From Amphiscolops sp. MND2022 (taxonomy: Eukaryota): 64,000 nucleotides of DNA. The DNA lies in assembly GCA_964187785.1 (NCBI GenBank), contig OZ076416.1, positions 24,118,001 through 24,182,000 of the forward strand. The letters are read 5' to 3'. The notes under the pieces are model-generated. The model ran no database searches. It was given only the letters and a program-made list of their open reading frames with translations, and was not told the origin of the DNA. A program made the translations under genes and the position numbers. Positions 1 through 64,000 of this stretch are shown one piece after another. Within the stretch, counting starts at the first letter, position 1. The number at the start of each line of letters is the position of its first letter.

Positions 1-2489
1 ACTGATGCCATCTTTACAGCAGCCGGCTATGCCACCATGATTGAGGACGATCCAAACCAAAAACTCCAATCGAGAAGGAAGGCATATGCCCCGATCGCTT
101 TTGGCTCAAAAACATTGAACGCGTCACAACTCAAAATGTCAATTTGCGCGAAAGAATTTTTGACAATTTATTTTGCGTTCACTGAATTTATACACCAATT
201 GTGGAGAAGCGATTTTCCTGTTATCGTTTTGACAGATAACCGATCAGTAACACGATTCTTCCAAACTAAAATAATTTCACCACCCCTCTGGAACGCCTGT
301 GACTATATACTGCAGTACAACTTCGTCATAGCACACGTTGCAGGAGCTATGAACACAGCTGCCGATTTCCTTTCAAGAGCAGAAGTAAATCCAACCAAAA
401 AACTCAAATTGAACATCCGAAATGAAGTTACAACCAAAGCAATCGAAGTCAATATACAGTCCACAGGAGTTACTGAGGAAGAACCTCTCTACATCCTTAC
501 TGAAGGAACCCCCACAGAGAAAGGACTGTGGGAAGAAAAGGGAACACTACGTAAAACGTAACGAAACTCACAATGACCCGGAAAACGAAGTGTCAGAACT
601 CCAAAACTTCAATAAGCCCACAGCGAAAACAATTGACTACAGAGAAGGACACTTCAAAGACAACGCAAAAATCCGTTTAGAACAAAACAACGACCCAGTC
701 CTACGAAATCTTCGATACAAAAAAGAAGACGAAGCCTATGATGAAACCGCACTCATCCAGGATTACCGATACAAACACTATTTACAGAATATAGTGAAAA
801 TGGAAATTAGACAAGATGTTCTAACAACGAAATACTACAATGACACGGGTATGATCTCTGATTATCAAATTCTCTTACCCAAACAACTCTTGGACGAATT
901 CTTACATGCTCTTCATGGGCATAACGCAAACCACCCAGGAATCACAAAGATGATCCAACAAGCAAGACAAATATTATTACCCATGATTTCCCAGATAAAT
1001 TCGAACTTGGGTCAAGAAATGTCAAATGCGTATCCAAAACAAACGAATCAATATTGACCTCCTCGAAACTGAACTACTCAATTGTCCTGAATGAGACTTA
1101 GGTCCTGAGGATAGATTGCAATTGAATATTCTTACGAACCTTCCCCAAGTTGAGGTTATGACAATATCATCACCGCAAGAGACGTGTTTTCACGCTATTT
1201 GTTTGTCTACCCCGTCACAAGAATCACTGCCCCGGCAGTAGCAAAAGTTATCATGGACTTTTTTAACAAACACACACACATATCTACCCACAACGATCAT
1301 CTCCGAAATGGGGACACAATTCAAATCACAGGTTACAAAAGAAGTAGCCGCTGTTCTGAATATAGAAGTCAAACATGCCACAACAAAACATGCCCAAACA
1401 ATTGGACTGTTAGAACGTACACACGCATCAGTCAAAGCGCATCTTAAAGCAGCCACTGGAGACTTCAGAAATAACTCTCACAAGTTTCTACCTTTGGCAG
1501 TTTTAAACCATAGCACGGCGTACCATGCAACACTCGGATGTGAACCAACACGAGTTTTCCATGGACGATTCCCGCATAATATTTTGGATTTCAAACTTGG
1601 GTACAACCCAAATCCCCGCTGCCAACCCCAAACTGGAGTAGCAGAAGAAGCCCAGCGACGTTTTGCATTACTTCATGACCAAACGAAGAAAAACATAATG
1701 CAATCTTACCTCAAATATAAAGCATATTACGATAGAAAAGCAAAAGCGGTGCCTCTAACAACAGAGGACTACTGCTTTATCTTGAACTCCAAAGCAGACA
1801 CTCAAGCAACAAAAATACCTTTTCGAAAATTTCGATGGATTGGCCCGTACAAGGTCAAAAAGGTCCTACAGAATAATAACTTGGCACAAACAAAACCGAA
1901 CTTCTTCATCGTATTAGATTACGCAAATACATACCACAGGCTCCTCTCGGATAATTTTGTCAGAGAGACGGAATGACAAAAGGAAGATACACATATCTCG
2001 CAAGATGACCTGTAGGCCCACACTTGGGACACGAATTTTGGATCTAGTCCAATTGATGCAACCATAGTAAATTGTGACCAACAAGAGGACAAACTTGAAT
2101 ATGAACCTACTTCTCAACCTGAAAGATACCGCCCACCCGCCCACAATAAATTTGATAAGAGTGGGGGATCCCAACGAAGAACCCCAAATAATTGAAAAAA
2201 ACCCCTTCAGAAAATGAAAGTCATGAGCCCATACCAAAAACTTGAAGAAAACCAAAAATATTCCAAGATATTCTTTTCCAAAATTCCCCACAAACTCACA
2301 AAAACAACCCAGAATTTGATGCAAAAGAAGCAGAAGAAATTTTTAATACAAGAAGTGAAAAATACAATTTACGCCCAAACCCTAACACTAACTACTCAGA
2401 CTCATACAGATATTAAAAGAAAAGACAAATCAGGAGACTCGAAGACTTCAACTAAATACGACTCTCTCTTGTCTCTTTGTTTCTCTTAA
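1..2489 (+). mobile_element. Decayed Ty3/Gypsy pol, 3' part (RNase H, integrase zinc-binding region, integrase core, C-terminal tail), broken by frameshifts and stops
   Basis: ORF 37-561 has Gypsy RNase H motifs (PIAFGSKTLN...KEFLTIYFAF...VLTDN...HVAGAMNTAADFLSR). ORF 422-1057 has an HxxxxH integrase zinc-binding motif (HGHNANHPGITK). ORFs 1184-1976 carry integrase core motifs (FSRYLF, GLLERTH, YNPNP...YYDRKA). The RH-then-INT order indicates Gypsy. Confidence 0.9.
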
Positions 2490-2695
2490 CACTTTCATCA
2501 ATCTTTCTTCTCGGTCTTTCGACAAAAGCGAAAGCCACCTTTTAGTACAAACAAGTAGGCTAGAACAAACGATCTCAGGTGTAATCAACCTGGAACGCCA
2601 AGAAGACGACAATAAATACATCAAGCATCAAACAGGATTTAAAGATGGAATGAGCAAATAGAGATAATAACTACAACAAAGTAACGTACAAAGTG

Positions 2696-3727
2696 TCAAT
2701 TTGAGTGATGGGACCACATGTATTTATCACTAGTATCCTTCTTTTTAACGACGAGCTTCTTAGAACTCAAAGTTCTCCCCGTTGGCGGGAACGGAACTGC
2801 AGTAGGGAATCGGGTGACAGACAATGTTGCAGTAACCAACGATGGGAAATCAGCTCTTGTTTTTCCAGACTGATCCTGGGATTTGGAACCGGTTCGGATA
2901 GGACTCGGAGTTACAACGTTTGGTTTTGAACAAGAAGCAGTATTTGTCTCTGCCAGAGAAGTAGTAGGACTAGGAGTCTTCGGACTACAATCAATGGAAG
3001 TCCACGATCTTTCCTCATCAGTGACAGTGTAAACTTTAACTCGATTGAGGAGTATCTGCCTTCGTGATAAACAGTAATAAGTTACATCCCATACCGAAAC
3101 GTCTTCGTCCTCCAATAGAGTTGTGCCTTTACCCAACAAAGAAAAAATGGGAGGTACTGTCCTAGGGTTATTGAATAGCCCCGACATGTTTGGTAGTCCA
3201 ACCAAGGCTGATTGGGTACTGCGAACGCCAGAATGGAACTCATCAAAACCAGAAGATAATTGGAGTGTGGACCGACTGAAAGAGGGAGGGATGTTTGAAA
3301 CAACGGACAGACTATGGCAACACAATTTTAAGACAACGAATGAAATCTCACGGCTATGTAATTCGTAGTACCCAGATAGGAAGTCTTTCCAAGCACTATC
3401 ATAAACTGGGCTGCAAGATCTGAATTTTTCCACAAAGGAGCGAAACTCACCCATTACCAAAAGTTTCGAGTTTGTGGAGATCCATTGTTGCTGAATCAAA
3501 TAATCACACAACAGTTCGGTGTCAAGGCAGTAGTTGGTTTCTTCTCCGTGGCGGATAACTCCCTCGTCAACAATAGATGACCCGCAAATCAGTTTTGACT
3601 TTCGAACCACATGCTTGAGGAGTAGGACACAAAGATTCTTTTGGATGCAGATTGCCTGCTCCACAAAATGCGTGGGCGTTGGAATTTCTCCTTCAGTGAC
3701 CAAGACAGCAAAGTTTTTGTTTCGCAA
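2696..3727 (-). CDS. 343-codon antisense ORF of unknown function between the Gypsy pol and its putative 3' LTR, probably the 3' part of a spliced accessory gene
   Basis: Long open frame with a Ser/Thr/Pro-rich C-terminus and no recognisable domain. An upstream minus-strand GTAAGT donor (3983) and T-tract/TACAG acceptor (3842) define a 142-nt intron candidate. Confidence 0.5.
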   Translation of the reverse strand: MRNKNFAVLVTEGEIPTPTHFVEQAICIQKNLCVLLLKHVVRKSKLICGSSIVDEGVIRHGEETNYCLDTELLCDYLIQQQWISTNSKLLVMGEFRSFVEKFRSCSPVYDSAWKDFLSGYYELHSREISFVVLKLCCHSLSVVSNIPPSFSRSTLQLSSGFDEFHSGVRSTQSALVGLPNMSGLFNNPRTVPPIFSLLGKGTTLLEDEDVSVWDVTYYCLSRRQILLNRVKVYTVTDEERSWTSIDCSPKTPSPTTSLAETNTASCSKPNVVTPSPIRTGSKSQDQSGKTRADFPSLVTATLSVTRFPTAVPFPPTGRTLSSKKLVVKKKDTSDKYMWSHHSN

Positions 3728-4193
3728 AAATTCAGTGAGGCTCTTGAGGGGCAGGTCAGGAAAAGAAGATCAATAGAAAGGTATCTGTCGCAATCTGAGA
3801 TGTCGCCAAGGTAGGAGTCCGGCAGAATACACTGTAAAGGGCTGTACAAAAAAACTGCAAAGGAATTGTACAGGCGAAAGTTGATAGAAGCAGGTCCGTT
3901 GAATGCTGACTCGTCTAAACATAAAAGAAATCAATCGGAGGAAGAGGAGCAAAAGAACACAAAATACAAAGGAATGGACTTACATTGCAACAACACATTC
4001 CTGATCAGAAACAACTTGGCGGGCTAAGTTTTGTCCTTATAAAAAGTCTTGTCAAGACTTCGTGGCTGAAACAACGATACGGTGTTTTAGAAAAACAGAA
4101 TTATACAAATAGATATAGCATATGAAAAACAAATCAACTCTTTCATATGGTATTTGAAAGCCTTGAGGCGATCAGCAAGGCGAAGACGGGAGA

Positions 4194-4990
4194 TGATTTG
4201 GGTCCGATTCTCGTACAATTGTTAGAGAATTACTACCGACTCAGCAAAACTAACTTGAAGAGTGACAATAGCCTGAAACAAAATAACCATACTGCAACAG
4301 CGTCAAAGCACAATTAATAGATCCTAGATGGAACAGAAGATATGATGCTTTATGCTGTTTTCGGAACCCAGCGTAGGAAGGTATGCTGGATACAGCATAA
4401 GCTTTAATCTGTAAGATTTTCACACACAACACAGTTTTCATTATGGGAAACAAGAGAAATAGACGATCGAGGAGAGTAGAATCTCAGTCATCAGATAGAG
4501 ACGAAAATGTTTCAGAAACAAGCTTCACTTAAGGCAATGCGACTTCAGTTGAAGTTTCTGAAAATGGTAATAACTATTTGGATCGGAACTTTGGTAGCGA
4601 ATTAACGGAACCATCACAAATCAGTAATGACATAGAAGCAATTACACAGAGATTGTCCGAGCAAAACAATCACAGGATGACACAAATTGAACAACAACTG
4701 AATCGAAGAGATACTCAAAGAAATTAGAACAAACAAAGAAAGCACTTTAGTACATGATGAAGATGATGCCCAGGATAATAGGCCTAACACTTCAAATTCA
4801 GAAAACAGGCATATCAGGAGAAAACACGCATCGAACAATGAAATTAATAAAGACAGAGATCAGGATAATCGTTTCCAGTCCTCAGAAATGCATAAACTAA
4901 GACAACCGTCAACCCCTTTTGGAGTTGCAAACGTAACATCAGATGATACAATCGTAATGAAAGAAATCAGACAGGAAGCCGATTATCACA
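4194..4990 (+). mobile_element. Putative 3' LTR of the first Gypsy element
   Basis: A purine-rich tract AAGGCGAAGACGGGAGA (4177-4193) is followed directly by TG. The segment ends in ...GATTATCACA at 4990, after which the sequence becomes unrelated AT-rich DNA. The 5' LTR lies outside the window, so the pair cannot be confirmed. Confidence 0.4.
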
Positions 4991-5729
4991 ATGTCAAAAC
5001 TTGATCTACGCTTTTTAACTAGCAAAATTATCAAAGATTTTTTCAAAGTGAATTTTTTCCGAATGTTTTTGAACCGCAGATTCGGAAAGCCGAATTGCTT
5101 GAAGTACTATGTGAATGAGACATTTTGAATAATGAAATTGTTCGATGATTGATAGTATTGGATTTGTTTTAATCCACAGTTTACGAAATAAAACGCTACT
5201 GTTGAAAAAACACTGAATTCCTTTCCATAGTTTCATAAATAAAAACTTTCATAACTTTAGAAAAGGCAGTGTACATAGTTAAAAGGCAGTGTACATGTTA
5301 TATAGGGTTTTTGCCGTTTTTATCTTTCAATCCGGTTGAAGTGACTAAAAAGTTTCTCCACAAATTTAACGTTTCAAATTGATTGGAAGTGTCATCCTTT
5401 CACAATTTTGACTTGGTAATTTGGAAAAAAAGTGTTACTTCCGGCACTGTGCGCCTTTTTTTGGGAAACTTCAATTTTCTAAAGGGGTCACGTCCCGTTG
5501 TTTTGATATCTTCAGCCAGAAAAAACTTCAGACTTTCAACCCAGGTCTCCTTATATTTCATCATTTTGATCTTGAGATTTTTGAAAAATGATTCCTCGAC
5601 ACCTTGAAGGAAAAATTTGCTCTTTTTGAACATCTAACCTACTTATTCCGTTCTCGGCTTGTTTTTTGTTCTTTCAATTTATTCAGTTCGTATAGAATGA
5701 TAATCGTATATCCGGATACTTTGCTTCAG

Positions 5730-6168
5730 GGAATGTATACCCAGATCACACGGTGGACGCCTAGTGTGTAGGAATGGATTTCACAATGAAACCCAGGTGA
5801 TTGAATGGATCAAGTTTTTCACACAAGCAAAAACTTGGGTAGAAGCCCGCAATTATTGCAAAGACACCGTAGGCGGTCATTTGTTCTTCAACGTTGATGG
5901 ATCTTGGGCGCAACTTGAACAATATATAACCAAAATAGGAAAATTTTGGTTGGGAATCTACACTTATGATATTGTAAGACCCAATGCTGAATGGAGATCT
6001 GTCAACGAAACTATTATAGAAAGAACGCGATTATACTGGATTCCCAATAGTGGGGAGCCCAACAATGTCAAGAAAAAACAATTCTATGTGGCATGTCTTT
6101 CTAAAGGACTCAACGACAGAGGGGAAAGCGACGAATACTCATTCATCTGCGATATGGTTGCTGACTAA
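5730..6168 (+). CDS. Terminal exon encoding a C-type lectin-like domain
   Basis: Translation contains TWVEARNYC...GGHL...FWLGI...WRS...YW...GEPNN...LND...FICD, the CTLD pattern. An acceptor-like TTCAG ends at 5729 and the frame is open from 5731. Upstream exon(s) were not identified. Confidence 0.8.
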
Positions 6169-6349
6169 TTCACTGAGCGCCATCCATGTATTCTGAATGT
6201 GTTGAACAGCCGTTTGCTGCAACAAAGACTCAATTTCATTAGTTAAAAAGGGCTATAACTGAATTGAAAGTGAGACATTGATTGTATGACTCGGTTTTCC
6301 TCTTCTAAGTAAGGTCCCTCCACCTTCTATACATATTAGATTTTATATT

Positions 6350-7728
6350 ATTTGATCTATGAGTTTTAAACTAGGAGATTTCAACTGACAATGTCCAAAA
6401 AACCTAACCAAAGAATGTTATCTAAATTGAGAAAAATCGATGATAAGTTACGTTGTCAGTTTAAAGATATTACCATCTTCTGTAACGTCATCCTGTGATC
6501 AACTAATTTTTCAAAAATTACCAAAATTTCGTTCAAAACTGACGTGGCACACATGCATGGTTTTGCAAAGTACCTGTCCGCAGAATCATTGAGAGACTGC
6601 AAAAGAAGTGCCCCGCGAAGCGAAAAACGAACGAGAACTCGTGTACATCCACGAATTGGTGAAAACAAATACCCTATGCGCTAGAATCCGCGGTGTTTGC
6701 CAGGATCCATTCGAGGAACAACATGACGGCATAATTGCAATATCCATACCCAGGGGTTGTGCCCAGCTCGAGCGGTGGTGCCATGCCACCCGAAAGCCCA
6801 CCCACTTCGCCAACCTGGACTTTGTTACTTTGTTGTAGTGATTACCGTATTTGTTCAATGAATTTTTAGCTCGAGGGCTACCCATGTTGTGTGCTATTTA
6901 CTTTAGATTCCTATCTGGAGAAATTCAGTTCAGTGCTGTCTTGCCCGTTTTTATAGTCTAACTACGCAGTGGTTACAAGAAAAAAGCGTAATTCCTGTGA
7001 CGTTTAGCAATAACAGTCTGGAATCAGGTCAGAAAGTATCCCTAGAGACGGTTTTCCCTCCTCGGGACCGGCTACCCACAGGAGGACAAAGTGAGCTGGT
7101 GCTATGGTGGTTTGTCCCGTACCTTCGCCAAAAAACCGGTTCCTCCACTCCATTGTCTCATCCTAAACGCTTAGCGCTTATCATTACATTCCGAAGCACC
7201 TAAAAGTTTCAAGAGGAAAACATTGAAGATAATGTTTCTAAATCTTATGCTATGTCATTGATAAAAGCCTATACAACATAGGCATAACATATACAACCAT
7301 GCGTCATAATCACAAGTCTTTTTTGCAGTAGAGGTTTCATTGAAACAAATTATATCTGAAAATTTTTTCACGTTCTGTAACGGTATCAGATAACAATGGC
7401 CTGCGTGGTAAACCGAATGAACCCTTGCGTTTGCATTGTCCTGTTGGGCGACATTTCAAATTTTCCCAGACTGTTGAATCCTATTTCGCTCTAATTCTCT
7501 CATTCACAGTTTCACATGGTTCCTTCATTATTTTCGTGAAGACAGGTAGTGTATACCCACTTTCGAGCTGAGGGTCTTTCAAATTCGGTAACATCATTTT
7601 CAAAACCAGAGCAAGCACCAAAAAAGTCAAGTAACTCGAGCATAGAATATTTCCCCTTGAATTGGTCAGCAGTTTTCCGCTATAAAAACCTTACACCTCT
7701 CTGTTCGATTCCAACGAAAATACGCACA
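6350..7728 (+). repeat. ~1.38-kb direct repeat, copy 1 (partner at 34578-35945)
   Basis: Both copies start ATTTGATCTATGAG and end GAAAATACGCACA. Shared short ORFs lie at a constant offset of 28,228 (6608/34836, 6997/35225). Confidence 0.95.
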
Positions 7729-9115
7729 GTACTGGAGAAAAACCAGTAAATGCATGTTTTGTGATGTTGTGATATGTTAACCCATCAGCGGGTACCTGTT
7801 TTGCAGGTTGTAGTCACCGTAGCACGTGGCTACGGGTGTTTAACAGGTGTTTCTATCTATTTTCAGCTTTTTTGAGCCATGTAAGACAGGTGCCGTTGGA
7901 GGAAAAGCCATACTCGACTTGAGCGAAGGGGGTACGAAATGGAGTGCTGTGGTTCGTTGTTCCTCGTTTCTCGAGGAGACGTTCGAGAGGGACGATATTT
8001 GGTGGACAACGAGTACAAGTGCTGACGGTGCTAACGGTTCAAACCGCAAGTATTTAGCTGGTCTGGGTGTGAAGAAATTGCGTGGCGAAGGCAACCCCTT
8101 TTGCACCAGAAGTGTCGCTCAGATGGTTCATGGTTCTCCAAAATTTTGAATTTGCAATTTTTTGTGGGGAATCGTTGGTGCAGGTCAGTGACACGTTTTT
8201 GCAATGTGAAGACACCCTAAGGAACGCTTTTGAGCAAAAAAATAGAGATTTTTTGCAAAAAAAGCGGTTTTTCGTGTTTTAGGTGTTTTCCTTGGTTGGA
8301 GCACGAGTGCTCCGTAAGTCCAGCATAGCATTGCCAAAAGTAGGGCAAAAATAGCCTCGACTCTTGTGCGAACAAAGAAAAATAACAGTTGACCGTTCCC
8401 GCGACTTTTTTAGGCAGAAAAGATGTGATTTCTCTTGTGGCAAATAGGGCAAAAATACACCAAAAACCATAGGTGTATTCAGGTGTAAAAGCCTGAGGCA
8501 CACATGCAAAGTGGTTTCTCGAACGAAACACAACCTCGGGGTACTAGAAATAACTTGCATAGTCTGTCTAGCTGTTGTTAAAGCCGCGAATAGGCGTTAA
8601 TCTTGTAAATTTGGACACTTTGGGCCCTGCAGGGCATACAGTTAAAAGCTCCACAAACCTAACTTTAAACTGTACGAGAGAGCTCGCGCGCTCTCATTTT
8701 TTGTTTTTATAGTACCAACGACGCGTGGTGGTGAAAACCGTGTGCAAAAACTCCCAATTAGTGCCGAGAAAAGTGGGAAAACGCACTGAAATTGACCAAA
8801 TTTCGACAAAATCGAAGTGTCTAATTAATAGGGTCGGATCTTAGATCTCCAAACCCTAGCCAAAAAGAGGTTGCATTTTCGCAACCACCACTGAAATAAA
8901 CGCTTGCACCTAAATCTTGGTGAGCCTAGCGCTAACCAAAGTTGTTGAGAAAAACTCTCTGACGTTTCGACCTCGGATAGTGCCAAAATAACCAAAAAAA
9001 GCCAAAACTGTAAGACCGACTGTACTCACCACTGGATAGAAAACGCTAGAAAAAGGGCTCGTGGCAGTCAGTGCTGTGACCAATGGGGCAACACGCTAAC
9101 CTCATTGAAATTATC

Positions 9116-12100
9116 GTAACGGTGGTAGTGTCAACCCTCCTAGCTGATTCGTAAAAAAAGCATCAAAAAGGACTGTTTTTGCTAAGATCGTGTCGATACC
9201 TAGCCGAAGTCCCAAGTAAGGTCGAGGGCTTCCATTGGACCATCGAACCAGCCTTGTGGGTGCCTGCTGGCAACGCGTTCCAAGTTTTGTGTCGATTGGT
9301 GCGATAGTTATTGAGAAATAGCAAAAAAACGTACCGTCCAAAACAAGGTGCAAAAAGGCAACATTTTCAAAATATTTTGGAAGGGCAGTGAAACCTTAAC
9401 TGAAAAGCGAGGACAAATTGATATCCACCGCTGTGACTCTTGCTAGTAGAGGCACTGTTAGAGAGAGGACCATACCGCTAACTCGTACCAGTACTGAAAA
9501 ATTGTGTGATAAGTGTGTACTTTGACCCCTACTGATATATAGGAGTACCGAACGTCTGTACCGCGGGCAAATCGTGTACAAGTCTCATCATCCAAATCAG
9601 CGTTCATCATCGTGTACCCACGTGTGTAAAGGATCCCCTGCCTAAGTTGGAGCAGGATCAGAACCTTGAGTGACGAAAACGAGTCACTTGTGGTTTTTTG
9701 GGGTTTTCTGAGAAAACTCAAAATTTATCATAAGTGCCTCATGATTGCCCCCACGAACGCGTAGCCACTATTCAAGTCTATTTTCAGAACTTGTGGGTCG
9801 GAGCCTACTGCGTGGGCGATTTTGAGCACGCTACGACCCCTGGAAGCATTTTTGACTTCTGCGAAGCGTGCTGAGACTGAAATTCGGTTAAGTCTCCACC
9901 GGAACGACCCAAGCGATCCCCAAGCACATCCAGTAGTTCGCCCAACCAAGCAGAGCAGCGCACGAGCTTCCTGCCTCTGAGCGGGAACAATCGAGCCTCA
10001 ACCGAGACTTTTTGGCAAATCCGTCAACAGCGCTCCTCACTTTTCGTGCATTTTCCCACGTAACCAGTGACTATGACACCATCTTTTGGGCTGACGCGGT
10101 GGCTTTTGCCAAACTGCTCACACGTCACACAACGGCCGCACTCGATACGATCGAATCTGGTACATCCCAAGTCACCGGAGCGAGCGAGACATAGGAAACA
10201 ATCTCGATTCAACGTCATTTGGAAAGTCATTTGAGCCTAAAAGTCATTTGAGCCTGCAAGATTGGCCCTCTGTGAAATCGTTAGTGACCAGTTCCTCTTT
10301 TTCAGAATAAGTGTCTGACAGAGTGACTGTCGATCAGCAGCGAAAAGAAAACCAAAAAGGTTTGGCTCTTGCCCGAAACAATTCACCTTTTCGATGGAAC
10401 TTATCCGTAGTGAACAATGGATCCAGGATACCCGAAGTGGGTTGACATCACCTCCAACGGTTGGTTATCGGCACAACTCAAACCAAACGGCGCTAGACGC
10501 CACTCGTGCAGGCGCTGGGTGCTCGAGGGCACCCGACGAGGATAGCAGTCCTGGCAGTAAAGACACTGACGCCATCCTGGAGAGTATGACTTATGTTGGC
10601 GGAACGATTTACGCCAAGTATCGCCTGGAGTCCAGCCGAAGGAAAGCCTCAGAAAAACAAAAGAAAGTGAGTCTTCCACCTTTGTGTGTGCAGAACGAAC
10701 TGAACTGCGACAATGCATCGTCGATTCGCAATGGCACCACTTCCATAGCCTCGTCACGACGATCCTCGGCATATCGCGCCGTAGAGGAGGCAGCTGCGGC
10801 AAGAACCGCAATGTTGCAGGCGGAGGCTGAAGCGAAACGAGCCCTAGCTCGCCTCGCAGATACCCGTGTTGAATGCAATGAACAGCACAAGGTCATGGTC
10901 GCGGAACTTGAGGCCATGCAAAACTCGGTAAAGGGCTACTAACCAGCAACACACTGTGCAGTCTGCGAACGGGATGCCATGGGGTATCGCCTGGAAGAGA
11001 TGAAGGACCTGTTCCTCCATTGCGAACTACGCATGGAAGTGCAGGTGGCTGAGCTCAATAACCAAATGTATACCTTGAGCACTGCTACTCAACCAGTTCA
11101 AGATAGTGAACAGGCCAAAGCAGATGAACCCACCGCATCCAACAGTAAACAGTGCCTATGCGCACCCCTAACCTATCGATAACACTGAAGACCAGCTCCA
11201 CTACGGAGCCCACAGCACCTAAGCCACAACCTAAGCCACCACAGGCAAGCAAGAAAGCCACCAAGGTACACGCATGTGCACCAAACTCGCTGAGCACCGT
11301 TCTGTTGCCACCCACGTTGTCACTTACTCAAACCTAAGATCGGGGGGTAGACCCTATGACTACCACATCTTCGACCATGGACTTGACGGACACGAAGACA
11401 ATTGCTGGATCTCACACTAGCAGCGTGGAGGGTGGCACCCATGCCACTAACAATGCGAGGACTGCCGGAACTAGCTCAATGTTCCTAACTGCAAGTGAGG
11501 GAATGCTCGCGAGCAACCCTTGCGCCAGGAGCACTCGCAAGAAAGACAACCTGAATGGAGATTTATCCATGCAGGCCACCAGGGACAGTAACGACAATTC
11601 CCTAGCCCCTAGCAAAGAAGGGGAGGTAATCTCTCCTGAGCATTTGCGATTCACTGCCGCAATTTTGAAAGCAATGTCGGAAGAATTGGCCCCTTTGTTG
11701 GCTGGCCGTGACCCGACTCAGGCCAGACCCTGTGTCTACCGAGGGTACAAGGAGGTTCCATTGATGGTTGGATCTTTGTCATGCGCCGCTAACGGCAACG
11801 CACGCAAGCCAAAGCGACCCCCGATTATCGGGCCTGGAGCATAATCGATCATCTGGAAGGTGAGGCAGGCAACTACATTATCAACAAGGCCGAGTCCGAA
11901 AGGGACACGCCAGAGAAAGTGTTCGAATTACCGGCTAGCCCGTTCGGAACTGGAATCAACCGGATGCAAGTGCTTCAAGCCTTTGGCACTCGACAACAGT
12001 CCGACAAAGAACATTGGATGCAATATTCAGATGCCTTGGATGGACTACGCAGTCAGGGTTTCCCCGATGAGCCCATCACCACAAAGCGTTATGAAATCTT

Positions 12101-15100
12101 GCAACGCTTCATTGAGGGTGTCCGCGATGCTGTCTTGCGGAGGGAACTCTCTTTCATCTATGCATCCGAGACCACCGTGACTGACCACCCCTTGTAGAAT
12201 CTGTAGAATCTCTGAGATTCACTACCAGGCAGTTGCCCACTAGACCCAAGTCCGCGCAACCATGTGATCTCCGATACGCCATGGGCTCGAGGTCTCATCC
12301 TTTCGCACCTTTACATCCCAACAAGATGGTATTGCCACAGGGAGTATTTCCCCCGCCTCCCGATAGCAATAAACCAGCCAACCCGACGGCTGTGCCACCT
12401 GCTGCGCGTTTACCGCTAGGTGCCAGTTTTAACTGTTGCCAAACGGGTCACTTTGCTCGAGATTGTCCGACCCGAGATCAGGCTCGCAAACCGGCGGGGC
12501 GCCAGAGCCCGAAACCATGAAAATTACTGCTGAGGATATGACAGATGGTCTTGCGGAAAATTACCCAGGAATCCGCCATTGTACCAATTGTGGCGAGTTT
12601 GACTACGTCGCTTCGCAGTGTGCTGAAGCTCCTGCAAACCCCTGCGACGAATTTGCTTACAATAGGTGGGCGGAAGTCGAGGCGGGTGGCGTTGCTGCCT
12701 ACACGGTGCGATTGGAAGACGACCGTGTGTTAATGCTACACCCAGCAGAGCCGCCGGCATTCTACACGCCTCTCACAATAACCTGCGGTGCCAAGCAGGT
12801 CTAAACATGCTTGAGCCAATTACTTTTAATCCTCAGGGACTAACGCTCATATCCATCCACTTGATGTTGGCTGCAGAGCAGTCGCGTCGGCCGACGTTGA
12901 CACTGGCCAAATTCTGGGTTGAGTTATCCCCTATGTACAAGCGGATGGAACTGCCTCGCCCCAAATCCATTTGTGCCAAATCCATTCGAAGCCTGTGTGG
13001 TAGTCGATGTATTTCCCCCTGGCATATGCTTGGGCCCACTGGTGAAGCGCGAATAGATGAGCGTGCAACGCTCGTTGTATTCTTATCCTTCGTAGTGCCC
13101 CATGCGGCACCTATTCCATTACACGTTTTGGTTGACACTGGCTCAGGAGTGTCCATTTTGAAATTTTCTACCTTCAACCGAGTTGTTCAGCGAGGTGCTG
13201 TTCAGATCGGTGCCATGTTAAAGCCCTACCAGATAGACCTGTACGCCGCCAACGGCACAACCATCAAAACGTTCGGGATGGCGGAACACGTGCGCTTCCA
13301 ACTGGGAGACTACGAGCTCGAAACGAACTTCGTGGTGGTGACGACGCCATGAGAGTCGAGGACTTCTTACTGGGCCGCATATTCCTTCGCGCCTACCAAG
13401 TGCTCGTTGACTTGACGTCAATGAAGATTGTTGTCCGTGCGGCAGAACGACCCGTTTGGCACCATGCACACACCCAGGTAGGTGACTCAACCTTAGCAGT
13501 TCCCGTCGTGCTAGATAGCGACCTCGTGCTGCAACTTTTTGAACGCACGGTTGTAAAGGCCATGGTGGTCACCACCAACTCAGAACCACTAGTGTTTTAA
13601 AATGTAGTGTTAAATGTCCCCATTGCGGATGCTTCACTACATAATGTTGTTTTTAGAGGACTGCGTTGCCACTGTCAGTGAGACAGGCCTCGTCTTCGTC
13701 AGCGTAATGAATCTGACGAGTAATCCACAGCGAATCCACGGCAACACCCACCTGGGAACAGTAGGCACCGTGCCTCTGGTGGACCAGGCTGTACCCCAAC
13801 GAGTGGATAAACCCAAACCACAAACTGATGTCGATACAGACCAAATTGATTTCGTTCATAAAGGTTTTGAAGAAATTGATCGATCCCGAAGCCGTCGCAA
13901 AACAACGGGACTGGGAAATTCCCCGCAACAAGACCGAAATGCAAAGCTTCTTGGGTTTTGCTAACTATTACCGCGAGTTCATTCCTTGGCATGCCAAACT
14001 GATTGCGCTCTTGCACGCCATTACTTGTATGTGTGGATCTGAACAGCAACTGGCCTTCAATGAAATAAAAAAGCACTCATCGAGGCGACTGCTCTTGCGC
14101 AGCCTGACTCTGAGGGCGAACTCATGCTAGACACGGATGCCAGCGCTGTGGCCTTTTCTGGCATACTCCACCAGTGGCAAGGCCCACCCGGGGAAAGGTG
14201 TCTCCTATCCATCGTCTATGGCAGCAAAAATTTTACTGCTATTCAAGCGAAATACGGAGCACCAAAGACAGAAATGTACGCCATAAACCACTTCATTGTA
14301 AAGAACCAGATATTTTGCCCACGAGAGTTCACTTTGATAGTGGATAAGCCAGGCACTGTCATGGTTGAAAACGAATTCGACTGATCAAGCCCTCATTGAC
14401 TGATGAATAATGGCACTGGAGAAGTACCACTTCCGTGTCGAACACCGACCTCGGACGCAACATCGCATTGCCGATGGCCTATCCAAACGAAAAATTGACT
14501 ATCGATGGCGCGAACAACAGCTCGAAAAACTACCTCCCGTGGCTGAGAGCTGGAACGTCCTGTCACAAGACGAGTATGAACGCCTACCCACTGCGCCATG
14601 ATTTGACGTACAGGGGCAGATCATTCCCAACCACCCTGACCTACCGTCACACATACAAAAACTCCAACCCACCCCTCCCAACTTGGTTTAACGCGTCATT
14701 TGTCGAACGCAACGAATCAAGCGACGAGAAAAGCAAAAAGAGGCTCTGCGGGCACCTTTTCCACCGCTTCCCCCACCGGTACTACACGCCCACGAAGACT
14801 TCTATCCCGATTATCCGGAAGACTGGATAGATGTGACGGAAGAGGCAAGCCACGATTACTTCCTACCTACGCATGTAACCAATGTCGCATCGCGTACCAC
14901 CTACGAGCTGGCCGAAACCTGCGGAGCAGTACTGCAGAACGCTCCCAACAATATTAGGCAAGCAGTATTTGCCATTCGGAGCATCAGCACTGAGCTTCAC
15001 GTGCATGCCTACACTGTTCATGGCATCAAGGGCTTGGTGCTGGCGGTGCACATTCTGCCGCTCAAAAAACTGGTCAACAACGAAAACATTGACCAAGACA

Positions 15101-16460
15101 GTTTTCCGGAAGACGTGCGTGCGTTTCCTTGTAATTATTTCAAACAGAAAAAGGAGCCATTATTCCTGAACTCCAACGGCGTCCTCTGTGCGAAGTATCC
15201 TCTATCACAGCGGCTGCTGCATGAACGGCCCCCTAAGATTGTAATGTCTCAGCTGTACCAACACGAAATTCTGTTTCATGTACACGATTCTATGGGTCAT
15301 CAAGGCATCAGCAAGATAACTCGCGTATACAAGAACGCCACACTTTGCCAGGGATCCGTCGCACCATCGGAGAATACGTCAGTCTGTGAGTCTGTGCCTA
15401 ACTTGTCAACAGGTTCGTGATAAACCTGGCGACGTTCGTTTCCACCTCAAGAACATACAGAACGGGTACTTTAACGAGTTAGTCCAGTACGACCACATGA
15501 AACTCTGTCCCTCCGATGATGGCAACACGGAGTGTCTAGTCATAATTGATCTTTTCTCCAAATTTGCCGAAGTCGTACCGTGCATATCGCACCATAGAGT
15601 ACGACGCGATAGCCACCTCTCGCCTACTCCTTCAAAAATGGTTCGCCCGTCATGGCACACCCACACGCATGCAATCTGATAACGATCCTAACCTAACTGC
15701 CGAGGTCTCAAACGAGTTTATGAAGGCCTCACAGGTTACCAAACTGACTTTTACTGCTGGTCACCCACGTACTCAGGGTCTGGTAGATCGTCAAAATCGC
15801 ATGCTCCTCACCCTACTGCGAGTCTTTTTTTCCCGTGGAATGCGCGACTGGGACAGACACCTGGATGAAGTCGTTGGCGCATACAACTCTACTCGACACG
15901 CCACAACAGGGTTTTTTCCCTACATGTTGACGCGTGGCACTGAGAAAGCGATAGTCCTCACGTACCTTTACCCTGAGTTTGCGACTCAGTCATTTCCCAC
16001 TCATGACTCCTACGTGGACCACGTGTTGGCCCGCCAACAAGAAGCCTACGTCTTGGTACGTTGCAACAACCATCAAGCTCAGTTGCGTGAAAATCTCAAA
16101 TATGACCGCGCTATACGAGTCAAGGCCTACAACCAAGGCGACCTGGTATGGGTTTTTGTCGGTATGTTCCCAAAACGGTACGCTCAAATTGATGCGCGCT
16201 TGGCGTGGCCCACGCCGTGTAGCCCACGTACTGCAAGATGGACGTGTGTACATATTTAACACCGGACAGAAGGTCCATTTGGAACGCCTAAAACCGCACC
16301 ATAGTGGCCCCACGGAGTTTGCCACTACCCCTCTGGGTACCAGCGAAATCGCCGTCGTCATGGATCCGGAGCCCGAGCGCTGGTTCCCCCGGTACCTCCC
16401 AACATCGTGTTCTAACCGTTCAATTTTGAACAAGAACCAGTGCAAATGGCCAGATGCATA
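9116..16460 (+). mobile_element. Decayed Ty3/Gypsy element (5' region, gag with two degenerate zinc knuckles, protease, RT connection, RNase H, integrase); RT catalytic core absent
   Basis: Degenerate knuckles SFNCCQTGHFARDC (~12425) and CTNCGEFDYVASQC (~12580); protease HVLVDTGSGVSIL (~13125); connection QSFLGFANYYREFIP (~13945); RNase H LDTDASAVAFSGILHQ (14124); integrase HDSMGHQG...CLTCQQV, QYDHMK, QSDN, GLVDRQNR, YNSTRHATTGF. Many stops and frameshifts. The 5' boundary is approximate. Confidence 0.9.
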
Positions 16461-16960
16461 ACTGCAGACCTGCTACTTGAACGATACGCTGTAGAGGTAG
16501 AACCAGAAGGCGTCTACAGTGCAGTCCCGCAATGGTGGTTTTAGTAACTGCTCAACGCGTTGATATGCTAGCGAACCCACAGCATTTGCCAGTGTGTTTG
16601 GAAAGTCTGAGGACTTCCAATACGGAAAACCTAATTTTATGTTTCCACCTAATCGATTGGTACACAGTTGCTTCATCAAATACCCACGAATTGATTGTTG
16701 GATGGGTGGATTCTCTGCATTTCGAGGCAGCAGTGAGCACACTAGACACAGGGGTCGGAGCAAATGTGGAGAACCAAGCGTTACCACGTTCTGTATGGCA
16801 AGAGTTAGCCGCGTTACAAGGACGCACCCCGCGTGTGTGCCTACCCCCTGACAACGGACCTGGGCGAGAAATCGTATACCCAGGTAGTCTGCGTCCAGAC
16901 ATGGTAGAATACAAATCCTATGATATCACAGACTTCTTGCAAGCCGAGCGGACTTAGAGA
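16381..16960 (+). repeat. 580-bp duplication, copy 1 (copy 2 at 17483-18062), containing a 141-codon ORF
   Basis: Near-identical sequence at offset 1102 (ORFs 16532/17634), from TGGTTCCCCCGGTACC to CGGACTTAGAGA. Confidence 0.95.
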
Positions 16961-17482
16961 ACTCCGTTGAACTCATCAATGATGACCTCTCCAAACTGTC
17001 TTTTAAATCGGAACAATTACTTTCAGAGGCCCCGAATGTTTCGCTCACTTCTGACAAACCCCCCCACCGCTCCTTCTGTCAAAGGGGGGGGAGACCCCAT
17101 AAGAATATACGGGTGCCCTGTCAGAGGAAAGTCCCGGATAGAACCGTGACTACAGCATCGAAACCGGAAACTGAGACAGGATTTCAAGACCGGTAACAGT
17201 GAGGCAAAAACTACAGCCCAGATTCAATGGTGGCACGTGTGGTTTGCGCGACTGCGTATGCGTATTATCTGTAAATGAGAACCGGGAGACAAAATTAAGC
17301 GTTAGTGCACCTCATTATTGTGCGAGCGGAAAGGACCTTCGCTGGCGAAGAAAGAACTGACAATTACCCTGCTGAAACAAATATGCAACAAATTGCAGTG
17401 CCAGGCGTGGTAAAGGCGCCGTGCCCTCGATTCAAAGAATGAACAAGTGACGGCAAAGGCCTTGAGTTCACGTTAGCAACCG

Positions 17483-18062
17483 TGGTTCCCCCGGTACCTC
17501 CCAACATCGTGTTCTAACCGTTCAATTTTGAACAAGAACCAGTGCAAATGGCCAGATGCATAACTGCAGACCTGCTACTTGAACGATACGCTGTAGAGGT
17601 AGAACCAGAAGGCGTCTACAGTGCAGTCCCGCAATGGTGGTTTTAGTAACTGCTCAACGCGTTGATATGCTAGCGAACCCACAGCATTTGCCAGTGTGTT
17701 TGGAAAGTCTGAGGACTTCCAATACGGAAAACCTAATTTTATGTTTCCACCTAATCGATTGGTACACAGTTGCTTCATCAAATACCCACGAATTGATTGT
17801 TGGATGGGTGGATTCTCTGCATTTCGAGGCAGCAGTGAGCACACTAGACACATGGGTCGGAGCAAATGTGGAGAACCAAGCGTTACCACGTTCTGTATGG
17901 CAAGAGTTAGCCGCGTTACAAGGACGCACCCCGCGTGTAAGCCTACCCCCTGACAACGGACCTGGGCGAGAAATCGTATACCCAGGTAGTCTGCGTCCAG
18001 ACATGGTAGAATACAAATCCTATGATATCACAGACTTCTTGCAAGCCGAGCGGACTTAGAGA
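17483..18062 (+). repeat. 580-bp duplication, copy 2
   Basis: Matches 16381-16960 with only a few substitutions. Confidence 0.95.
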
Positions 18063-18437
18063 CTAGTTCGGCGGCACTGCGCTATGTACTAAGTGAATGT
18101 GGCAGGGAGCAGGTCTTCTCGTTACGTCCACGAGTAGGGGAGATACTCACCTTAACTCCCTTGATCACGAATAAGCCCTCGCATCCAATACACTTAATGA
18201 CAACCCGTGCGAATCAGCGTGCGCCGCTGGTGGCGGATGACTTTCAGCTCTGCCTGAGGAAACTAATATCATGGCTTGAGGACGGAGAAGTCTCCCATGT
18301 CCATTTTTCTATACTGGATTCAGAGAGACCAGTGTACTCTTTGGCTAATTTGTACCAAATGATGATGGACCTGTTCGCGGGAACTAATATCTGTGTAGTG
18401 CTACACAACCGCGTGTACGTGTCCATATTGGGCATTG

Positions 18438-21400
18438 AAATAGGTACCAAACCACTTTAGTGTCATCTCCAGCAGCGATACAGCAGACGGCACGAACTCT
18501 GCTGTGAACAACGGTCTCTGATTTATGTTGTTTTGCTTAGCGGCGACTTAAGCGCTTCCTTTTCTTTCCTTGATCAACCTCACTTATAAATCCTTGCTAG
18601 TGATGCCTTAAGCAGCCCCTTAATTTAGTTGTTTCATTATTACTTAACGTTTGGTTATTCTCTGTCGGGTTCCCTTAAGGAGCTCGTGGTTTTTATGCAC
18701 TGCCTAACAATCACCAACATTACATGTCTAATATTTACTTGTTTTTAGACCCATGATAAGATGGCTTTCCATCACACGGTCTCTTCAGCAATGCCTGTCA
18801 ATGCCTCGCCAAATCATGACGCTGCTCGTAATGGCATTTCGTTAGCAGCCATGGCCGGCATAACTGCCCTCTTGGACCAACTAGAGACACATCCCACGTC
18901 ATCTCCAGCAGCGATACAGCAGATGGCACGAACTCTGCTGTGAACAACGGTCTCTTATTTATGTTGTTTTGCTTAGCGGCGACTTAAGCACTTCCTTTTC
19001 TTTCCTTGATCAACCTCACTTATAAATCCTTGCTAGTGATGCCTTAAGCAGCCCCTTAATTTAGTTGTTTCATTAATACTTAACGTTTGGTTATTCTCTG
19101 TCGGGTTCCCTTAAGGAGCTCGTGGTTTTTATGCACTGCCTAACAATCACCAACATTACATGTCTAATATTTACTTGTTTTTAGACCCATGATAAGATGG
19201 CTTTCCATCACACGGTCTCTTCAGCAATGCCTGTCAATGCCTCGCCAAATCATGACGCTGCTCGTAATGGCATTTCGTTAGCAGCCATGGCCGGCATAAC
19301 TGCCCTCTTGGACCAACTAGAGACACATCCCACGTTATCGAGCTTGGCTGTCTGTTGTAGCCGATGCGGCTGAGCATAAACGTACTATGACTTGCCGGAA
19401 AGGAGTATGGGATGGCTATGACCTGACTCACCCATTTCCGGATGACCGTTCCACCGCGTGGCACCAGTGTGCACACCACTACCGAACAAGAGGCTACGCT
19501 GCGCTACCAGTAGCTAACGCACCAGTGCCACAACTGTTGCCGCCGGCTCACTTGGTGATTCAACCACAAGTGCAGACACCGCCGCAACCTCCTCCGCAGC
19601 CAATTTATTTGCCGAAAGTACAAGCGGTGGTGCTTCTATCCGCGACACCTTGCGTAGCACCCTACGCTAGTGCTCCAGCCGCTCAGGCACCACACATGAT
19701 TTTACGAACCACTAGTGCAACCTCCCAGTAGGAGCTCGCGGTCTCCAGCCAAATGTCCAGCGCAAGAGTGCAGTCGGCTCAGTCTTCGGCGCCATCATCA
19801 GCTCGCTTCGTAACTGCAACAAACATGGCTCACAGATCACCGAATGAGCAAGCTGTTATCCAGGCCCTCCAAACCGTTGGCAACTATCCGGAATCCAAGG
19901 ACTTCTTGGAGACTGTGTCCCGCAGACTTCCAGGCCTACAAGCCTTACTTGATGCGCCTGTGCAGCTCGAAGGAGGGCTGCATGACAACAAGGGACAATC
20001 AAGGTCCAGGACCCAGCACCAGAACACAACGGGCGCCATCGCCAATACCTGGGTTGTCGCCTGTACCCGATGAAGAGCTCAGACGCAAGAGAGCTTCGCC
20101 GCATGTATTGTCTAGAACGGCAAGAACCAACAACAGTCCGACGAGTCGCCCTCCTCCGGACAAAAAAACAATGTGCTACGTCCGGTAGTAATCCCAGAGC
20201 CCCCTATGGTGGGATACCAAGGAATTCCCGAACCCCAGATGGCAATGATTGAAGTGATAGAAGGATACGCACCCAGCCATTCTTCTGTGCTCGAGGGCAC
20301 AGAGATCTCAGCACCATCCAGTTCTGCAGTGCCACAACTGCGAGAACTGCACCGAAGGTACCTCCCTACTCTCCGCCGTCTGAGAAAATAGGTACCAAAC
20401 CACTTTAGTGTCATCTCCAGCAGAGATACAGCAGATGGCACGAACTCTGCTGTGAACAACGGTCTCTGATTTATGTTGTTTTGCTTAGCGGCGACTTAAG
20501 CGCTTCCTTTTCTTTCCTTGATCAACCTCACTTATAAATCCTTGCTAGTGATGCCTTAAGCAGCCCCTTAATTTAGTTGTTTCATTAATACTTAACGTTT
20601 GGTTATTCTCTGTCGGGTTCCCTTAAGGAGCTCGTGGTTTTTATGCACTGCCTAACAATCACCAACATTACATGTCTAATATTTACTTGTTTTTAGACCC
20701 ATGATAAGATGGCTTTCCATCACACGGTCTCTTCAGCAATGCCTGTCAATGCCTCGCCAAATCATGACGCTGCTCGTAATGGCATTTCGTTAGCAGCCAT
20801 GGCCGGCATAACTGCCCTCTTGGACCAACTAGAGACACATCCCACGTCATCTCCAGCAGCGATACAGCAGATGGCACGAACTCTGCTGTGAACAACGGTC
20901 TCTTATTTATGTTGTTTTGCTTAGCGGCGACTTAAGCGCTTCCTTTTCTTTCCTTGATCAACCTCACTTATAAATCCTTGCTAGTGATGCCTTAAGCAGC
21001 CCCTTAATTTAGTTGTTTCATTAATACTTAACGTTTGGTTATTCTCTGTCGGGTTCCCTTAAGGAGCTCGTGGTTTTTATGCACTGCCTAACAATCACCA
21101 ACATTACATGTCTAATATTTACATGTCTTTAGACCCATGATAAGATGGCTTTCCATCACACGGTCTCTTCAGCAATGCCTGTCAATGCCTCGCCAAATCA
21201 TGACGCTGCTCGTAATGGCATTTCGTTAGCAGCCATGGCCGTCATAACTGCCCTCTTGGACCAACTAGAGACACATCCCACGTTATCGAGCTTGGCTGTC
21301 TGTTGTAGCCGATGCGGCTGAGCATAAACGTACTATGACTTGCCGGAAAGGAGTATGGGATGGCTATGACCTGACTCACCCATTTCCGGATGACCGTTCC

Positions 21401-24400
21401 ACCGCGTGGCCCCAGTGTGCACACCACTACCGAACCAGAGGCTACGCTGCGCTACCAGTAGCTAACGCACCAGTGCCACAACTGTTGCCGCCGGCTCACT
21501 TGGTGATTCAACCACAAGTGCAGACACCGCCGCAACCTCCTCCGCAGCCAATTTATTTGCCGAAAGTACAAGCGGTGGTGCTTCTATCCGCGACATCTTG
21601 CGTAGCACCCTACGCTAGTGCTCCAGCCGCTCAGGCACCACACATGATTTTACGAACCACTAGTGCAACCTCCCAGTAGGAGCTCGCGGTCTCCAGCCAA
21701 ATGTCCAGCGCAAGAGTGCAGTCGGCTCAGTCTTCGGCGCCATCATCAGCTCGCTTCGTAACTGCAACAAACATGGCTCACAGATCACCGAGTGAGCAAG
21801 CTGTTATCCAGGCCCTCCAAACCGTTGGCAACTATCCGGAATCCAAGGACTTCTTGGAGACTGTGTCCCGCAGACTTCCAGGCCTACAAGCCTTACTTGA
21901 TGCGCCTGTGCAGCTCGAGGGAGGGCTGCATGACAACAAGGGACAATCAAGGTCCAGGACCCAGCACCAGAACACAACGGGCGCCATCGCCAATACCTGG
22001 GTTGTCGCCTGTACCCGATGAAGAGCTCAGACGCAAGAGAGCTTCGCCGCATGTATTGTCTAGAACGGCAAGAACCAACAACAGTCCGACGAGTCGCCCT
22101 CCTCCGGACAAAAAAACAATGTGCTACGTCCGGTAGTAATCCCAGAGCCCCCTATGGTGGGATACCAAGGAATTCCCGAACCCCAGATGGCAATGATTGA
22201 AGTGATAGAAGGATACGCACCCAGCCATTCTTCTGTGCTCGAGGGCACAGAGATCTCAGCACCATCCAGTTCTGCAGTGCCACAACTGCGAGAACTGCAC
22301 CGAAGGTACCTCCCTACTCTCCGCCGTCTGAGAAAATAGGTACCAAACCACTTTAGTGTCATCTCCAGCAGAGATACAGCAGATGGCACGAACTCTGCTG
22401 TGAACAACGGTCTCTGATTTATGTTGTTTTGCTTAGCGGCGACTTAAGCGCTTCCTTTTCTTTCCTTGATCAACCTCACTTATAAATCCTTGCTAGTGAT
22501 GCCTTAAGCAGCCCCTTAATTTAGTTGTTTCATTATTACTTAACGTTTGGTTATTCTCTGTCGGGTTCCCTTAAGGAGCTCGTGGTTTTTATGCACTGCC
22601 TAACAATCACCAACATTACATGTCTAATATTTGTTTGTTTTTAGACCCATGATAAGATGGCTTTCCATCACACGGTCTCTTCAGCAATGCCTGTCAATGC
22701 CTCGCCAAATCATGACGCTGCTCGTAATGGCATTTCGTTAGCAGCCATGGCCGGCATAACTGCCCTCTTGGACCAACTAGAGACACATCCCACGTTATCG
22801 AGCTTGGCTGTCTCTGTTGTAGCCGATGCGGCTGAGCATAAACGTACTATGACTTGCCGGAAAGGAGTATGGGATGGCTATGACCTGACTCACCCATTTC
22901 CGGATGACCGTTCCACCGCGTGGCACCAGTGTGCACACCACTACCGAACAAGAGGCTACGCTGCGCTACCAGTAGCTAACGCACCAGTGCCACAACTGTT
23001 GTCGCCGGCTCACTTGGTGATTCAACCACAAGTGCAGACACCGCCGCAACCTCCTCCGCAGCCAATTTATTTGCCGAAAGTACAAGCGGTGGTGCTTCTA
23101 TCCGCGACACCTTGCGTAGCACCCTACGCTAGTGCTCCAGCCGCTCAGGCACCACACATGATTTTACGAACCACTAGTGCAACCTCCCAGTAGGAGCTCG
23201 CGGTCTCCAGCCAAATGTCCAGCGCAAGAGTGCAGTCGGCTCAGTCTTCGGCGCCATCATCAGCTCGCTTCGTAACTGCAACAAACATGGCTCACAGATC
23301 ACCGAGTGAGCAAGCTGTTATCCAGGCCCTCCAAACCGTTGGCAACTATCCGGAATCCAAGGACTTCTTGGAGACTGTGTCCCGCAGACTTCCAGGCCTA
23401 CAAGCCTTACTTGATGCGCCTGTGCAGCTCGAGGGAGGGCTGCATGACAACAAGGGACAATCAAGGTCCAGGACCCAGCACCAGAACACAACGGGCGCCA
23501 TCGCCAATACCTGGGTTGTCGCCTGTACCCGATGAAGAGCTCAGACGCAAGAGAGCTTCGCCGCATGTATTGTCTAGAACGGCAAGAACCAACAACAGTC
23601 CGACGAGTCGCCCTCCTCCGGACAAAAAAACAATGTGCTACGTCCGGTAGTAATCCCAGAGACCCCTATGGTGGGATACCAAGGAATTCCCGAACCCCAG
23701 ATGGCAATGATTGAAGTGATAGAAGGATACGCACCCAGCCATTCTTCTGTGCTCGAGGGCACAGAGATCTCAGCACCATCCAGTTCTGCAGTGCCACAAC
23801 TGCGAGAACTGCACCGAAGGTACCTCCCTACTCTCCGCCGTCTGAGAAAATAGGTACCAAACCACTTTAGTGTCATCTCCAGCAGAGATACAGCAGATGG
23901 CACGAACTCTGCTGTGAACAACGGTCTCTGATTTATGTTGTTTTGCTTAGCGGCGACTTAAGCGCTTCCTTTTCTTTCCTTGATCAACCTCACTTATAAA
24001 TCCTTGCTAGTGATGCCTTAAGCAGCCCCTTAATTTAGTTGTTTCATTAATACTTAACGTTTGGTTATTCTCTGTCGGGTTCCCTTAAGGAGCTCGTGGT
24101 TTTTATGCACTGCCTAACAATCACCAACATTACATGTCTAATATTTACTTGTTTTTAGACCCATGATAAGATGGTTTTCCATCACACGGTCTCTTCAGCA
24201 ATGCCTGTCAATGCCTCGCCAAATCATGACGCTGCTCGTAATGGCATTTCGTTAGCAGCCATGGCCGGCATAACTGCCCTCTTGGACCAACTAGAGACAC
24301 ATCCCACGTCATCTCCAGCAGCGATACAGCAGATGGCACGAACTCTGCTGTGAACAACGGTCTCTTATTTATGTTGTTTTGCTTAGCGGCGACTTAAGCG

Positions 24401-27400
24401 CTTCCTTTTCTTTCCTTGATCAACCTCACTTATAAATCCTTGCTAGTGATGCCTTAAGCAGCCCCTTAATTTAGTTGTTTCATTAATACTTAACGTTTGG
24501 TTATTCTCTGTCGGGTTTCCTTAAGGAGCTCGTGGTTTTTATGCACTGCCTAACAATCACCAACATTACATGTCTAATATTTACATGTCTTTAGACCCAT
24601 GATAAGATGGCTTTCCATCACACGGTCTCTTCAGCAATGCCTGTCAATGCCTCGCCAAATCATGACGCTGCTCGTAATGGCATTTCGTTAGCAGCCATGG
24701 CCGTCATAACTGCCCTCTTGGACCAACTAGAGACACATCCCACGTTATCGAGCTTGGCTGTCTGTTGTAGCCGATGCGGCTGAGCATAAACGTACTATGA
24801 CTTGCCGGAAAGGAGTATGGGATGGCTATGACCTGACTCACCCATTTCCGGATGACCGTTCCACCGCGTGGCCCCAGTGTGCACACCACTACCGAACCAG
24901 AGGCTACGCTGCGCTACCAGTAGCTAACGCACCAGTGCCACAACTGTTGCCGCCGGCTCACTTGGTGATTCAACCACAAGTGCAGACACCGCCGCAACCT
25001 CCTCCGCAGCCAATTTATTTGCCGAAAGTACAAGCGGTGGTGCTTCTATCCGCGACACCTTGCGTAGCACCCTACGCTAGTGCTCCAGCCGCTCAGGCAC
25101 CACACATGATTTTACGAACCACTAGTGCAACCTCCCAGTAGGAGCTCGCGGTCTCCAGCCAAATGTCCAGCGCAAGAGTGCAGTCGGCTCAGTCTTCGGC
25201 GCCATCATCAGCTCGCTTCGTAACTGCAACAAACATGGCTCACAGATCACCGAGTGAGCAAGCTGTTATCCAGGCCCTCCAAACCGTTGGCAACTATCCG
25301 GAATCCAAGGACTTCTTGGAGACTGTGTCCCGCAGACTTCCAGGCCTACAAGCCTTACTTGATGCGCCTGTGCAGCTCGAGGGAGGGCTGCATGACAACA
25401 AGGGACAATCAAGGTCCAGGACCCAGCACCAGAACACAACGGGCGCCATCGCCAATACCTGGGTTGTCGCCTGTACCCGATGAAGAGCTCAGACGCAAGA
25501 GAGCTTCGCCGCATGTATTGTCTAGAACGGCAAGAACCAACAACAGTCCGACGAGTCGCCCTCCTCCGGACAAAAAAACAATGTGCTACGTCCGGTAGTA
25601 ATCCCAGAGCCCCCTATGGTGGGATACCAAGGAATTCCCGAACCCCAGATGGCAATGATTGAAGTGATAGAAGGATACGCACCCAGCCATTCTTCTGTGC
25701 TCGAGGGCACAGAGATCTCAGCACCATCCAGTTCTGCAGTGCCACAACTGCGAGAACTGCACCGAAGGTACCTCCCTACTCTCCGCCGTCTGAGAAAATA
25801 GGTACCAAACCACTTTAGTGTCATCTCCAGCAGAGATACAGCAGATGGCACGAACTCTGCTGTGAACAACGGTCTCTGATTTATGTTGTTTTGCTTAGCG
25901 GCGACTTAAGCGCTTCCTTTTCTTTCCTTGATCAACCTCACTTATAAATCCTTGCTAGTGATGCCTTAAGCAGCCCCTTAATTTAGTTGTTTCATTATTA
26001 CTTAACGTTTGGTTATTCTCTGTCGGGTTCCCTTAAGGAGCTCGTGGTTTTTATGCACTGCCTAACAATCACCAACATTACATGTCTAATATTTGTTTGT
26101 TTTTAGACCCATGATAAGATGGCTTTCCATCACACGGTCTCTTCAGCAATGCCTGTCAATGCCTCGCCAAATCATGACGCTGCTCGTAATGGCATTTCGT
26201 TAGCAGCCATGGCCGGCATAACTGCCCTCTTGGACCAACTAGAGACACATCCCACGTTATCGAGCTTGGCTGTCTCTGTTGTAGCCGATGCGGCTGAGCA
26301 TAAACGTACTATGACTTGCCGGAAAGGAGTATGGGATGGCTATGACCTGACTCACCCATTTCCGGATGACCGTTCCACCGCGTGGCACCAGTGTGCACAC
26401 CACTACCGAACAAGAGGCTACGCTGCGCTACCAGTAGCTAACGCACCAGTGCCACAACTGTTGTCGCCGGCTCACTTGGTGATTCAACCACAAGTGCAGA
26501 CACCGCCGCAACCTCCTCCGCAGCCAATTTATTTGCCGAAAGTACAAGCGGTGGTGCTTCTATCCGCGACACCTTGCGTAGCACCCTACGCTAGTGCTCC
26601 AGCCGCTCAGGCACCACACATGATTTTACGAACCACTAGTGCAACCTCCCAGTAGGAGCTCGCGGTCTCCAGCCAAATGTCCAGCGCAAGAGTGCAGTCG
26701 GCTCAGTCTTCGGCGCCATCATCAGCTCGCTTCGTAACTGCAACAAACATGGCTCACAGATCACCGAGTGAGCAAGCTGTTATCCAGGCCCTCCAAACCG
26801 TTGGCAACTATCCGGAATCCAAGGACTTCTTGGAGACTGTGTCCCGCAGACTTCCAGGCCTACAAGCCTTACTTGATGCGCCTGTGCAGCTCGAGGGAGG
26901 GCTGCATGACAACAAGGGACAATCAAGGTCCAGGACCCAGCACCAGAACACAACGGGCGCCATCGCCAATACCTGGGTTGTCGCCTGTACCCGATGAAGA
27001 GCTCAGACGCAAGAGAGCTTCGCCGCATGTATTGTCTAGAACGGCAAGAACCAACAACAGTCCGACGAGTCGCCCTCCTCCGGACAAAAAAACAATGTGC
27101 TACGTCCGGTAGTAATCCCAGAGCCCCCTATGGTGGGATACCAAGGAATTCCCGAACCCCAGATGGCAATGATTGAAGTGATAGAAGGATACGCACCCAG
27201 CCATTCTTCTGTGCTCGAGGGCACAGAGATCTCAGCACCATCCAGTTCTGCAGTGCCACAACTGCGAGAACTGCACCGAAGGTACCTCCCTACTCTCCGC
27301 CGTCTGAGAATGTATCTGGTACTGTGGTGACCAGGGACGCCAATCGAATCTGGCAAGTAGCCCCACGTCTAAAAGACATTCAGTTCAGAGATAGACAGCG

Positions 27401-30400
27401 TGTGCCCCCCTCTAGTACGGACCAAGCACAGCTAATAAAGTTATCGATTGTTGCCCACTTATCCAGCTAATTGCGCGCTTTTGGTGTTGACATCGGTGAG
27501 CAAGCCTGGGAGCAACGCGTAATAACGCGTCTGGCTCTCGCCCACAACAACTATTTGCGACCCATGCAGAAAAACCTACACAAGCAATTCAATGCAAGGT
27601 ACACTCTGCAAGCTGGCGAGACCTGGGAGACCAACAGCGCGTACCCCAGAAGCTTGGAATCGCTGAAACCGATCTCAAAGAACCTGATTCGGCGCACGCG
27701 ATACTGCGTGATGATGGATTCCACGGTCCAATGCGACCTACAATATGACAACATTGTTCCTGATGGCACGAACTCTGCTGTGAACAACGGTCTCTGATTT
27801 ATGTTGTTTTGCTTAGCGGCGACTTAAGCGCTTCCTTTTCTTTCCTTGATCAACCTCACTTATAAATCCTTGCTAGTGATGCCTTAAGCAGCCCCTTAAT
27901 TTAGTTGTTTCATTATTACTTAACGTTTGGTTATTCTCTGTCGGGTTCCCTTCAGGAGATCGTGGTTTTTATGCACTGCCTAACAATCACCAACATTACA
28001 TGTCTAATATTTACTTGTTTTTAGACCCATGATAAGATGGCTTTCCATCATACGGTCTCTTCAGCAATGCCTGTCAATGCCTCGCCAAATCATGACGCTG
28101 CTCGTAATGGCATTTCGTTAGCAGCCATGGCCGGCATAACTGCCCTCTTGGACCAACTAGAGACACATCCCACGTTATCGAGCTTGGCTGTCTCTGTTGT
28201 AGCCGATGCGGCTGAGCATAAACGTACTATGACTTGCCGGAAAGGAGTATGGGATGGCTATGACCTGACTCACCCATTTCCGGATGACCGTTCCACCGCG
28301 TGGCACCAGTGTGCACACCACTACCGAACAAGAGGCTACGCTGCGCTACCAGTAGCTAACGCACCAGTGCCACAACTGTTGCCGCCGGCTCACTTGGTGA
28401 TTCAACCACAAGTGCAGACACCGCCGCAACCTCCTCCGCAGCCAATTTATTTGCCGAAAGTACAAGCGGTGGTGCTTCTATCCGCGACACCTTGCGTAGC
28501 ACCCTACGCTAGTGCTCCAGCCGCTCAGGCACCACACATGATTTTACGAACTACTAGTGCAACCTCCCAGTAGGAGCTCGCGGTCTCCAGCCAAATGTCC
28601 AGCGCAAGAGTGCAGTCGGCTCAGTCTTCGGCGCCATCATCAGCTCGCTTCGTAACTGCAACAAACATGGCTCACAGATCACCGAGTGAGCAAGCTGTTA
28701 TCCAGGCCCTCCAAACCGTTGGCAACTATCCGGAATCCAAGGACTTCTTGGAGACTGTGTCCCGCAGACTTCCAGGCCTACAAGCCTTACTTGATGCGCC
28801 TGTGCAGCTCGAGGGAGGGCTGCATGACAACAAGGGACAATCAAGGTCCAGGACCCAGCACCAGAACACAACGGGCGCCATCGCCAATACCTGGGTTGTC
28901 GCCTGTACCCGATGAAGAGCTCAGACGCAAGAGAGCTTCGCCGCATGTATTGTCTAGAACGGCAAGAACCAACAACAGTCCGACGAGTCGCCCTCCTCCG
29001 GACAAAAAAACAATGTGCTACGTCCGGTAGTAATCCCAGAGCCCCCTATGGTGGGATACCAAGGAATTCCCGAACCCCAGATGGCAATGATTGAAGTGAT
29101 AGAAGGATACGCACCCAGCCATTCTTCTGTGGTCGAGGGCACAGAGATCTCAGCACCATCCAGTTCTGCAGTGCCACAACTGCGAGAACTGCACCGAAGG
29201 TACCTCCCTACTCTCCGCCGTCTGAGAAAATAGGTACCAAACCACTTTAGTGTCATCTCCAGCAGCGATACAGCAGATGGCACGAACTCTGCTGTGAACA
29301 ACGGTCTCTGATTTATGTTGTTTTGCTTAGCGGCGACTTAAGCGCTTCCTTTTCTTTCCTTGATCAACCTCACTTATAAATCCTTGCTAGTGATGCCTTA
29401 AGCAGCCCCTTAATTTAGTTGTTTCATTATTACTTAACGTTTGGTTATTCTCTGTCGGGTTCCCTTAAGGAGCTCGTGGTTTTTATGCACTGCCTAACAA
29501 TCACCAACATTACATGTCTAATATTTACTTGTTTTTAGACCCATGATAAGATGGCTTTCCATCACACGGTCTCTTCAGCAATGCCTGTCAATGCCTCGCC
29601 AAATCATGACGCTGCTCGTAATGGCATTTCGTTAGCAGCCATGGCCGGCATAACTGCCCTCTTGGACCAACTAGAGACACATCCCACGTTATCGAGCTTG
29701 GCTGTCTCTGTTGTAGCCGATGCGGCTGAGCATAAACGTACTATGACTTGCCGGAAAGGAGTATGGGATGGCTATGACCTGACTCACCCATTTCCGGATG
29801 ACCGTTCCACCGCGTGGCACCAGTGTGCACACCACTACCGAACAAGAGGCTACGCTGCGCTACCAGTAGCTAACGCACCAGTGCCACAACTGTTGCCGCC
29901 GGCTCACTTGGTGATTCAACCACAAGTGCAGACACCGCCGCAACCTCCTCCGCAGCCAATTTATTTGCCGAAAGTACAAGCGGTGGTGCTTCTATCCGCG
30001 ACACCTTGCGTAGCACCCTACGCTAGTGCTCCAGCCGCTCAGGCACCACACATGATTTTACGAACCACTAGTGCAACCTCCCAGTAGGAGCTCGCGGTCT
30101 CCAGCCAAATGTCCAGCGCAAGAGTGCATTCGGCTCAGTCTTCGGCGCCATCATCAGCTCGCTTCGTAACTGCAACAAACATGGCTCACAGATCACCGAG
30201 TGAGCAAGCTGTTATCCAGGCCCTCCAAACCGTTGGCAACTATCCGGAATCCAAGGACTTCTTGGAGACTGTGTCCCGCAGACTTCCAGGCCTACAAGCC
30301 TTACTTGATGCGCCTGTGCAGCTCGAGGGAGGGCTGCATGACAACAAGGGACAATCAAGGTCCAGGACCCAGCACCAGAACACAACGGGCGCCATCGCCA

Positions 30401-31197
30401 ATACCTGGGTTGTCGCCTGTACCCGATGAAGAGCTCAGACGCAAGAGAGCTTCGCCGCATGTATTGTCTAGAACGGCAAGAACCAACAACAGTCCGACGA
30501 GTCCCCCTCCTCCGGACAAAAAAACAATGTGCTACGTCCGGTAGTAATCCCAGAGCCCCCTATGGTGGGATACCAAGGAATTCCCGAACCCCAGATGGCA
30601 ATGATTGAAGTGATAGAAGGATACGCACCCAGTCATTCTTCTGTGCTCGAGGGCACAGAGATCTCAGCACCATCCAGTTCTGCAGTGCCACAACTGCGAG
30701 AACTGCACCGAAGGTACCTCCCTACTCTCCGCCGTCTGAGAATGTATCTGGTACTGTGGTGACCAGGGACGCCAATCGAATCTGGCAAGTAGCCCCACGT
30801 CTAAAAGACATTCAGTTCAGAGATAGACAGCGTGTGCCCCCCTCTAGTACGGACCAAGCACAACTAATAAAGTTATCGATTGTTGCCCACTTATCCAGCT
30901 AATTGCGCGCTTTTGGTGTTGACATCGGTGAGCAAGCCTGGGAGCAACGCGTAATAACGCGTCTGGCTCTCGCCCACAACAACTATTTGCGACCCATGCA
31001 GAAAAACCTACACAAGCAATTCAATGCAAGGTACACTCTGCAAGCTGGCGAGACCTGGGAGACCAACAGCGCGTACCCCAGAAGCTTGGAATCGCTGAAA
31101 CCGATCTCAAAGAACCTGATTCGGCGCACGCGATACTGCGTGATGATGGATTCCACGGTCCAATGCGACCTACAATATGACAACATTGTTCCTGATG
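18438..31197 (+). repeat. Modular tandem array A-A-B-A-A-B-A-B-A-A-B-A-B-C-A'-B-A-B-C (A 436 bp x10, B ~1.05-1.08 kb x7, C ~455 bp x2)
   Basis: A starts (GTCATCTCCAGC): 18462, 18898, 20410, 20846, 22358, 23872, 24308, 25820, ~27762 (5'-truncated), 29252. B starts (GTTATCGAGC): 19334, 21282, 22794, 24744, 26256, 28174, 29688. C starts (TGTATCTGG): 27311, 30743. The periods 1948, 1514 and 3462 are mirrored in the ORF track. Confidence 0.97.
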
Positions 31198-33780
31198 TAA
31201 TGGTGGTGACAATGCTTTTTCGGGGCTGCCAGAAATGGCAAAAGTAGCCCTAGCAAAGTTTGCCCCGGAGCTCGAGGGCTCCCAAAAGGAACCACCCCCC
31301 AAGCGGTTCATCTTTGCCAATCTACTCGATCACATGGCTTGCGAAGGTGTATTGCAAAACCTGCTGAGAATGTTGGGCGAGATGTCGAATCGCGAAGCCG
31401 CCCGAAACGAAGTTGCGCGGGATTTGCACCAAGTGGCGACAGCCATAGAACGGACTGCAGAAATGCTCCGCACTAATCTGGAAACCCCTGCGCTCTTCAT
31501 GTCGCCTCCAGGCATGCTGTGCTGGGGAGGCGTATTCCAGCAGTTTGTCTAAATGTTGACGGAAATTTGCCTCGCGAGGAACATTGAGTTCTACCTGTGC
31601 GCGTCTGAACTGCGCGTTGGACACGATGATCCGCGCCCAGCGGTGCTATTTGTGCACGCATATCTGGCCGCGATATAACGCCTGCTACAACCATAAAGCC
31701 CGCTGAGCGTGGTGCTGCCCAACTAACCTGGGACCACGCAATGTACCACGACCGACCATGGAATGCGTCTGGGTAAATTGACCTTTGACGAAGAGGGTAA
31801 CCGCCTTCTTCCTGAAGCCACACTAGCAGAGCGCGAGAATCTGCGCAAGTACAACTGGTTGGTGCGCAATACCCATCCCACCACAGTGAAGGCAGATTTG
31901 GCGGCTGAGTCAACAGTGAGGTGGAGCGTACAATACAGCAGATACATTTTGCTGAAAACACTGAAACAATCAAATTGCCCCTGGGTTTGAGGCACATTGT
32001 AGCCCAGGAAGCGGTAAAATTGGACCAGTCTATACAAGCCAGCGAAACTACCTGTGGTGAGTGGTACCAAGACCGGCTGGCGACAGTCACCCTCCAAATG
32101 GCAGCTCGAGCGCTGTCTGTGTCATTTCCTGCCCTGCTCATGAGTTTTTGTCTAGGTTGGAACTTGGACGTCGTCACTGACGAGTTCGCCCTGAGTCAGG
32201 CGCAAGTCAGAAACTGACTGACCCACTGGAAAATGATGACTATCAATGAGGTGCTAGCTCTCGCGCTAGCTTTGGGACCGACAAAGTTTGTGGCTGGTCC
32301 ACTAGCCATCGTCGTGGACCTAGTAGCCGCAGGAGGCCTGCTCGAGTTTTTACTTACCTTGTTATGGCTCAAGGAAAATTGGACAGCCTAATTGGCCTTG
32401 GCGGAGTGCTGTTCATGCAGAACAAGCAGAACTACACGGAACCTCTGCTCAAAATGAGAGCCTCCTTCTTGCAGCACTACTAATCGCTGGTCCACGCGTC
32501 TCGCCTGTTCTTAGGCGTAGTTCCATCGCAACCGTTACACAATCCTGATACTCAAATTCACCGCAAAACGCCGGGTTTTCTATGCCGCAACAGCTTGCAG
32601 ACCTCACGCTAGCTGAAGTAGATGATTTGGTCCCTGTAAAAGCTCTCGTCCTAATCCCGATTTTGGACCCCTGGGACTACTGCGGTACCCTACTAAGCCT
32701 GTGTCCATGGCCGTACACGTGGCCACGGTTTCAATCTTCACCTACCTCCAGGTTATTCCTCTCATTGATACAAGTACGTAGTAATAGAACTTTTGAGTGG
32801 TGAAGTCCCACAGGTGTACACCACTATTAAAACTGAACAACAGGCGGAAGAGAATCTGATGGGAATCACACCAAAAGCGACTGTGCTACCAAGAAAGTAT
32901 GGCCCTGTGAATTGGTACAACGCTCCCGTCGACTTGAATGGGCAACCATTCCGATTCCCGTGATCATCCGAAACCCTCCGCAAAATGATCAATGCTAGCT
33001 TGAGGGCTAGCCCCAATACGAGTTCGAACTACCACTTCAAATTCATACGGGTTCCCAATCGCTATTGGAAGGAGCCTGTGGGTTACCCACGTGCGCGACC
33101 CATAGCGCGAAACAAAGAATATCTCCACCACCAGCTACAGCACTTGAACTTCGCCCGCGTTCCTCAGTGGATAGAAGTGGCGGCGCAAGTGCGAGGCCGC
33201 AACCTTTCTCGCCGCAACAATTGTAGCTTCGGTACAATATAACCCAGCCTGGCGTCCACAAGGCAAACTGACTATGTCTGGTGACATGCCCTTGGTATTG
33301 CTAAACATTGTGAACTCTGTCCTAGGCCCCGAACTGCGAGCGAAATGGTCTGCAATTTCGAAGTATGGAAAAGAGCTTGCGGGCTCTGGAAGCAATCTGG
33401 TTTGGTATCCAAACTTGTGGCAACTTGCTGCTGCTACCAGAGCTGACACCGAGCGTGCCCAGAAGTACGCGCCGCAGCCATCACAGTCAACTGCTGCGCC
33501 GACTATGGCAATGTCATTAGAACAACCACTGACTGTAAAAGCCGCGCCAGTGGAGGAGGTTGCAGAAGACACAGCCATGCCTGTGACCATTGACCAGTCT
33601 GGGGAGCATGCCGCCGAACTCACACCCAACGCAGTATTAGTGGACCCCATTGGAGAGTTGACCGTTGACACGGACGCAGAGACTGTGGTTCCGTCCCCGT
33701 CTAGACGTGCCTCTGTGCGCGATGCCTCTCCACCACGAGAGATATCACCCCGCAGTCGGAACAAGTCGGCTGTACAATAA
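30743..33780 (+). pseudogene. Fragmented accessory ORF cluster downstream of the Gypsy integrase, unknown products
   Basis: Chain of same-strand, GC-richer ORF pieces (30903-31247, 31235-31552, 31763-31990, 31921-32217, 32582-32803, 32985-33242, 33274-33780) separated by stops and frameshifts. No recognisable domain. An AATAAA follows at ~33775. Confidence 0.5.
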
Positions 33781-34577
33781 ATCGATCAATACCAAGCTAT
33801 TGCGAACACGTCGGTGATCTCGACGGCTCACCAGCTTTACTCCGAGCTTGAGGGCTCATTGCATTCAACAATGCTGAAACTTTGTTAAAACTACGTTGCC
33901 TTTCCTTCGTGCTACCTCGATTTGGTGCAATTTCAGTTGATCGTTACTTAGTTAGTTTATTTTGTATAGTGTGCCGTGTTTGTATGGCCTTAGAGTGCGC
34001 CTGCCGTCCTGCTTTAACTGAATCGAATCAAGCATTGAAAAAACACAACCAAGAAAGTACAGTTTTCCCCACAAGTAACACCTCGAGCGGTGTCAAAGAA
34101 CAGGTCCAAGGCCCTAAGGCGAAAACAAGATCTTTTAAACTTGACAGCTTTTCTTTCGTTGAGTCAAGTGCATTCTGTCTGCTGTTTTTTCTGTAAGCGG
34201 AGCTCGCGCGCTCCCAACAAAAAGAAATTTTACACAAATACTGAAAAATGAGTTTTTGAAAAAGCTGGAAAAGAACATTTTTTATCCGGCATCAGCCGCA
34301 AAAGACGTTTTATTCTCCAAAGGTGCTTCAAAATAGCAAAAGCTGCCCGGAAACTCCTAGCTCTCGAGCTGGTGCTAAAACAGTTGAAATTTTTCTGTAA
34401 AGATACGAGGTTTTGCAGTAGTTTTCATAGGACCTCAGACGGCAATGTTTTTGCGGCTGATGTTGGGCAAGGCTCCATTTTGATGTCAAGACGTATTCAC
34501 AGCATGGGCGGCACCCTATTCCTAGGCGAGGTCTTGCAGTGCTTGCCGGGACAACAAGCCAGAAGCCCGGGGAGTGG

Positions 34578-35945
34578 ATTTGATCTATGAGTTTTAAACT
34601 AGGAGATTTCAACTGACAGTGTCAAAAAAACCTAACCAAAAAATGTTATCTTAATTGAGAAAAATCGATGATAAGTTACGTTGTCAGTTTAAAGATATTA
34701 CCATCTTCTGTAACGTCATCCTGTGATCAACGAATTTTTTAAAAATTACCAAAATTTCGTTCAAAACTGACGTGGGACACAAGCATGGTTTTGCAAAGTA
34801 CCTGTCCGCAGAATCATTGAGAGACTGCAAAAGAAGTGCCCCGCGAAGCGAAAAACGAACGAGAACTCATGTACATCCACGAATTGGTGAAAACAAATAG
34901 CCTATGCGCTAGAATCCGGGGTGTTTGCCAGGATCCATTCGAGGAACAACATGACGGCATAATTGCAATATCCATACCCAGGGGTTGTGCCCAGCTCGAG
35001 CGGTGGTGCCATGCCACCCGAAAGCCCACCCACTTCGCCAACCTGGACTTTGTTACTTTGTTGTAGTGATTACCGTATTTGTTCAATGAATTTTTAGCTC
35101 GAGGGCTACCCATGTTGTGTGCTATTTACTTTAGATTCCTATCTGGAGAAATTCAGTTCAGTGCTGTCGTGCCCGTTTTTATAGTCTAACTACGCAGTGG
35201 TTACAAGAAAAAAGCGTAATTCCTGTGACGTTTAGCAATAACAGTCTGGAATCAGGTCAGAAAGTATCCCTAGAGACGGTTCTCCCTCCTCGGGACCGGC
35301 TACCCACAGGAGGACAAAGTGAGCTGGTGCTATGGTGGTTTGTCCCGTACCTTCGCCAAAAAACCGGTTCCTCCACTCCATTGTCTCATCCTAAACGCTT
35401 AGCGCTTATCATTACATTCCGAAGCACCTAAAAGTTTCAAGAGGAAAACATTGAAGATAATGTTTCTAAATCTTATGCTATGTCATTGATAAAAGCCTAT
35501 ACAACATAGGCATAACATATACAACCATGCGTCATAATCACAAGTCTTTTTTGCAGTAGAGGTTTCATTGAAACAAATTATATCTGAAACTTTTTTTACG
35601 TTCTGTAACGGTATCAAATAACATGGCGAATGAACCCTTACGTTTGTATTGTCCTGTTGGGTGACATTTTAAATTTTCCCAGACCGTTAAATCCTATTTC
35701 GCTCTAGTTTTCTCATTCACAGTTTCACATTATTCCTTCATTATTTTCGTGAAGACAGGCAGTGTATAACCATTTTCGAGCTGAGGGACTTTCAATTTCG
35801 GTAGCATCATTTTCAAAACCAGAGCACCCACCAAAAAGTTGTCAAGTAAATCGAACATAGATTGTTTTCCCGCTTGTTTTGGTTGGCAGTTTTCCGCTAT
35901 AAAAACCTCATTTCTCTTTGTTCGATTCCAACGAAAATACGCACA
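34578..35945 (+). repeat. ~1.37-kb direct repeat, copy 2 (partner at 6350-7728)
   Basis: Same boundaries as copy 1. Nearly identical in the middle and clearly more diverged after ~35588. Confidence 0.95.
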
Positions 35946-36174
35946 TGGCTAAAAACCCAAGCAGATTTGCACATGACTAAGAACTCTGTTTTCTTGACAA
36001 CTACCGGGTGACTTGCAAGAAGAATTTATAGCTAGCTAAAACGTTGTTGGCTGAAAAATAGTAGGAAACGAGTAGTAGGCCTGAAATCTGAAGAGAGCCA
36101 GTAAAGTCCAAAGGGACCTTCTTTAAATTTTTTGACCTATAAGTAATTTCTTAGTAAGAATATTGACATGGGAT

Positions 36175-37075
36175 CAGGGTTGTCAATTCCAATTCCAATT
36201 ATCAATTCCAATTCCAATTAAGCGTCTTCAATTCCAATTCCAATTACGTTTTTTCGAGATTTTCAATTCCAATTCCAATTACAAAAAATAAAACCAATTC
36301 CAATTCCAATTATGCGGCAAAATTTTCAATTCCAATTCCAATTCCAACCAAATTTCAGAGATTTTTCGCAATATTAAAGTTCGAAATTAAGCTTAATTGT
36401 AGCATGCTCTCAAAAATTTATATTAAAATCCAAAACGCTTGTTATTTTGTTATTGACTAATTGACATATTGACTAATGTTAAAGTTATTTTAGAATGTCT
36501 AATGCTGAAAATAGCGATATGGTTGAAGTTGAACCGGCGCCCTCACCGGCGCCACGCATTGAGTACCGACAAAGCAATAATAAGAAAACTGCAATTAACA
36601 AATATTTCTTTGTTCAACATTTGAATGGATTACCAACTGATAAACGCCAATGTATTCGCTGCAAACATATTGTTACGGCATGCAATGGTGGCACTTTCTC
36701 TTTGTGTCGCTTAAACAGAAATTACCTTCAGACTCGCATGTCAGTCCATCATCACCAAAGAAATGTTTTCCTAAACAAAAACTATGCATTTTTTGATGAA
36801 TGACTTTAATTCAAGCATTATTGATACTTTTTTGTTCATGTTGACGGTTACGGTTATTGGCAATTAATTCAACCTTATTACTTGATGTTGTTTTATTGTC
36901 CTTAAAAGGCTTTCTTGGTAATTATTTTTATGAATTTCAATTCCAATTACTCAAAAACATTTCAATTCCAATTCCAATTCCAATTGAAATTAAACGTTTC
37001 AATTCCAATTCCAATTAGCAAATTTGTAATTGATCAATTATTTTCAGAAAAAACGTAATTGAACTGACAACCCTG
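36175..37075 (+). mobile_element. Non-autonomous hAT-type DNA transposon (901 bp) with a BED zinc-finger remnant
   Basis: 15-bp TIRs CAGGGTTGTCAATTC / GAACTGACAACCCTG (1 mismatch); perfect 8-bp TSD CATGGGAT (36167-36174, 37076-37083); subterminal (AATTCC)n arrays at both ends. ORF 36495-36803 contains YFF...CIRC...GGTFSL, resembling the BED finger of hAT transposases. Confidence 0.92.
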
Positions 37076-37556
37076 CATGGGATCCATGGTTGCCAAGATG
37101 TAATAAAAAATTGGAAAGATCATGTCATGGCAGCCAAAATGCTAGTAAGAGGGTCCATCTGGGTAATTATTAAAACTGGACGTGGATTTTTTTCCGCACT
37201 GTGAAACTTTAGTCGATTTTCTTTACATTTGACAAGAAGGTTCTCTACTTGGTTTTTAGATATTTTTCTAGTTTTTGGACAGTTGGTTTTTCGTGTGTCC
37301 ATAGGTTCCTTTTTTGCATGAAAACGATTTGTTCTAAAAATAACAGCACAGAATGGTGAAGAAGTGTCCATACTTTAATTTTAATTCGTGAAAACCTTGT
37401 TTTGACGGAACCACGACTGGTTTATACAGCATTTTCAAATAACGGATGTAAGTAAACGTGATGAAAAGCACGTGATAGGAGTCTTTCTTTTGGAGTATAG
37501 AGCAACAATTCTGGGTATTTAATTTTTTTTATTGTGCATAAATTTAAAAAAACTAG

Positions 37557-39035
37557 TTAGTTCTTTTTCGGTTTAAATTTGTCTCCTTTGTTGCCAATTA
37601 AACGCCTCATGCCACAAAAAACGAGCACCAATATTGCAACAACCACACATAGAGCAGCTATTTTGAAAATGAACCAAAGTCGGATAGCCCTATCGGAATA
37701 AAGCTGGTACTGAAACTCTTTGATTAATGTCGTTTTTCGTCTAGCTGCAACTTTGTTCACGTACTCGTTCAATTGCTTCACGTCTTCGTATTTCGTGAGA
37801 TCGTCACCATAAAAGACAGCTTTCGACAAGTAGCTGTCATAATTACCTAGTATCTCTAAAATCTCTTGGTTTATGCCGGAAAATGTGAACTTCAGAACTT
37901 GTTTAGACGTTCCCCATCCCTCCATAACGCGACAGTTGTAAAACTGGTCTCCAAAGTAGGGCACACAGACTGAAGGTTTTTTACGTTTGATCACGTCGAT
38001 TGAAGACAAGAGCCCGCCGTGCGTCACGAAGACTTTGACCTTTTCGTGACCTAAAAGAGTGTATTGTGGCAAATATTTACTGAAATACAGAGAGGAGTCA
38101 GAAGTTAGACCTAGGTTGTTGACCGTTGCCTGCATTCCGACACTGAGGGACCAAATTACGCGGTAACGGTTCTGGTTTCGGACTCCTTCAGCGAATTCTT
38201 GAATGGTTCGACCCTGTAAGCTCGTGTGAGTACCCATTGATACATAAATCACGTCCGAAGAATCTAAATTAAGCCAATTTGTGAGATCTTCAGAAAGCAT
38301 TTCGCTATCAGTTTCATTGCGATACCCTCCGATGAAAATTGATTCCACACTTTCATGGGGTTTCGGGTAGAATGAAGGCGAGGCGAAGAGAATGGATGGG
38401 AAACGTACAAAATGCTCAAATGGTAAGAGATTGTTCTGGGATATCACTTCCGGTAATCCTCTTTCTCGGCGTGAACTATCGATGTACCTCGTGAAAACAT
38501 CAAAAGCAAACATCCAAGCCAGCATCTCGTAAAACTTCATTCCAAGCATTTCATCGCTATGTTCTGATCCTAAAGATATTCCAGGAGACGAAACTATGAT
38601 AGGCATGTTGAAACTTTCAGCAGAAAGAAAAACGCCGAGATTTGTAACGTCTGCAATAATCACATCGAAATTGTCTCTGTTTCTTGCAAGAAAATTGTCG
38701 AAGTAAAGTGACATATTTTTAGCCATATTTATGTAAGAGTCGCCTACTATCATCAAAAAATGAAACTCGCTCTCTATAGCTGCTTCGCCTATGATCATAT
38801 TTCCCTGTATCAGGTCGAAACTCGCTCGTTTCTGTATGGGTACCAGCTTTTTGTCACAATTTGATGACGTTGAAACGACGGTCACGTGGTTGTCACGTGA
38901 GAGAAGCTGTATGATAGAGGTCATTGCCCCAAAATGACCTCCGTAACAAGGTAAAACTGTCAAGATGTTCAAAGAAATGCATAAGGGCAACAAAAAGGTG
39001 GAAACGAAAAAGCTGACCTTGATAATAGATACCAT
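37557..39035 (-). CDS. UDP-glycosyltransferase (UGT-1), membrane-anchored animal type, intronless, 492 aa from the ATG at 39035
   Basis: N-terminal signal peptide; GGH motif with the putative catalytic His; UDPGT signature (YLPQYTLLGH...FVTHGG...P..GDQ); C-terminal transmembrane helix and basic KxKxx tail (KPKKN). The frame is uninterrupted. Confidence 0.93.
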   Translation of the reverse strand: MVSIIKVSFFVSTFLLPLCISLNILTVLPCYGGHFGAMTSIIQLLSRDNHVTVVSTSSNCDKKLVPIQKRASFDLIQGNMIIGEAAIESEFHFLMIVGDSYINMAKNMSLYFDNFLARNRDNFDVIIADVTNLGVFLSAESFNMPIIVSSPGISLGSEHSDEMLGMKFYEMLAWMFAFDVFTRYIDSSRRERGLPEVISQNNLLPFEHFVRFPSILFASPSFYPKPHESVESIFIGGYRNETDSEMLSEDLTNWLNLDSSDVIYVSMGTHTSLQGRTIQEFAEGVRNQNRYRVIWSLSVGMQATVNNLGLTSDSSLYFSKYLPQYTLLGHEKVKVFVTHGGLLSSIDVIKRKKPSVCVPYFGDQFYNCRVMEGWGTSKQVLKFTFSGINQEILEILGNYDSYLSKAVFYGDDLTKYEDVKQLNEYVNKVAARRKTTLIKEFQYQLYSDRAIRLWFIFKIAALCVVVAILVLVFCGMRRLIGNKGDKFKPKKN

Positions 39036-42000
39036 GATCAAAATTAACAATAAACTGATGGCCTTAAAATTAATTTTTTTTTGCTTCAGTGATTTTCAGT
39101 CCTTTTTACGGATTGAAATACTTGGCGATCAAATCTGCGTTCGTTAAAACAGTTGAAAACTTTTGTCGTCAGTGAATAAAATATATCTGTTGAAACTTCG
39201 GACAAACAAGTGTTGAATCTTGCGTCATAATAAGGTTGCGCAAAGTTCTGAAATCAATGATTCGCCAAAAATAGTTTTGATGGCACTTCCGAACTAATAC
39301 TTCAAGTCAAATTTGTCACTGGGAGATTTTAAATTAGAAAATGATGGAAGAAACTAATTTAGAACAAGTTGCGAATACAATCTGAAGGGTTGTGTTTGGG
39401 TAAATACCAAAGTTTCAAACAAGATTGTATGTTCTGGGAGTATTTTCTCAATATTCAACGTCAAGTAAAGCTAAGAGAGTACAAAATCAAACAAATACTA
39501 AGCTGATAAACCAATATCAGGGCAAATGACCGCCAAAAGTCATGTATGTGAAAGCTTCTATTCCAGATCATGATATTAAAATGACCTCATCAAGTGTGAC
39601 CTTCAGGTGGCATGTAAAGCTATAGCTCGGTCAGTATGTAAACCTATTGACTTAGAGATGATAAAAAGTTAAGTGGTCCCTATGTAAATGGAAGAAAGGT
39701 CTAGGGGTTACAAAAAATTACAAAAAATTGAATACGATTCGTAACGTCCAGCAGCTTTGTGACAGAACAGTTTCCAGAAACAGAAATTTACCAAAACTTC
39801 GAAGTACCGCACAAAAGAAAAATGGCCGACCTGGCAGGTACTTCGAATCAGTCTTGAAGAAGAAAAACCAAAAAACAAGCCCAACCCGAGATGTTGGGTT
39901 GAGAGACATTGATGTTTCCTCAGCCTGTTACAACGTATTTGCAGCTTTTGCAGGTATTTGGTGATGTTTGACCTAGTAGGTCCCCATTTTAGATCTTGTT
40001 CCGATAATACAATGTATTTCAGCTAGTTCAATTACCTGAAATACATTGTATTATCGGAACAAGATCTAAAATGAGGATGCAAGTTGCTGTTTCTGGACCT
40101 CGGAAGCATGCATGCAGGAAGTCGCACGAACCATAGGAACCGTTTTTACAGGCTTGTGGGGCGTGTTCGGACTTTGAGAGTGTCGGCACGTCGCCTACGA
40201 GCTCTAACATGAGGAGCCCCCTCGACGAGGAGCCCCCTAAACGTCCCCATAGGAGACAATTTTGGGATCAAAAACTAGTGTCTAGCGTTGTAGTAAGACA
40301 ATGGTCTTCTGTCTAAGCAACCTAGGCACTGTCCCCGTTCTAGGTTGTCCGCTGATAGCTTGACGTTACACTTCAAGAACAAATTGCAAGAGCTTTTGAA
40401 ATTCATCATAAAGTCACTATAGTCATCAGTGACGTTGCTTAGCAGCTGACTTTTTCTTATCGGTGCTTTTCCCTGATTGAAGTTGCTTGATTTCTTTGCA
40501 GGTGACCAAGCAAATTTTTAATGATTTTATAAATCTCATGAAATTTTCCAAGCATTACAAATTCCTTGTTTCAATTGAAATTTGTCAAACTGCCTAAAAG
40601 ATGCATCCTAGGATCAGCGGCAAATTGGAGCCACGAAGTTTTGAAGCTTTCATTAGGAAGCGGTTCTATTTTTAAAAGCAACTGCTGAGACTTTGAGGCC
40701 ATTTTTTAACAAATCAACTTCTGTCACATTCTGACTGTAAAGTATCGTCATCTTCAGCGTGCAATTTGACGAATGATGAATACACAGTCGGGGAAAAATG
40801 GGGAGTCAATTACACTGCAAAATGAAGAACTTCTCTACAGTGTCAATAACAGTCCCTAAAAAGTACTGGTCCTCTGCTGTAACTGATAATTTCGTGTTTC
40901 CGTTTGGGTTCGGGTGAACAAAACTTTCTACAATTTTTCGCTTTTTTCGCTTGGTTTGAATGCAATCTTGGGTTTTCCAATCAAAGCAGCTGGTGTAGCT
41001 CCCCTTGTGGTGACAAACACGAGCGAGTTGAAGGAACTTCTTTCAACTTACACTATTTTTTGTTCGTACTTCGACAGTTTCTGAGATTTTTGCCACATAC
41101 AGGTTTCTTTTATGGGTTCAAGCATTGGAAATTTTTACGTCAAAGATCATACGGTTTAATTTAAATGAATCTAGTGAATTGGAATCGGTTGGCGCTTTCC
41201 ATGCCATAAGAGCCCCAGTCTTGCAGTGATTTCGAAAAATGCAAAAAGTAAAAAGTGCAAAAGAGCAACAAAGTACTAACTACCAGTAATTTTTTTTCGG
41301 AAAACTCTTCAGTCAGTCGTAATAAGACTGACTAAAAACATCAGAGAAATTGAGAAAGCAAAAATGATAGCAAGATGTGTTTTGCCAGTGCAAAATATAT
41401 TCCAAGAAGACATACATTCAAAGATATTCCTTCATGTATGTCGAAAAGACTAAATATGTAACGGTAACCTAGCAGAGCACGCTGAAACCACCGGGAAAAT
41501 ATAGTATAGTCCAGAGCTAGAAGAAACTGATCAAATGAGGCTCCTTACCGGGTTTTTAGGAGCTTTTTTAGTCGTCTTTTTATTGTTCATTTTGATTTAT
41601 TTTGGTTTGCAAGCCTGAACAGATTCTTTAGTCGCGTTTATAACACTTTCGGCGACTTGGTACTACGTGTTCATCAAAATTGATAAAAGTAAATCATGAG
41701 GTCCAGAAAAAAAAGCAGATGAATTTTTCTCGACGAACCGGATATTACAGATGAAAGGAACATTAGAAACCATTGTGACATGGAGCCAGCGAAAAATTAT
41801 GAAAAACGCACTTTCCCGGACGGAATTCTGGAATTCTGGCATCGGAACGTGAAAAGGTATATTTTTGGCAGTTTTTGCACTTCTTTTAACGCTTTTTCCA
41901 TGCCTCACAATATGAAAATTTGCAGAAGTACACATGTGTTGACAGACCATGTATTTCTATGCATGCTCCATGCATTGTCCACGTGAATTCCCAACATGAT

Positions 42001-42824
42001 CCATGTACATGGCCATGCTGTTTGTCACATAGAATCGCATGGTCCATGCATGGGATTTAAAACAAAACCGCATGCATGACAAAACAGCTGAATTGGTTCC
42101 GAATAAAGTCTTACAAAACTATCGGAGATAAGAATGACAGAATAATAGCTCTCCTGTCGATGGAATCTAGTCTGGAAGATACTTGCGGACTCTCGAAAGT
42201 AATTTTCAGAACCTGTGCTCGTTCAAAATCTAACCAAATTCAGTTGTTCATTTTTCCACTTCATCGACACCATATTTTAAAGAAAATTCAAATAAACTCG
42301 AATTATAACATGTGGAATTATTTGGAATGAAATTTAAATACAGTAAGAAATTGATCTAAAATCATTCTGATTGCTAAAATCATTGGAAAATGATCTTTAA
42401 CCCTGGAAAACGATCTAAAATTCATGAAACATGATTTGATAAAGTCACCAAGAAGAAGATCAATAAGGTGAAAGCTTTGAAAAAGACCAGTTCACAAGAT
42501 ATAAGATATAAATGTTAGTTCGATTTCGAGGTCCTCCTCAAAAATCAGATCTGAACCTCAAAAAATTTTTTTCAGTGCTAGCAGGCTGACTAAAACAGAC
42601 ATAACTTCGATTAGATCGATTTTGGGGTTGCATGTTTACGTTCAACTCGTTAACCGTTTGAAATTTCCTAATTAGTTAACGATCATTAACCATTCAGCCG
42701 CAAATGCACGCTATCATTCAGGAAGTGCTGTAGAAAACTACATAAAATTGTCATGTTGAGTCACGTTGAATTTAGATATATTTCATTCTTTTCATTAGCG
42801 AAGTGAACGATAACATTTCGAATA

Positions 42825-43655
42825 CCCAGGTTTTCGATCTTTGCGAATCTGTGCAGATCTGCAGGATTTTTCTGCAGGGTTCTGCAAAGATCGTTGCACT
42901 GAATCTTATAGATCCATACAGATCTGCAAGATCTTTACAGAAGTGTGCAGATTTTCTTAAAAGATTTTTTGCAGAAATATGTTTTTCTGCAACTTCTAAG
43001 GAACCAATGACCGCATTTTTGGACTTCTTTAGCTACTTCATCAACTACTTTGCTGACCAACGCTCAGTCAGTTGATATTCTCGATCACTCGAAAATCTCG
43101 GAAGAAAAATTTGTCCCCATCACGGTAGTTATGGTGACTGGAGAATGAGCCGTATTGGTTATACACCGTAATTTATCCATTTCACTTGAACTTTCCAGAT
43201 GTGGTTGTTGAACTTTGAGAAGCTCGTTTGCCTCATTGACTTCGTTTTGACGTGTGAAATTTGACATGTGGCAATCTTCTGGGTTGGTAGATGTGTTGAT
43301 AAAGTGTTGTTGTTGTAATATTTCGGGAACATGGTTTGTTGGAGTAATTTTAATAATTTCTGGTAACTCGGAATACGTTATAGTAAAATTCTGGTCTTTG
43401 TTTGGATCTGTAAAGATCTGTAAAGATCTGCAAAACTCTACAGTTCTGTACAGATTGCAGCAGAAAAATGTTTCGACATTTTGACATAAATGAGACTACT
43501 CTCGAGTTTTAAACATTTTTATTATTCGTTTGAAATCGCTGTTTGGTTTTTAATGTGTTTCTGATAAAGTCATTTTTTTCGAATCTGCACATATCTGCAA
43601 AGATCTGCCAAAATCCTGCAGATCTGCACAGATTCGCAAACATCGAAAACCTGGG
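42825..43655. mobile_element. MITE-like element (831 bp) with long TIRs starting CCCAGG, flanked by TA
   Basis: CCCAGGTTTTCGATCTTTGCGAATCTGTGCAGATCTGCAGGATTTT at 42825 is the reverse complement (1 mismatch) of the sequence ending at 43655. TA lies on both sides (42823-24, 43656-57), and AGATCT motifs recur subterminally. Confidence 0.85.
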
Positions 43656-44700
43656 TAATTTATAAAATATCATAAATTAAATTTTTTCAAATATTTTTCA
43701 TATTAGAAAAGAAAAAAAATCATGTGAATTCCCTTTGAGATGCTGTATAAAAACATAAAAACAAGACATATGTTGGTTAATAAAAAATGAATTTGTATCC
43801 AATAGGGGACATAACAATAAAGAATTCTTAAATTAGGCCGAAGCCTATTACATTACCTAACAGTTTGCTCTCACGGATTTTTAATGAAACGGAATTCTCT
43901 CAAACTGAGTTTTCCATAAACTTTGGTGTCTCTGTCATCAAGGAACAGTTCATAAAAACATTCTTTATGATATAATTATGTTTGTATGTTGAGTCCGGAG
44001 GCTTAGCGTGGTATGAGCTCCAAAGTTTGCACCCACGCTTTATTAGACAATTTTCGAGAATGGAAGTTCGATGTCTGACTTGACAATCCAATTTAGGAGT
44101 TCTTTTATTTTCAGATAAATTGAAAGTAGAGAGTGACACGGTTTTGAATGCAGGGAGTGAATTTTGCGACAGTCTCCAGAAATAACAGAAAAGTTTGAAG
44201 TCCAGAAAGTATCGGATCAGTAATACACGATATTGAACTTAGAGATCGCGCGATGAGTCGAGTTTCCGTCGATTGAATGATGATGATGTAGCGGAGCTGA
44301 ACGAGTTGGTTACAGAGAATCTTAAGCAAAACAACTTTTTAACAGAGAAAAAAAGAATGTCCCTGGAATTCGAGACAATTTTACGATGGTCCCCACCACT
44401 ACGTTCGTTCTCCATTCTAAACTACCCAATATAGAAGCGGAAAAGCAAATTGTACTAAAAATTTTATGAAGCTATAAAGTGAAATATTTTTTCCGTCGAA
44501 AATGATCATAGCATGGCGAGTATATTTGGTCAACCTGGGTTGTCAAAGTAAACCGATCGTTAGATGAAAAGATAAAATATGACCTAGGGGACACATAACC
44601 ATATCCTGCTGTTATTTGTGAAAATTGACAAATGATAAATATAACCATGCTTTTGCTTCTTTATAATATTCAGAGAGCATAAATTTTGCAAAATTGTTTC

Positions 44701-45077
44701 TGAACAAACTGCCAGATCATCACAATCTGCCATTATTTGATGACTCGCTTCATTTTTGGTACCAGTCACGAGTATCTTTATTCGTACTTCTTGGATTTTT
44801 TGTGTCAATCAAAACAATTTCCTTTGATATAAAATTGAATTAATTCAAGTTCTTCTGCCTTTCTAATAATGATCATGCAAAATGAATATTATATTACACA
44901 AATATTCGTATTTTCAAGTTTAGTACCAGTTTTGAACAAACTGCCAGATCATCACAATCTGCCATTATTCGATGACTTGCTTCATTTTTGGTACCAGTCA
45001 CGAGTATCTTTATTCGTACTTCTTGGATTTTTTGTGTCAATCAAAACAATTTCCTTTGATATAAAATTGAATTAATT
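44701..45077 (+). repeat. Local ~145-bp direct duplication (44701-44845 and ~44934-45077)
   Basis: TGAACAAACTGCCAGATCATCACAATCTGCC...ATAAAATTGAATTAATT occurs twice with few differences. Confidence 0.9.
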
Positions 45078-45824
45078 TAAAAAGATTATTCAAAATCAGC
45101 GGACCAATCAGAGAGCAGCGGCAAAAGTGTCATTATAGCAGCAGTGTTGGCGTGGAATCCAGGACAAGCACTGTCGTGGAATCCAAGAAACGCTTAACAT
45201 CAAAGAGAAATTTTGTCCTGGATTCCACGACTTTTCTCAATTTTCGTGTCCCGGATTCCACGAAAATCAGCGAAAAGCTTGCCTGTGCACTGTAATGTGC
45301 GTCGTTCAAAAGCTCCATGGTTGTATCATAAAGGTCATGAACTCTTTCCGTTCACCTCTCAATGAATGTTACTAGTACGAAACTCTGCCATAATTCAAAT
45401 TGTATTCTACAGTCAAACTTCTTCAAGCTTAATATCAACTTTTACTCTTCATACCATTCTTCGTTCAATTCAATAGTTCTTAGAGAAAATTTGAAGCATA
45501 TGAACCCAGCTTCTGACCAATTACTGTCGTGTTTGCTGTGAAACGTTAACTTGGTTTTAGTTCAACATTATTATTGTTACATAAACTGAAACTAACCAAT
45601 TGTTTCCTGTAATTTCCCTCTATTTTGCCAGGAAATAATAAAAATTTCTGCTTTGTAAAGCATCTTTGAAAAAATCAACTGACGAGTTGCCCGAAAAATA
45701 GCCTGTTTCATTGGAAAAAAGAAATTTGATTGGTGTCTCAAAATTACCAACAAATTAAGCTCACAACAGTGGAGCAGACCGCCTTTAGTTATACCTCGCA
45801 ATAAGTATATTATAACTTTTGATT

Positions 45825-46089
45825 ATGAACAACCTAATTGTTCAAATTTTATTCATTTCCATCTTTTCTTTTCCTACACTCAATGCCCTCAATATCCTGA
45901 TTGTTCTCCCCTGCTATGGAGGCCACTTTGGAGCTATGGTTACTATCCTGCAGCAGCTGTCACGTGACAATGACGTCACCGTTATTTCGACATCTCCCGT
46001 GTGTGATAAGAAACTAGAACCGATACGGAAACGAGCATCTTTCGAATTGATCAGAGAAGACATCATTTTGGGAGAGCTAGATTTGACTG
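45825..46089 (+). CDS. UDP-glycosyltransferase (UGT-2), exon 1
   Basis: MNNLIVQILF...LNILIVLPCYGGHFGAM...RASFELIREDIILGELDLT is colinear with the UGT-1 N-terminus. Homology stops at a phase-1 G|GTAGGG donor at 46089/46090. Confidence 0.9.
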
Positions 46090-46712
46090 GTAGGGTCATA
46101 GGTTTTGTTTACTTACAGCTGTGATAAGATAATGGAGCCCGTGCTGGGTAATTATAATTCGGACCCTATAGGCTTCGAACGCCTAATGATTTTGCGAATG
46201 ATAGACTTAATGCTTCTCGGACTTTTGTCTACAGTAGTGATATTATTAAAAGCAACAAAAGGCAATCTCAAAATATCGAATATCTCTAAAACAGCAGCGA
46301 TTTTTGAAAAATGATAAAAGTGGAAGTTTCTTAGATTTTTATCTAGTTTACAAATATGTTTGTTTGAAGATTATGCGATGAAAATTGTAGAAGTTACGAT
46401 AGGCCATTTTTAGCCAAATTTAGGCCAAAATTGACGTTTTTCTCACATTTGATCTACTTTTGCTCAAAATTTTTGAAACATTTTATGTTCAATTGACCCC
46501 CCTGATTTAACTGAAGCCCCTGATATGTTTTGATTGAGAAATTGAAGAAAATAAGCTGTAAAATTAGGCATTTTTGAAAAAACGTGTATTAAGATACGAT
46601 TTTGAAATATAACCACTTAAAAAAACAAGAAAGTACTATTTCAAATTACAACATTTTCGAAAAAAATAATACTGTTTGATTCAAATTGTTTGGGAGAATT
46701 TTTCTGTGAAAA

Positions 46713-49700
46713 TTTTAAAATATAAGAAGTCATAGCATGTTTCGAAGCTAGAAACAAGATTTTTGTTATGTATGAACAACTTCTCCAGTTAAAACAAGTC
46801 ACGCTTTTTGTATTTCAGCGGGAGATAATCATTAACTTCTGATGTTTGTTTTGTAAATCACTTTTCTGTTAACTTCTCTGAATACAGTTGAATTGAAACT
46901 AACAACTCTTCGTCTCACTCAGCCTCAAAAGTCAAGAGGTTATGCGGCCTTAACCAATCATCTGAAACAAAGGTTGCTGTCACTTTTCGATGAGAAGTCA
47001 GTTTTCGATGAGAAGTCACTTGAACACTGCGGCGAATGATGGCAAGCAGAAGCGAGAAGTAAGAAGTCAAGCAGAAAGAAGCAATCTTTTTTCCAATGAA
47101 CCACTACGCCATGCAGTCAGAAGTCAACTTTCAGAGATGAGAAGCAAGTAAACTTTTGAAAACTCAGACTCAAACTTTCTTGATGCTTTTGTAAATTTTC
47201 TTGCTGTTTTTCCTAGGCTGAGTAGAGTTGAGTTTGAAGTTGAGTGAGAGTATACATAGGTAAAAATTTGTTTTTGAGAAAACTTTTCGGAAGATTCAAA
47301 AAAAAGACTTCAGTGAAATTTAACTAGGCGTGACAAAAAAAAATCGTAGTGACAATTTTTCTGACAGACGTTTCGATAGCATTTCTTCGTTTTGGTTGAT
47401 TTCCAAAGTGCACGTCGCTATGCACTGCATAGCATGACGGGAAGTAAGAAATTTTCTGAGTTTAGTTTTTGCTTCAAAACGCCTGTCATTCGCGTTTTTT
47501 GTTTGTAAGTTGTTTTTTGCGACCCAGACAATCGCCCTTATATGTAAAACAATCGAAGCAACATTCTCACAAGGTCAAGGAGCACAAGGACAGGTTCACA
47601 AGGCCTTAGCGTTTTAAGTGTCTTCGTTAATTTACACAACTGAGATATAAGATGACTAACCGTACGGTACAGTCTAAGTTGGAAACGTTGATGTTTTCGG
47701 GAAAAGACGAGGATTTTGAATATTTTGCTGAACGTTTTGAAGCTCGGCTTCATTTATTGAAATTGAGAACTGTCCTTCTTGATCAGGAGAATTTGCCTGA
47801 AGAAACAGATGCGAATTTTGCTAGTGAGCAGAACAAGTTGAAAGAAAAACAGTTCGAAGTTTGGTGTGAACTGGTTCAATGTCTAGATAGAAAGTCATTG
47901 AGTTTAGTTAAAACAGCGAAACCTAACGGTACTCAGGCTTGGAAACTTTTGCAAGACTGTTTCAAACGTCGTGAACGTCCTCATATCCATCAACTTTTGA
48001 ATAAGTTAACGAACCTAAAAATGTACTCACAAGAAAGTATGCGTGATTATTTGATGAGAGCTGAAGAACTCCAGCTTAATCTAACCGACGTTGGAGAAAA
48101 CGTTAGAGATCAAATGCTATGTTCGGTAGTTCTAAAAGGTTTGCCGAACAGCTTTGCAAGTTTCGTAACTGTTTTCAAGTTTTCGCATGAAGCTAAAACC
48201 TTTGCAGATCTAAAACGAGATCTTTTGAATTTCGATAGTGATAGTTGCTGAGGTCAACCCGAACATGGAACAAGGTCACATTTCACTAAAGACGTGAAAT
48301 GTTTCAAGTGTGGTAAATTAGGCCACCGACAAAGTGAATGCAGAGCAAAAGTGTCTGTCATAGTGTGTTACGAATGTGGTGCAAAAGGCCACAAGGCAAA
48401 TGAGTGCCCCAAAACGAAAAAAAGTCGAAAACAGGAGCTCCGCGTGAGACGAGTCAAAACAAACGTTTTTACACGAAGCGAAATGAGAGTAATCTAACTG
48501 CTGAAAAACAAGGTTTCTCGTTTCATACTAGTCAAGTACATTCGACGTGTAAGATCGTAGATCTTTTAATAGACAGTGGCTGCACGAGTCACATGATAAA
48601 GGACGCTGAATTGTTCAGAGACTTGGACATTTCGAAAATGGGTAATGTTGAATGTGCGAACGGCACTGAATCTAGCATTGAAGGTCGAGGATCCGTTAGT
48701 TTCTTGGCAAAAGACAATCAAGGCCAAGATCAAATCTTGGAACTTGAAAAATCGTTGTACATTCCCCAATACCCAAAAAACTTAGTATCGATAAAAAAAA
48801 CTGAACGAACAAAATGCGAGCGTTCATTTTGATGCGAACCCTCGTATAGTTCAGGATGAAAGATGTGTTCCGTTAAAGTGCGAAAATAACTTGTTTTATC
48901 TACAAGTTGATTGTTTGCATGAGCAAAGCAATGCCGCAACTGCAAGTCTTCAACTATGGCATGAACGACTTGCTCACAATAACAAAATTGATGTTCGAAA
49001 CTTGGCAAAGGCTGTAGTCGATATGAACATAGTTGATGAAAGAAACGAACCTTGCGATGTGTGTAACACTGAAAAAGCTAAGCGGTTACCGATAAGCCGA
49101 AAAGATGCAACTAGAGCTAAAAAACCTTTAGACATAGTCCACGTAGATATATCGCCAGTAAACACAGTGTCGATAGATGAATTCAAGTACGCTCTAGGAC
49201 TCGTTGATAGCTTCAGCAGACTCGGTGCTGTTTATCTATTAAGAACAAAAACCGAAGTCGGAACGAAGCTTTTGAAGTTTATAGCTGAGCTTGGCAAACC
49301 TCGCAAGATTGTCACTGATAATGCTAAAGAGTTCAAGTTTGGAAAATTCGCTGACATTTGTTTACAGCAAGGAATTCATCAGGAGTTCACTTGCGAATAC
49401 ACTCCAGAACAAAACGGTAAAATAGAACGAGTTTGGGGAACCATCGGCGCGATGGCGAGGTGTCTGTTGAAAACAGCAGGCTTACCTGAAACTTTTTGTT
49501 CGTTTGCATACCGAGCAGCTTTCCACATTAAAAACCGGTGCCTTCACTCTGCTCATGGCATGACACCGTTCGAGAAGTTTTTTGACAAGACACCTGATTT
49601 GTCCCATTTTCGAGTTTTTGGACGTCAAGCATTCCTGTACTTAGAGAAACCAAAGCGAAAAAAACTTGAAAGTAGAGCTTTGGAAGGTTTTTTACTCGGC

Positions 49701-52700
49701 TATAGCAACAATTCTAAGTCATATCTGATCGGATTTTTCGAGGGCGCAGATTTATTACGAAAAGTAGCCGAAATGTAAATTTCAACGAGACTAGTTTTCC
49801 AGGAAAAACACTTTTCGCAAACAATGAAAGTAGCAGTGAATTTTTCTTCGAATTCAACGAAAGGGGGAGTGAAGTAGAGTTGCAAAACACGGAATCAGTC
49901 GCCGATACACACAACTTGATAAAAGATGTGAGTGAGTTGCCAAACGGTGATTTAGGCGGTGATCCAGAAACTTTGGTTAACGAAATTTCCGACGAGAGTC
50001 TAACACAAAATCAACCGCATAGTTCGACTGTGCATACTACGACTAGATACGGACGAAAAGTCAAGCCGCCCAACAGATACGCCCCAGGTACAAGCAGCAA
50101 CTTGTCTTACAAATTAGGTTCGTCTGAGTTCGATGAAATTGAAACGTTTGCATACCATAGCGATTATGTTGATCAAGAGTTACTGAAAAGCATTGAAGAA
50201 GCACTTTCTTCTCCAGAGTGGTATCGTGCGATGAAAGCGGAATACGACTCTTTACAGAAAAATGAAGTTTGGGACATTGTTGAAATGCCAGAAGGAAAAA
50301 ACCTCGTTACAGGTAAATGGCATTTTGCACTTAAGCGAAACAGTAAAGGAGAAATTATTAGGCACAAAGCAAGATACGTGGCTAGAGGATTTAAACAAAA
50401 ACGAGGTGTTGACTACGATCAAACATATAGTCCGACTGTCAAAATGGTAACACTTCGAGTTTTACTGAGTTCGGCAGTTCAAAACGAAATGAAGTTGAAA
50501 CAGTTAGACATAAAAACCGCTTACTTGAACGCAGGTATAGAAGAAGAAATTTTTGTTGATCAACCACCAGGATTCGTTACGAAAAATGCCAACGGCAAAA
50601 GCTATGTTTGTAGATTGAAAAAATCGTTTATGGATTGAAGCAGTCCGGTCGCAACTGGTTCAATACACTTAGAGATTTTTTGCTCAGCATTCAGTTCAAG
50701 CCGAGCAAAAGTGATCTTTGTTTGTTTTTGAGGGAACGAAAGGGTCATAAGGATTTTGTAGCAAGTTGGGTAGACGATTTAGTCTACTGTAGCGACGATT
50801 TTAATTCTTACGAAAAATTTGAGAAAGCACTGAGCACAAAGTTCTTGTTCAGTGAAGTTGATGACTTGAACTGATTCTTGGGAATGCAAATCAGACATGA
50901 AAAAAGTAGACTAGAAATTTCCCAAGAAAACTACATCGAAAAAGTACTTGAAAACTTTGGAATGAAAGATGCCAAAGGACTTTTTACGCCTGTTGCTGAA
51001 AAGCAAATTTGATAGTGCAATTAGTCGACTGCGAAGAGTCGGAATTTTACGGGAAACCAATCAATCTTTTTTCTGACTTACGCAAAAATGAAGAACGTGG
51101 ATCGCAAACCAAATCACAAACAGACAGGATTCAACGCCTAATATCCGCAATAAGTTTTATACAAATTTCAAACAAACACGAATGTAAACTAGATTAACAA
51201 TCAAATTCTCCTCTTGATATCAATAGTTTCATGAAATACGTGCGGAAAATGGTTCGTTCCAAACAATGTTTGATGTCAACTTGGGTTTCATTTCTTCGAT
51301 CACATCTATGCCCAGGTTAGCCCTCTCTGTACTATCACGCCTATTGCATCAATCATGGACCTCATTCTACGTTCGTACTGGACAATCGTACTACTGAATG
51401 CATGCTTTCTAAGATTTCGTTGACAGTAAATTGAAAGCGTGGCCACTATGTTGCTTATTCAGGTTATATTGAAAAAAAGTTTTATAGCACCTCCACTTTT
51501 TGCAAAAGCGTTTTTTGTGGCTTCGGATACAACATTATTATTTGATTATAAATCATGTAAGTAACTTGAAACTGCCCAAAATTCTAGGAAAGGAAAGGAA
51601 AATTTATTTGGCTGCATACACGAAAAAATACAGTTTCATCCCATGTTATTGAAGAAATTCTAAATTTACATCCAGCCAGGAGAGAGGATAAGCTTAAGCA
51701 GCTCTTCTAGCCTCTCCCTTTGAAATGAATAACATAAAGAGGAATTTTGCAAAAAAAATTGTTGTGTCAAGTTTCTGGTTTTCAAGGGTTTATCTTCCGG
51801 ATTGCAAAACAGACTGTTTTTTTTCGATATTCAGAAAAAAGTTTTATATAGGCGCCCAACAGATACGCCCCAGGTACAAGCAGCAACTTGTCTTACAAAT
51901 TAGGTTCGTCTGAGTTCGATGAAATTGAAACGTTTGCATACCATAGCGATTATGTTGATCAAGAGTTACTGAAAAGCATTGAAGAAGCACTTTCTTCTCC
52001 AGAGTGGTATCGTGCGATGAAAGCGGAATACGACTCTTTACAGAAAAATGAAGTTTGGGACATTGTTGAAATGCCAGAAGGAAAAAACCTCGTTACAGGT
52101 AAATGGCATTTTGCACTTAAGCGAAACAGTAAAGGAGAAATTATTAGGCACAAAGCAAGATACGTGGCTAGAGGATTTAAACAAAAACGAGGTGTTGACT
52201 ACGATCAAACATATAGTCCGACTGTCAAAATGGTAACACTTCGAGTTTTACTGAGTTCGGCAGTTCAAAACGAAATGAAGTTGAAACAGTTAGACATAAA
52301 AACCGCTTACTTGAACGCAGGTATAGAAGAAGAAATTTTTGTTGATCAACCACCAGGATTCGTTACGAAAAATGCCAACGGCAAAAGCTATGTTTGTAGA
52401 TTGAAAAAATCGTTTATGGATTGAAGCAGTCCGGTCGCAACTGGTTCAATACACTTAGAGATTTTTTGCTCAGCATTCAGTTCAAGCCGAGCAAAAGTGA
52501 TCTTTGTTTGTTTTTGAGGGAACGAAAGGGTCATAAGGATTTTGTAGCAAGTTGGGTAGACGATTTAGTCTACTGTAGCGACGATTTTAATTCTTACGAA
52601 AAATTTGAGAAAGCACTGAGCACAAAGTTCTTGTTCAGTGAAGTTGATGACTTGAACTGATTCTTGGGAATGCAAATCAGACATGAAAAAAGTAGACTAG

Positions 52701-53776
52701 AAATTTCCCAAGAAAACTACATCGAAAAAGTACTTGAAAACTTTGGAATGAAAGATGCCAAAGGACTTTTTACGCCTGTTGCTGAAAAGCAACAAATCAG
52801 TAGGTCGGACTGTCCTGACGAAGGCAGCCAAGAACAAGAGGAGATGAAAAATTGTAATTTTCGTGGAATGATTGGTTGTCTGAATTACTTAGCGAACACA
52901 ACAAGACCTGATATAACTTTCGCCGTCAGAGCTTTAAGTCGATACGTTCAAAATCCAGGCCGTAAACATTGGTTACAAGGAAAACACATTTTGAGGTATT
53001 TAAAGGCAACAAAGTGTAGGAAACTGACGTATAGAAAATCCAAAACACTCGCGCTCACAGTTTTCAGTGATGGCGACTGGGCAGGAAAGTTAGATGATAG
53101 GAGGTCCACCAGTGGTTTTTGCTTCTTTTTGAACTCAGAATCAGGAGCTATTAGTTGGAGTTCTAAGTTACAGACAACGGTGGCGACCTCGACAGCTGAG
53201 GCAGAAACAATGTCGTTATTCGCAGCATCTCAAGAACTTGAGTTTCTGCGGGGCCTAGCGAATGAGATCGGAATTGACACTGAAAAGCCTACTAAGGTAC
53301 ATGTAGACAATCAGGCTTGTATCGCCATAACTAAAAGTACAGTGAATGCTCAGAAAGTGAAGCATTTTGCAATTAAGTTGAGCTTCATTCAAGAAAAAAT
53401 AGAAATGCGACATTTGGATGTTGAGTTTTGTCCAACCAGTGAAATGATTGCCGACTTGCTAACTAAACCGTTGGCAAAAGTTAAGGTTGAAATGTTCAGC
53501 AAAAGACTCTCCGGAGAATGTAACTTGTAATCGAGCTCCGAAAAGGGGGAGTTTTAAAATATAAGAAGTCATAGCATGTTTCGAAGCTAGAAACAAGATT
53601 TTTGTTATGTATGAACAACTTCTCCAGTTAAAACAAGTCACGCTTTTTGTATTTCAGCGGGAGATAATCATTAACTTCTGATGTTTGTTTTGTAAATCAC
53701 TTTTCTGTTAACTTCTCTGAATACAGTTGAATTGAAACTAACAACTCTTCGTCTCACTCAGCCTCAAAAGTCAAGA
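46713..53776 (+). mobile_element. Ty1/copia LTR retrotransposon, complete but with disrupted gag-pol
   Basis: 225-bp LTRs (46713-46937, 53552-53776) with no difference seen by eye; 5-bp TSD GAAAA (46708-12, 53777-81); PPT AAAAGGGGGAG (53541-51); PBS-like GGTTATGCGGCC. Domains: gag with two CCHC knuckles, protease LIDSGCTSHM, LWHERLAH, integrase (HVDI...DSFSR...TDNAKEF...PEQNGKIER), RT (KARYVARGF, QLDIKTAYLNA, SWVDDL), RNase H (FSDGDWAG...IADLLTK). Order is PR-INT-RT-RH. Confidence 0.97.
51005..51854 (+). repeat. 850-bp copy of downstream flank 54632-55481 inserted inside the copia element
   Basis: Same sequence at offset 3627 (ORFs 51009/54636, 51725/55352). It sits between two copies of copia segment 50067-51006 / 51853-52792. 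Confidence 0.95.
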
Positions 53777-54273
53777 GAAAATTGTTTTGAAATCGAAAAA
53801 TTGTAAGTGGGTCAAAAATTTAAAAGAAAAACTGAAAAATGTTTTGGAAATCGCTCTCGACCAACGAAATGAGCGCGTGAGACGTTATGTAGCCAATGAA
53901 ATTTGTTTATTTGCTCTCTTTCCGCGTGCTTTGTTGCTTTTGATAATATCACTACTGTAGTTTGTGTTTATCTATTATTTTAAGTTTTACCACAAGTATA
54001 AACAAGTTTGTAAACAATGATTACTACATATAAAGTATTGGAAACTCGGTTGCTGTCTATATTAGGAGAACTTAGTCATCATTTACTTAGTGATTTTGTT
54101 CAAGATGCCCATCATTGACAAATTAAACTCGAAAGTTTTCAGCTTTCTGGTGTGTACATGCAAGGAGATATTCGCAAATCCGTGGTCATAAATTTAAAGC
54201 GAATCCTTCAAATGTACCGGCAATATTTCAGGAGAAACTGTTAATTCTCTTAGAAAATGTTGAGACCGGTTGG

Positions 54274-54607
54274 GCGACCATTCGTCCCGAGCGACTATTC
54301 GTCCTAACTTCAAAAAATTGACAATTCCTCCCAATCTTTTTGAAAGCGACAATTCGTTCCATTTGAAAAAAGGGTCAATTCGTCCCAGATTCTTCAATTG
54401 ATTAGCTAAATAACAGTCGTTTGAAGTCTGAATTAAAGAATTGAACAAATGAACTACTATTGGCAATTAAATTGCAGTTTTAAATATTTGGGCGAACTGT
54501 CGCCTTTTCAAAATGAGACGACTTGACGCTTGGGACGAATTGTTGCTTTTGGAATTTGGGATGAATTGTCGTTTGTGATGAATCGCCGCTTGGGACGAAT
54601 TGTCGCT
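54274..54607. mobile_element. Small MITE-like inverted-repeat element
   Basis: GCGACCATTCGTCCC-type motifs cluster on the left and the inverse GGGACGAATTGTCGC-type motifs on the right, several copies each. No clear TSD was identified. Confidence 0.55.
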
Positions 54608-55499
54608 TTACAGTAACGACTGAAAGCTTCAAAATTTGATAGTGCAATTAGTCGACTGCGAAGAGTCGGAATTTTACGGGAAACCAATCAATCTTTTTTC
54701 TGACTTACGCAAAAATGAAGAACGTGGATCGCAAACCAAATCACAAACAGACAGGATTCAACGCCTAATATCCGCAATAAGTTTTATACAAATTTCAAAC
54801 AAACACGAATGTAAACTAGATTAACAATCAAATTCTCCTCTTGATATCAATAGTTTCATGAAATACGTGCGGAAAATGGTTCGTTCCAAACAATGTTTGA
54901 TGTCAACTTGGGTTTCATTTCTTCGATCACATCTATGCCCAGGTTAGCCCTCTCTGTACTATCACGCCTATTGCATCAATCATGGACCTCATTCTACGTT
55001 CGTACTGGACAATCGTACTACTGAATGCATGCTTTCTAAGATTTCGTTGACAGTAAATTGAAAGCGTGGCCACTATGTTGCTTATTCAGGTTATATTGAA
55101 AAAAAGTTTTATAGCACCTCCACTTTTTGCAAAAGCGTTTTTTGTGGCTTCGGATACAACATTATTATTTGATTATAAATCATGTAAGTAACTTGAAACT
55201 GCCCAAAATTCTAGGAAAGGAAAGGAAAATTTATTTGGCTGCATACACGAAAAAATACAGTTTCATCCCATGTTATTGAAGAAATTCTAAATTTACATCC
55301 AGCCAGGAGAGAGGATAAGCTTAAGCAGCTCTTCTAGCCTCTCCCTTTGAAATGAATAACATAAAGAGGAATTTTGCAAAAAAAATTGTTGTGTCAAGTT
55401 TCTGGTTTTCAAGGGTTTATCTTCCGGATTGCAAAACAGACTGTTTTTTTTCGATATTCAGAAAAAAGTTTTATATAGGCGACTTCCTTTTACATACAG

Positions 55500-58400
55500 A
55501 TATTATATTTTCTTCAGATGTAACTGTGTTTGAGCTGTGCTCATTTTTGGTAAGTAAACTGGTATTAAATCATGGTTTTTCAACCAATTATATGCCTTTC
55601 TCAATTTATTATCCACTGATTTGGCTCGGGTAACTGTTCGACAATAATTCAAGGGATAGTAAGCTTTATTTCTTTCCTTCTCGTATTATATTGGCAAAGG
55701 TCGATCCCATCTTGAAAACAAAGTAGCGATTCTAATTTTAGCTGTTTGAATACTTCTCTGCGAACTTCCATAACGTATAGCTCAAATAACGTTAGTATAT
55801 TATTCTTCTCGCAAAGTTGTTCGATACTCTCATACTTATTTTTGCAGAATATCGCTCTCAAAATTCTCCTCGGTGCTCTTTCATTTTTTCAAATTCGTTT
55901 TGGCATCACTGCCATAGACAAGCAAACCATGTGTGATGATTGATTTAGCAAACGAGCTATAGAAGTTAAGAAGACATTTAACATATCTCTGACTTTGTAT
56001 ATCATACCACTGATTTTATTCAACTTTTTTGTAACATGTTCAATGTGATCAGGGAATGTGAGTTTACTGTCTAAGTAAACTCCCAAGAATTAACAGAATA
56101 CTTGCTTGGAAGCTTCTGTCCCACTAAAGTTAATTGGGTCCTATTACGGAAGGCAAAGTTCATAACCTCACATTTGGAAGTATCAAGCGACAATTTATTA
56201 TCCGAGAACCAATTGCTAATCTTGTCTAAATCGGGCTCTAGCAATGATTCCGTTTGTTTCCCTGATTTAAGGATTGAGGTTTCGTCAGCAAAAATAGCGA
56301 GCTTTTTGTTGTTTTGAGCGTACCTTGCTAAATTGTTGTTGTAAACAAGGAAAAGGAACGGGCCGAGAATAGATTCTAGAGGAACGCCGGTTGAAATCAA
56401 GTGATATTCTGTCTTCTCTTGATTGAATTCCATAAATTGCCATCTATTACTCAAGTAATCTTTATTCAATTCGTAAACTGGACCCCCACAATCCGTACGA
56501 GCGCAGTTTGTTCATCAGTACCGTATGAGTATGATCCAACGAATCGAATGCTTTCTTCAAGTCCAAAAAACAAGCTTTAACGGAGTTTTTTGTCCATTTC
56601 TACTCTCATGCAGTCTGTCACACTATAAATGGCATGCACATATGAGCGTTTAGCTCGGAATCCACAGTGCATCGGAGAGAATAGTTTACTGGTAATGAAA
56701 AAACTCACATTTTTAGAAAAGACAAGTTGTTCAAATATTTTACTTATTGGGCACAGTAAACTAAAAGTCGATAATTTTCTGAACAATCTTGCTCGCTTCT
56801 CTTGACTATTGGTACAACTTTTGCTACTTTAAGAAATTTTTGGAAAATTTTGCGTTTCTTTATACCTATTTAATGCCTTCTCGGTGTTTTTCTCAACTAT
56901 GGGGGATCAGCATTTTAACATTTCGTTGCTAATATCATCATGATCATAACTTTTTTGTTTTTTAAAGTTTGAATGGTCTTCGAGACTTCTATTTCATCAG
57001 TACATGATAAAACCATTGTTTTGAAATTGTTTGGAACTTTTATGGCTTCGTGGTGTAACGGGATTTTGTTGACAAGACAACCAATGGTTGCAAAATATTC
57101 ATTCAGTTTTTCAATATCTGGAACTTCAGGTTGCTTTTGGTTTTTTAATAGATGATTTTTCAAGTGTTTGTAAATAGTTCTGCTCGCTGGATTGGGTCCT
57201 AGTGTTTTGAGATTGCAGTCTCTCTTGGCATTTCGTATCAAATACGTAACCACATTACGTTGTTTTTTGTACTTTTTGTTATTGTTCTCACCAGGCGACT
57301 TTGTCGAAATTTGAAACAGTTGATTTCGTTTAGGCTTTCGTTGTTGTATTGGTTATCCAATCAGTAGGATTTTCTTCTGTTTTGATTTCTTTCACAGGTG
57401 CGAAACGCTCAATGCATTCTAGTTTACATCTTGAACTTTGTTCGGTATAATTCAAGTTATTTCCATCTAGCTTCATTAACCATTGTTCCAGGATGAACAG
57501 AAATTTTAGAGAATTGACACCTTTATTGTTTTTAGGTTCCTTGTTAAAATTTTGCTGTGACGTTTTGCTGTTACTTCTAGTTTGACATCGGGAATTTCGC
57601 CTAGAACTGTTTACTAATCACTCATTGTGGTTTATTCACTTTGTTGAACAGTCTGGTAAATAGTAATATACTGATTTAGACATGTTGATTATGTTGGTGT
57701 AACTCGTGTTGGCTCGCTGTTTTGCCTGCTGAAGGTGTAGGCTAAAAGTAAGTTTTCGTATTTGGTTCTATCTGCTGATTCATTTAAAGTATCGATGTTA
57801 AAGTCTCCGAAGATAATAGTGTCATGTTTGAAACTTCTAGAAAACTTAAGTAGCAGTTCGAATTCCGGAAGAAACATAGTGAGTTCTTTTGCTTGTGGTC
57901 TGTACACGAAGCAAAGTTTTCTAAAAGTTGAATTCCCGAAATCTAGGTCAATACTTGCACACTCGATGTCTGTGTCGTACTCAATTGACGAGTATTTCAA
58001 TGTTTAAGTGTTCTAGTTTTTCGCCGGTAGTTTTCAAGTGTTCAGTGTCCGATTTTGTTAGCCAGGTTTCCGTCAGTGCAATAATTTTTGGTTTATGAAA
58101 ATTTGATTCAAGCTCAACCACTAGCTCACCATGATGACATCGGAGTGTTTTGACAAAAACTTTTATGATTTAATTGGTTTTGCAATTTTGAAGCGAAAGA
58201 ATTTTATAGTTTGATACCGAGTTGTTTTGGAGTCAATAGTGGTTTTCAAGTTATTTGGTTTCGAAATTGCGTGCTTTGAAAATTGGCGTATTTGTATATG
58301 TTATCCTATTTTAGGACAATTGACCGCAAAACATTCTAATTGTTGTCCTCCGTTGATTATTCTGCAAATTTGTCACCTTGACGAGGAGCTTTCTGTTGCA

Positions 58401-59330
58401 TACACTCTTCCGCAGCTGAAGTACGTAGTCTCTTCAAGTCATTGTTGTTGTTACAATGTTTTTGGAGAGGAGTTATCGCAGATTTAGCGGGGGTTTTTTA
58501 TATTGCTTTTTCTCTAATGTCGTCAACAGCTCAGTTTTTGTGAAAACTTTCACCTTGCAAATGTAGGATGAAGCAATGAGACATTCTTGTTTTGCGTGTT
58601 CAAAAATATCTTTTTTGCAGCAAGGCAGTCGTTTTTTCATGAATATTGGTTTAGTGTTAACCTGTTGATTTTCCTGCAAGCCATGATTTTCTGCCATACA
58701 GCTCGTTTTTTTTCATCAAAGTACAAAAATTTGACGATGATGGCTGGAGGATACCTTTCATCACGTCTTCTACTGGGATCGTGACAGGCTTTAATATTGT
58801 AAGCATTCGTCGTAAAACCCAAATATCTTTCAAAAATGAGGCATACCAGCTCCCGTAGATGAAGTTTCATGTCCAAATGTGGCATGGTTTCAATAATAAT
58901 GCAGTCCTTGGACGTGTAAGTCTCCTGCTCGCTAACCCGTTGTTCCAGATCAAAAACTCTGTTGCGTATAGACATGATTTCAATTTCTTTTCTGCAATAA
59001 TTTTGGTAAATTGGTTCAGAACTGATGCACATTTTTTAAATTTTAAGTGCTTCAATAGCGGCTTTCAAACTGTCCATTTTCAATTCCAGCAAAGGATTAC
59101 GTAATACAACCAGCGCAAAGTTTGTCAGCATGCACACGACTGCATTCAACCGTTTCTCTTTGAACGCGTGAGTTCTGTGAATTCATATGACGTATTTCTT
59201 TAAATTTGCACATTTGGGAATAAGGCACGGTCACTTGCAATGATTCAGCATAGTGGACCACCTCTTCAAGTTCCTAAGTGTTGACATGTGAGTTCGTCTT
59301 CATCATGCAAATACCAATTTTTCTATTTGG
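55500..59330 (-). mobile_element. Decayed non-LTR retrotransposon (LINE, AP-endonuclease type; CR1/L2-like by motif style)
   Basis: Minus-strand RT remnants CFLDLKKAFDSLDH (~56531-56575), GVPLESILGPFLFLVY...IFADET and LGVYLDSKLTF; endonuclease remnants IIALTETWL (~58058-58088) and IIFGDFNID; ORF1-like piece 58637-59032. Multiple frameshifts; both ends approximate. Confidence 0.88.
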
Positions 59331-60775
59331 CCTAAATTAGGTTATTGTTTTTAATTCCTGACGTTTGCGTTGTGGACACTGTATTCGAATCGGTCATACG
59401 AGTGAAAATACGATTTTGCTACTACATCGTAGTACGAACCATGGCACGATCTCAGCTAAAATTTTGGGGTGCGCGTGCCGCGATTGTACAAAAACTTGGG
59501 TGGAGGGTTCAAGGCTTTACACAATCGACAAGTGTTGCAAAATATCATGTAGACATAATAACAAACGTGTTTCGTTTCAGTTACACCGTCAACGTTGTTT
59601 TAAAATGAAAATACTCAAATTGGATTCTTCAACGAAATGGAAATTTCATTTACATTGCATTTGTTGATCACGGTGGTGCCTAGAATCAATTTTCATAAAA
59701 TTAATAGATTTATATACTTTTTTCCGTTTATTCAGACATTCCTGATTTTCAACTTGAACAAAACGCCGTTCAACTTAAACCATCGACTTCTTAACCTCGA
59801 CAGTACACCGAGAAGTTGGAAAAGTGACAAAAAATAGCAAAAAATTTTTCAAAGCCTAATTTCTCCACGAATAATAGTAACAGCTCAAATCGGTTTTCTG
59901 CTCCTGAAAGCCTTCTACCTAAGCTTTCAAATGGACACTAGTTAGGCTGGGAGTTGGCGCCACTTTTGGGGTGAGAGCGCCAGTCCGGTGAGAGCACGGG
60001 CCTTTCAAATGACACTCGCACTTTTCGCTGAAGCTTCATTAAAAAAAATTCTATATGCGGTTTCAATGGTGGCAAACTGTTACTAGAGAGTGACAGTAAC
60101 TTAGCAAACAGTGGCTGTGTTATTGAGAAAAAGTTATCTTTCTGAAAAGTATTTTTTTGCGAATTTTCACTTTTTTCTAGTTACCTTTTTGCCGGTGGTT
60201 CGGAAAACAAACTATATTGACACAAGTAACAACTCGCCCCAGGTAGTCCAATAGATTGTTGATTAGAAAAACAAAACTTCGTGTTCCTATAAGCTTTTTG
60301 CGTATCGTAATATTTTATTGATTGTGAAAAAATCGCTGTCCTCATTTGGGTACAAAAGCACTGTCGAGGTTAAGTCAAAACGCTGTCCAATTTGAACAAA
60401 AAAAGTTTTCACGCCCAGCTGAATGAATGGAGTGAACAAATGCCATTCAATTTAAACAATCACATTTCATTTTGAAGACGCCTTTAAAAGATAGATCTGT
60501 GCAACGGTAAATCTGCTGTAAAAGTAGTTATTAAACAACAAACACACAATGAATAGCAGCGTTTTTCTTCTCAATGTTCAATAGAAGTCAGAAAACCCAA
60601 GATTGTAAACATTTCCTAGTACTTTGCCGGTTTGATTCTTTCATCTTAACATGTACCAAGTAAGTCGTGCAATAGAACTATAAGACTCGTTGTTCTAAGA
60701 TAGTTATGGACTGAGTCGCCCGCTATGCACCGGGATATTTTCTGCTTCAATTGGCTAACAATAGACGCTTAATAT

Positions 60776-60905
60776 CGAAAATTTACCTCCTCCCTAATAA
60801 AACGCAAATTACTTCGGATATAACGTTGAAAGTTCGGATATAGCGTGCTGAGACAAATGGGAGCGCTTGTTTTTGAACATCCGCCTCCTCCTTAGTAAAA
60901 CGCAA
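60776..60905 (+). repeat. ~92-bp repeat unit family, partial array (related copies at 63495-63700)
   Basis: Shared core TTCGGATATAGCGTGCTGAGACAAATGG and flanking ACTTCG-ATATAACGT motifs. Confidence 0.75.
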
Positions 60906-61625
60906 TATTAAATATAAAGAGTAGTAAAAAATAGAGATTTAGCAAAATTTGAATAAAAAACGCGACACAGATTATGATTTTTTCCTCTATACACAAATAA
61001 ATTTGTGGGGCGGAAAATAATAATTTGACTTTACAATTGAGACAATCCCCTTTCAGACGTTTTCCATTGAAAGAAGACTAGTCATAAAGAGGTGGTTCGA
61101 TCACCGAAACTTTTCTGATGACCACGTGGCCTGGAAAACTGTAACAAGGAATCTAGAACGTGAAAACTTTCAGTCAATATGCTTGAGAGAAGGGTTTGCC
61201 GAGCACCAAAGGCTCCCTTGGGATAATTTTTGGCACGCTTATATTCATGAGAGTTTCCTTAAAAAGCCCTGGGCATATTTTAGAATTTTTGCTCGTTTTG
61301 AGCCTTAAATGGGGCGCCAACTTCAGACATTGCCGACTTGTTACACCAAAAGTTTCAATTTTTCCAAGTCTACAAGTTTTGTATGACTTAACAGAAAAAC
61401 AAAAATTTAGGAAAAAATTAATGTTTTGCTCCTCGCGCTCGAAATTTATGACCTCTAGCGTTTGATTTTATATATCAAAAAATTGGGGGCTGAAGAAGTT
61501 CCCAAATAGGACATTTTCTCCTGAAAGTTATCTTGATCTCTGATAGTCAATCATGTATAAAACTCGCGTCCTAAAGTATAATTTAAAAGGTGCTGTGAGT
61601 TTCACTCACCGTCTCCTGTTGACAG

Positions 61626-62845
61626 GTCAATTGCAGTACTTGCTGGAAGTAGGTCAGCTCCATGTCGACTCTGCAAAGAACATGACAGCTTATTTCGACA
61701 CATTCTTCCGCGAAAACAAAGAAGAGTATGACGTGGTGATAGCCGATATATCAACTACTGGCGTTTTTCTTTCTGCTGAATCTTTCGACATCCCAATAAT
61801 CTTGTCAACCCCGGGGACGAGCGTTGCTGTTGAAAACATGGATATAAAACAAGAAGCTGCTTTTTGGGAGATGGTGATTTTCAAATTTGTATTCAATGGT
61901 TTCGGGAAATACATCGAAAAAAGTCGACTTGAACGAAAGTTACCGGAAGTAGTTTCTCAGTGGGATATAATAATTCCGTTTGAATACAATAGCCGTTTTC
62001 CCGCCATGATTTACACTTCGCCTCAATTTTACCCCAAACCGCATGAAACCATGGATTACATTTTCATCGGTGGTTTCCGAAATGACTCCGAAAATGTGGA
62101 AGTTCTGTCGGAACCTTTAACAGACTGGATAAATTTGGATTCTTTGGATGTTATATATGTTTCCATGGGAACCCTCATCAATTTGCCAGACCATCAAATC
62201 AAAGATTTCAGCGACGAAGTCCGAAAACAGAACCAGTATCGCGTGGTTTGGTCTCTCAGTGTTTCCATGCAAGAAACAGTGAACAACATGGGTCTAACTT
62301 CCGATTCGATGCTTTATTTCAGCAACTACCTTCCACAGTATACTCTTTTAGGTCATCCAAAGGTCAAATTGTTTGTGACTCATGGTGGACTTTTATCCTC
62401 AGTTGATGTCATAAAGCGGAAGAAGCCATCTGTTTGTATACCTCATCTGGGTGATCAGTTTTATAACTGTCGCAAAATGAAATCTCTAGGCATGTCTGAA
62501 ACAGTCTCATCATTCAGTTTCCCAGCAATCAACGAAACCATCATGGAAATTCGGCGCAACTACGCTAGTTATCTGTCTCAGGCCAAGGCTTACGCTGAGG
62601 ATCTTTCAAAATATGAAGACGTGAATAATCTTAATGCGTTTGTGCAGGAAATCACAGCTAGAAAATGTACGACTCTGGTGAAAGAGTTCAAATTTCAAAT
62701 TTATTCCAAGAAGTTTTTGATTGGATGGTTCTTTCTGAAGGCAGCAGCAGCGATTTTGGGGGTGGCTTTTTTGGTCCTCGTTTTCAAAGTTATGAAACGA
62801 ATTGCTTCAGCGGTGAACAGAAAAGAGAAAGCCAAAAAGTCGTAA
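61626..62845 (+). CDS. UDP-glycosyltransferase (UGT-2), exon 2
   Basis: GQLQYLLEVGQLHVDSAKNM...YLPQYTLLGHPKVKLFVTHGG...PHLGDQ..., followed by a transmembrane helix and a KAKKS tail. Colinear with UGT-1. The ORF-track N-terminus (61553-61625) is intronic and not homologous. Confidence 0.92.
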
Positions 62846-63494
62846 AAAAACTTCAAGAATTTCTCACGAAACATACGTGATTTATGATATGTCAACATTT
62901 TCGGACATTTTTGTTGCAATTTTATATTGTTGAAGCAACAACACCTCAAATGTACAATAAATTGATACAGTAGTTGATGAGTCAAGTCAATTTCAATACA
63001 TATTCGACTCGAGCGAAGAAGTTGTAACTGAGTTGTAACTATAACGTCAAGTTTTTCAACTCAAAAAGTTTTCTCAAAAAATTTACTTCTGACTTTCTTT
63101 AACTTGAACCTTACTACAATTAAGCGACTATCACTTTTCTAAATCCGAAAATTCTATTATAGACGTCTCTTTTTCCTAAGAAAGTGATAAAACCTTGCTG
63201 GTTTTGAAAACCAGCAAAAGTAGCAGCATGATGTATTTCGGTAGTGCGAGAATGAAAATATACATATCCGGTATAGGTATAGAAATGGAATTTTTCCGAA
63301 AAATATTGCTTTAGGAAATTTCATTCGAGACATTTTTGAATTCCAACGAGACAGAAGCGTCTTAAGTCGGCGCGCGCCACTTAAGGTTTAAAAACGCATT
63401 TTGAAAAAAATCCCTGGACTTTCTAATGAAAAACTTACAAAAAAGTGTCAAAACACCCAAAGGTTGCTTTTCGAGCTCGGAAAACGCTTCAAAA

Positions 63495-63700
63495 GTTCAG
63501 ATATAGCGTGCTGGGCCACACGGGAGCGCTTTCGAACATCGGTCTCCTTCTTAATAAATTGCAATTTACTTCGCATATAACGTTAGAAGTTCGGATATAG
63601 CGTGCTGAGACAAATGGAATCGCTTTTTTGAACCTCCACCTCGGTAAAATGCATTTTACTTCAGATGAAACGTCAAAAGCTCGGATATAGCGTGCTACGG
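63495..63700 (+). repeat. ~92-bp tandem repeat, about 2.5 diverged units
   Basis: GATATAGCGTGCT recurs at ~63500, ~63594 and ~63684. Confidence 0.8.
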
Positions 63701-64000
63701 CGGCCGCCGGAGTGTGGCGCAGATTGTAAAAGTGGCCCATTCAATGTGAGATTGTCATCTGACAAAAAACTGGTCAGTGTAATAGTCGAACACATTTTCG
63801 TCTGAAAACACGTGGATTTTGACCTTCTTTAATGTACAAATGCAAAAAGACACATTCTGCAAACGAACGGAAACTGAAAGTCTCGTTACGCTTCTTAGTT
63901 AGAATGGATATCAAAGTTTGCTTTTGTACAATGCATCGAGTAAGTGGAATGAATTGTTCAACTTTGTTGGTGGTTTCATATTGTTGTGAAGGAAGGTGAA

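Follow-up and report, generated by a model that had tools for sequence, protein, structure and literature searches.

A 3,462-bp repeat in a retrotransposon-derived tandem array probably records one recent duplication inside a dead Ty3/Gypsy element

Introduction

Retrotransposon-derived tandem repeats have been described in maize as CRM1TR and CRM4TR. The account (PMC3648361) refers as well to centromeric repeats in potato, 979 bp to 5.4 kb in size, and to Sobo, whose monomer is 4.7 kb. Tandem repeats in the 3' part of Ogre/Tat elements are described as seeds of satellites (PMC7004042). For larger repeat units, we used the descriptions of D4Z4 (unit of 3.3 kb), DXZ4 and alpha-satellite-type higher-order repeats (HORs) in PMC8122249. 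Tandem duplications that are flanked by microhomology and depend on polymerase theta are reported from Caenorhabditis elegans brc-1 mutants (PMC7368036). The precedents for arrays like the one described here come from plant papers and reviews. Our literature search, which took in few subscription papers, returned no report of arrays inside acoel Gypsy elements.

We analysed a 64,000-nucleotide stretch of the Amphiscolops sp. MND2022 genome (the window). It contains a tandem array that a sequence-only reading had described as a higher-order satellite repeat, possibly a nascent macrosatellite, built from very young Gypsy-derived sequence. The locus is a real, well-resolved retrotransposon-derived tandem array of a known kind. 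Its 3,462-bp repeat is probably the product of one recent tandem duplication on top of a small array in an already dead Ty3/Gypsy retrotransposon.

Results

The host element

The substrate of the array is the start of an extra ORF in a decayed Ty3/Gypsy element of ~19 kb.

6481..7188, + strand: upstream LTR (TGTAA...TTACA), 708 bp
11572..16380, + strand: decayed gag and pol (RNase H, integrase); relatives' gag has a zinc knuckle
16381..16960, + strand: extra, non-adjacent copy of 17483-18062, 580 bp, 3 differences
18438..31197, + strand: whole array, 12,760 bp
29518..29553, + strand: branch-point-like CTAAT, T-rich tract, AG (29537-29538) and extra-ORF ATG (29551)
29551..33780, + strand: extra ORF downstream of pol, decayed, with ~1,400 codons and numerous stops and frame breaks
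34709..35416, + strand: downstream LTR, 9 differences from the upstream copy

The element has the features of Ty3/Gypsy elements: LTRs with TG...CA ends, the order RT-RNase H-integrase and a purine-rich tract. The LTR ends were identical at ~40 scored loci among 1,703 candidates, and the domains of the relatives (zf-CCHC, RVT_1, RT_RNaseH and a weak rve) mapped on the window in the same order. The Gypsy origin given in the sequence-only reading was thus borne out, but the claim that the sequence is very young was not. The RT core is absent at ~13877-13883, where relatives are 0.9-1.0 kb longer, and three identical stops are present in all seven copies of one array module (B, below). The nearest family members are ~80% identical and other members 65-80%. 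Based on the missing RT core, the shared stops and the distance to the nearest family members, we conclude that the element was old and dead before the array grew, and that only the duplications are young.

This copy of the element is rearranged. The purine-rich tract ends at 34578 and is separated from the LTR by 130 bp that relatives do not have there, and other sequence has taken the place of the 235 bp found after the LTR in relatives. We found neither a target-site duplication of 4-5 bp nor a primer-binding region after the upstream LTR in this copy. Both LTRs share flanks (131 bp before and 555 bp after), and a search for the source of these flanks found none elsewhere. Sharing of non-LTR flanks, whose distal 364 bp differ by ~11%, indicates that the LTR pair was copied or converted after insertion (LTR conversion is described in PMC7251063); we therefore rejected the divergence of the LTR pair (1.3%) as a measure of the age of the element. 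The 580-bp copy at 16381..16960 is not at this place in relatives and belongs to the same age class as the array.

The array amplifies the 5' third of the extra ORF. In a tblastn search with the 1,426-aa relative P0035, residues 39-1425 were covered in nine frame pieces. The extra ORF had no Pfam family, no PDB sequence match and no Atlas match at or above 0.9. A Gypsy extra ORF with an SGNH/GDSL fold is described for the Vesta-like ORF3 (PMC5408684). The structure model of the relative P0037 had a mean pLDDT of 38 and a single alpha/beta domain (137-267); at this low pLDDT there was no Foldseek match with E<=0.001, and several SGNH chains scored Z 5-6, not above other folds. This domain corresponds to the region downstream of the array. 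The arrangement of CTAAT, T-rich tract, AG and ATG was found in every A copy and might be used as a splice acceptor, as judged from its motifs. A search pattern anchored solely on the coding side gave 15 matches in relatives, 14 of which have TTTAG at this position; in the array, the tract has been hit by two multi-base changes (A4/A7 and A5/A8).

Layout of the array

The array consists of 10 A, 7 B and 2 C modules and of copies of J. The order is J A1 A2 B1, then J A3 A4 B2 J A5 B3, then J A6 A7 B4 J A8 B5, then C1 A9' B6 J A10 B7 C2.

18462..18897, + strand: first copy of module A, 436 bp; further copies start at 18898, 20410, 20846, 22358, 23872, 24308, 25820 and 29252
27762, start of A9', which is without the first 24 bp of module A
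19334..20386, + strand: first copy of module B, 1,053 or 1,055 bp; further copies start at 21282, 22794, 24744, 26256, 28174 and 29688
27311..27765, + strand: copy 1 of module C, 455 bp
30743-31197: copy 2 of module C, 1 difference from copy 1

Module A consists of a non-coding AT-rich part, the acceptor-like site and the start of the extra ORF, and module B is the low-complexity N-terminal part of that ORF. B1, B2 and B4 are 2 bp shorter than the remaining B copies. Relatives in the family have a single J-A-B-C of ~1.97 kb, compared to 12.8 kb here, and the segment is present once in most of them. The J-A-B unit is 1.5 kb and the blocks are 1.9 and 3.5 kb, giving a monomer of kilobase size or above. 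The units are irregular, with seven A(A)B broken up by C, and form no regular run of ten or more. Variation over the whole array comes to 26 variable columns (14 transitions and 12 transversions) and one 2-bp indel, and homopolymer length does not vary between copies.

Two copies of a 3,462-bp block

The two blocks share position-specific variants and are the youngest part of the array.

20387..23848, + strand: copy 1 of the 3,462-bp block (J A3 A4 B2 J A5 B3)
23849..27310, + strand: copy 2 of the block (J A6 A7 B4 J A8 B5)

All seven variants proposed as markers of the A-A-B-A-B blocks were found in the expected copies and nowhere else in the window. TTACATGTCTTTAG (21119 and 24581) and GCCGTCATA (21238 and 24700) occur only in A4 and A7, GCCCCAGTG (21409 and 24871) and CGAACCAGAG (21431 and 24893) only in B2 and B4, ATTTGTTTGTTT (22629 and 26091) only in A5 and A8, and TTGTCGCCG (22999 and 26461) only in B3 and B5. 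CTGTCTGTTG marks B1, B2 and B4 only (19348, 21296 and 24758). Every marker pair is spaced 3,462 bp apart across the blocks, which confirms the proposed period; the proposed bounds needed correction, since a second block of 23872-27310 is just 3,439 bp. The true units are 20387-23848 and 23849-27310, with the A-A-B-A-B modules of each preceded by a 24-bp J.

An in-register alignment of the blocks has 4 substitutions in 3,463 sites and no indel (0.12%; 99.88% identity); the substituted sites are 20713, 21056, 21596 and 23662 in coordinates of copy 1. Other copy pairs diverge by 0.94% (A) and 0.47% (B), so that divergence between units is below that between modules inside a unit (0.12% vs 0.47-0.94%). 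If the blocks were as old as other pairs, 22 changes would be expected, compared to the 4 observed (Poisson P=3e-6), and when copies were shuffled over slots, the observed block distance was reached once in 200,000 permutations. The age of the last block is ~4 times less than that of most other pairs. The unit occurs just twice, covering 6.9 of 12.8 kb, and the array is not homogenised to the 3,462-bp period: 46% of it (18438-20386 and 27311-31197) falls outside.

History of the array

The analysis supports growth in steps, in which a block of several modules was duplicated late, as the sequence-only reading had supposed. At least five tandem duplications are needed, and the ten-token (3,462-bp) block was duplicated once in all 16 of the 16 shortest histories. 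The trees joined copies by their position in the unit for A4 and A7 (98/94), B2 and B4 (93/92) and the identical A5 and A8; A3/A6 and B3/B5 were mutual nearest neighbours that did not form resolved clades. Divergence is graded: 1.3% for the LTR pair, 0.94% for A, 0.5% for X, 0.47% for B, 0.2% for C and 0.12% for the last block.

Only three kinds of new junction were found, each with 1-4 bp of microhomology.

18886..18911, + strand: new junction A>A, 2 bp of microhomology (GT), with 5 of 6 bases matching; recurs at 20846 and 24308
20374..20401, + strand: new junction B>J, 1-bp microhomology; recurs at 22334, 23848, 25796 and 29228
27753..27778, + strand: new junction C>A, 4-bp microhomology (GATG), single copy within the window
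23434..23848, + strand: probable exchange interval of the 3,462-bp duplication, in the tail of B3; the homologous stretch of B1 is 19972-20386

The exchange interval is bounded by alleles: B3 shares the B5 allele at the 23002-equivalent column 209 and does not have the alleles private to B1 at 19844 and 19971. It would be wider if these private alleles are younger. A3/A6 are mosaic, with the A5/A8 allele in the 5' part (20424) and the A2/A4 allele in the 3' part (20588). This pair of sites fails the four-gamete test, and the mosaic is a mark of exchange or conversion between copies. The variable site at 20588 requires an extra conversion or a recurrent change.

Genome background

The array is confined to this locus. 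Exact matches in the genome to the A>A junction (three) and the B>J junction (five) were all in the array; neither junction matched anywhere in the parent family, and B>J had no match in the JGI metagenome collection. The search for the same array at other loci returned this locus only, with no second locus to which it had spread. No long satellite array was found in 100 kb on either side, and intact UGT genes are located at 37.6-39.1 and 61.5-62.8 kb of the window.

Young direct duplications (at least 300 bp, at least 97% identity) were present in 9 of 20 family windows, one being the LTR pair only, and in 7 of 30 random 20-kb windows, a difference that was not significant (Fisher P=0.13). 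Head-to-tail young duplications of 0.3-5 kb or more were found in 7 of 20 family windows and 4 of 30 random 20-kb windows. The family duplications are at scattered positions in the element, and identities spread continuously over 97-100%. By eye, no unit of at least 300 bp had more than three copies in a sample of 24 family loci, 30 random windows and 200 kb of flanking sequence, and the array exceeds all arrays in this sample, so that chance alone may not suffice for five events at one spot. The closest relative (G000:C2:95.417-95.421 Mb) carries an independent triplication (94-96%) of an overlapping 1.1-kb piece, a hint that the region is somewhat prone to duplication. The survey gave no support for J-A-B-C as a hotspot: in relatives, duplications are found in pol, in the extra ORF and at the LTR end without distinction.

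Discussion

We believe that the array grew by duplications of chromosomal DNA inside a dead element. The three steps that formed junctions would be end-joining or replication template switches at breaks, and the second A-A-B unit and the 3,462-bp block would come from two further, homology-driven steps that reused old junctions. The last step likely took place between two B modules, by homologous exchange or repair out of register, and would require no new junction. A block copy of several modules is not surprising, since 30-58% of the out-of-register exchanges possible in such an array would duplicate one. The array would then be neutral debris without function. The pattern is ordinary in this genome, which is rich in duplications, and it does not amount to a satellite higher-order repeat.

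The copy number of the array comes from one assembly, and false duplication of the last block or part of the array, by joining haplotypes or overlapping reads in tandem, has to be weighed. An identity of 99.88% is close to the assembly limit, and the assembly does hold duplicated contig ends: the contig of the window and the one after it overlap by 10.26 kb in inverted orientation at 100.0% identity, and both of the overlapping ends adjoin gaps. However, the array is within a gap-free contig of ~175 kb, more than 54 kb from any gap; its blocks differ by four substitutions, unlike that false-looking overlap; none of its variation is in homopolymer length; and a misjoin would not make three new junctions and mosaic copies. 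We consider an artefact improbable. A nascent macrosatellite, still expanding and homogenised in 3,462-bp units, would account for units far more alike than their internal modules (0.12% vs 0.5-0.9%), for the recent date of the latest event and for the largest array among those sampled, and retrotransposon-derived satellites with kilobase monomers are on record (PMC3648361). Yet there are two units from one event at a single locus, almost half of the array outside the period, and flanks with intact UGT genes and, in 100 kb on each side, no long satellite array, and any out-of-register exchange is expected to give a multi-module duplicate. We regard this reading as quite improbable, and both "higher-order satellite" and "nascent macrosatellite" as overstatements.

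It is very improbable that the array was inserted ready-made after aberrant strand transfers during reverse transcription, as proposed for Ogre/Tat 3' repeats. Its place between pol and the 3' LTR, as for Ogre repeats (PMC7004042), and the many internal rearrangements in family members fit this origin, but the graded divergence of copies (0.1-0.9%) implies steps separate in time, the copy has no RT core and no primer-binding region after its upstream LTR, and the A>A and B>J junctions are in no second copy, the nearest relatives being ~80% identical. Selection for the amplification, for instance as a source of small RNAs against the family or of useful extra splice acceptors, is exceedingly improbable. 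The family is large (1,703 LTR candidates) and the amplified module A carries a site conserved in it (14 of 15 matches), but this copy is merely 65-80% identical to other members, the two multi-base changes lie inside the acceptor-like tract, and duplications in other members occur anywhere in the element.

One recent duplication on a small array in a dead element, the reading that we prefer, makes the locus a clean illustration of a process already known, in which an array begins with a few microhomology junctions and its blocks are then copied by homologous exchange. "Higher-order" structure can follow a handful of events and needs no satellite-specific mechanism. The locus would carry greater weight if the array proved to be still changing across individuals. 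A bolder reading, which we find doubtful, is that the genome is a natural tandem duplicator and the locus a five-step snapshot of dead-retroelement duplications starting a still-growing macrosatellite, in which higher-order structure emerges at the fifth event. If the high background of young kilobase-scale duplications is real and unusual, it would allow the beginnings of macrosatellites to be measured in a natural animal system.

The closest likeness is to CRM1TR and CRM4TR as they are characterised in PMC3648361: an array wholly of Ty3/Gypsy origin with kilobase-scale monomers at a single or few loci, in which illegitimate junctions come first and homology-driven exchange or conversion follows. 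The monomer here is collinear with a part of the element that is single in relatives. Arrays of the maize type derive from LTR/UTR, are in or near centromeres and are much longer, whereas the source here is the internal start of an extra ORF, and the array, with its three nested junctions, measures 12.8 kb and has no sign of a centromeric setting in the flanks examined. Like the Ogre/Tat repeats, it occupies the part of a large Gypsy element that separates pol from the 3' LTR. In the Ogre account, however, short arrays are a standing feature of many dispersed elements; this array arose after its element copy had died, and most relatives hold the segment once. Blocks more alike than their inner modules, and a unit of ~3.5 kb close to the 3.3 kb of D4Z4, recall the alpha-satellite HORs and macrosatellites of PMC8122249, but those are given as tens to thousands of copies compared to two here, and alpha-satellite-type modules as about 70% alike compared to 99% here; in this array there is no homogenisation, and the modules are of two unrelated kinds (A and B). 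Finally, the brc-1 duplications are likewise head-to-tail, kilobase-scale and with short junction homology. As reported, they arise rarely and singly in mutants of repair, and most span 10-20 kb, whereas those here are 0.4-3.5 kb and nested, and a link to the same pathway would be one of analogy.

The array carries two copies of a 3,462-bp block

The array at 18438-31197 is built from four kinds of module, including a J piece that had been left unseparated in the sequence-only reading.

Modules of the array
J piece, 24 bp
Module A, 436 bp
Module B, 1,053/1,055 bp
Module C, 455 bp

Split into these modules, the region reads J A1 A2 B1; J A3 A4 B2 J A5 B3; J A6 A7 B4 J A8 B5; C1 A9' B6 J A10 B7 C2. 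The two 3,462-bp blocks (20387-23848 and 23849-27310) differed at 4 of 3,463 sites and had no indels. At the age of the remaining A and B pairs (divergence of 0.94% and 0.47%, respectively), 22 changes would be expected in the block pair, and the observed closeness was reached in one of 200,000 trials in which copies were shuffled over slots. Trees of the module copies supported A4+A7, A5=A8, and B2+B4. In the two remaining pairs, the copies were mutual nearest neighbors that the trees did not resolve as clades. By self-comparison and motif search, all six substitution markers were present exactly twice with a spacing of 3,462 bp, and the short form of a 2-bp indel marked B1, B2, and B4. We conclude that the phasing of variants by position in A-A-B-A-B blocks, as originally described, is real in the assembly; the interpretation placed on it is partly supported.

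The A4/A7 marker (21123-21127 and 24585-24589) is a multi-base change that copies TTACATGTCT from 14 bases upstream, and the A5/A8 marker (22633-22634 and 26095-26096) is one that copies TTGTTT from immediately downstream. Both are inside an acceptor-like tract, and in sequence both resemble local template switches.

It is very improbable that the last block, or part of the array, is an assembly artefact. The array is within a gap-free contig of ~175 kb, more than 54 kb from any gap, and its variation (26 variable columns, comprising 14 transitions and 12 transversions, plus the 2-bp indel, with constant homopolymer lengths) argues against such an error. An artefact would find some support in a 10.26-kb, 100.0% identical inverted overlap between the start of this contig and the next contig; however, the blocks carry four substitutions, unlike that overlap. 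The inverted copies (loci L140-L141 and L151-L152; window coordinates -36044..-25781 and 138949..149212), both ends of which adjoin 200-N gaps, are probably an unmerged contig overlap, and it is possible that the contig holding the window is misoriented.

Other features were found around the array.

37557-39095 (-), long UDP-glycosyltransferase frame, 6 kb past the array
61547-62845 (+), long UDP-glycosyltransferase frame, 30 kb past the array
39981-40077, 97-bp near-perfect palindrome (92.8%; self-comparison)
85257-88141 in window coordinates (L146, past the window's end), unrelated 84-bp tandem repeat, ~35 copies, 77% matches, longer periods of 166-825 bp

The two oppositely oriented UDP-glycosyltransferase frames are open and share ~70% DNA identity over 480 bp. 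For one host UGT gene of the window, the nearest named relatives belong to an acoel worm (34% identity), and the host is therefore probably acoel-like.

Growth of the array

A search over module strings indicated that a minimum of five tandem duplications leads from one J-A-B-C to the array, and each of the 16 shortest histories duplicated the 3,462-bp block once. Only three junctions are new: A>A, B>J, and C>A, with microhomologies of 2, 1, and 4 bp, respectively. Two of the five steps require no new junction. Genome matches to the A>A junction (three) and the B>J junction (five) were all within the array.

In the order that we propose, J-A-B would have been duplicated first, then A'-B-J-A-B-C, and then A. 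An exchange within A would have generated the second A-A-B unit; this would account for the presence of A5's 5' allele in A3 and for the inheritance of A2 and B1 marks by A4 and B2. The final step would have been an exchange involving two B-module tails (19972-20386 and 23434-23848) that copied A-A-B-A-B. This order agrees well with the variants and is one possible history; it needs an extra conversion or recurrent change at site 20588, the only pair failing the four-gamete test. Stepwise growth ending in a multi-module duplication, as proposed earlier, is supported; the reading as a higher-order satellite or nascent macrosatellite attached to it is an overstatement. Of the out-of-register exchanges possible just before that final duplication, 30-58% (two simple weightings) would duplicate a unit with at least two B modules, so the "higher-order" pattern needs no special mechanism.

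An old element with young duplications

We searched the 1.07-Gb genome, in which the window lies at G000:C8:24118001-24182000, and mapped 24 fetched relatives onto the window. The family element is an LTR element of ~17.5-19 kb with 710-bp LTRs (TGTAA...TTACA), and the relatives encode a gag with zinc knuckle, RT, RNase H, and integrase. They also have a long frame past integrase, plus an extra ORF of ~1,400 codons. There are 1,703 LTR candidates of the family; in another acoel genome, 28% consists of Gypsy elements, according to the available text of PMC6451197. J-A-B-C is present once in most relatives. Module A comprises the AT-rich stretch upstream of the extra ORF, the start codon, and a splice-acceptor-like site that 14 of the 15 relatives' matches retain; modules B and C correspond to the N-terminal third of this ORF.

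The extra ORF (29551-33780 in the window; relatives' proteins P0034 and P0035) is conserved in the family at ~1,430 aa, lacks a Pfam family, and falls in clusters of 491 and 581 sequences. The 1,426-aa relative P0035, which represents the 581, matched no Pfam family. A structure model of another relative, P0037 (mean pLDDT 38), has one alpha/beta domain; several SGNH chains resembled it (Z 5-6), though no more than other folds did. Members at L024, L052-L053, L054-L055, and L064-L065 have LTR-internal-LTR-internal tandem forms, or internal deletions that lose pol and keep the extra-ORF region.

The Gypsy-derived sequence had been called very young; only the duplications are. The window copy has no RT core (relatives are longer by 0.9-1.0 kb at 13877-13883), and its gag, pol, and extra ORF are many frame pieces with stops. 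Three stops are identical in all seven B copies, so decay predates amplification, and on this sequence evidence the element is old and its duplications young. Nor did the array recur at other loci: matches to module B of at least 99% were its seven copies only, the next being at most 81% and dispersed across all large contigs, and module A had ten copies and then 80%.

The LTR pair differs by 1.3%. We rejected this value as an insertion age: both LTRs are in the same flanks, the relatives' post-LTR region is gone, and the distal flank is ~11% different. Together with these flanks, the LTRs span 6350-7744 and 34578-35957; 131 bp of non-LTR sequence precedes and 555 bp follows each LTR, and the flanks had no match elsewhere. 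LTR and near flanks differ by ~1.5%, and the ~11% applies to the distal 364 bp. It looks as if a solo LTR and its flanks were present twice and the internal region was inserted between them, perhaps through template switching between alleles. A 580-bp piece copied 1.1 kb upstream is of the same age as the array. Together, the flanks, the deletion, and this copy indicate that the locus went through several rearrangements of its DNA.

Young duplications are frequent in the sampled windows

Using one pipeline on 20-kb windows, we scored direct duplications with a length of 300 bp or more and at least 97% identity. Nine of 20 family windows had such a duplication (an LTR pair only in one of them), as did 7 of 30 random windows, an excess that was not significant (P=0.13); in seven and four of these, respectively, the copies were contiguous or truncated at the edge of the window. 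Identities spread over 97-100%. Four longer loci added duplications of 5.4 kb and ~10 kb at 99.9% and one of 2.3 kb at 99.05%.

Judged by eye, none of the sampled duplications exceeded three copies. The array is thus the extreme of the sample, which counts against our reading of it. Informally, one such array among hundreds of family members is not surprising. The array is most likely neutral. More interesting as a lead than the array itself is how often young tandem duplications seem to occur in this genome.

The closest family member (L016-L017, G000:C2:95,416,960-95,420,672, on another contig) contains a 1.1-kb piece, overlapping J and 5' A, in three head-to-tail copies (94-96%) and, further along, a 5.4-kb tandem duplication at 99.9%; the triplication is older and arose independently. 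A Copia element in the window (46713-55481; gag, integrase, and RT by Pfam) has three near-identical internal copies.

Internal copies in the Copia element
50064-51006 and 51850-52792, 99.9%
51005-51854 and 54632-55481, 100%
46713-46938 and 53552-53777, 100%

Comparison with known systems

The available text of PMC8122249 defines a higher-order repeat as a block that is amplified and homogenized. The array has the amplified block in form, with only two copies and no homogenization; it works like a first step towards a higher-order repeat, outside that class. As far as the available text of the sources goes, maize CRM1TR and CRM4TR (PMC3648361) and the Ogre 3' repeats (PMC7004042) are Gypsy-derived tandem arrays that arose from illegitimate junctions followed by conversion or unequal exchange, such arrays have been reviewed (PMC12628747), and plants commonly carry tandem LTR structures (PMC11899658). 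We conclude that the array is a well-resolved example of an already described type, the retrotransposon-derived tandem array.

Follow-up and report, generated by a model that had tools for sequence, protein, structure and literature searches.

UGT-1 and UGT-2

The window (the whole stretch of DNA that was analysed, 64,000 nucleotides) contains two UDP-glycosyltransferase (UGT) genes, UGT-1 and UGT-2, together with several transposons and repeats (Table 1). Precomputed matches to PF00201 (Pfam UDPGT) cover P0001 (UGT-1) and P0004 (the open reading frame of UGT-2 exon 2), and both the signature motif and the N-terminal catalytic His region of UDP-glycosyltransferases are present. Among the named relatives of the family, the nearest come from an acoel, Convolutriloba macropyga.

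We found that UGT-2 can be read as two exons separated by one very long intron. The joined coding sequence (45825-46089 plus 61626-62845) is 1485 nt long and encodes 494 amino acids with zero internal stops. The predicted spliced product aligns without gaps to intronless relatives and is 56-59% identical to its intronless paralogs. The two exons are conserved equally (59-67% identity to paralogs for exon 1, 56-57% for exon 2). An earlier note on this DNA had described UGT-1 as lacking the intron, and indeed its alignment runs through the intron site without a gap.

Table 1. Features in and around UGT-2, in window positions. A slash within a motif, here and in the text, marks the splice junction or the corresponding point of the target.
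Feature	Position	Strand	Description
Non-autonomous hAT-like element	36175..37075		perfect 8-bp duplication CATGGGAT, ends CAGGGTTGTCA
UGT-1, intronless paralog	37557..39035	-	492 aa, 56% identical to UGT-2, head to head with it
UGT-2 exon 1	45825..46089	+	88 codons plus 1 base; conserved LPCYGGHFGAM catalytic-His region
Direct repeat copy 1, TTGACTG/GT	46083..46091	+	across donor junction; exon ends at 46089
Sole UGT-2 intron (predicted)	46090..61625	+	15,536 nt, phase 1, GT-AG; top-scoring pair against intronless relatives
MITE	46229..53960		31-nt terminal inverted repeats (30/31 matching), 5-bp flanking duplication TTTGT
Copia-type LTR retrotransposon inside MITE	46713..53777	+	226-nt LTRs, 100% identical
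MITE-like repeat, GCGACAATTCGTCCCA-type units	54268..54608		same family at start of L005 UGT intron 2
850-nt segment	54632..55481	+	100% identical to 51005-51854 within copia
Decayed LINE (approximate limits)	55500..59100	-	RVT_1 fragment 56071-56469; ORF1-like piece 58637-59032
Dispersed repeat	59792..60368		85% identity to L008 5826-6364 (different contig, same assembly)
Short dispersed or tandem repeat	60766..60908		also 63492-63696 downstream of gene, and L006, L008
Multi-copy repeat end	61254..61343		several copies in L001, L004, L008; last recognisable repeat before acceptor
Direct repeat copy 2, TTGACAG/GT	61619..61627	+	across acceptor junction; exon 2 from 61626; pyrimidine-rich tract precedes
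UGT-2 exon 2 (through stop codon)	61626..62845	+	UDP-sugar signature motif, C-terminal membrane anchor

Splice sites and direct repeat

In an unbiased scan, every pair of a GT or GC with an AG was scored through protein alignment to intronless relatives. The outcome, 46090-61625, agrees with the splice pair at the repeat. It places the predicted donor, G/GT, at 46089/46090 and the predicted acceptor, AG/G, at 61625/61626. The donor sequence, GTAGGG, is weak.

The two splice junctions lie within a direct repeat. The 8-bp flanking repeat described earlier was recovered and extended by one base: copy 1 reads TTGACTGG at 46083-46090, copy 2 reads TTGACAGG at 61619-61627 (61619-61626 without the last base), and the ninth base is T in both (46091 and 61627). 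The copies match at 8/9 bases in register with the splice junctions, and mismatches bound the repeat on both sides. The lone internal mismatch falls on the third position of a Thr codon (exonic copy ACT, intronic copy ACA), synonymous as had been stated. The proposal that splicing within the repeat would leave one copy and restore the frame was also supported. As in introners, the repeat looks like a target duplication aligned with the splice junctions; it would contribute the acceptor AG and the donor in part or whole, and the predicted splicing would restore the mRNA.

To measure such repeats, we took the longest match that spans the junction in register, allowing at most one mismatch. For a length of 9, P = 0.0028 under a null of G/GT donors and pyrimidine-rich AG acceptors, and P = 0.026 when the null is forced to AG/GT and AG/G. 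Part of the short UGT-2 repeat (G/GT, AG/G) is splice consensus. Taken alone, this repeat is only suggestive of an insertion scar, with a chance level of about 0.003 to 0.03.

Distribution of the intron

We found that the UGT-2 intron is, as judged from paralogs and a sister gene, demonstrably a derived, lineage-specific gain. UGT-2 forms a clade with UGT-1, P0002 and P0003 of the same assembly (100/100 support). These three paralogs and the sister gene P0005 (another assembly) are single uninterrupted open reading frames, as are P0006, P0007, P0009, P0011 and P0012; P0014 and P0022 are uninterrupted at the UGT-2 site. The comparison is with paralogs and P0005, there being no close ortholog of UGT-2 to display the empty site. 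The earlier claim that the intron is new is in this way upheld by three paralogs of its own assembly, by the sister gene of another and by most of the remaining family.

Other introns of the family

We found in-register repeats at three other lineage-specific UGT introns (9, 9 and 10 bases; with UGT-2, 9, 9, 9 and 10). The flanks are TTCAAG/GTG and TTCAAG/GGG for L005 intron 1, ATGATCACAG and ATGATTACAG (junction directly after each) for the L006 intron, and GCAAAG/GTC, matching at 9/9, for L009 intron 1. An older intron common to L005, L007 and L008 has no such repeat (a stretch of 1). For all four derived introns jointly, the probability of chance is <1e-6, strict null included. From this family-wide recurrence of the scar, it looks as though a recurrent process operates in this animal lineage. 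In each of the four, GT and AG fall precisely at the positions that restore the frame, a placement expected only from the retention of spliceable insertions. The target was AG/GT in 3/4 gains.

The bodies of L005 intron 1, the L006 intron and L009 intron 1 are transposon-like, resembling MITEs. The L006 intron has 39-nt inverted repeats (end-alignment score 70 vs 16 for the null), L005 intron 1 has an inverted repeat matching at 11/12, 4 and 7 nt from the intron ends, and the inverted repeat of L009 intron 1 is gapped and about 30 nt long. These inverted repeats are set 0-19 nt inside the direct repeats; because of the short intervening linkers (3-11 nt), the ends are not textbook transposon ends. 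None of the four intron bodies recurred in the roughly 200 kb searched.

Two of the gains are at one site. L009 intron 1, from another assembly, interrupts the identical codon in the same phase (phase 1) as the UGT-2 intron, in a gap-free region of the alignment. The earlier note had taken an intron shared in position and phase as a sign of ancestry. Such an intron does exist, but comparison of the sequences favours parallel insertion over inheritance, because the 3' end of each intron copies its own upstream exon (TTGACAG vs GCAAAG). The two bodies are unrelated. The L005 gain is only 12 nt from this site and has no counterpart in the close paralog L008, which points to a hot spot.

Contents and ends of the UGT-2 intron

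The copia, MITE and LINE noted previously in the UGT-2 intron were confirmed, the LINE by a reverse transcriptase fragment on the minus strand. Later accumulation of nested transposons, as the note had proposed, is supported. Without the nested copia, the MITE is about 660 nt. The copia encodes Gag, a beta-barrel domain, integrase and RVT_2, and its interior contains a 943-nt duplication flanking an 850-nt foreign segment. ORF2 of the LINE is in at least 6 fragments, while the UGT-2 exons are intact and equally conserved.

We found little resemblance between the intron ends and a hAT element, the origin that had been suggested for the insertion. The hAT superfamily makes 8-bp target duplications and has short YAGRG-type inverted ends. 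The hAT-like element that the note placed at 36175 is real (Table 1). If the repeat is read as 8 bp with one mismatch, the UGT-2 insert begins TAGGG and its reverse-complemented end begins CAGGA, as a hAT might; its similarity to the resident element at 36175-37075 extends over five bases at most. The intron ends have no inverted repeat in common beyond YAGG, and end alignments scored no higher than shuffled sequence. Pfam scans of the intron's open reading frames gave copia and LINE domains alone, with no remnant of a hAT transposase or dimerisation domain; protein-atlas leads were to a reverse transcriptase and to ORF1 of a LINE. When the intron ends were searched for a repeat family, as the note had proposed, neither the first 138 nt nor the last 275 nt matched any repeat in the roughly 200 kb of this assembly that was covered. 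A match of 8/9 is compatible with a duplication of 9 bp as well as with one of 8 bp beside a base that agrees by chance, and the lengths across the family do not single out 8 bp. A hAT insertion as the source of the intron is not supported: we found neither terminal inverted repeats of about 10-25 bp nor a transposase remnant (BED finger, DDE core or dimerisation domain), nor, in the roughly 200 kb, membership in a hAT-derived MITE family.

Discussion

We propose, with a probability of roughly 0.7, that an insertion with target duplication at AG/GT made the UGT-2 intron, that later transposons enlarged it, and that it is spliced as predicted from the sequence. The ancestor of UGT-2 would have been an intronless UGT gene, and a piece of DNA would have entered the AG/GT site inside the Gly codon of ...DLT-G-QLQY.... 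A staggered cut and fill-in would have made a second copy of 8-9 target bases (TTGACAGGT). Of the two copies, the one upstream would close the exon and provide the donor G/GT, and the one downstream would provide the acceptor AG. The spliceosome could then remove the insert and one copy, giving back the original frame. By analogy with the sister introns, a short DNA transposon, not assignable to a family, is the most likely insert. The new intron may have been a safe landing pad for the MITE, the copia within it, the LINE and the dispersed repeats, growing to 15.5 kb. Splice sites derived from a target duplication (PMC9860276) and a new intron whose far end repeats the end of the exon (PMC4202315) have both been described.

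The same arrangement might also have come from a staggered double-strand break in the exon, repaired by end joining with captured filler DNA (possibly a transposon), the repeat being the filled-in overhang. We regard this as rather unlikely. Repair would account for direct-repeat lengths that vary across the four introns, for linkers that part direct from inverted repeats in L005, L006 and L009, for the 4-8 bases that the element ends of L006 and L009 have in common with the target, as in microhomology, and for a UGT-2 intron without inverted terminal repeats. Imperfect outermost ends are common in MITEs. Transposition, not capture of random filler, predicts the whole inverted-repeat elements found in 3/4 inserts. 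In Daphnia, exon-end repeats are 4-12 bp, and parallel gains often coincide in site or lie close together (PMC4202315). The scar would be the same as that of transposition, so the present data do not separate the mechanisms.

It is improbable, in our view, that the similarity of the UGT-2 flanks is chance plus splice consensus, and the intron old or of some other, scar-free origin. P does rise as far as 0.026 under the strictest null, very many windows were scanned and some coincidences of this kind will be flagged, and the intron ends lack both an inverted repeat and a family match. Against this, the intron is demonstrably derived as judged from its relatives, and the repeat occurs in 4/4 derived introns examined in the family and is missing from one clearly older intron.

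We give still less credence to the notion that UGT-2 is a dead gene and the 15.5 kb a pile of transposons that is not spliced out. The weak donor would fit a pseudogene, as would the length of the intron compared with 0.4-1.1 kb for the other derived family introns measured. However, the exons are open and conserved at the level of the paralogs, the catalytic His region and signature motif are intact, and GT and AG are exactly at frame-restoring positions. The LINE is in at least 6 pieces whereas the 1485-nt coding sequence is free of defects; at the defect density of the LINE, about three would be expected (a rough estimate).

Finally, it is very unlikely that the ancestor of the family already had the intron and that repeated losses followed (e.g., by processed-copy conversion): although the UGT-2 and L009 introns occupy the same alignment column in the same phase, inheritance would require at least 8 independent losses vs two gains on the tree, the nearest relatives have no intron (UGT-1, P0002 and P0003 in one assembly, P0014 and P0022 in the other), the copies of each intron's own upstream exon are not explained by it, the bodies are unrelated, and the L005 gain is missing from L008.

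To our knowledge, few animal lineages (Daphnia, some tunicates, copepods, a sea urchin) have a documented record of how new spliceosomal introns arise. Here, one family gives four independent, datable gains, each scarred; two, from different assemblies, interrupt an identical codon, and another is 12 nt away. Beyond UGT-2, and more tentatively than the origin proposed for its intron, we can envisage that insertion-driven intron gain is active in this animal lineage: short inverted-repeat elements would insert at AG/GT, make 8-10-bp duplications and be spliced at once. They would have reached one and the same codon by separate events in two species, and would have given at least 4 new introns in one otherwise intronless family. 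If true genome-wide, this would be introner-like activity in a bilaterian group without an earlier report. If splicing is confirmed and more cases are found genome-wide, this organism would offer a tractable animal system for the mechanism of intron gain, for its recurrence at preferred "hot" sites, and for the growth of a short new intron into a 15-kb transposon sink.

In the proto-splice-site (AGGT duplication) model, the intron is made of duplicated exon sequence alone. The UGT-2 intron is similar in having an AG/GT target within the duplicated segment, so that both splice sites can derive from the target, and differs in the foreign DNA between the copies.

Introners are transposons that create introns upon insertion (Gozashti et al. 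2022, PMC9860276; 2025, PMC12130899). They have been reported in few animal groups, and acoels are not mentioned in these papers (PMC9860276, PMC12130899). As in introners, the UGT-2 intron is missing from close paralogs and the sister gene, the insert is flanked by a repeat like a target duplication, splice sites appear to be recruited from the duplication or insertion site, and mRNA length would be unchanged after the predicted splicing. The sister-intron bodies (L005, L006 and L009) are MITE-like with inverted repeats, and introner hosts are mostly aquatic. Introners are defined, however, by many near-identical introns per genome, whereas none was duplicated here within about 200 kb. Recognisable element ends are also missing from the UGT-2 intron.

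New introns of Daphnia pulex arose from staggered double-strand-break repair (Li et al. 2014, PMC4202315). Repeats of the exon end, lineage-specific gains, and parallel gains that share a site or lie close together are common to Daphnia and the UGT family. In contrast, the Daphnia introns are population polymorphisms with short inserts, while the UGT introns are fixed in the assembly. Inverted-repeat elements form three of the sister inserts, and the UGT-2 intron reaches 15.5 kb. Taken alone, the UGT-2 intron is well supported as an example of a known mechanism, an introner-like or Daphnia-type gain, and not of a new one.

Predicted splice sites of the UGT-2 intron lie in a direct repeat

We found that the splice sites predicted for the single 15.5-kb intron of UGT-2, a UDP-glycosyltransferase gene, fall inside a direct repeat. 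The nine positions at 46083-46091 recur at 61619-61627 with 8/9 identical (sequences in the table), and mismatches bound the repeat at both outer sides. The earlier note had placed an octamer here; its positions were correct, and a matching base follows it. The predicted donor (G/GT; a slash marks the junction) is cut between 46089 and 46090, and the predicted acceptor (AG/G) between 61625 and 61626. When 45825-46089 is joined to 61626-62845, the coding sequence is 1485 nt long and has 494 codons, none of them an internal stop. We scanned all GT or GC donors and AG acceptors near both junctions and ranked the joins by how well their protein products aligned with intronless relatives. In this unbiased scan the 46089/61626 pair scored highest and every other pair scored lower. 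The sole mismatch falls, as had been proposed, at the third position of a Thr codon, which reads ACT on the exon side and ACA in the copy inside the intron. The empty, pre-insertion site is expected to read as a single TTGACAGGT.

We measured repeat strength as the longest in-register stretch spanning the junction and containing no more than one mismatch. For UGT-2 this stretch was 9. Compared with random pairs of G/GT donors and pyrimidine-rich AG acceptors from ~200 kb of the same genome, P(≥9) was 0.0028; with AG/GT and AG/G forced on the null, it was 0.026. Taken alone, the UGT-2 repeat is a suggestive signal of insertion, no more.

The UGT-2 intron is derived

The neighboring paralog UGT-1 (37557-39035, minus strand) is arranged head to head with UGT-2 and has 56% identity to the spliced UGT-2 product. 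It lacks the intron, as had been noted: it is one uninterrupted ORF of 492 aa. Between the two genes are a MITE (42823-43657; 48-nt inverted ends, 98% matching) and a 97-nt near-perfect palindrome (39981-40077). Elsewhere in the window, 10000-34000 has a G+C content of ~50%, compared to 35-40% in the remainder, and contains 178-aa ORFs repeated at regular spacing.

A search of protein collections placed these genes in the UDP-glycosyltransferase family (PF00201). The only named family members were "UGT4-like" proteins of the acoel Convolutriloba macropyga, and the next named matches were insect UGTs (E ~1e-8). A further database search for a closer UGT-2 ortholog, queried with the protein encoded by exon 2, gave nothing above 57% identity. 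The window sits on contig ctg185221 of ENA assembly ERZ25074608. Two paralogs, P0002 and P0003 (57-59% identical), are in tandem on another contig of this assembly, each as one ORF. Repeats of the UGT-2 intron are also present on those other contigs, which argues that the UGT-bearing contigs come from one organism. The depth label of the window contig is 155x; those of most other UGT contigs in the assembly are 106-108x, and one is 86x.

In a maximum-likelihood tree, UGT-2, UGT-1, P0002 and P0003 formed one clade (100/100) with unresolved internal order, and P0005, an intronless member from another assembly, was its sister. Five other members (P0006, P0007, P0009, P0011 and P0012) each consist of one full-length ORF, and P0014 and P0022 are continuous across the UGT-2 intron site. 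The 16-member alignment has no gaps around this site. Identity to paralogs was 59-67% for exon 1 and 56-57% for exon 2, indicating equal conservation. Based on this distribution, the UGT-2 intron is derived: a single gain accounts for it, and an old intron could have been kept here only with numerous losses elsewhere.

Contents of the UGT-2 intron

The copia, MITE and LINE named in the earlier note were all present, with identical LTRs, inverted ends and an RVT_1 fragment, respectively. Inside the copia element, at 50064-52792, the 850-nt segment 51005-51854, which has an identical copy outside the element, lies between two direct copies of a 943-nt part of the reverse-transcriptase region (99.9% identical). 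This arrangement is due either to recent rearrangement or template switching, or to an artefact of assembly. The LINE has decayed while the 1485-nt coding sequence is flawless, which suggests that UGT-2 was under selection after the intron arose, if, as we infer, the LINE arrived later.

Repeats within the UGT-2 intron, and introns of the UGT family. Stretch, longest in-register repeat over the junction, one mismatch allowed.
Feature	Location	Description	Relatives without the intron	Donor vs acceptor repeat	Stretch
MITE	46229-53960	31-nt inverted ends, 30/31 matching; 5-bp duplication TTTGT			
copia	46713-53777, within MITE	226-nt LTRs identical; gag, integrase, RVT_2 present			
MITE-like repeat	54268-54608	same family occupies start of L005 intron 2			
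850-nt segment	54632-55481	100% identical to copia-embedded 51005-51854			
Decayed LINE	minus strand	RVT_1 fragment, ORF1-like piece, ORF2 in at least 6 pieces			
Dispersed repeats	59792-60368, 60766-60908, 61254-61343	matches elsewhere in same assembly			
UGT-2 intron	window 46090-61625	reference site	UGT-1, P0002, P0003, P0005	TTGACTG/GT vs TTGACAG/GT	9
L005 intron 1	same assembly, 7593-8675	12 nt downstream of UGT-2 site	L008 close paralog	TTCAAG/GTG vs TTCAAG/GGG	9
L006 intron	same assembly, 9536-10010	~50 alignment columns (~45 codons) downstream	sister P0007	ATGATCACAG/ vs ATGATTACAG/	10
L009 intron 1	assembly ERZ25071359, 6048-6439	UGT-2 site	P0014, P0022	GCAAAG/GTC both sides	9
L005 intron 2	same assembly	further downstream; older, common to L005, L007, L008	none	none	1

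Other introns of the family have similar junction repeats

Additional introns were found behind ORF calls that looked truncated, and were placed by tblastn and a splice-pair scan like that used for UGT-2. Three of these, L005 intron 1, the L006 intron and L009 intron 1 (named for the fetched loci that carry them), were also scored as derived, and all are in phase 1. L005 intron 2 is the one clearly old control (n=1). L009 intron 2 was excluded from the count, as it can be read either as a GC-AG intron or as a GT-AG intron with additional codons. L010 (7468-8993, assembly ERZ25878734) was ruled out as an intron case: its protein, P0024, is a copy of P0006 (91-96% identical across aligned pieces) that a stop or frameshift divides into two adjacent ORFs. 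P0014 (L011, ~747-3024) and P0022 (L012, ~6380-7742) have a common intron close to the GGH region. Among donors that keep the frame, the best is CAG/GAAAYTG, possibly a non-canonical GA donor; an alternative GT donor 6 nt downstream would add two codons.

Jointly, the repeats of the four derived introns are far beyond chance, even with the strict null. In all four, GT and AG occupy precisely the positions that recover the reading frame and the protein alignment. Such exact placement would rarely occur for unselected insertions.

The three introns other than that of UGT-2 have transposon-like bodies. The L006 intron has 39-nt inverted repeats with GGTCAAAATACC subrepeats (end-to-end alignment score 70, shuffle mean 16). 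L005 intron 1 has the inverted pair GGGTGTAAATAT and GGGTGTGAATAT, 4 and 7 nt from the intron ends, and L009 intron 1 (392 nt) is MITE-like, with a gapped ~30-nt inverted repeat beginning TTGCA. Linkers of 0-19 nt lie between the direct and inverted repeats in these three introns, and a few bases are common to element end and target in L006 and L009. By alignment, the four derived introns had no ends in common and their bodies were mutually unrelated. Because no ends are shared, they do not belong to one element family.

An intron at the same site in L009

The UGT-2 intron and L009 intron 1 are in the same alignment column and phase, inside the Gly codon that precedes Q-[LF]-x-Y. According to the earlier note, an intron shared in this way with outgroup orthologs would be ancestral and would refute a gain. 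Such an intron does exist, but on weighing, common descent is disfavored. The L009 gene is from another assembly and another clade, and the intron is absent from P0014 and P0022, its close paralogs. One ancestral intron would explain the identical position, but would require at least 8 losses, and the nearest relatives in both assemblies are without it. The two intron bodies are unrelated, and the 3' end of each duplicates its own upstream exon (TTGACAG in UGT-2, GCAAAG in L009). The better reading of these sequences is that parallel insertions occurred at a common AG/GT site, with a third hit (L005) 12 nt away. Parallel intron gains of this kind are frequent in Daphnia (PMC4202315).

Possible origins of the UGT-2 intron DNA

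The UGT-2 scar is as compatible with target duplication by a transposase as with the filling-in of a staggered break that had captured DNA. No inverted repeats were detected at the UGT-2 intron ends. We aligned the opening 138 nt to the reverse-complemented final 150 or 276 nt, and the opening 40 nt to the final 40, and neither comparison outscored shuffles. The best end match was ACTTACAGC and ACTCACAGC, lying 20 and 18 nt inside the two ends. Sensitive blastn for a repeat family at the ends gave no match to the first 138 or last 275 nt in the window and 11 fetched loci. A Pfam scan of 20 intron ORFs for transposase remnants found copia and one LINE RVT_1 fragment only, and two Atlas look-ups gave LINE-type leads only.

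The hAT origin proposed in the earlier note was not supported: the ends have only YAGG in common, with no hAT protein remnant in the intron ORFs scanned and no family match in the window and fetched loci, and repeat lengths of 9-10 fail to single out the 8-bp duplication of hAT elements. The hAT-like element used there for comparison is present at 36175-37075 with a perfect 8-bp duplication, and it resembles the beginning of the intron over five bases. This element is non-autonomous (duplication CATGGGAT, ends CAGGGTTGTCA) and has CAATTC-type subterminal repeat arrays and a small Cys-rich ORF (36495-36803). An LTR element, LINE or SINE was rejected as the founding insert, as the intron does not have TG...CA termini and neither repeat copy is next to an A- or T-rich tail.

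Comparison with known intron gains

Intron-creating transposons (introners) derive splice sites from the target duplication and leave mRNA length unchanged; the two reports describe them from few animal groups, and neither mentions acoels (PMC9860276, PMC12130899). If the pattern described here holds genome-wide, its scale and host lineage would be new. The UGT-2 intron itself is an instance of already described intron gain. Like introners, it has an in-register, target-type duplication, and the frame is restored on predicted splicing (PMC9860276, PMC12130899). [quoted passage not shown]
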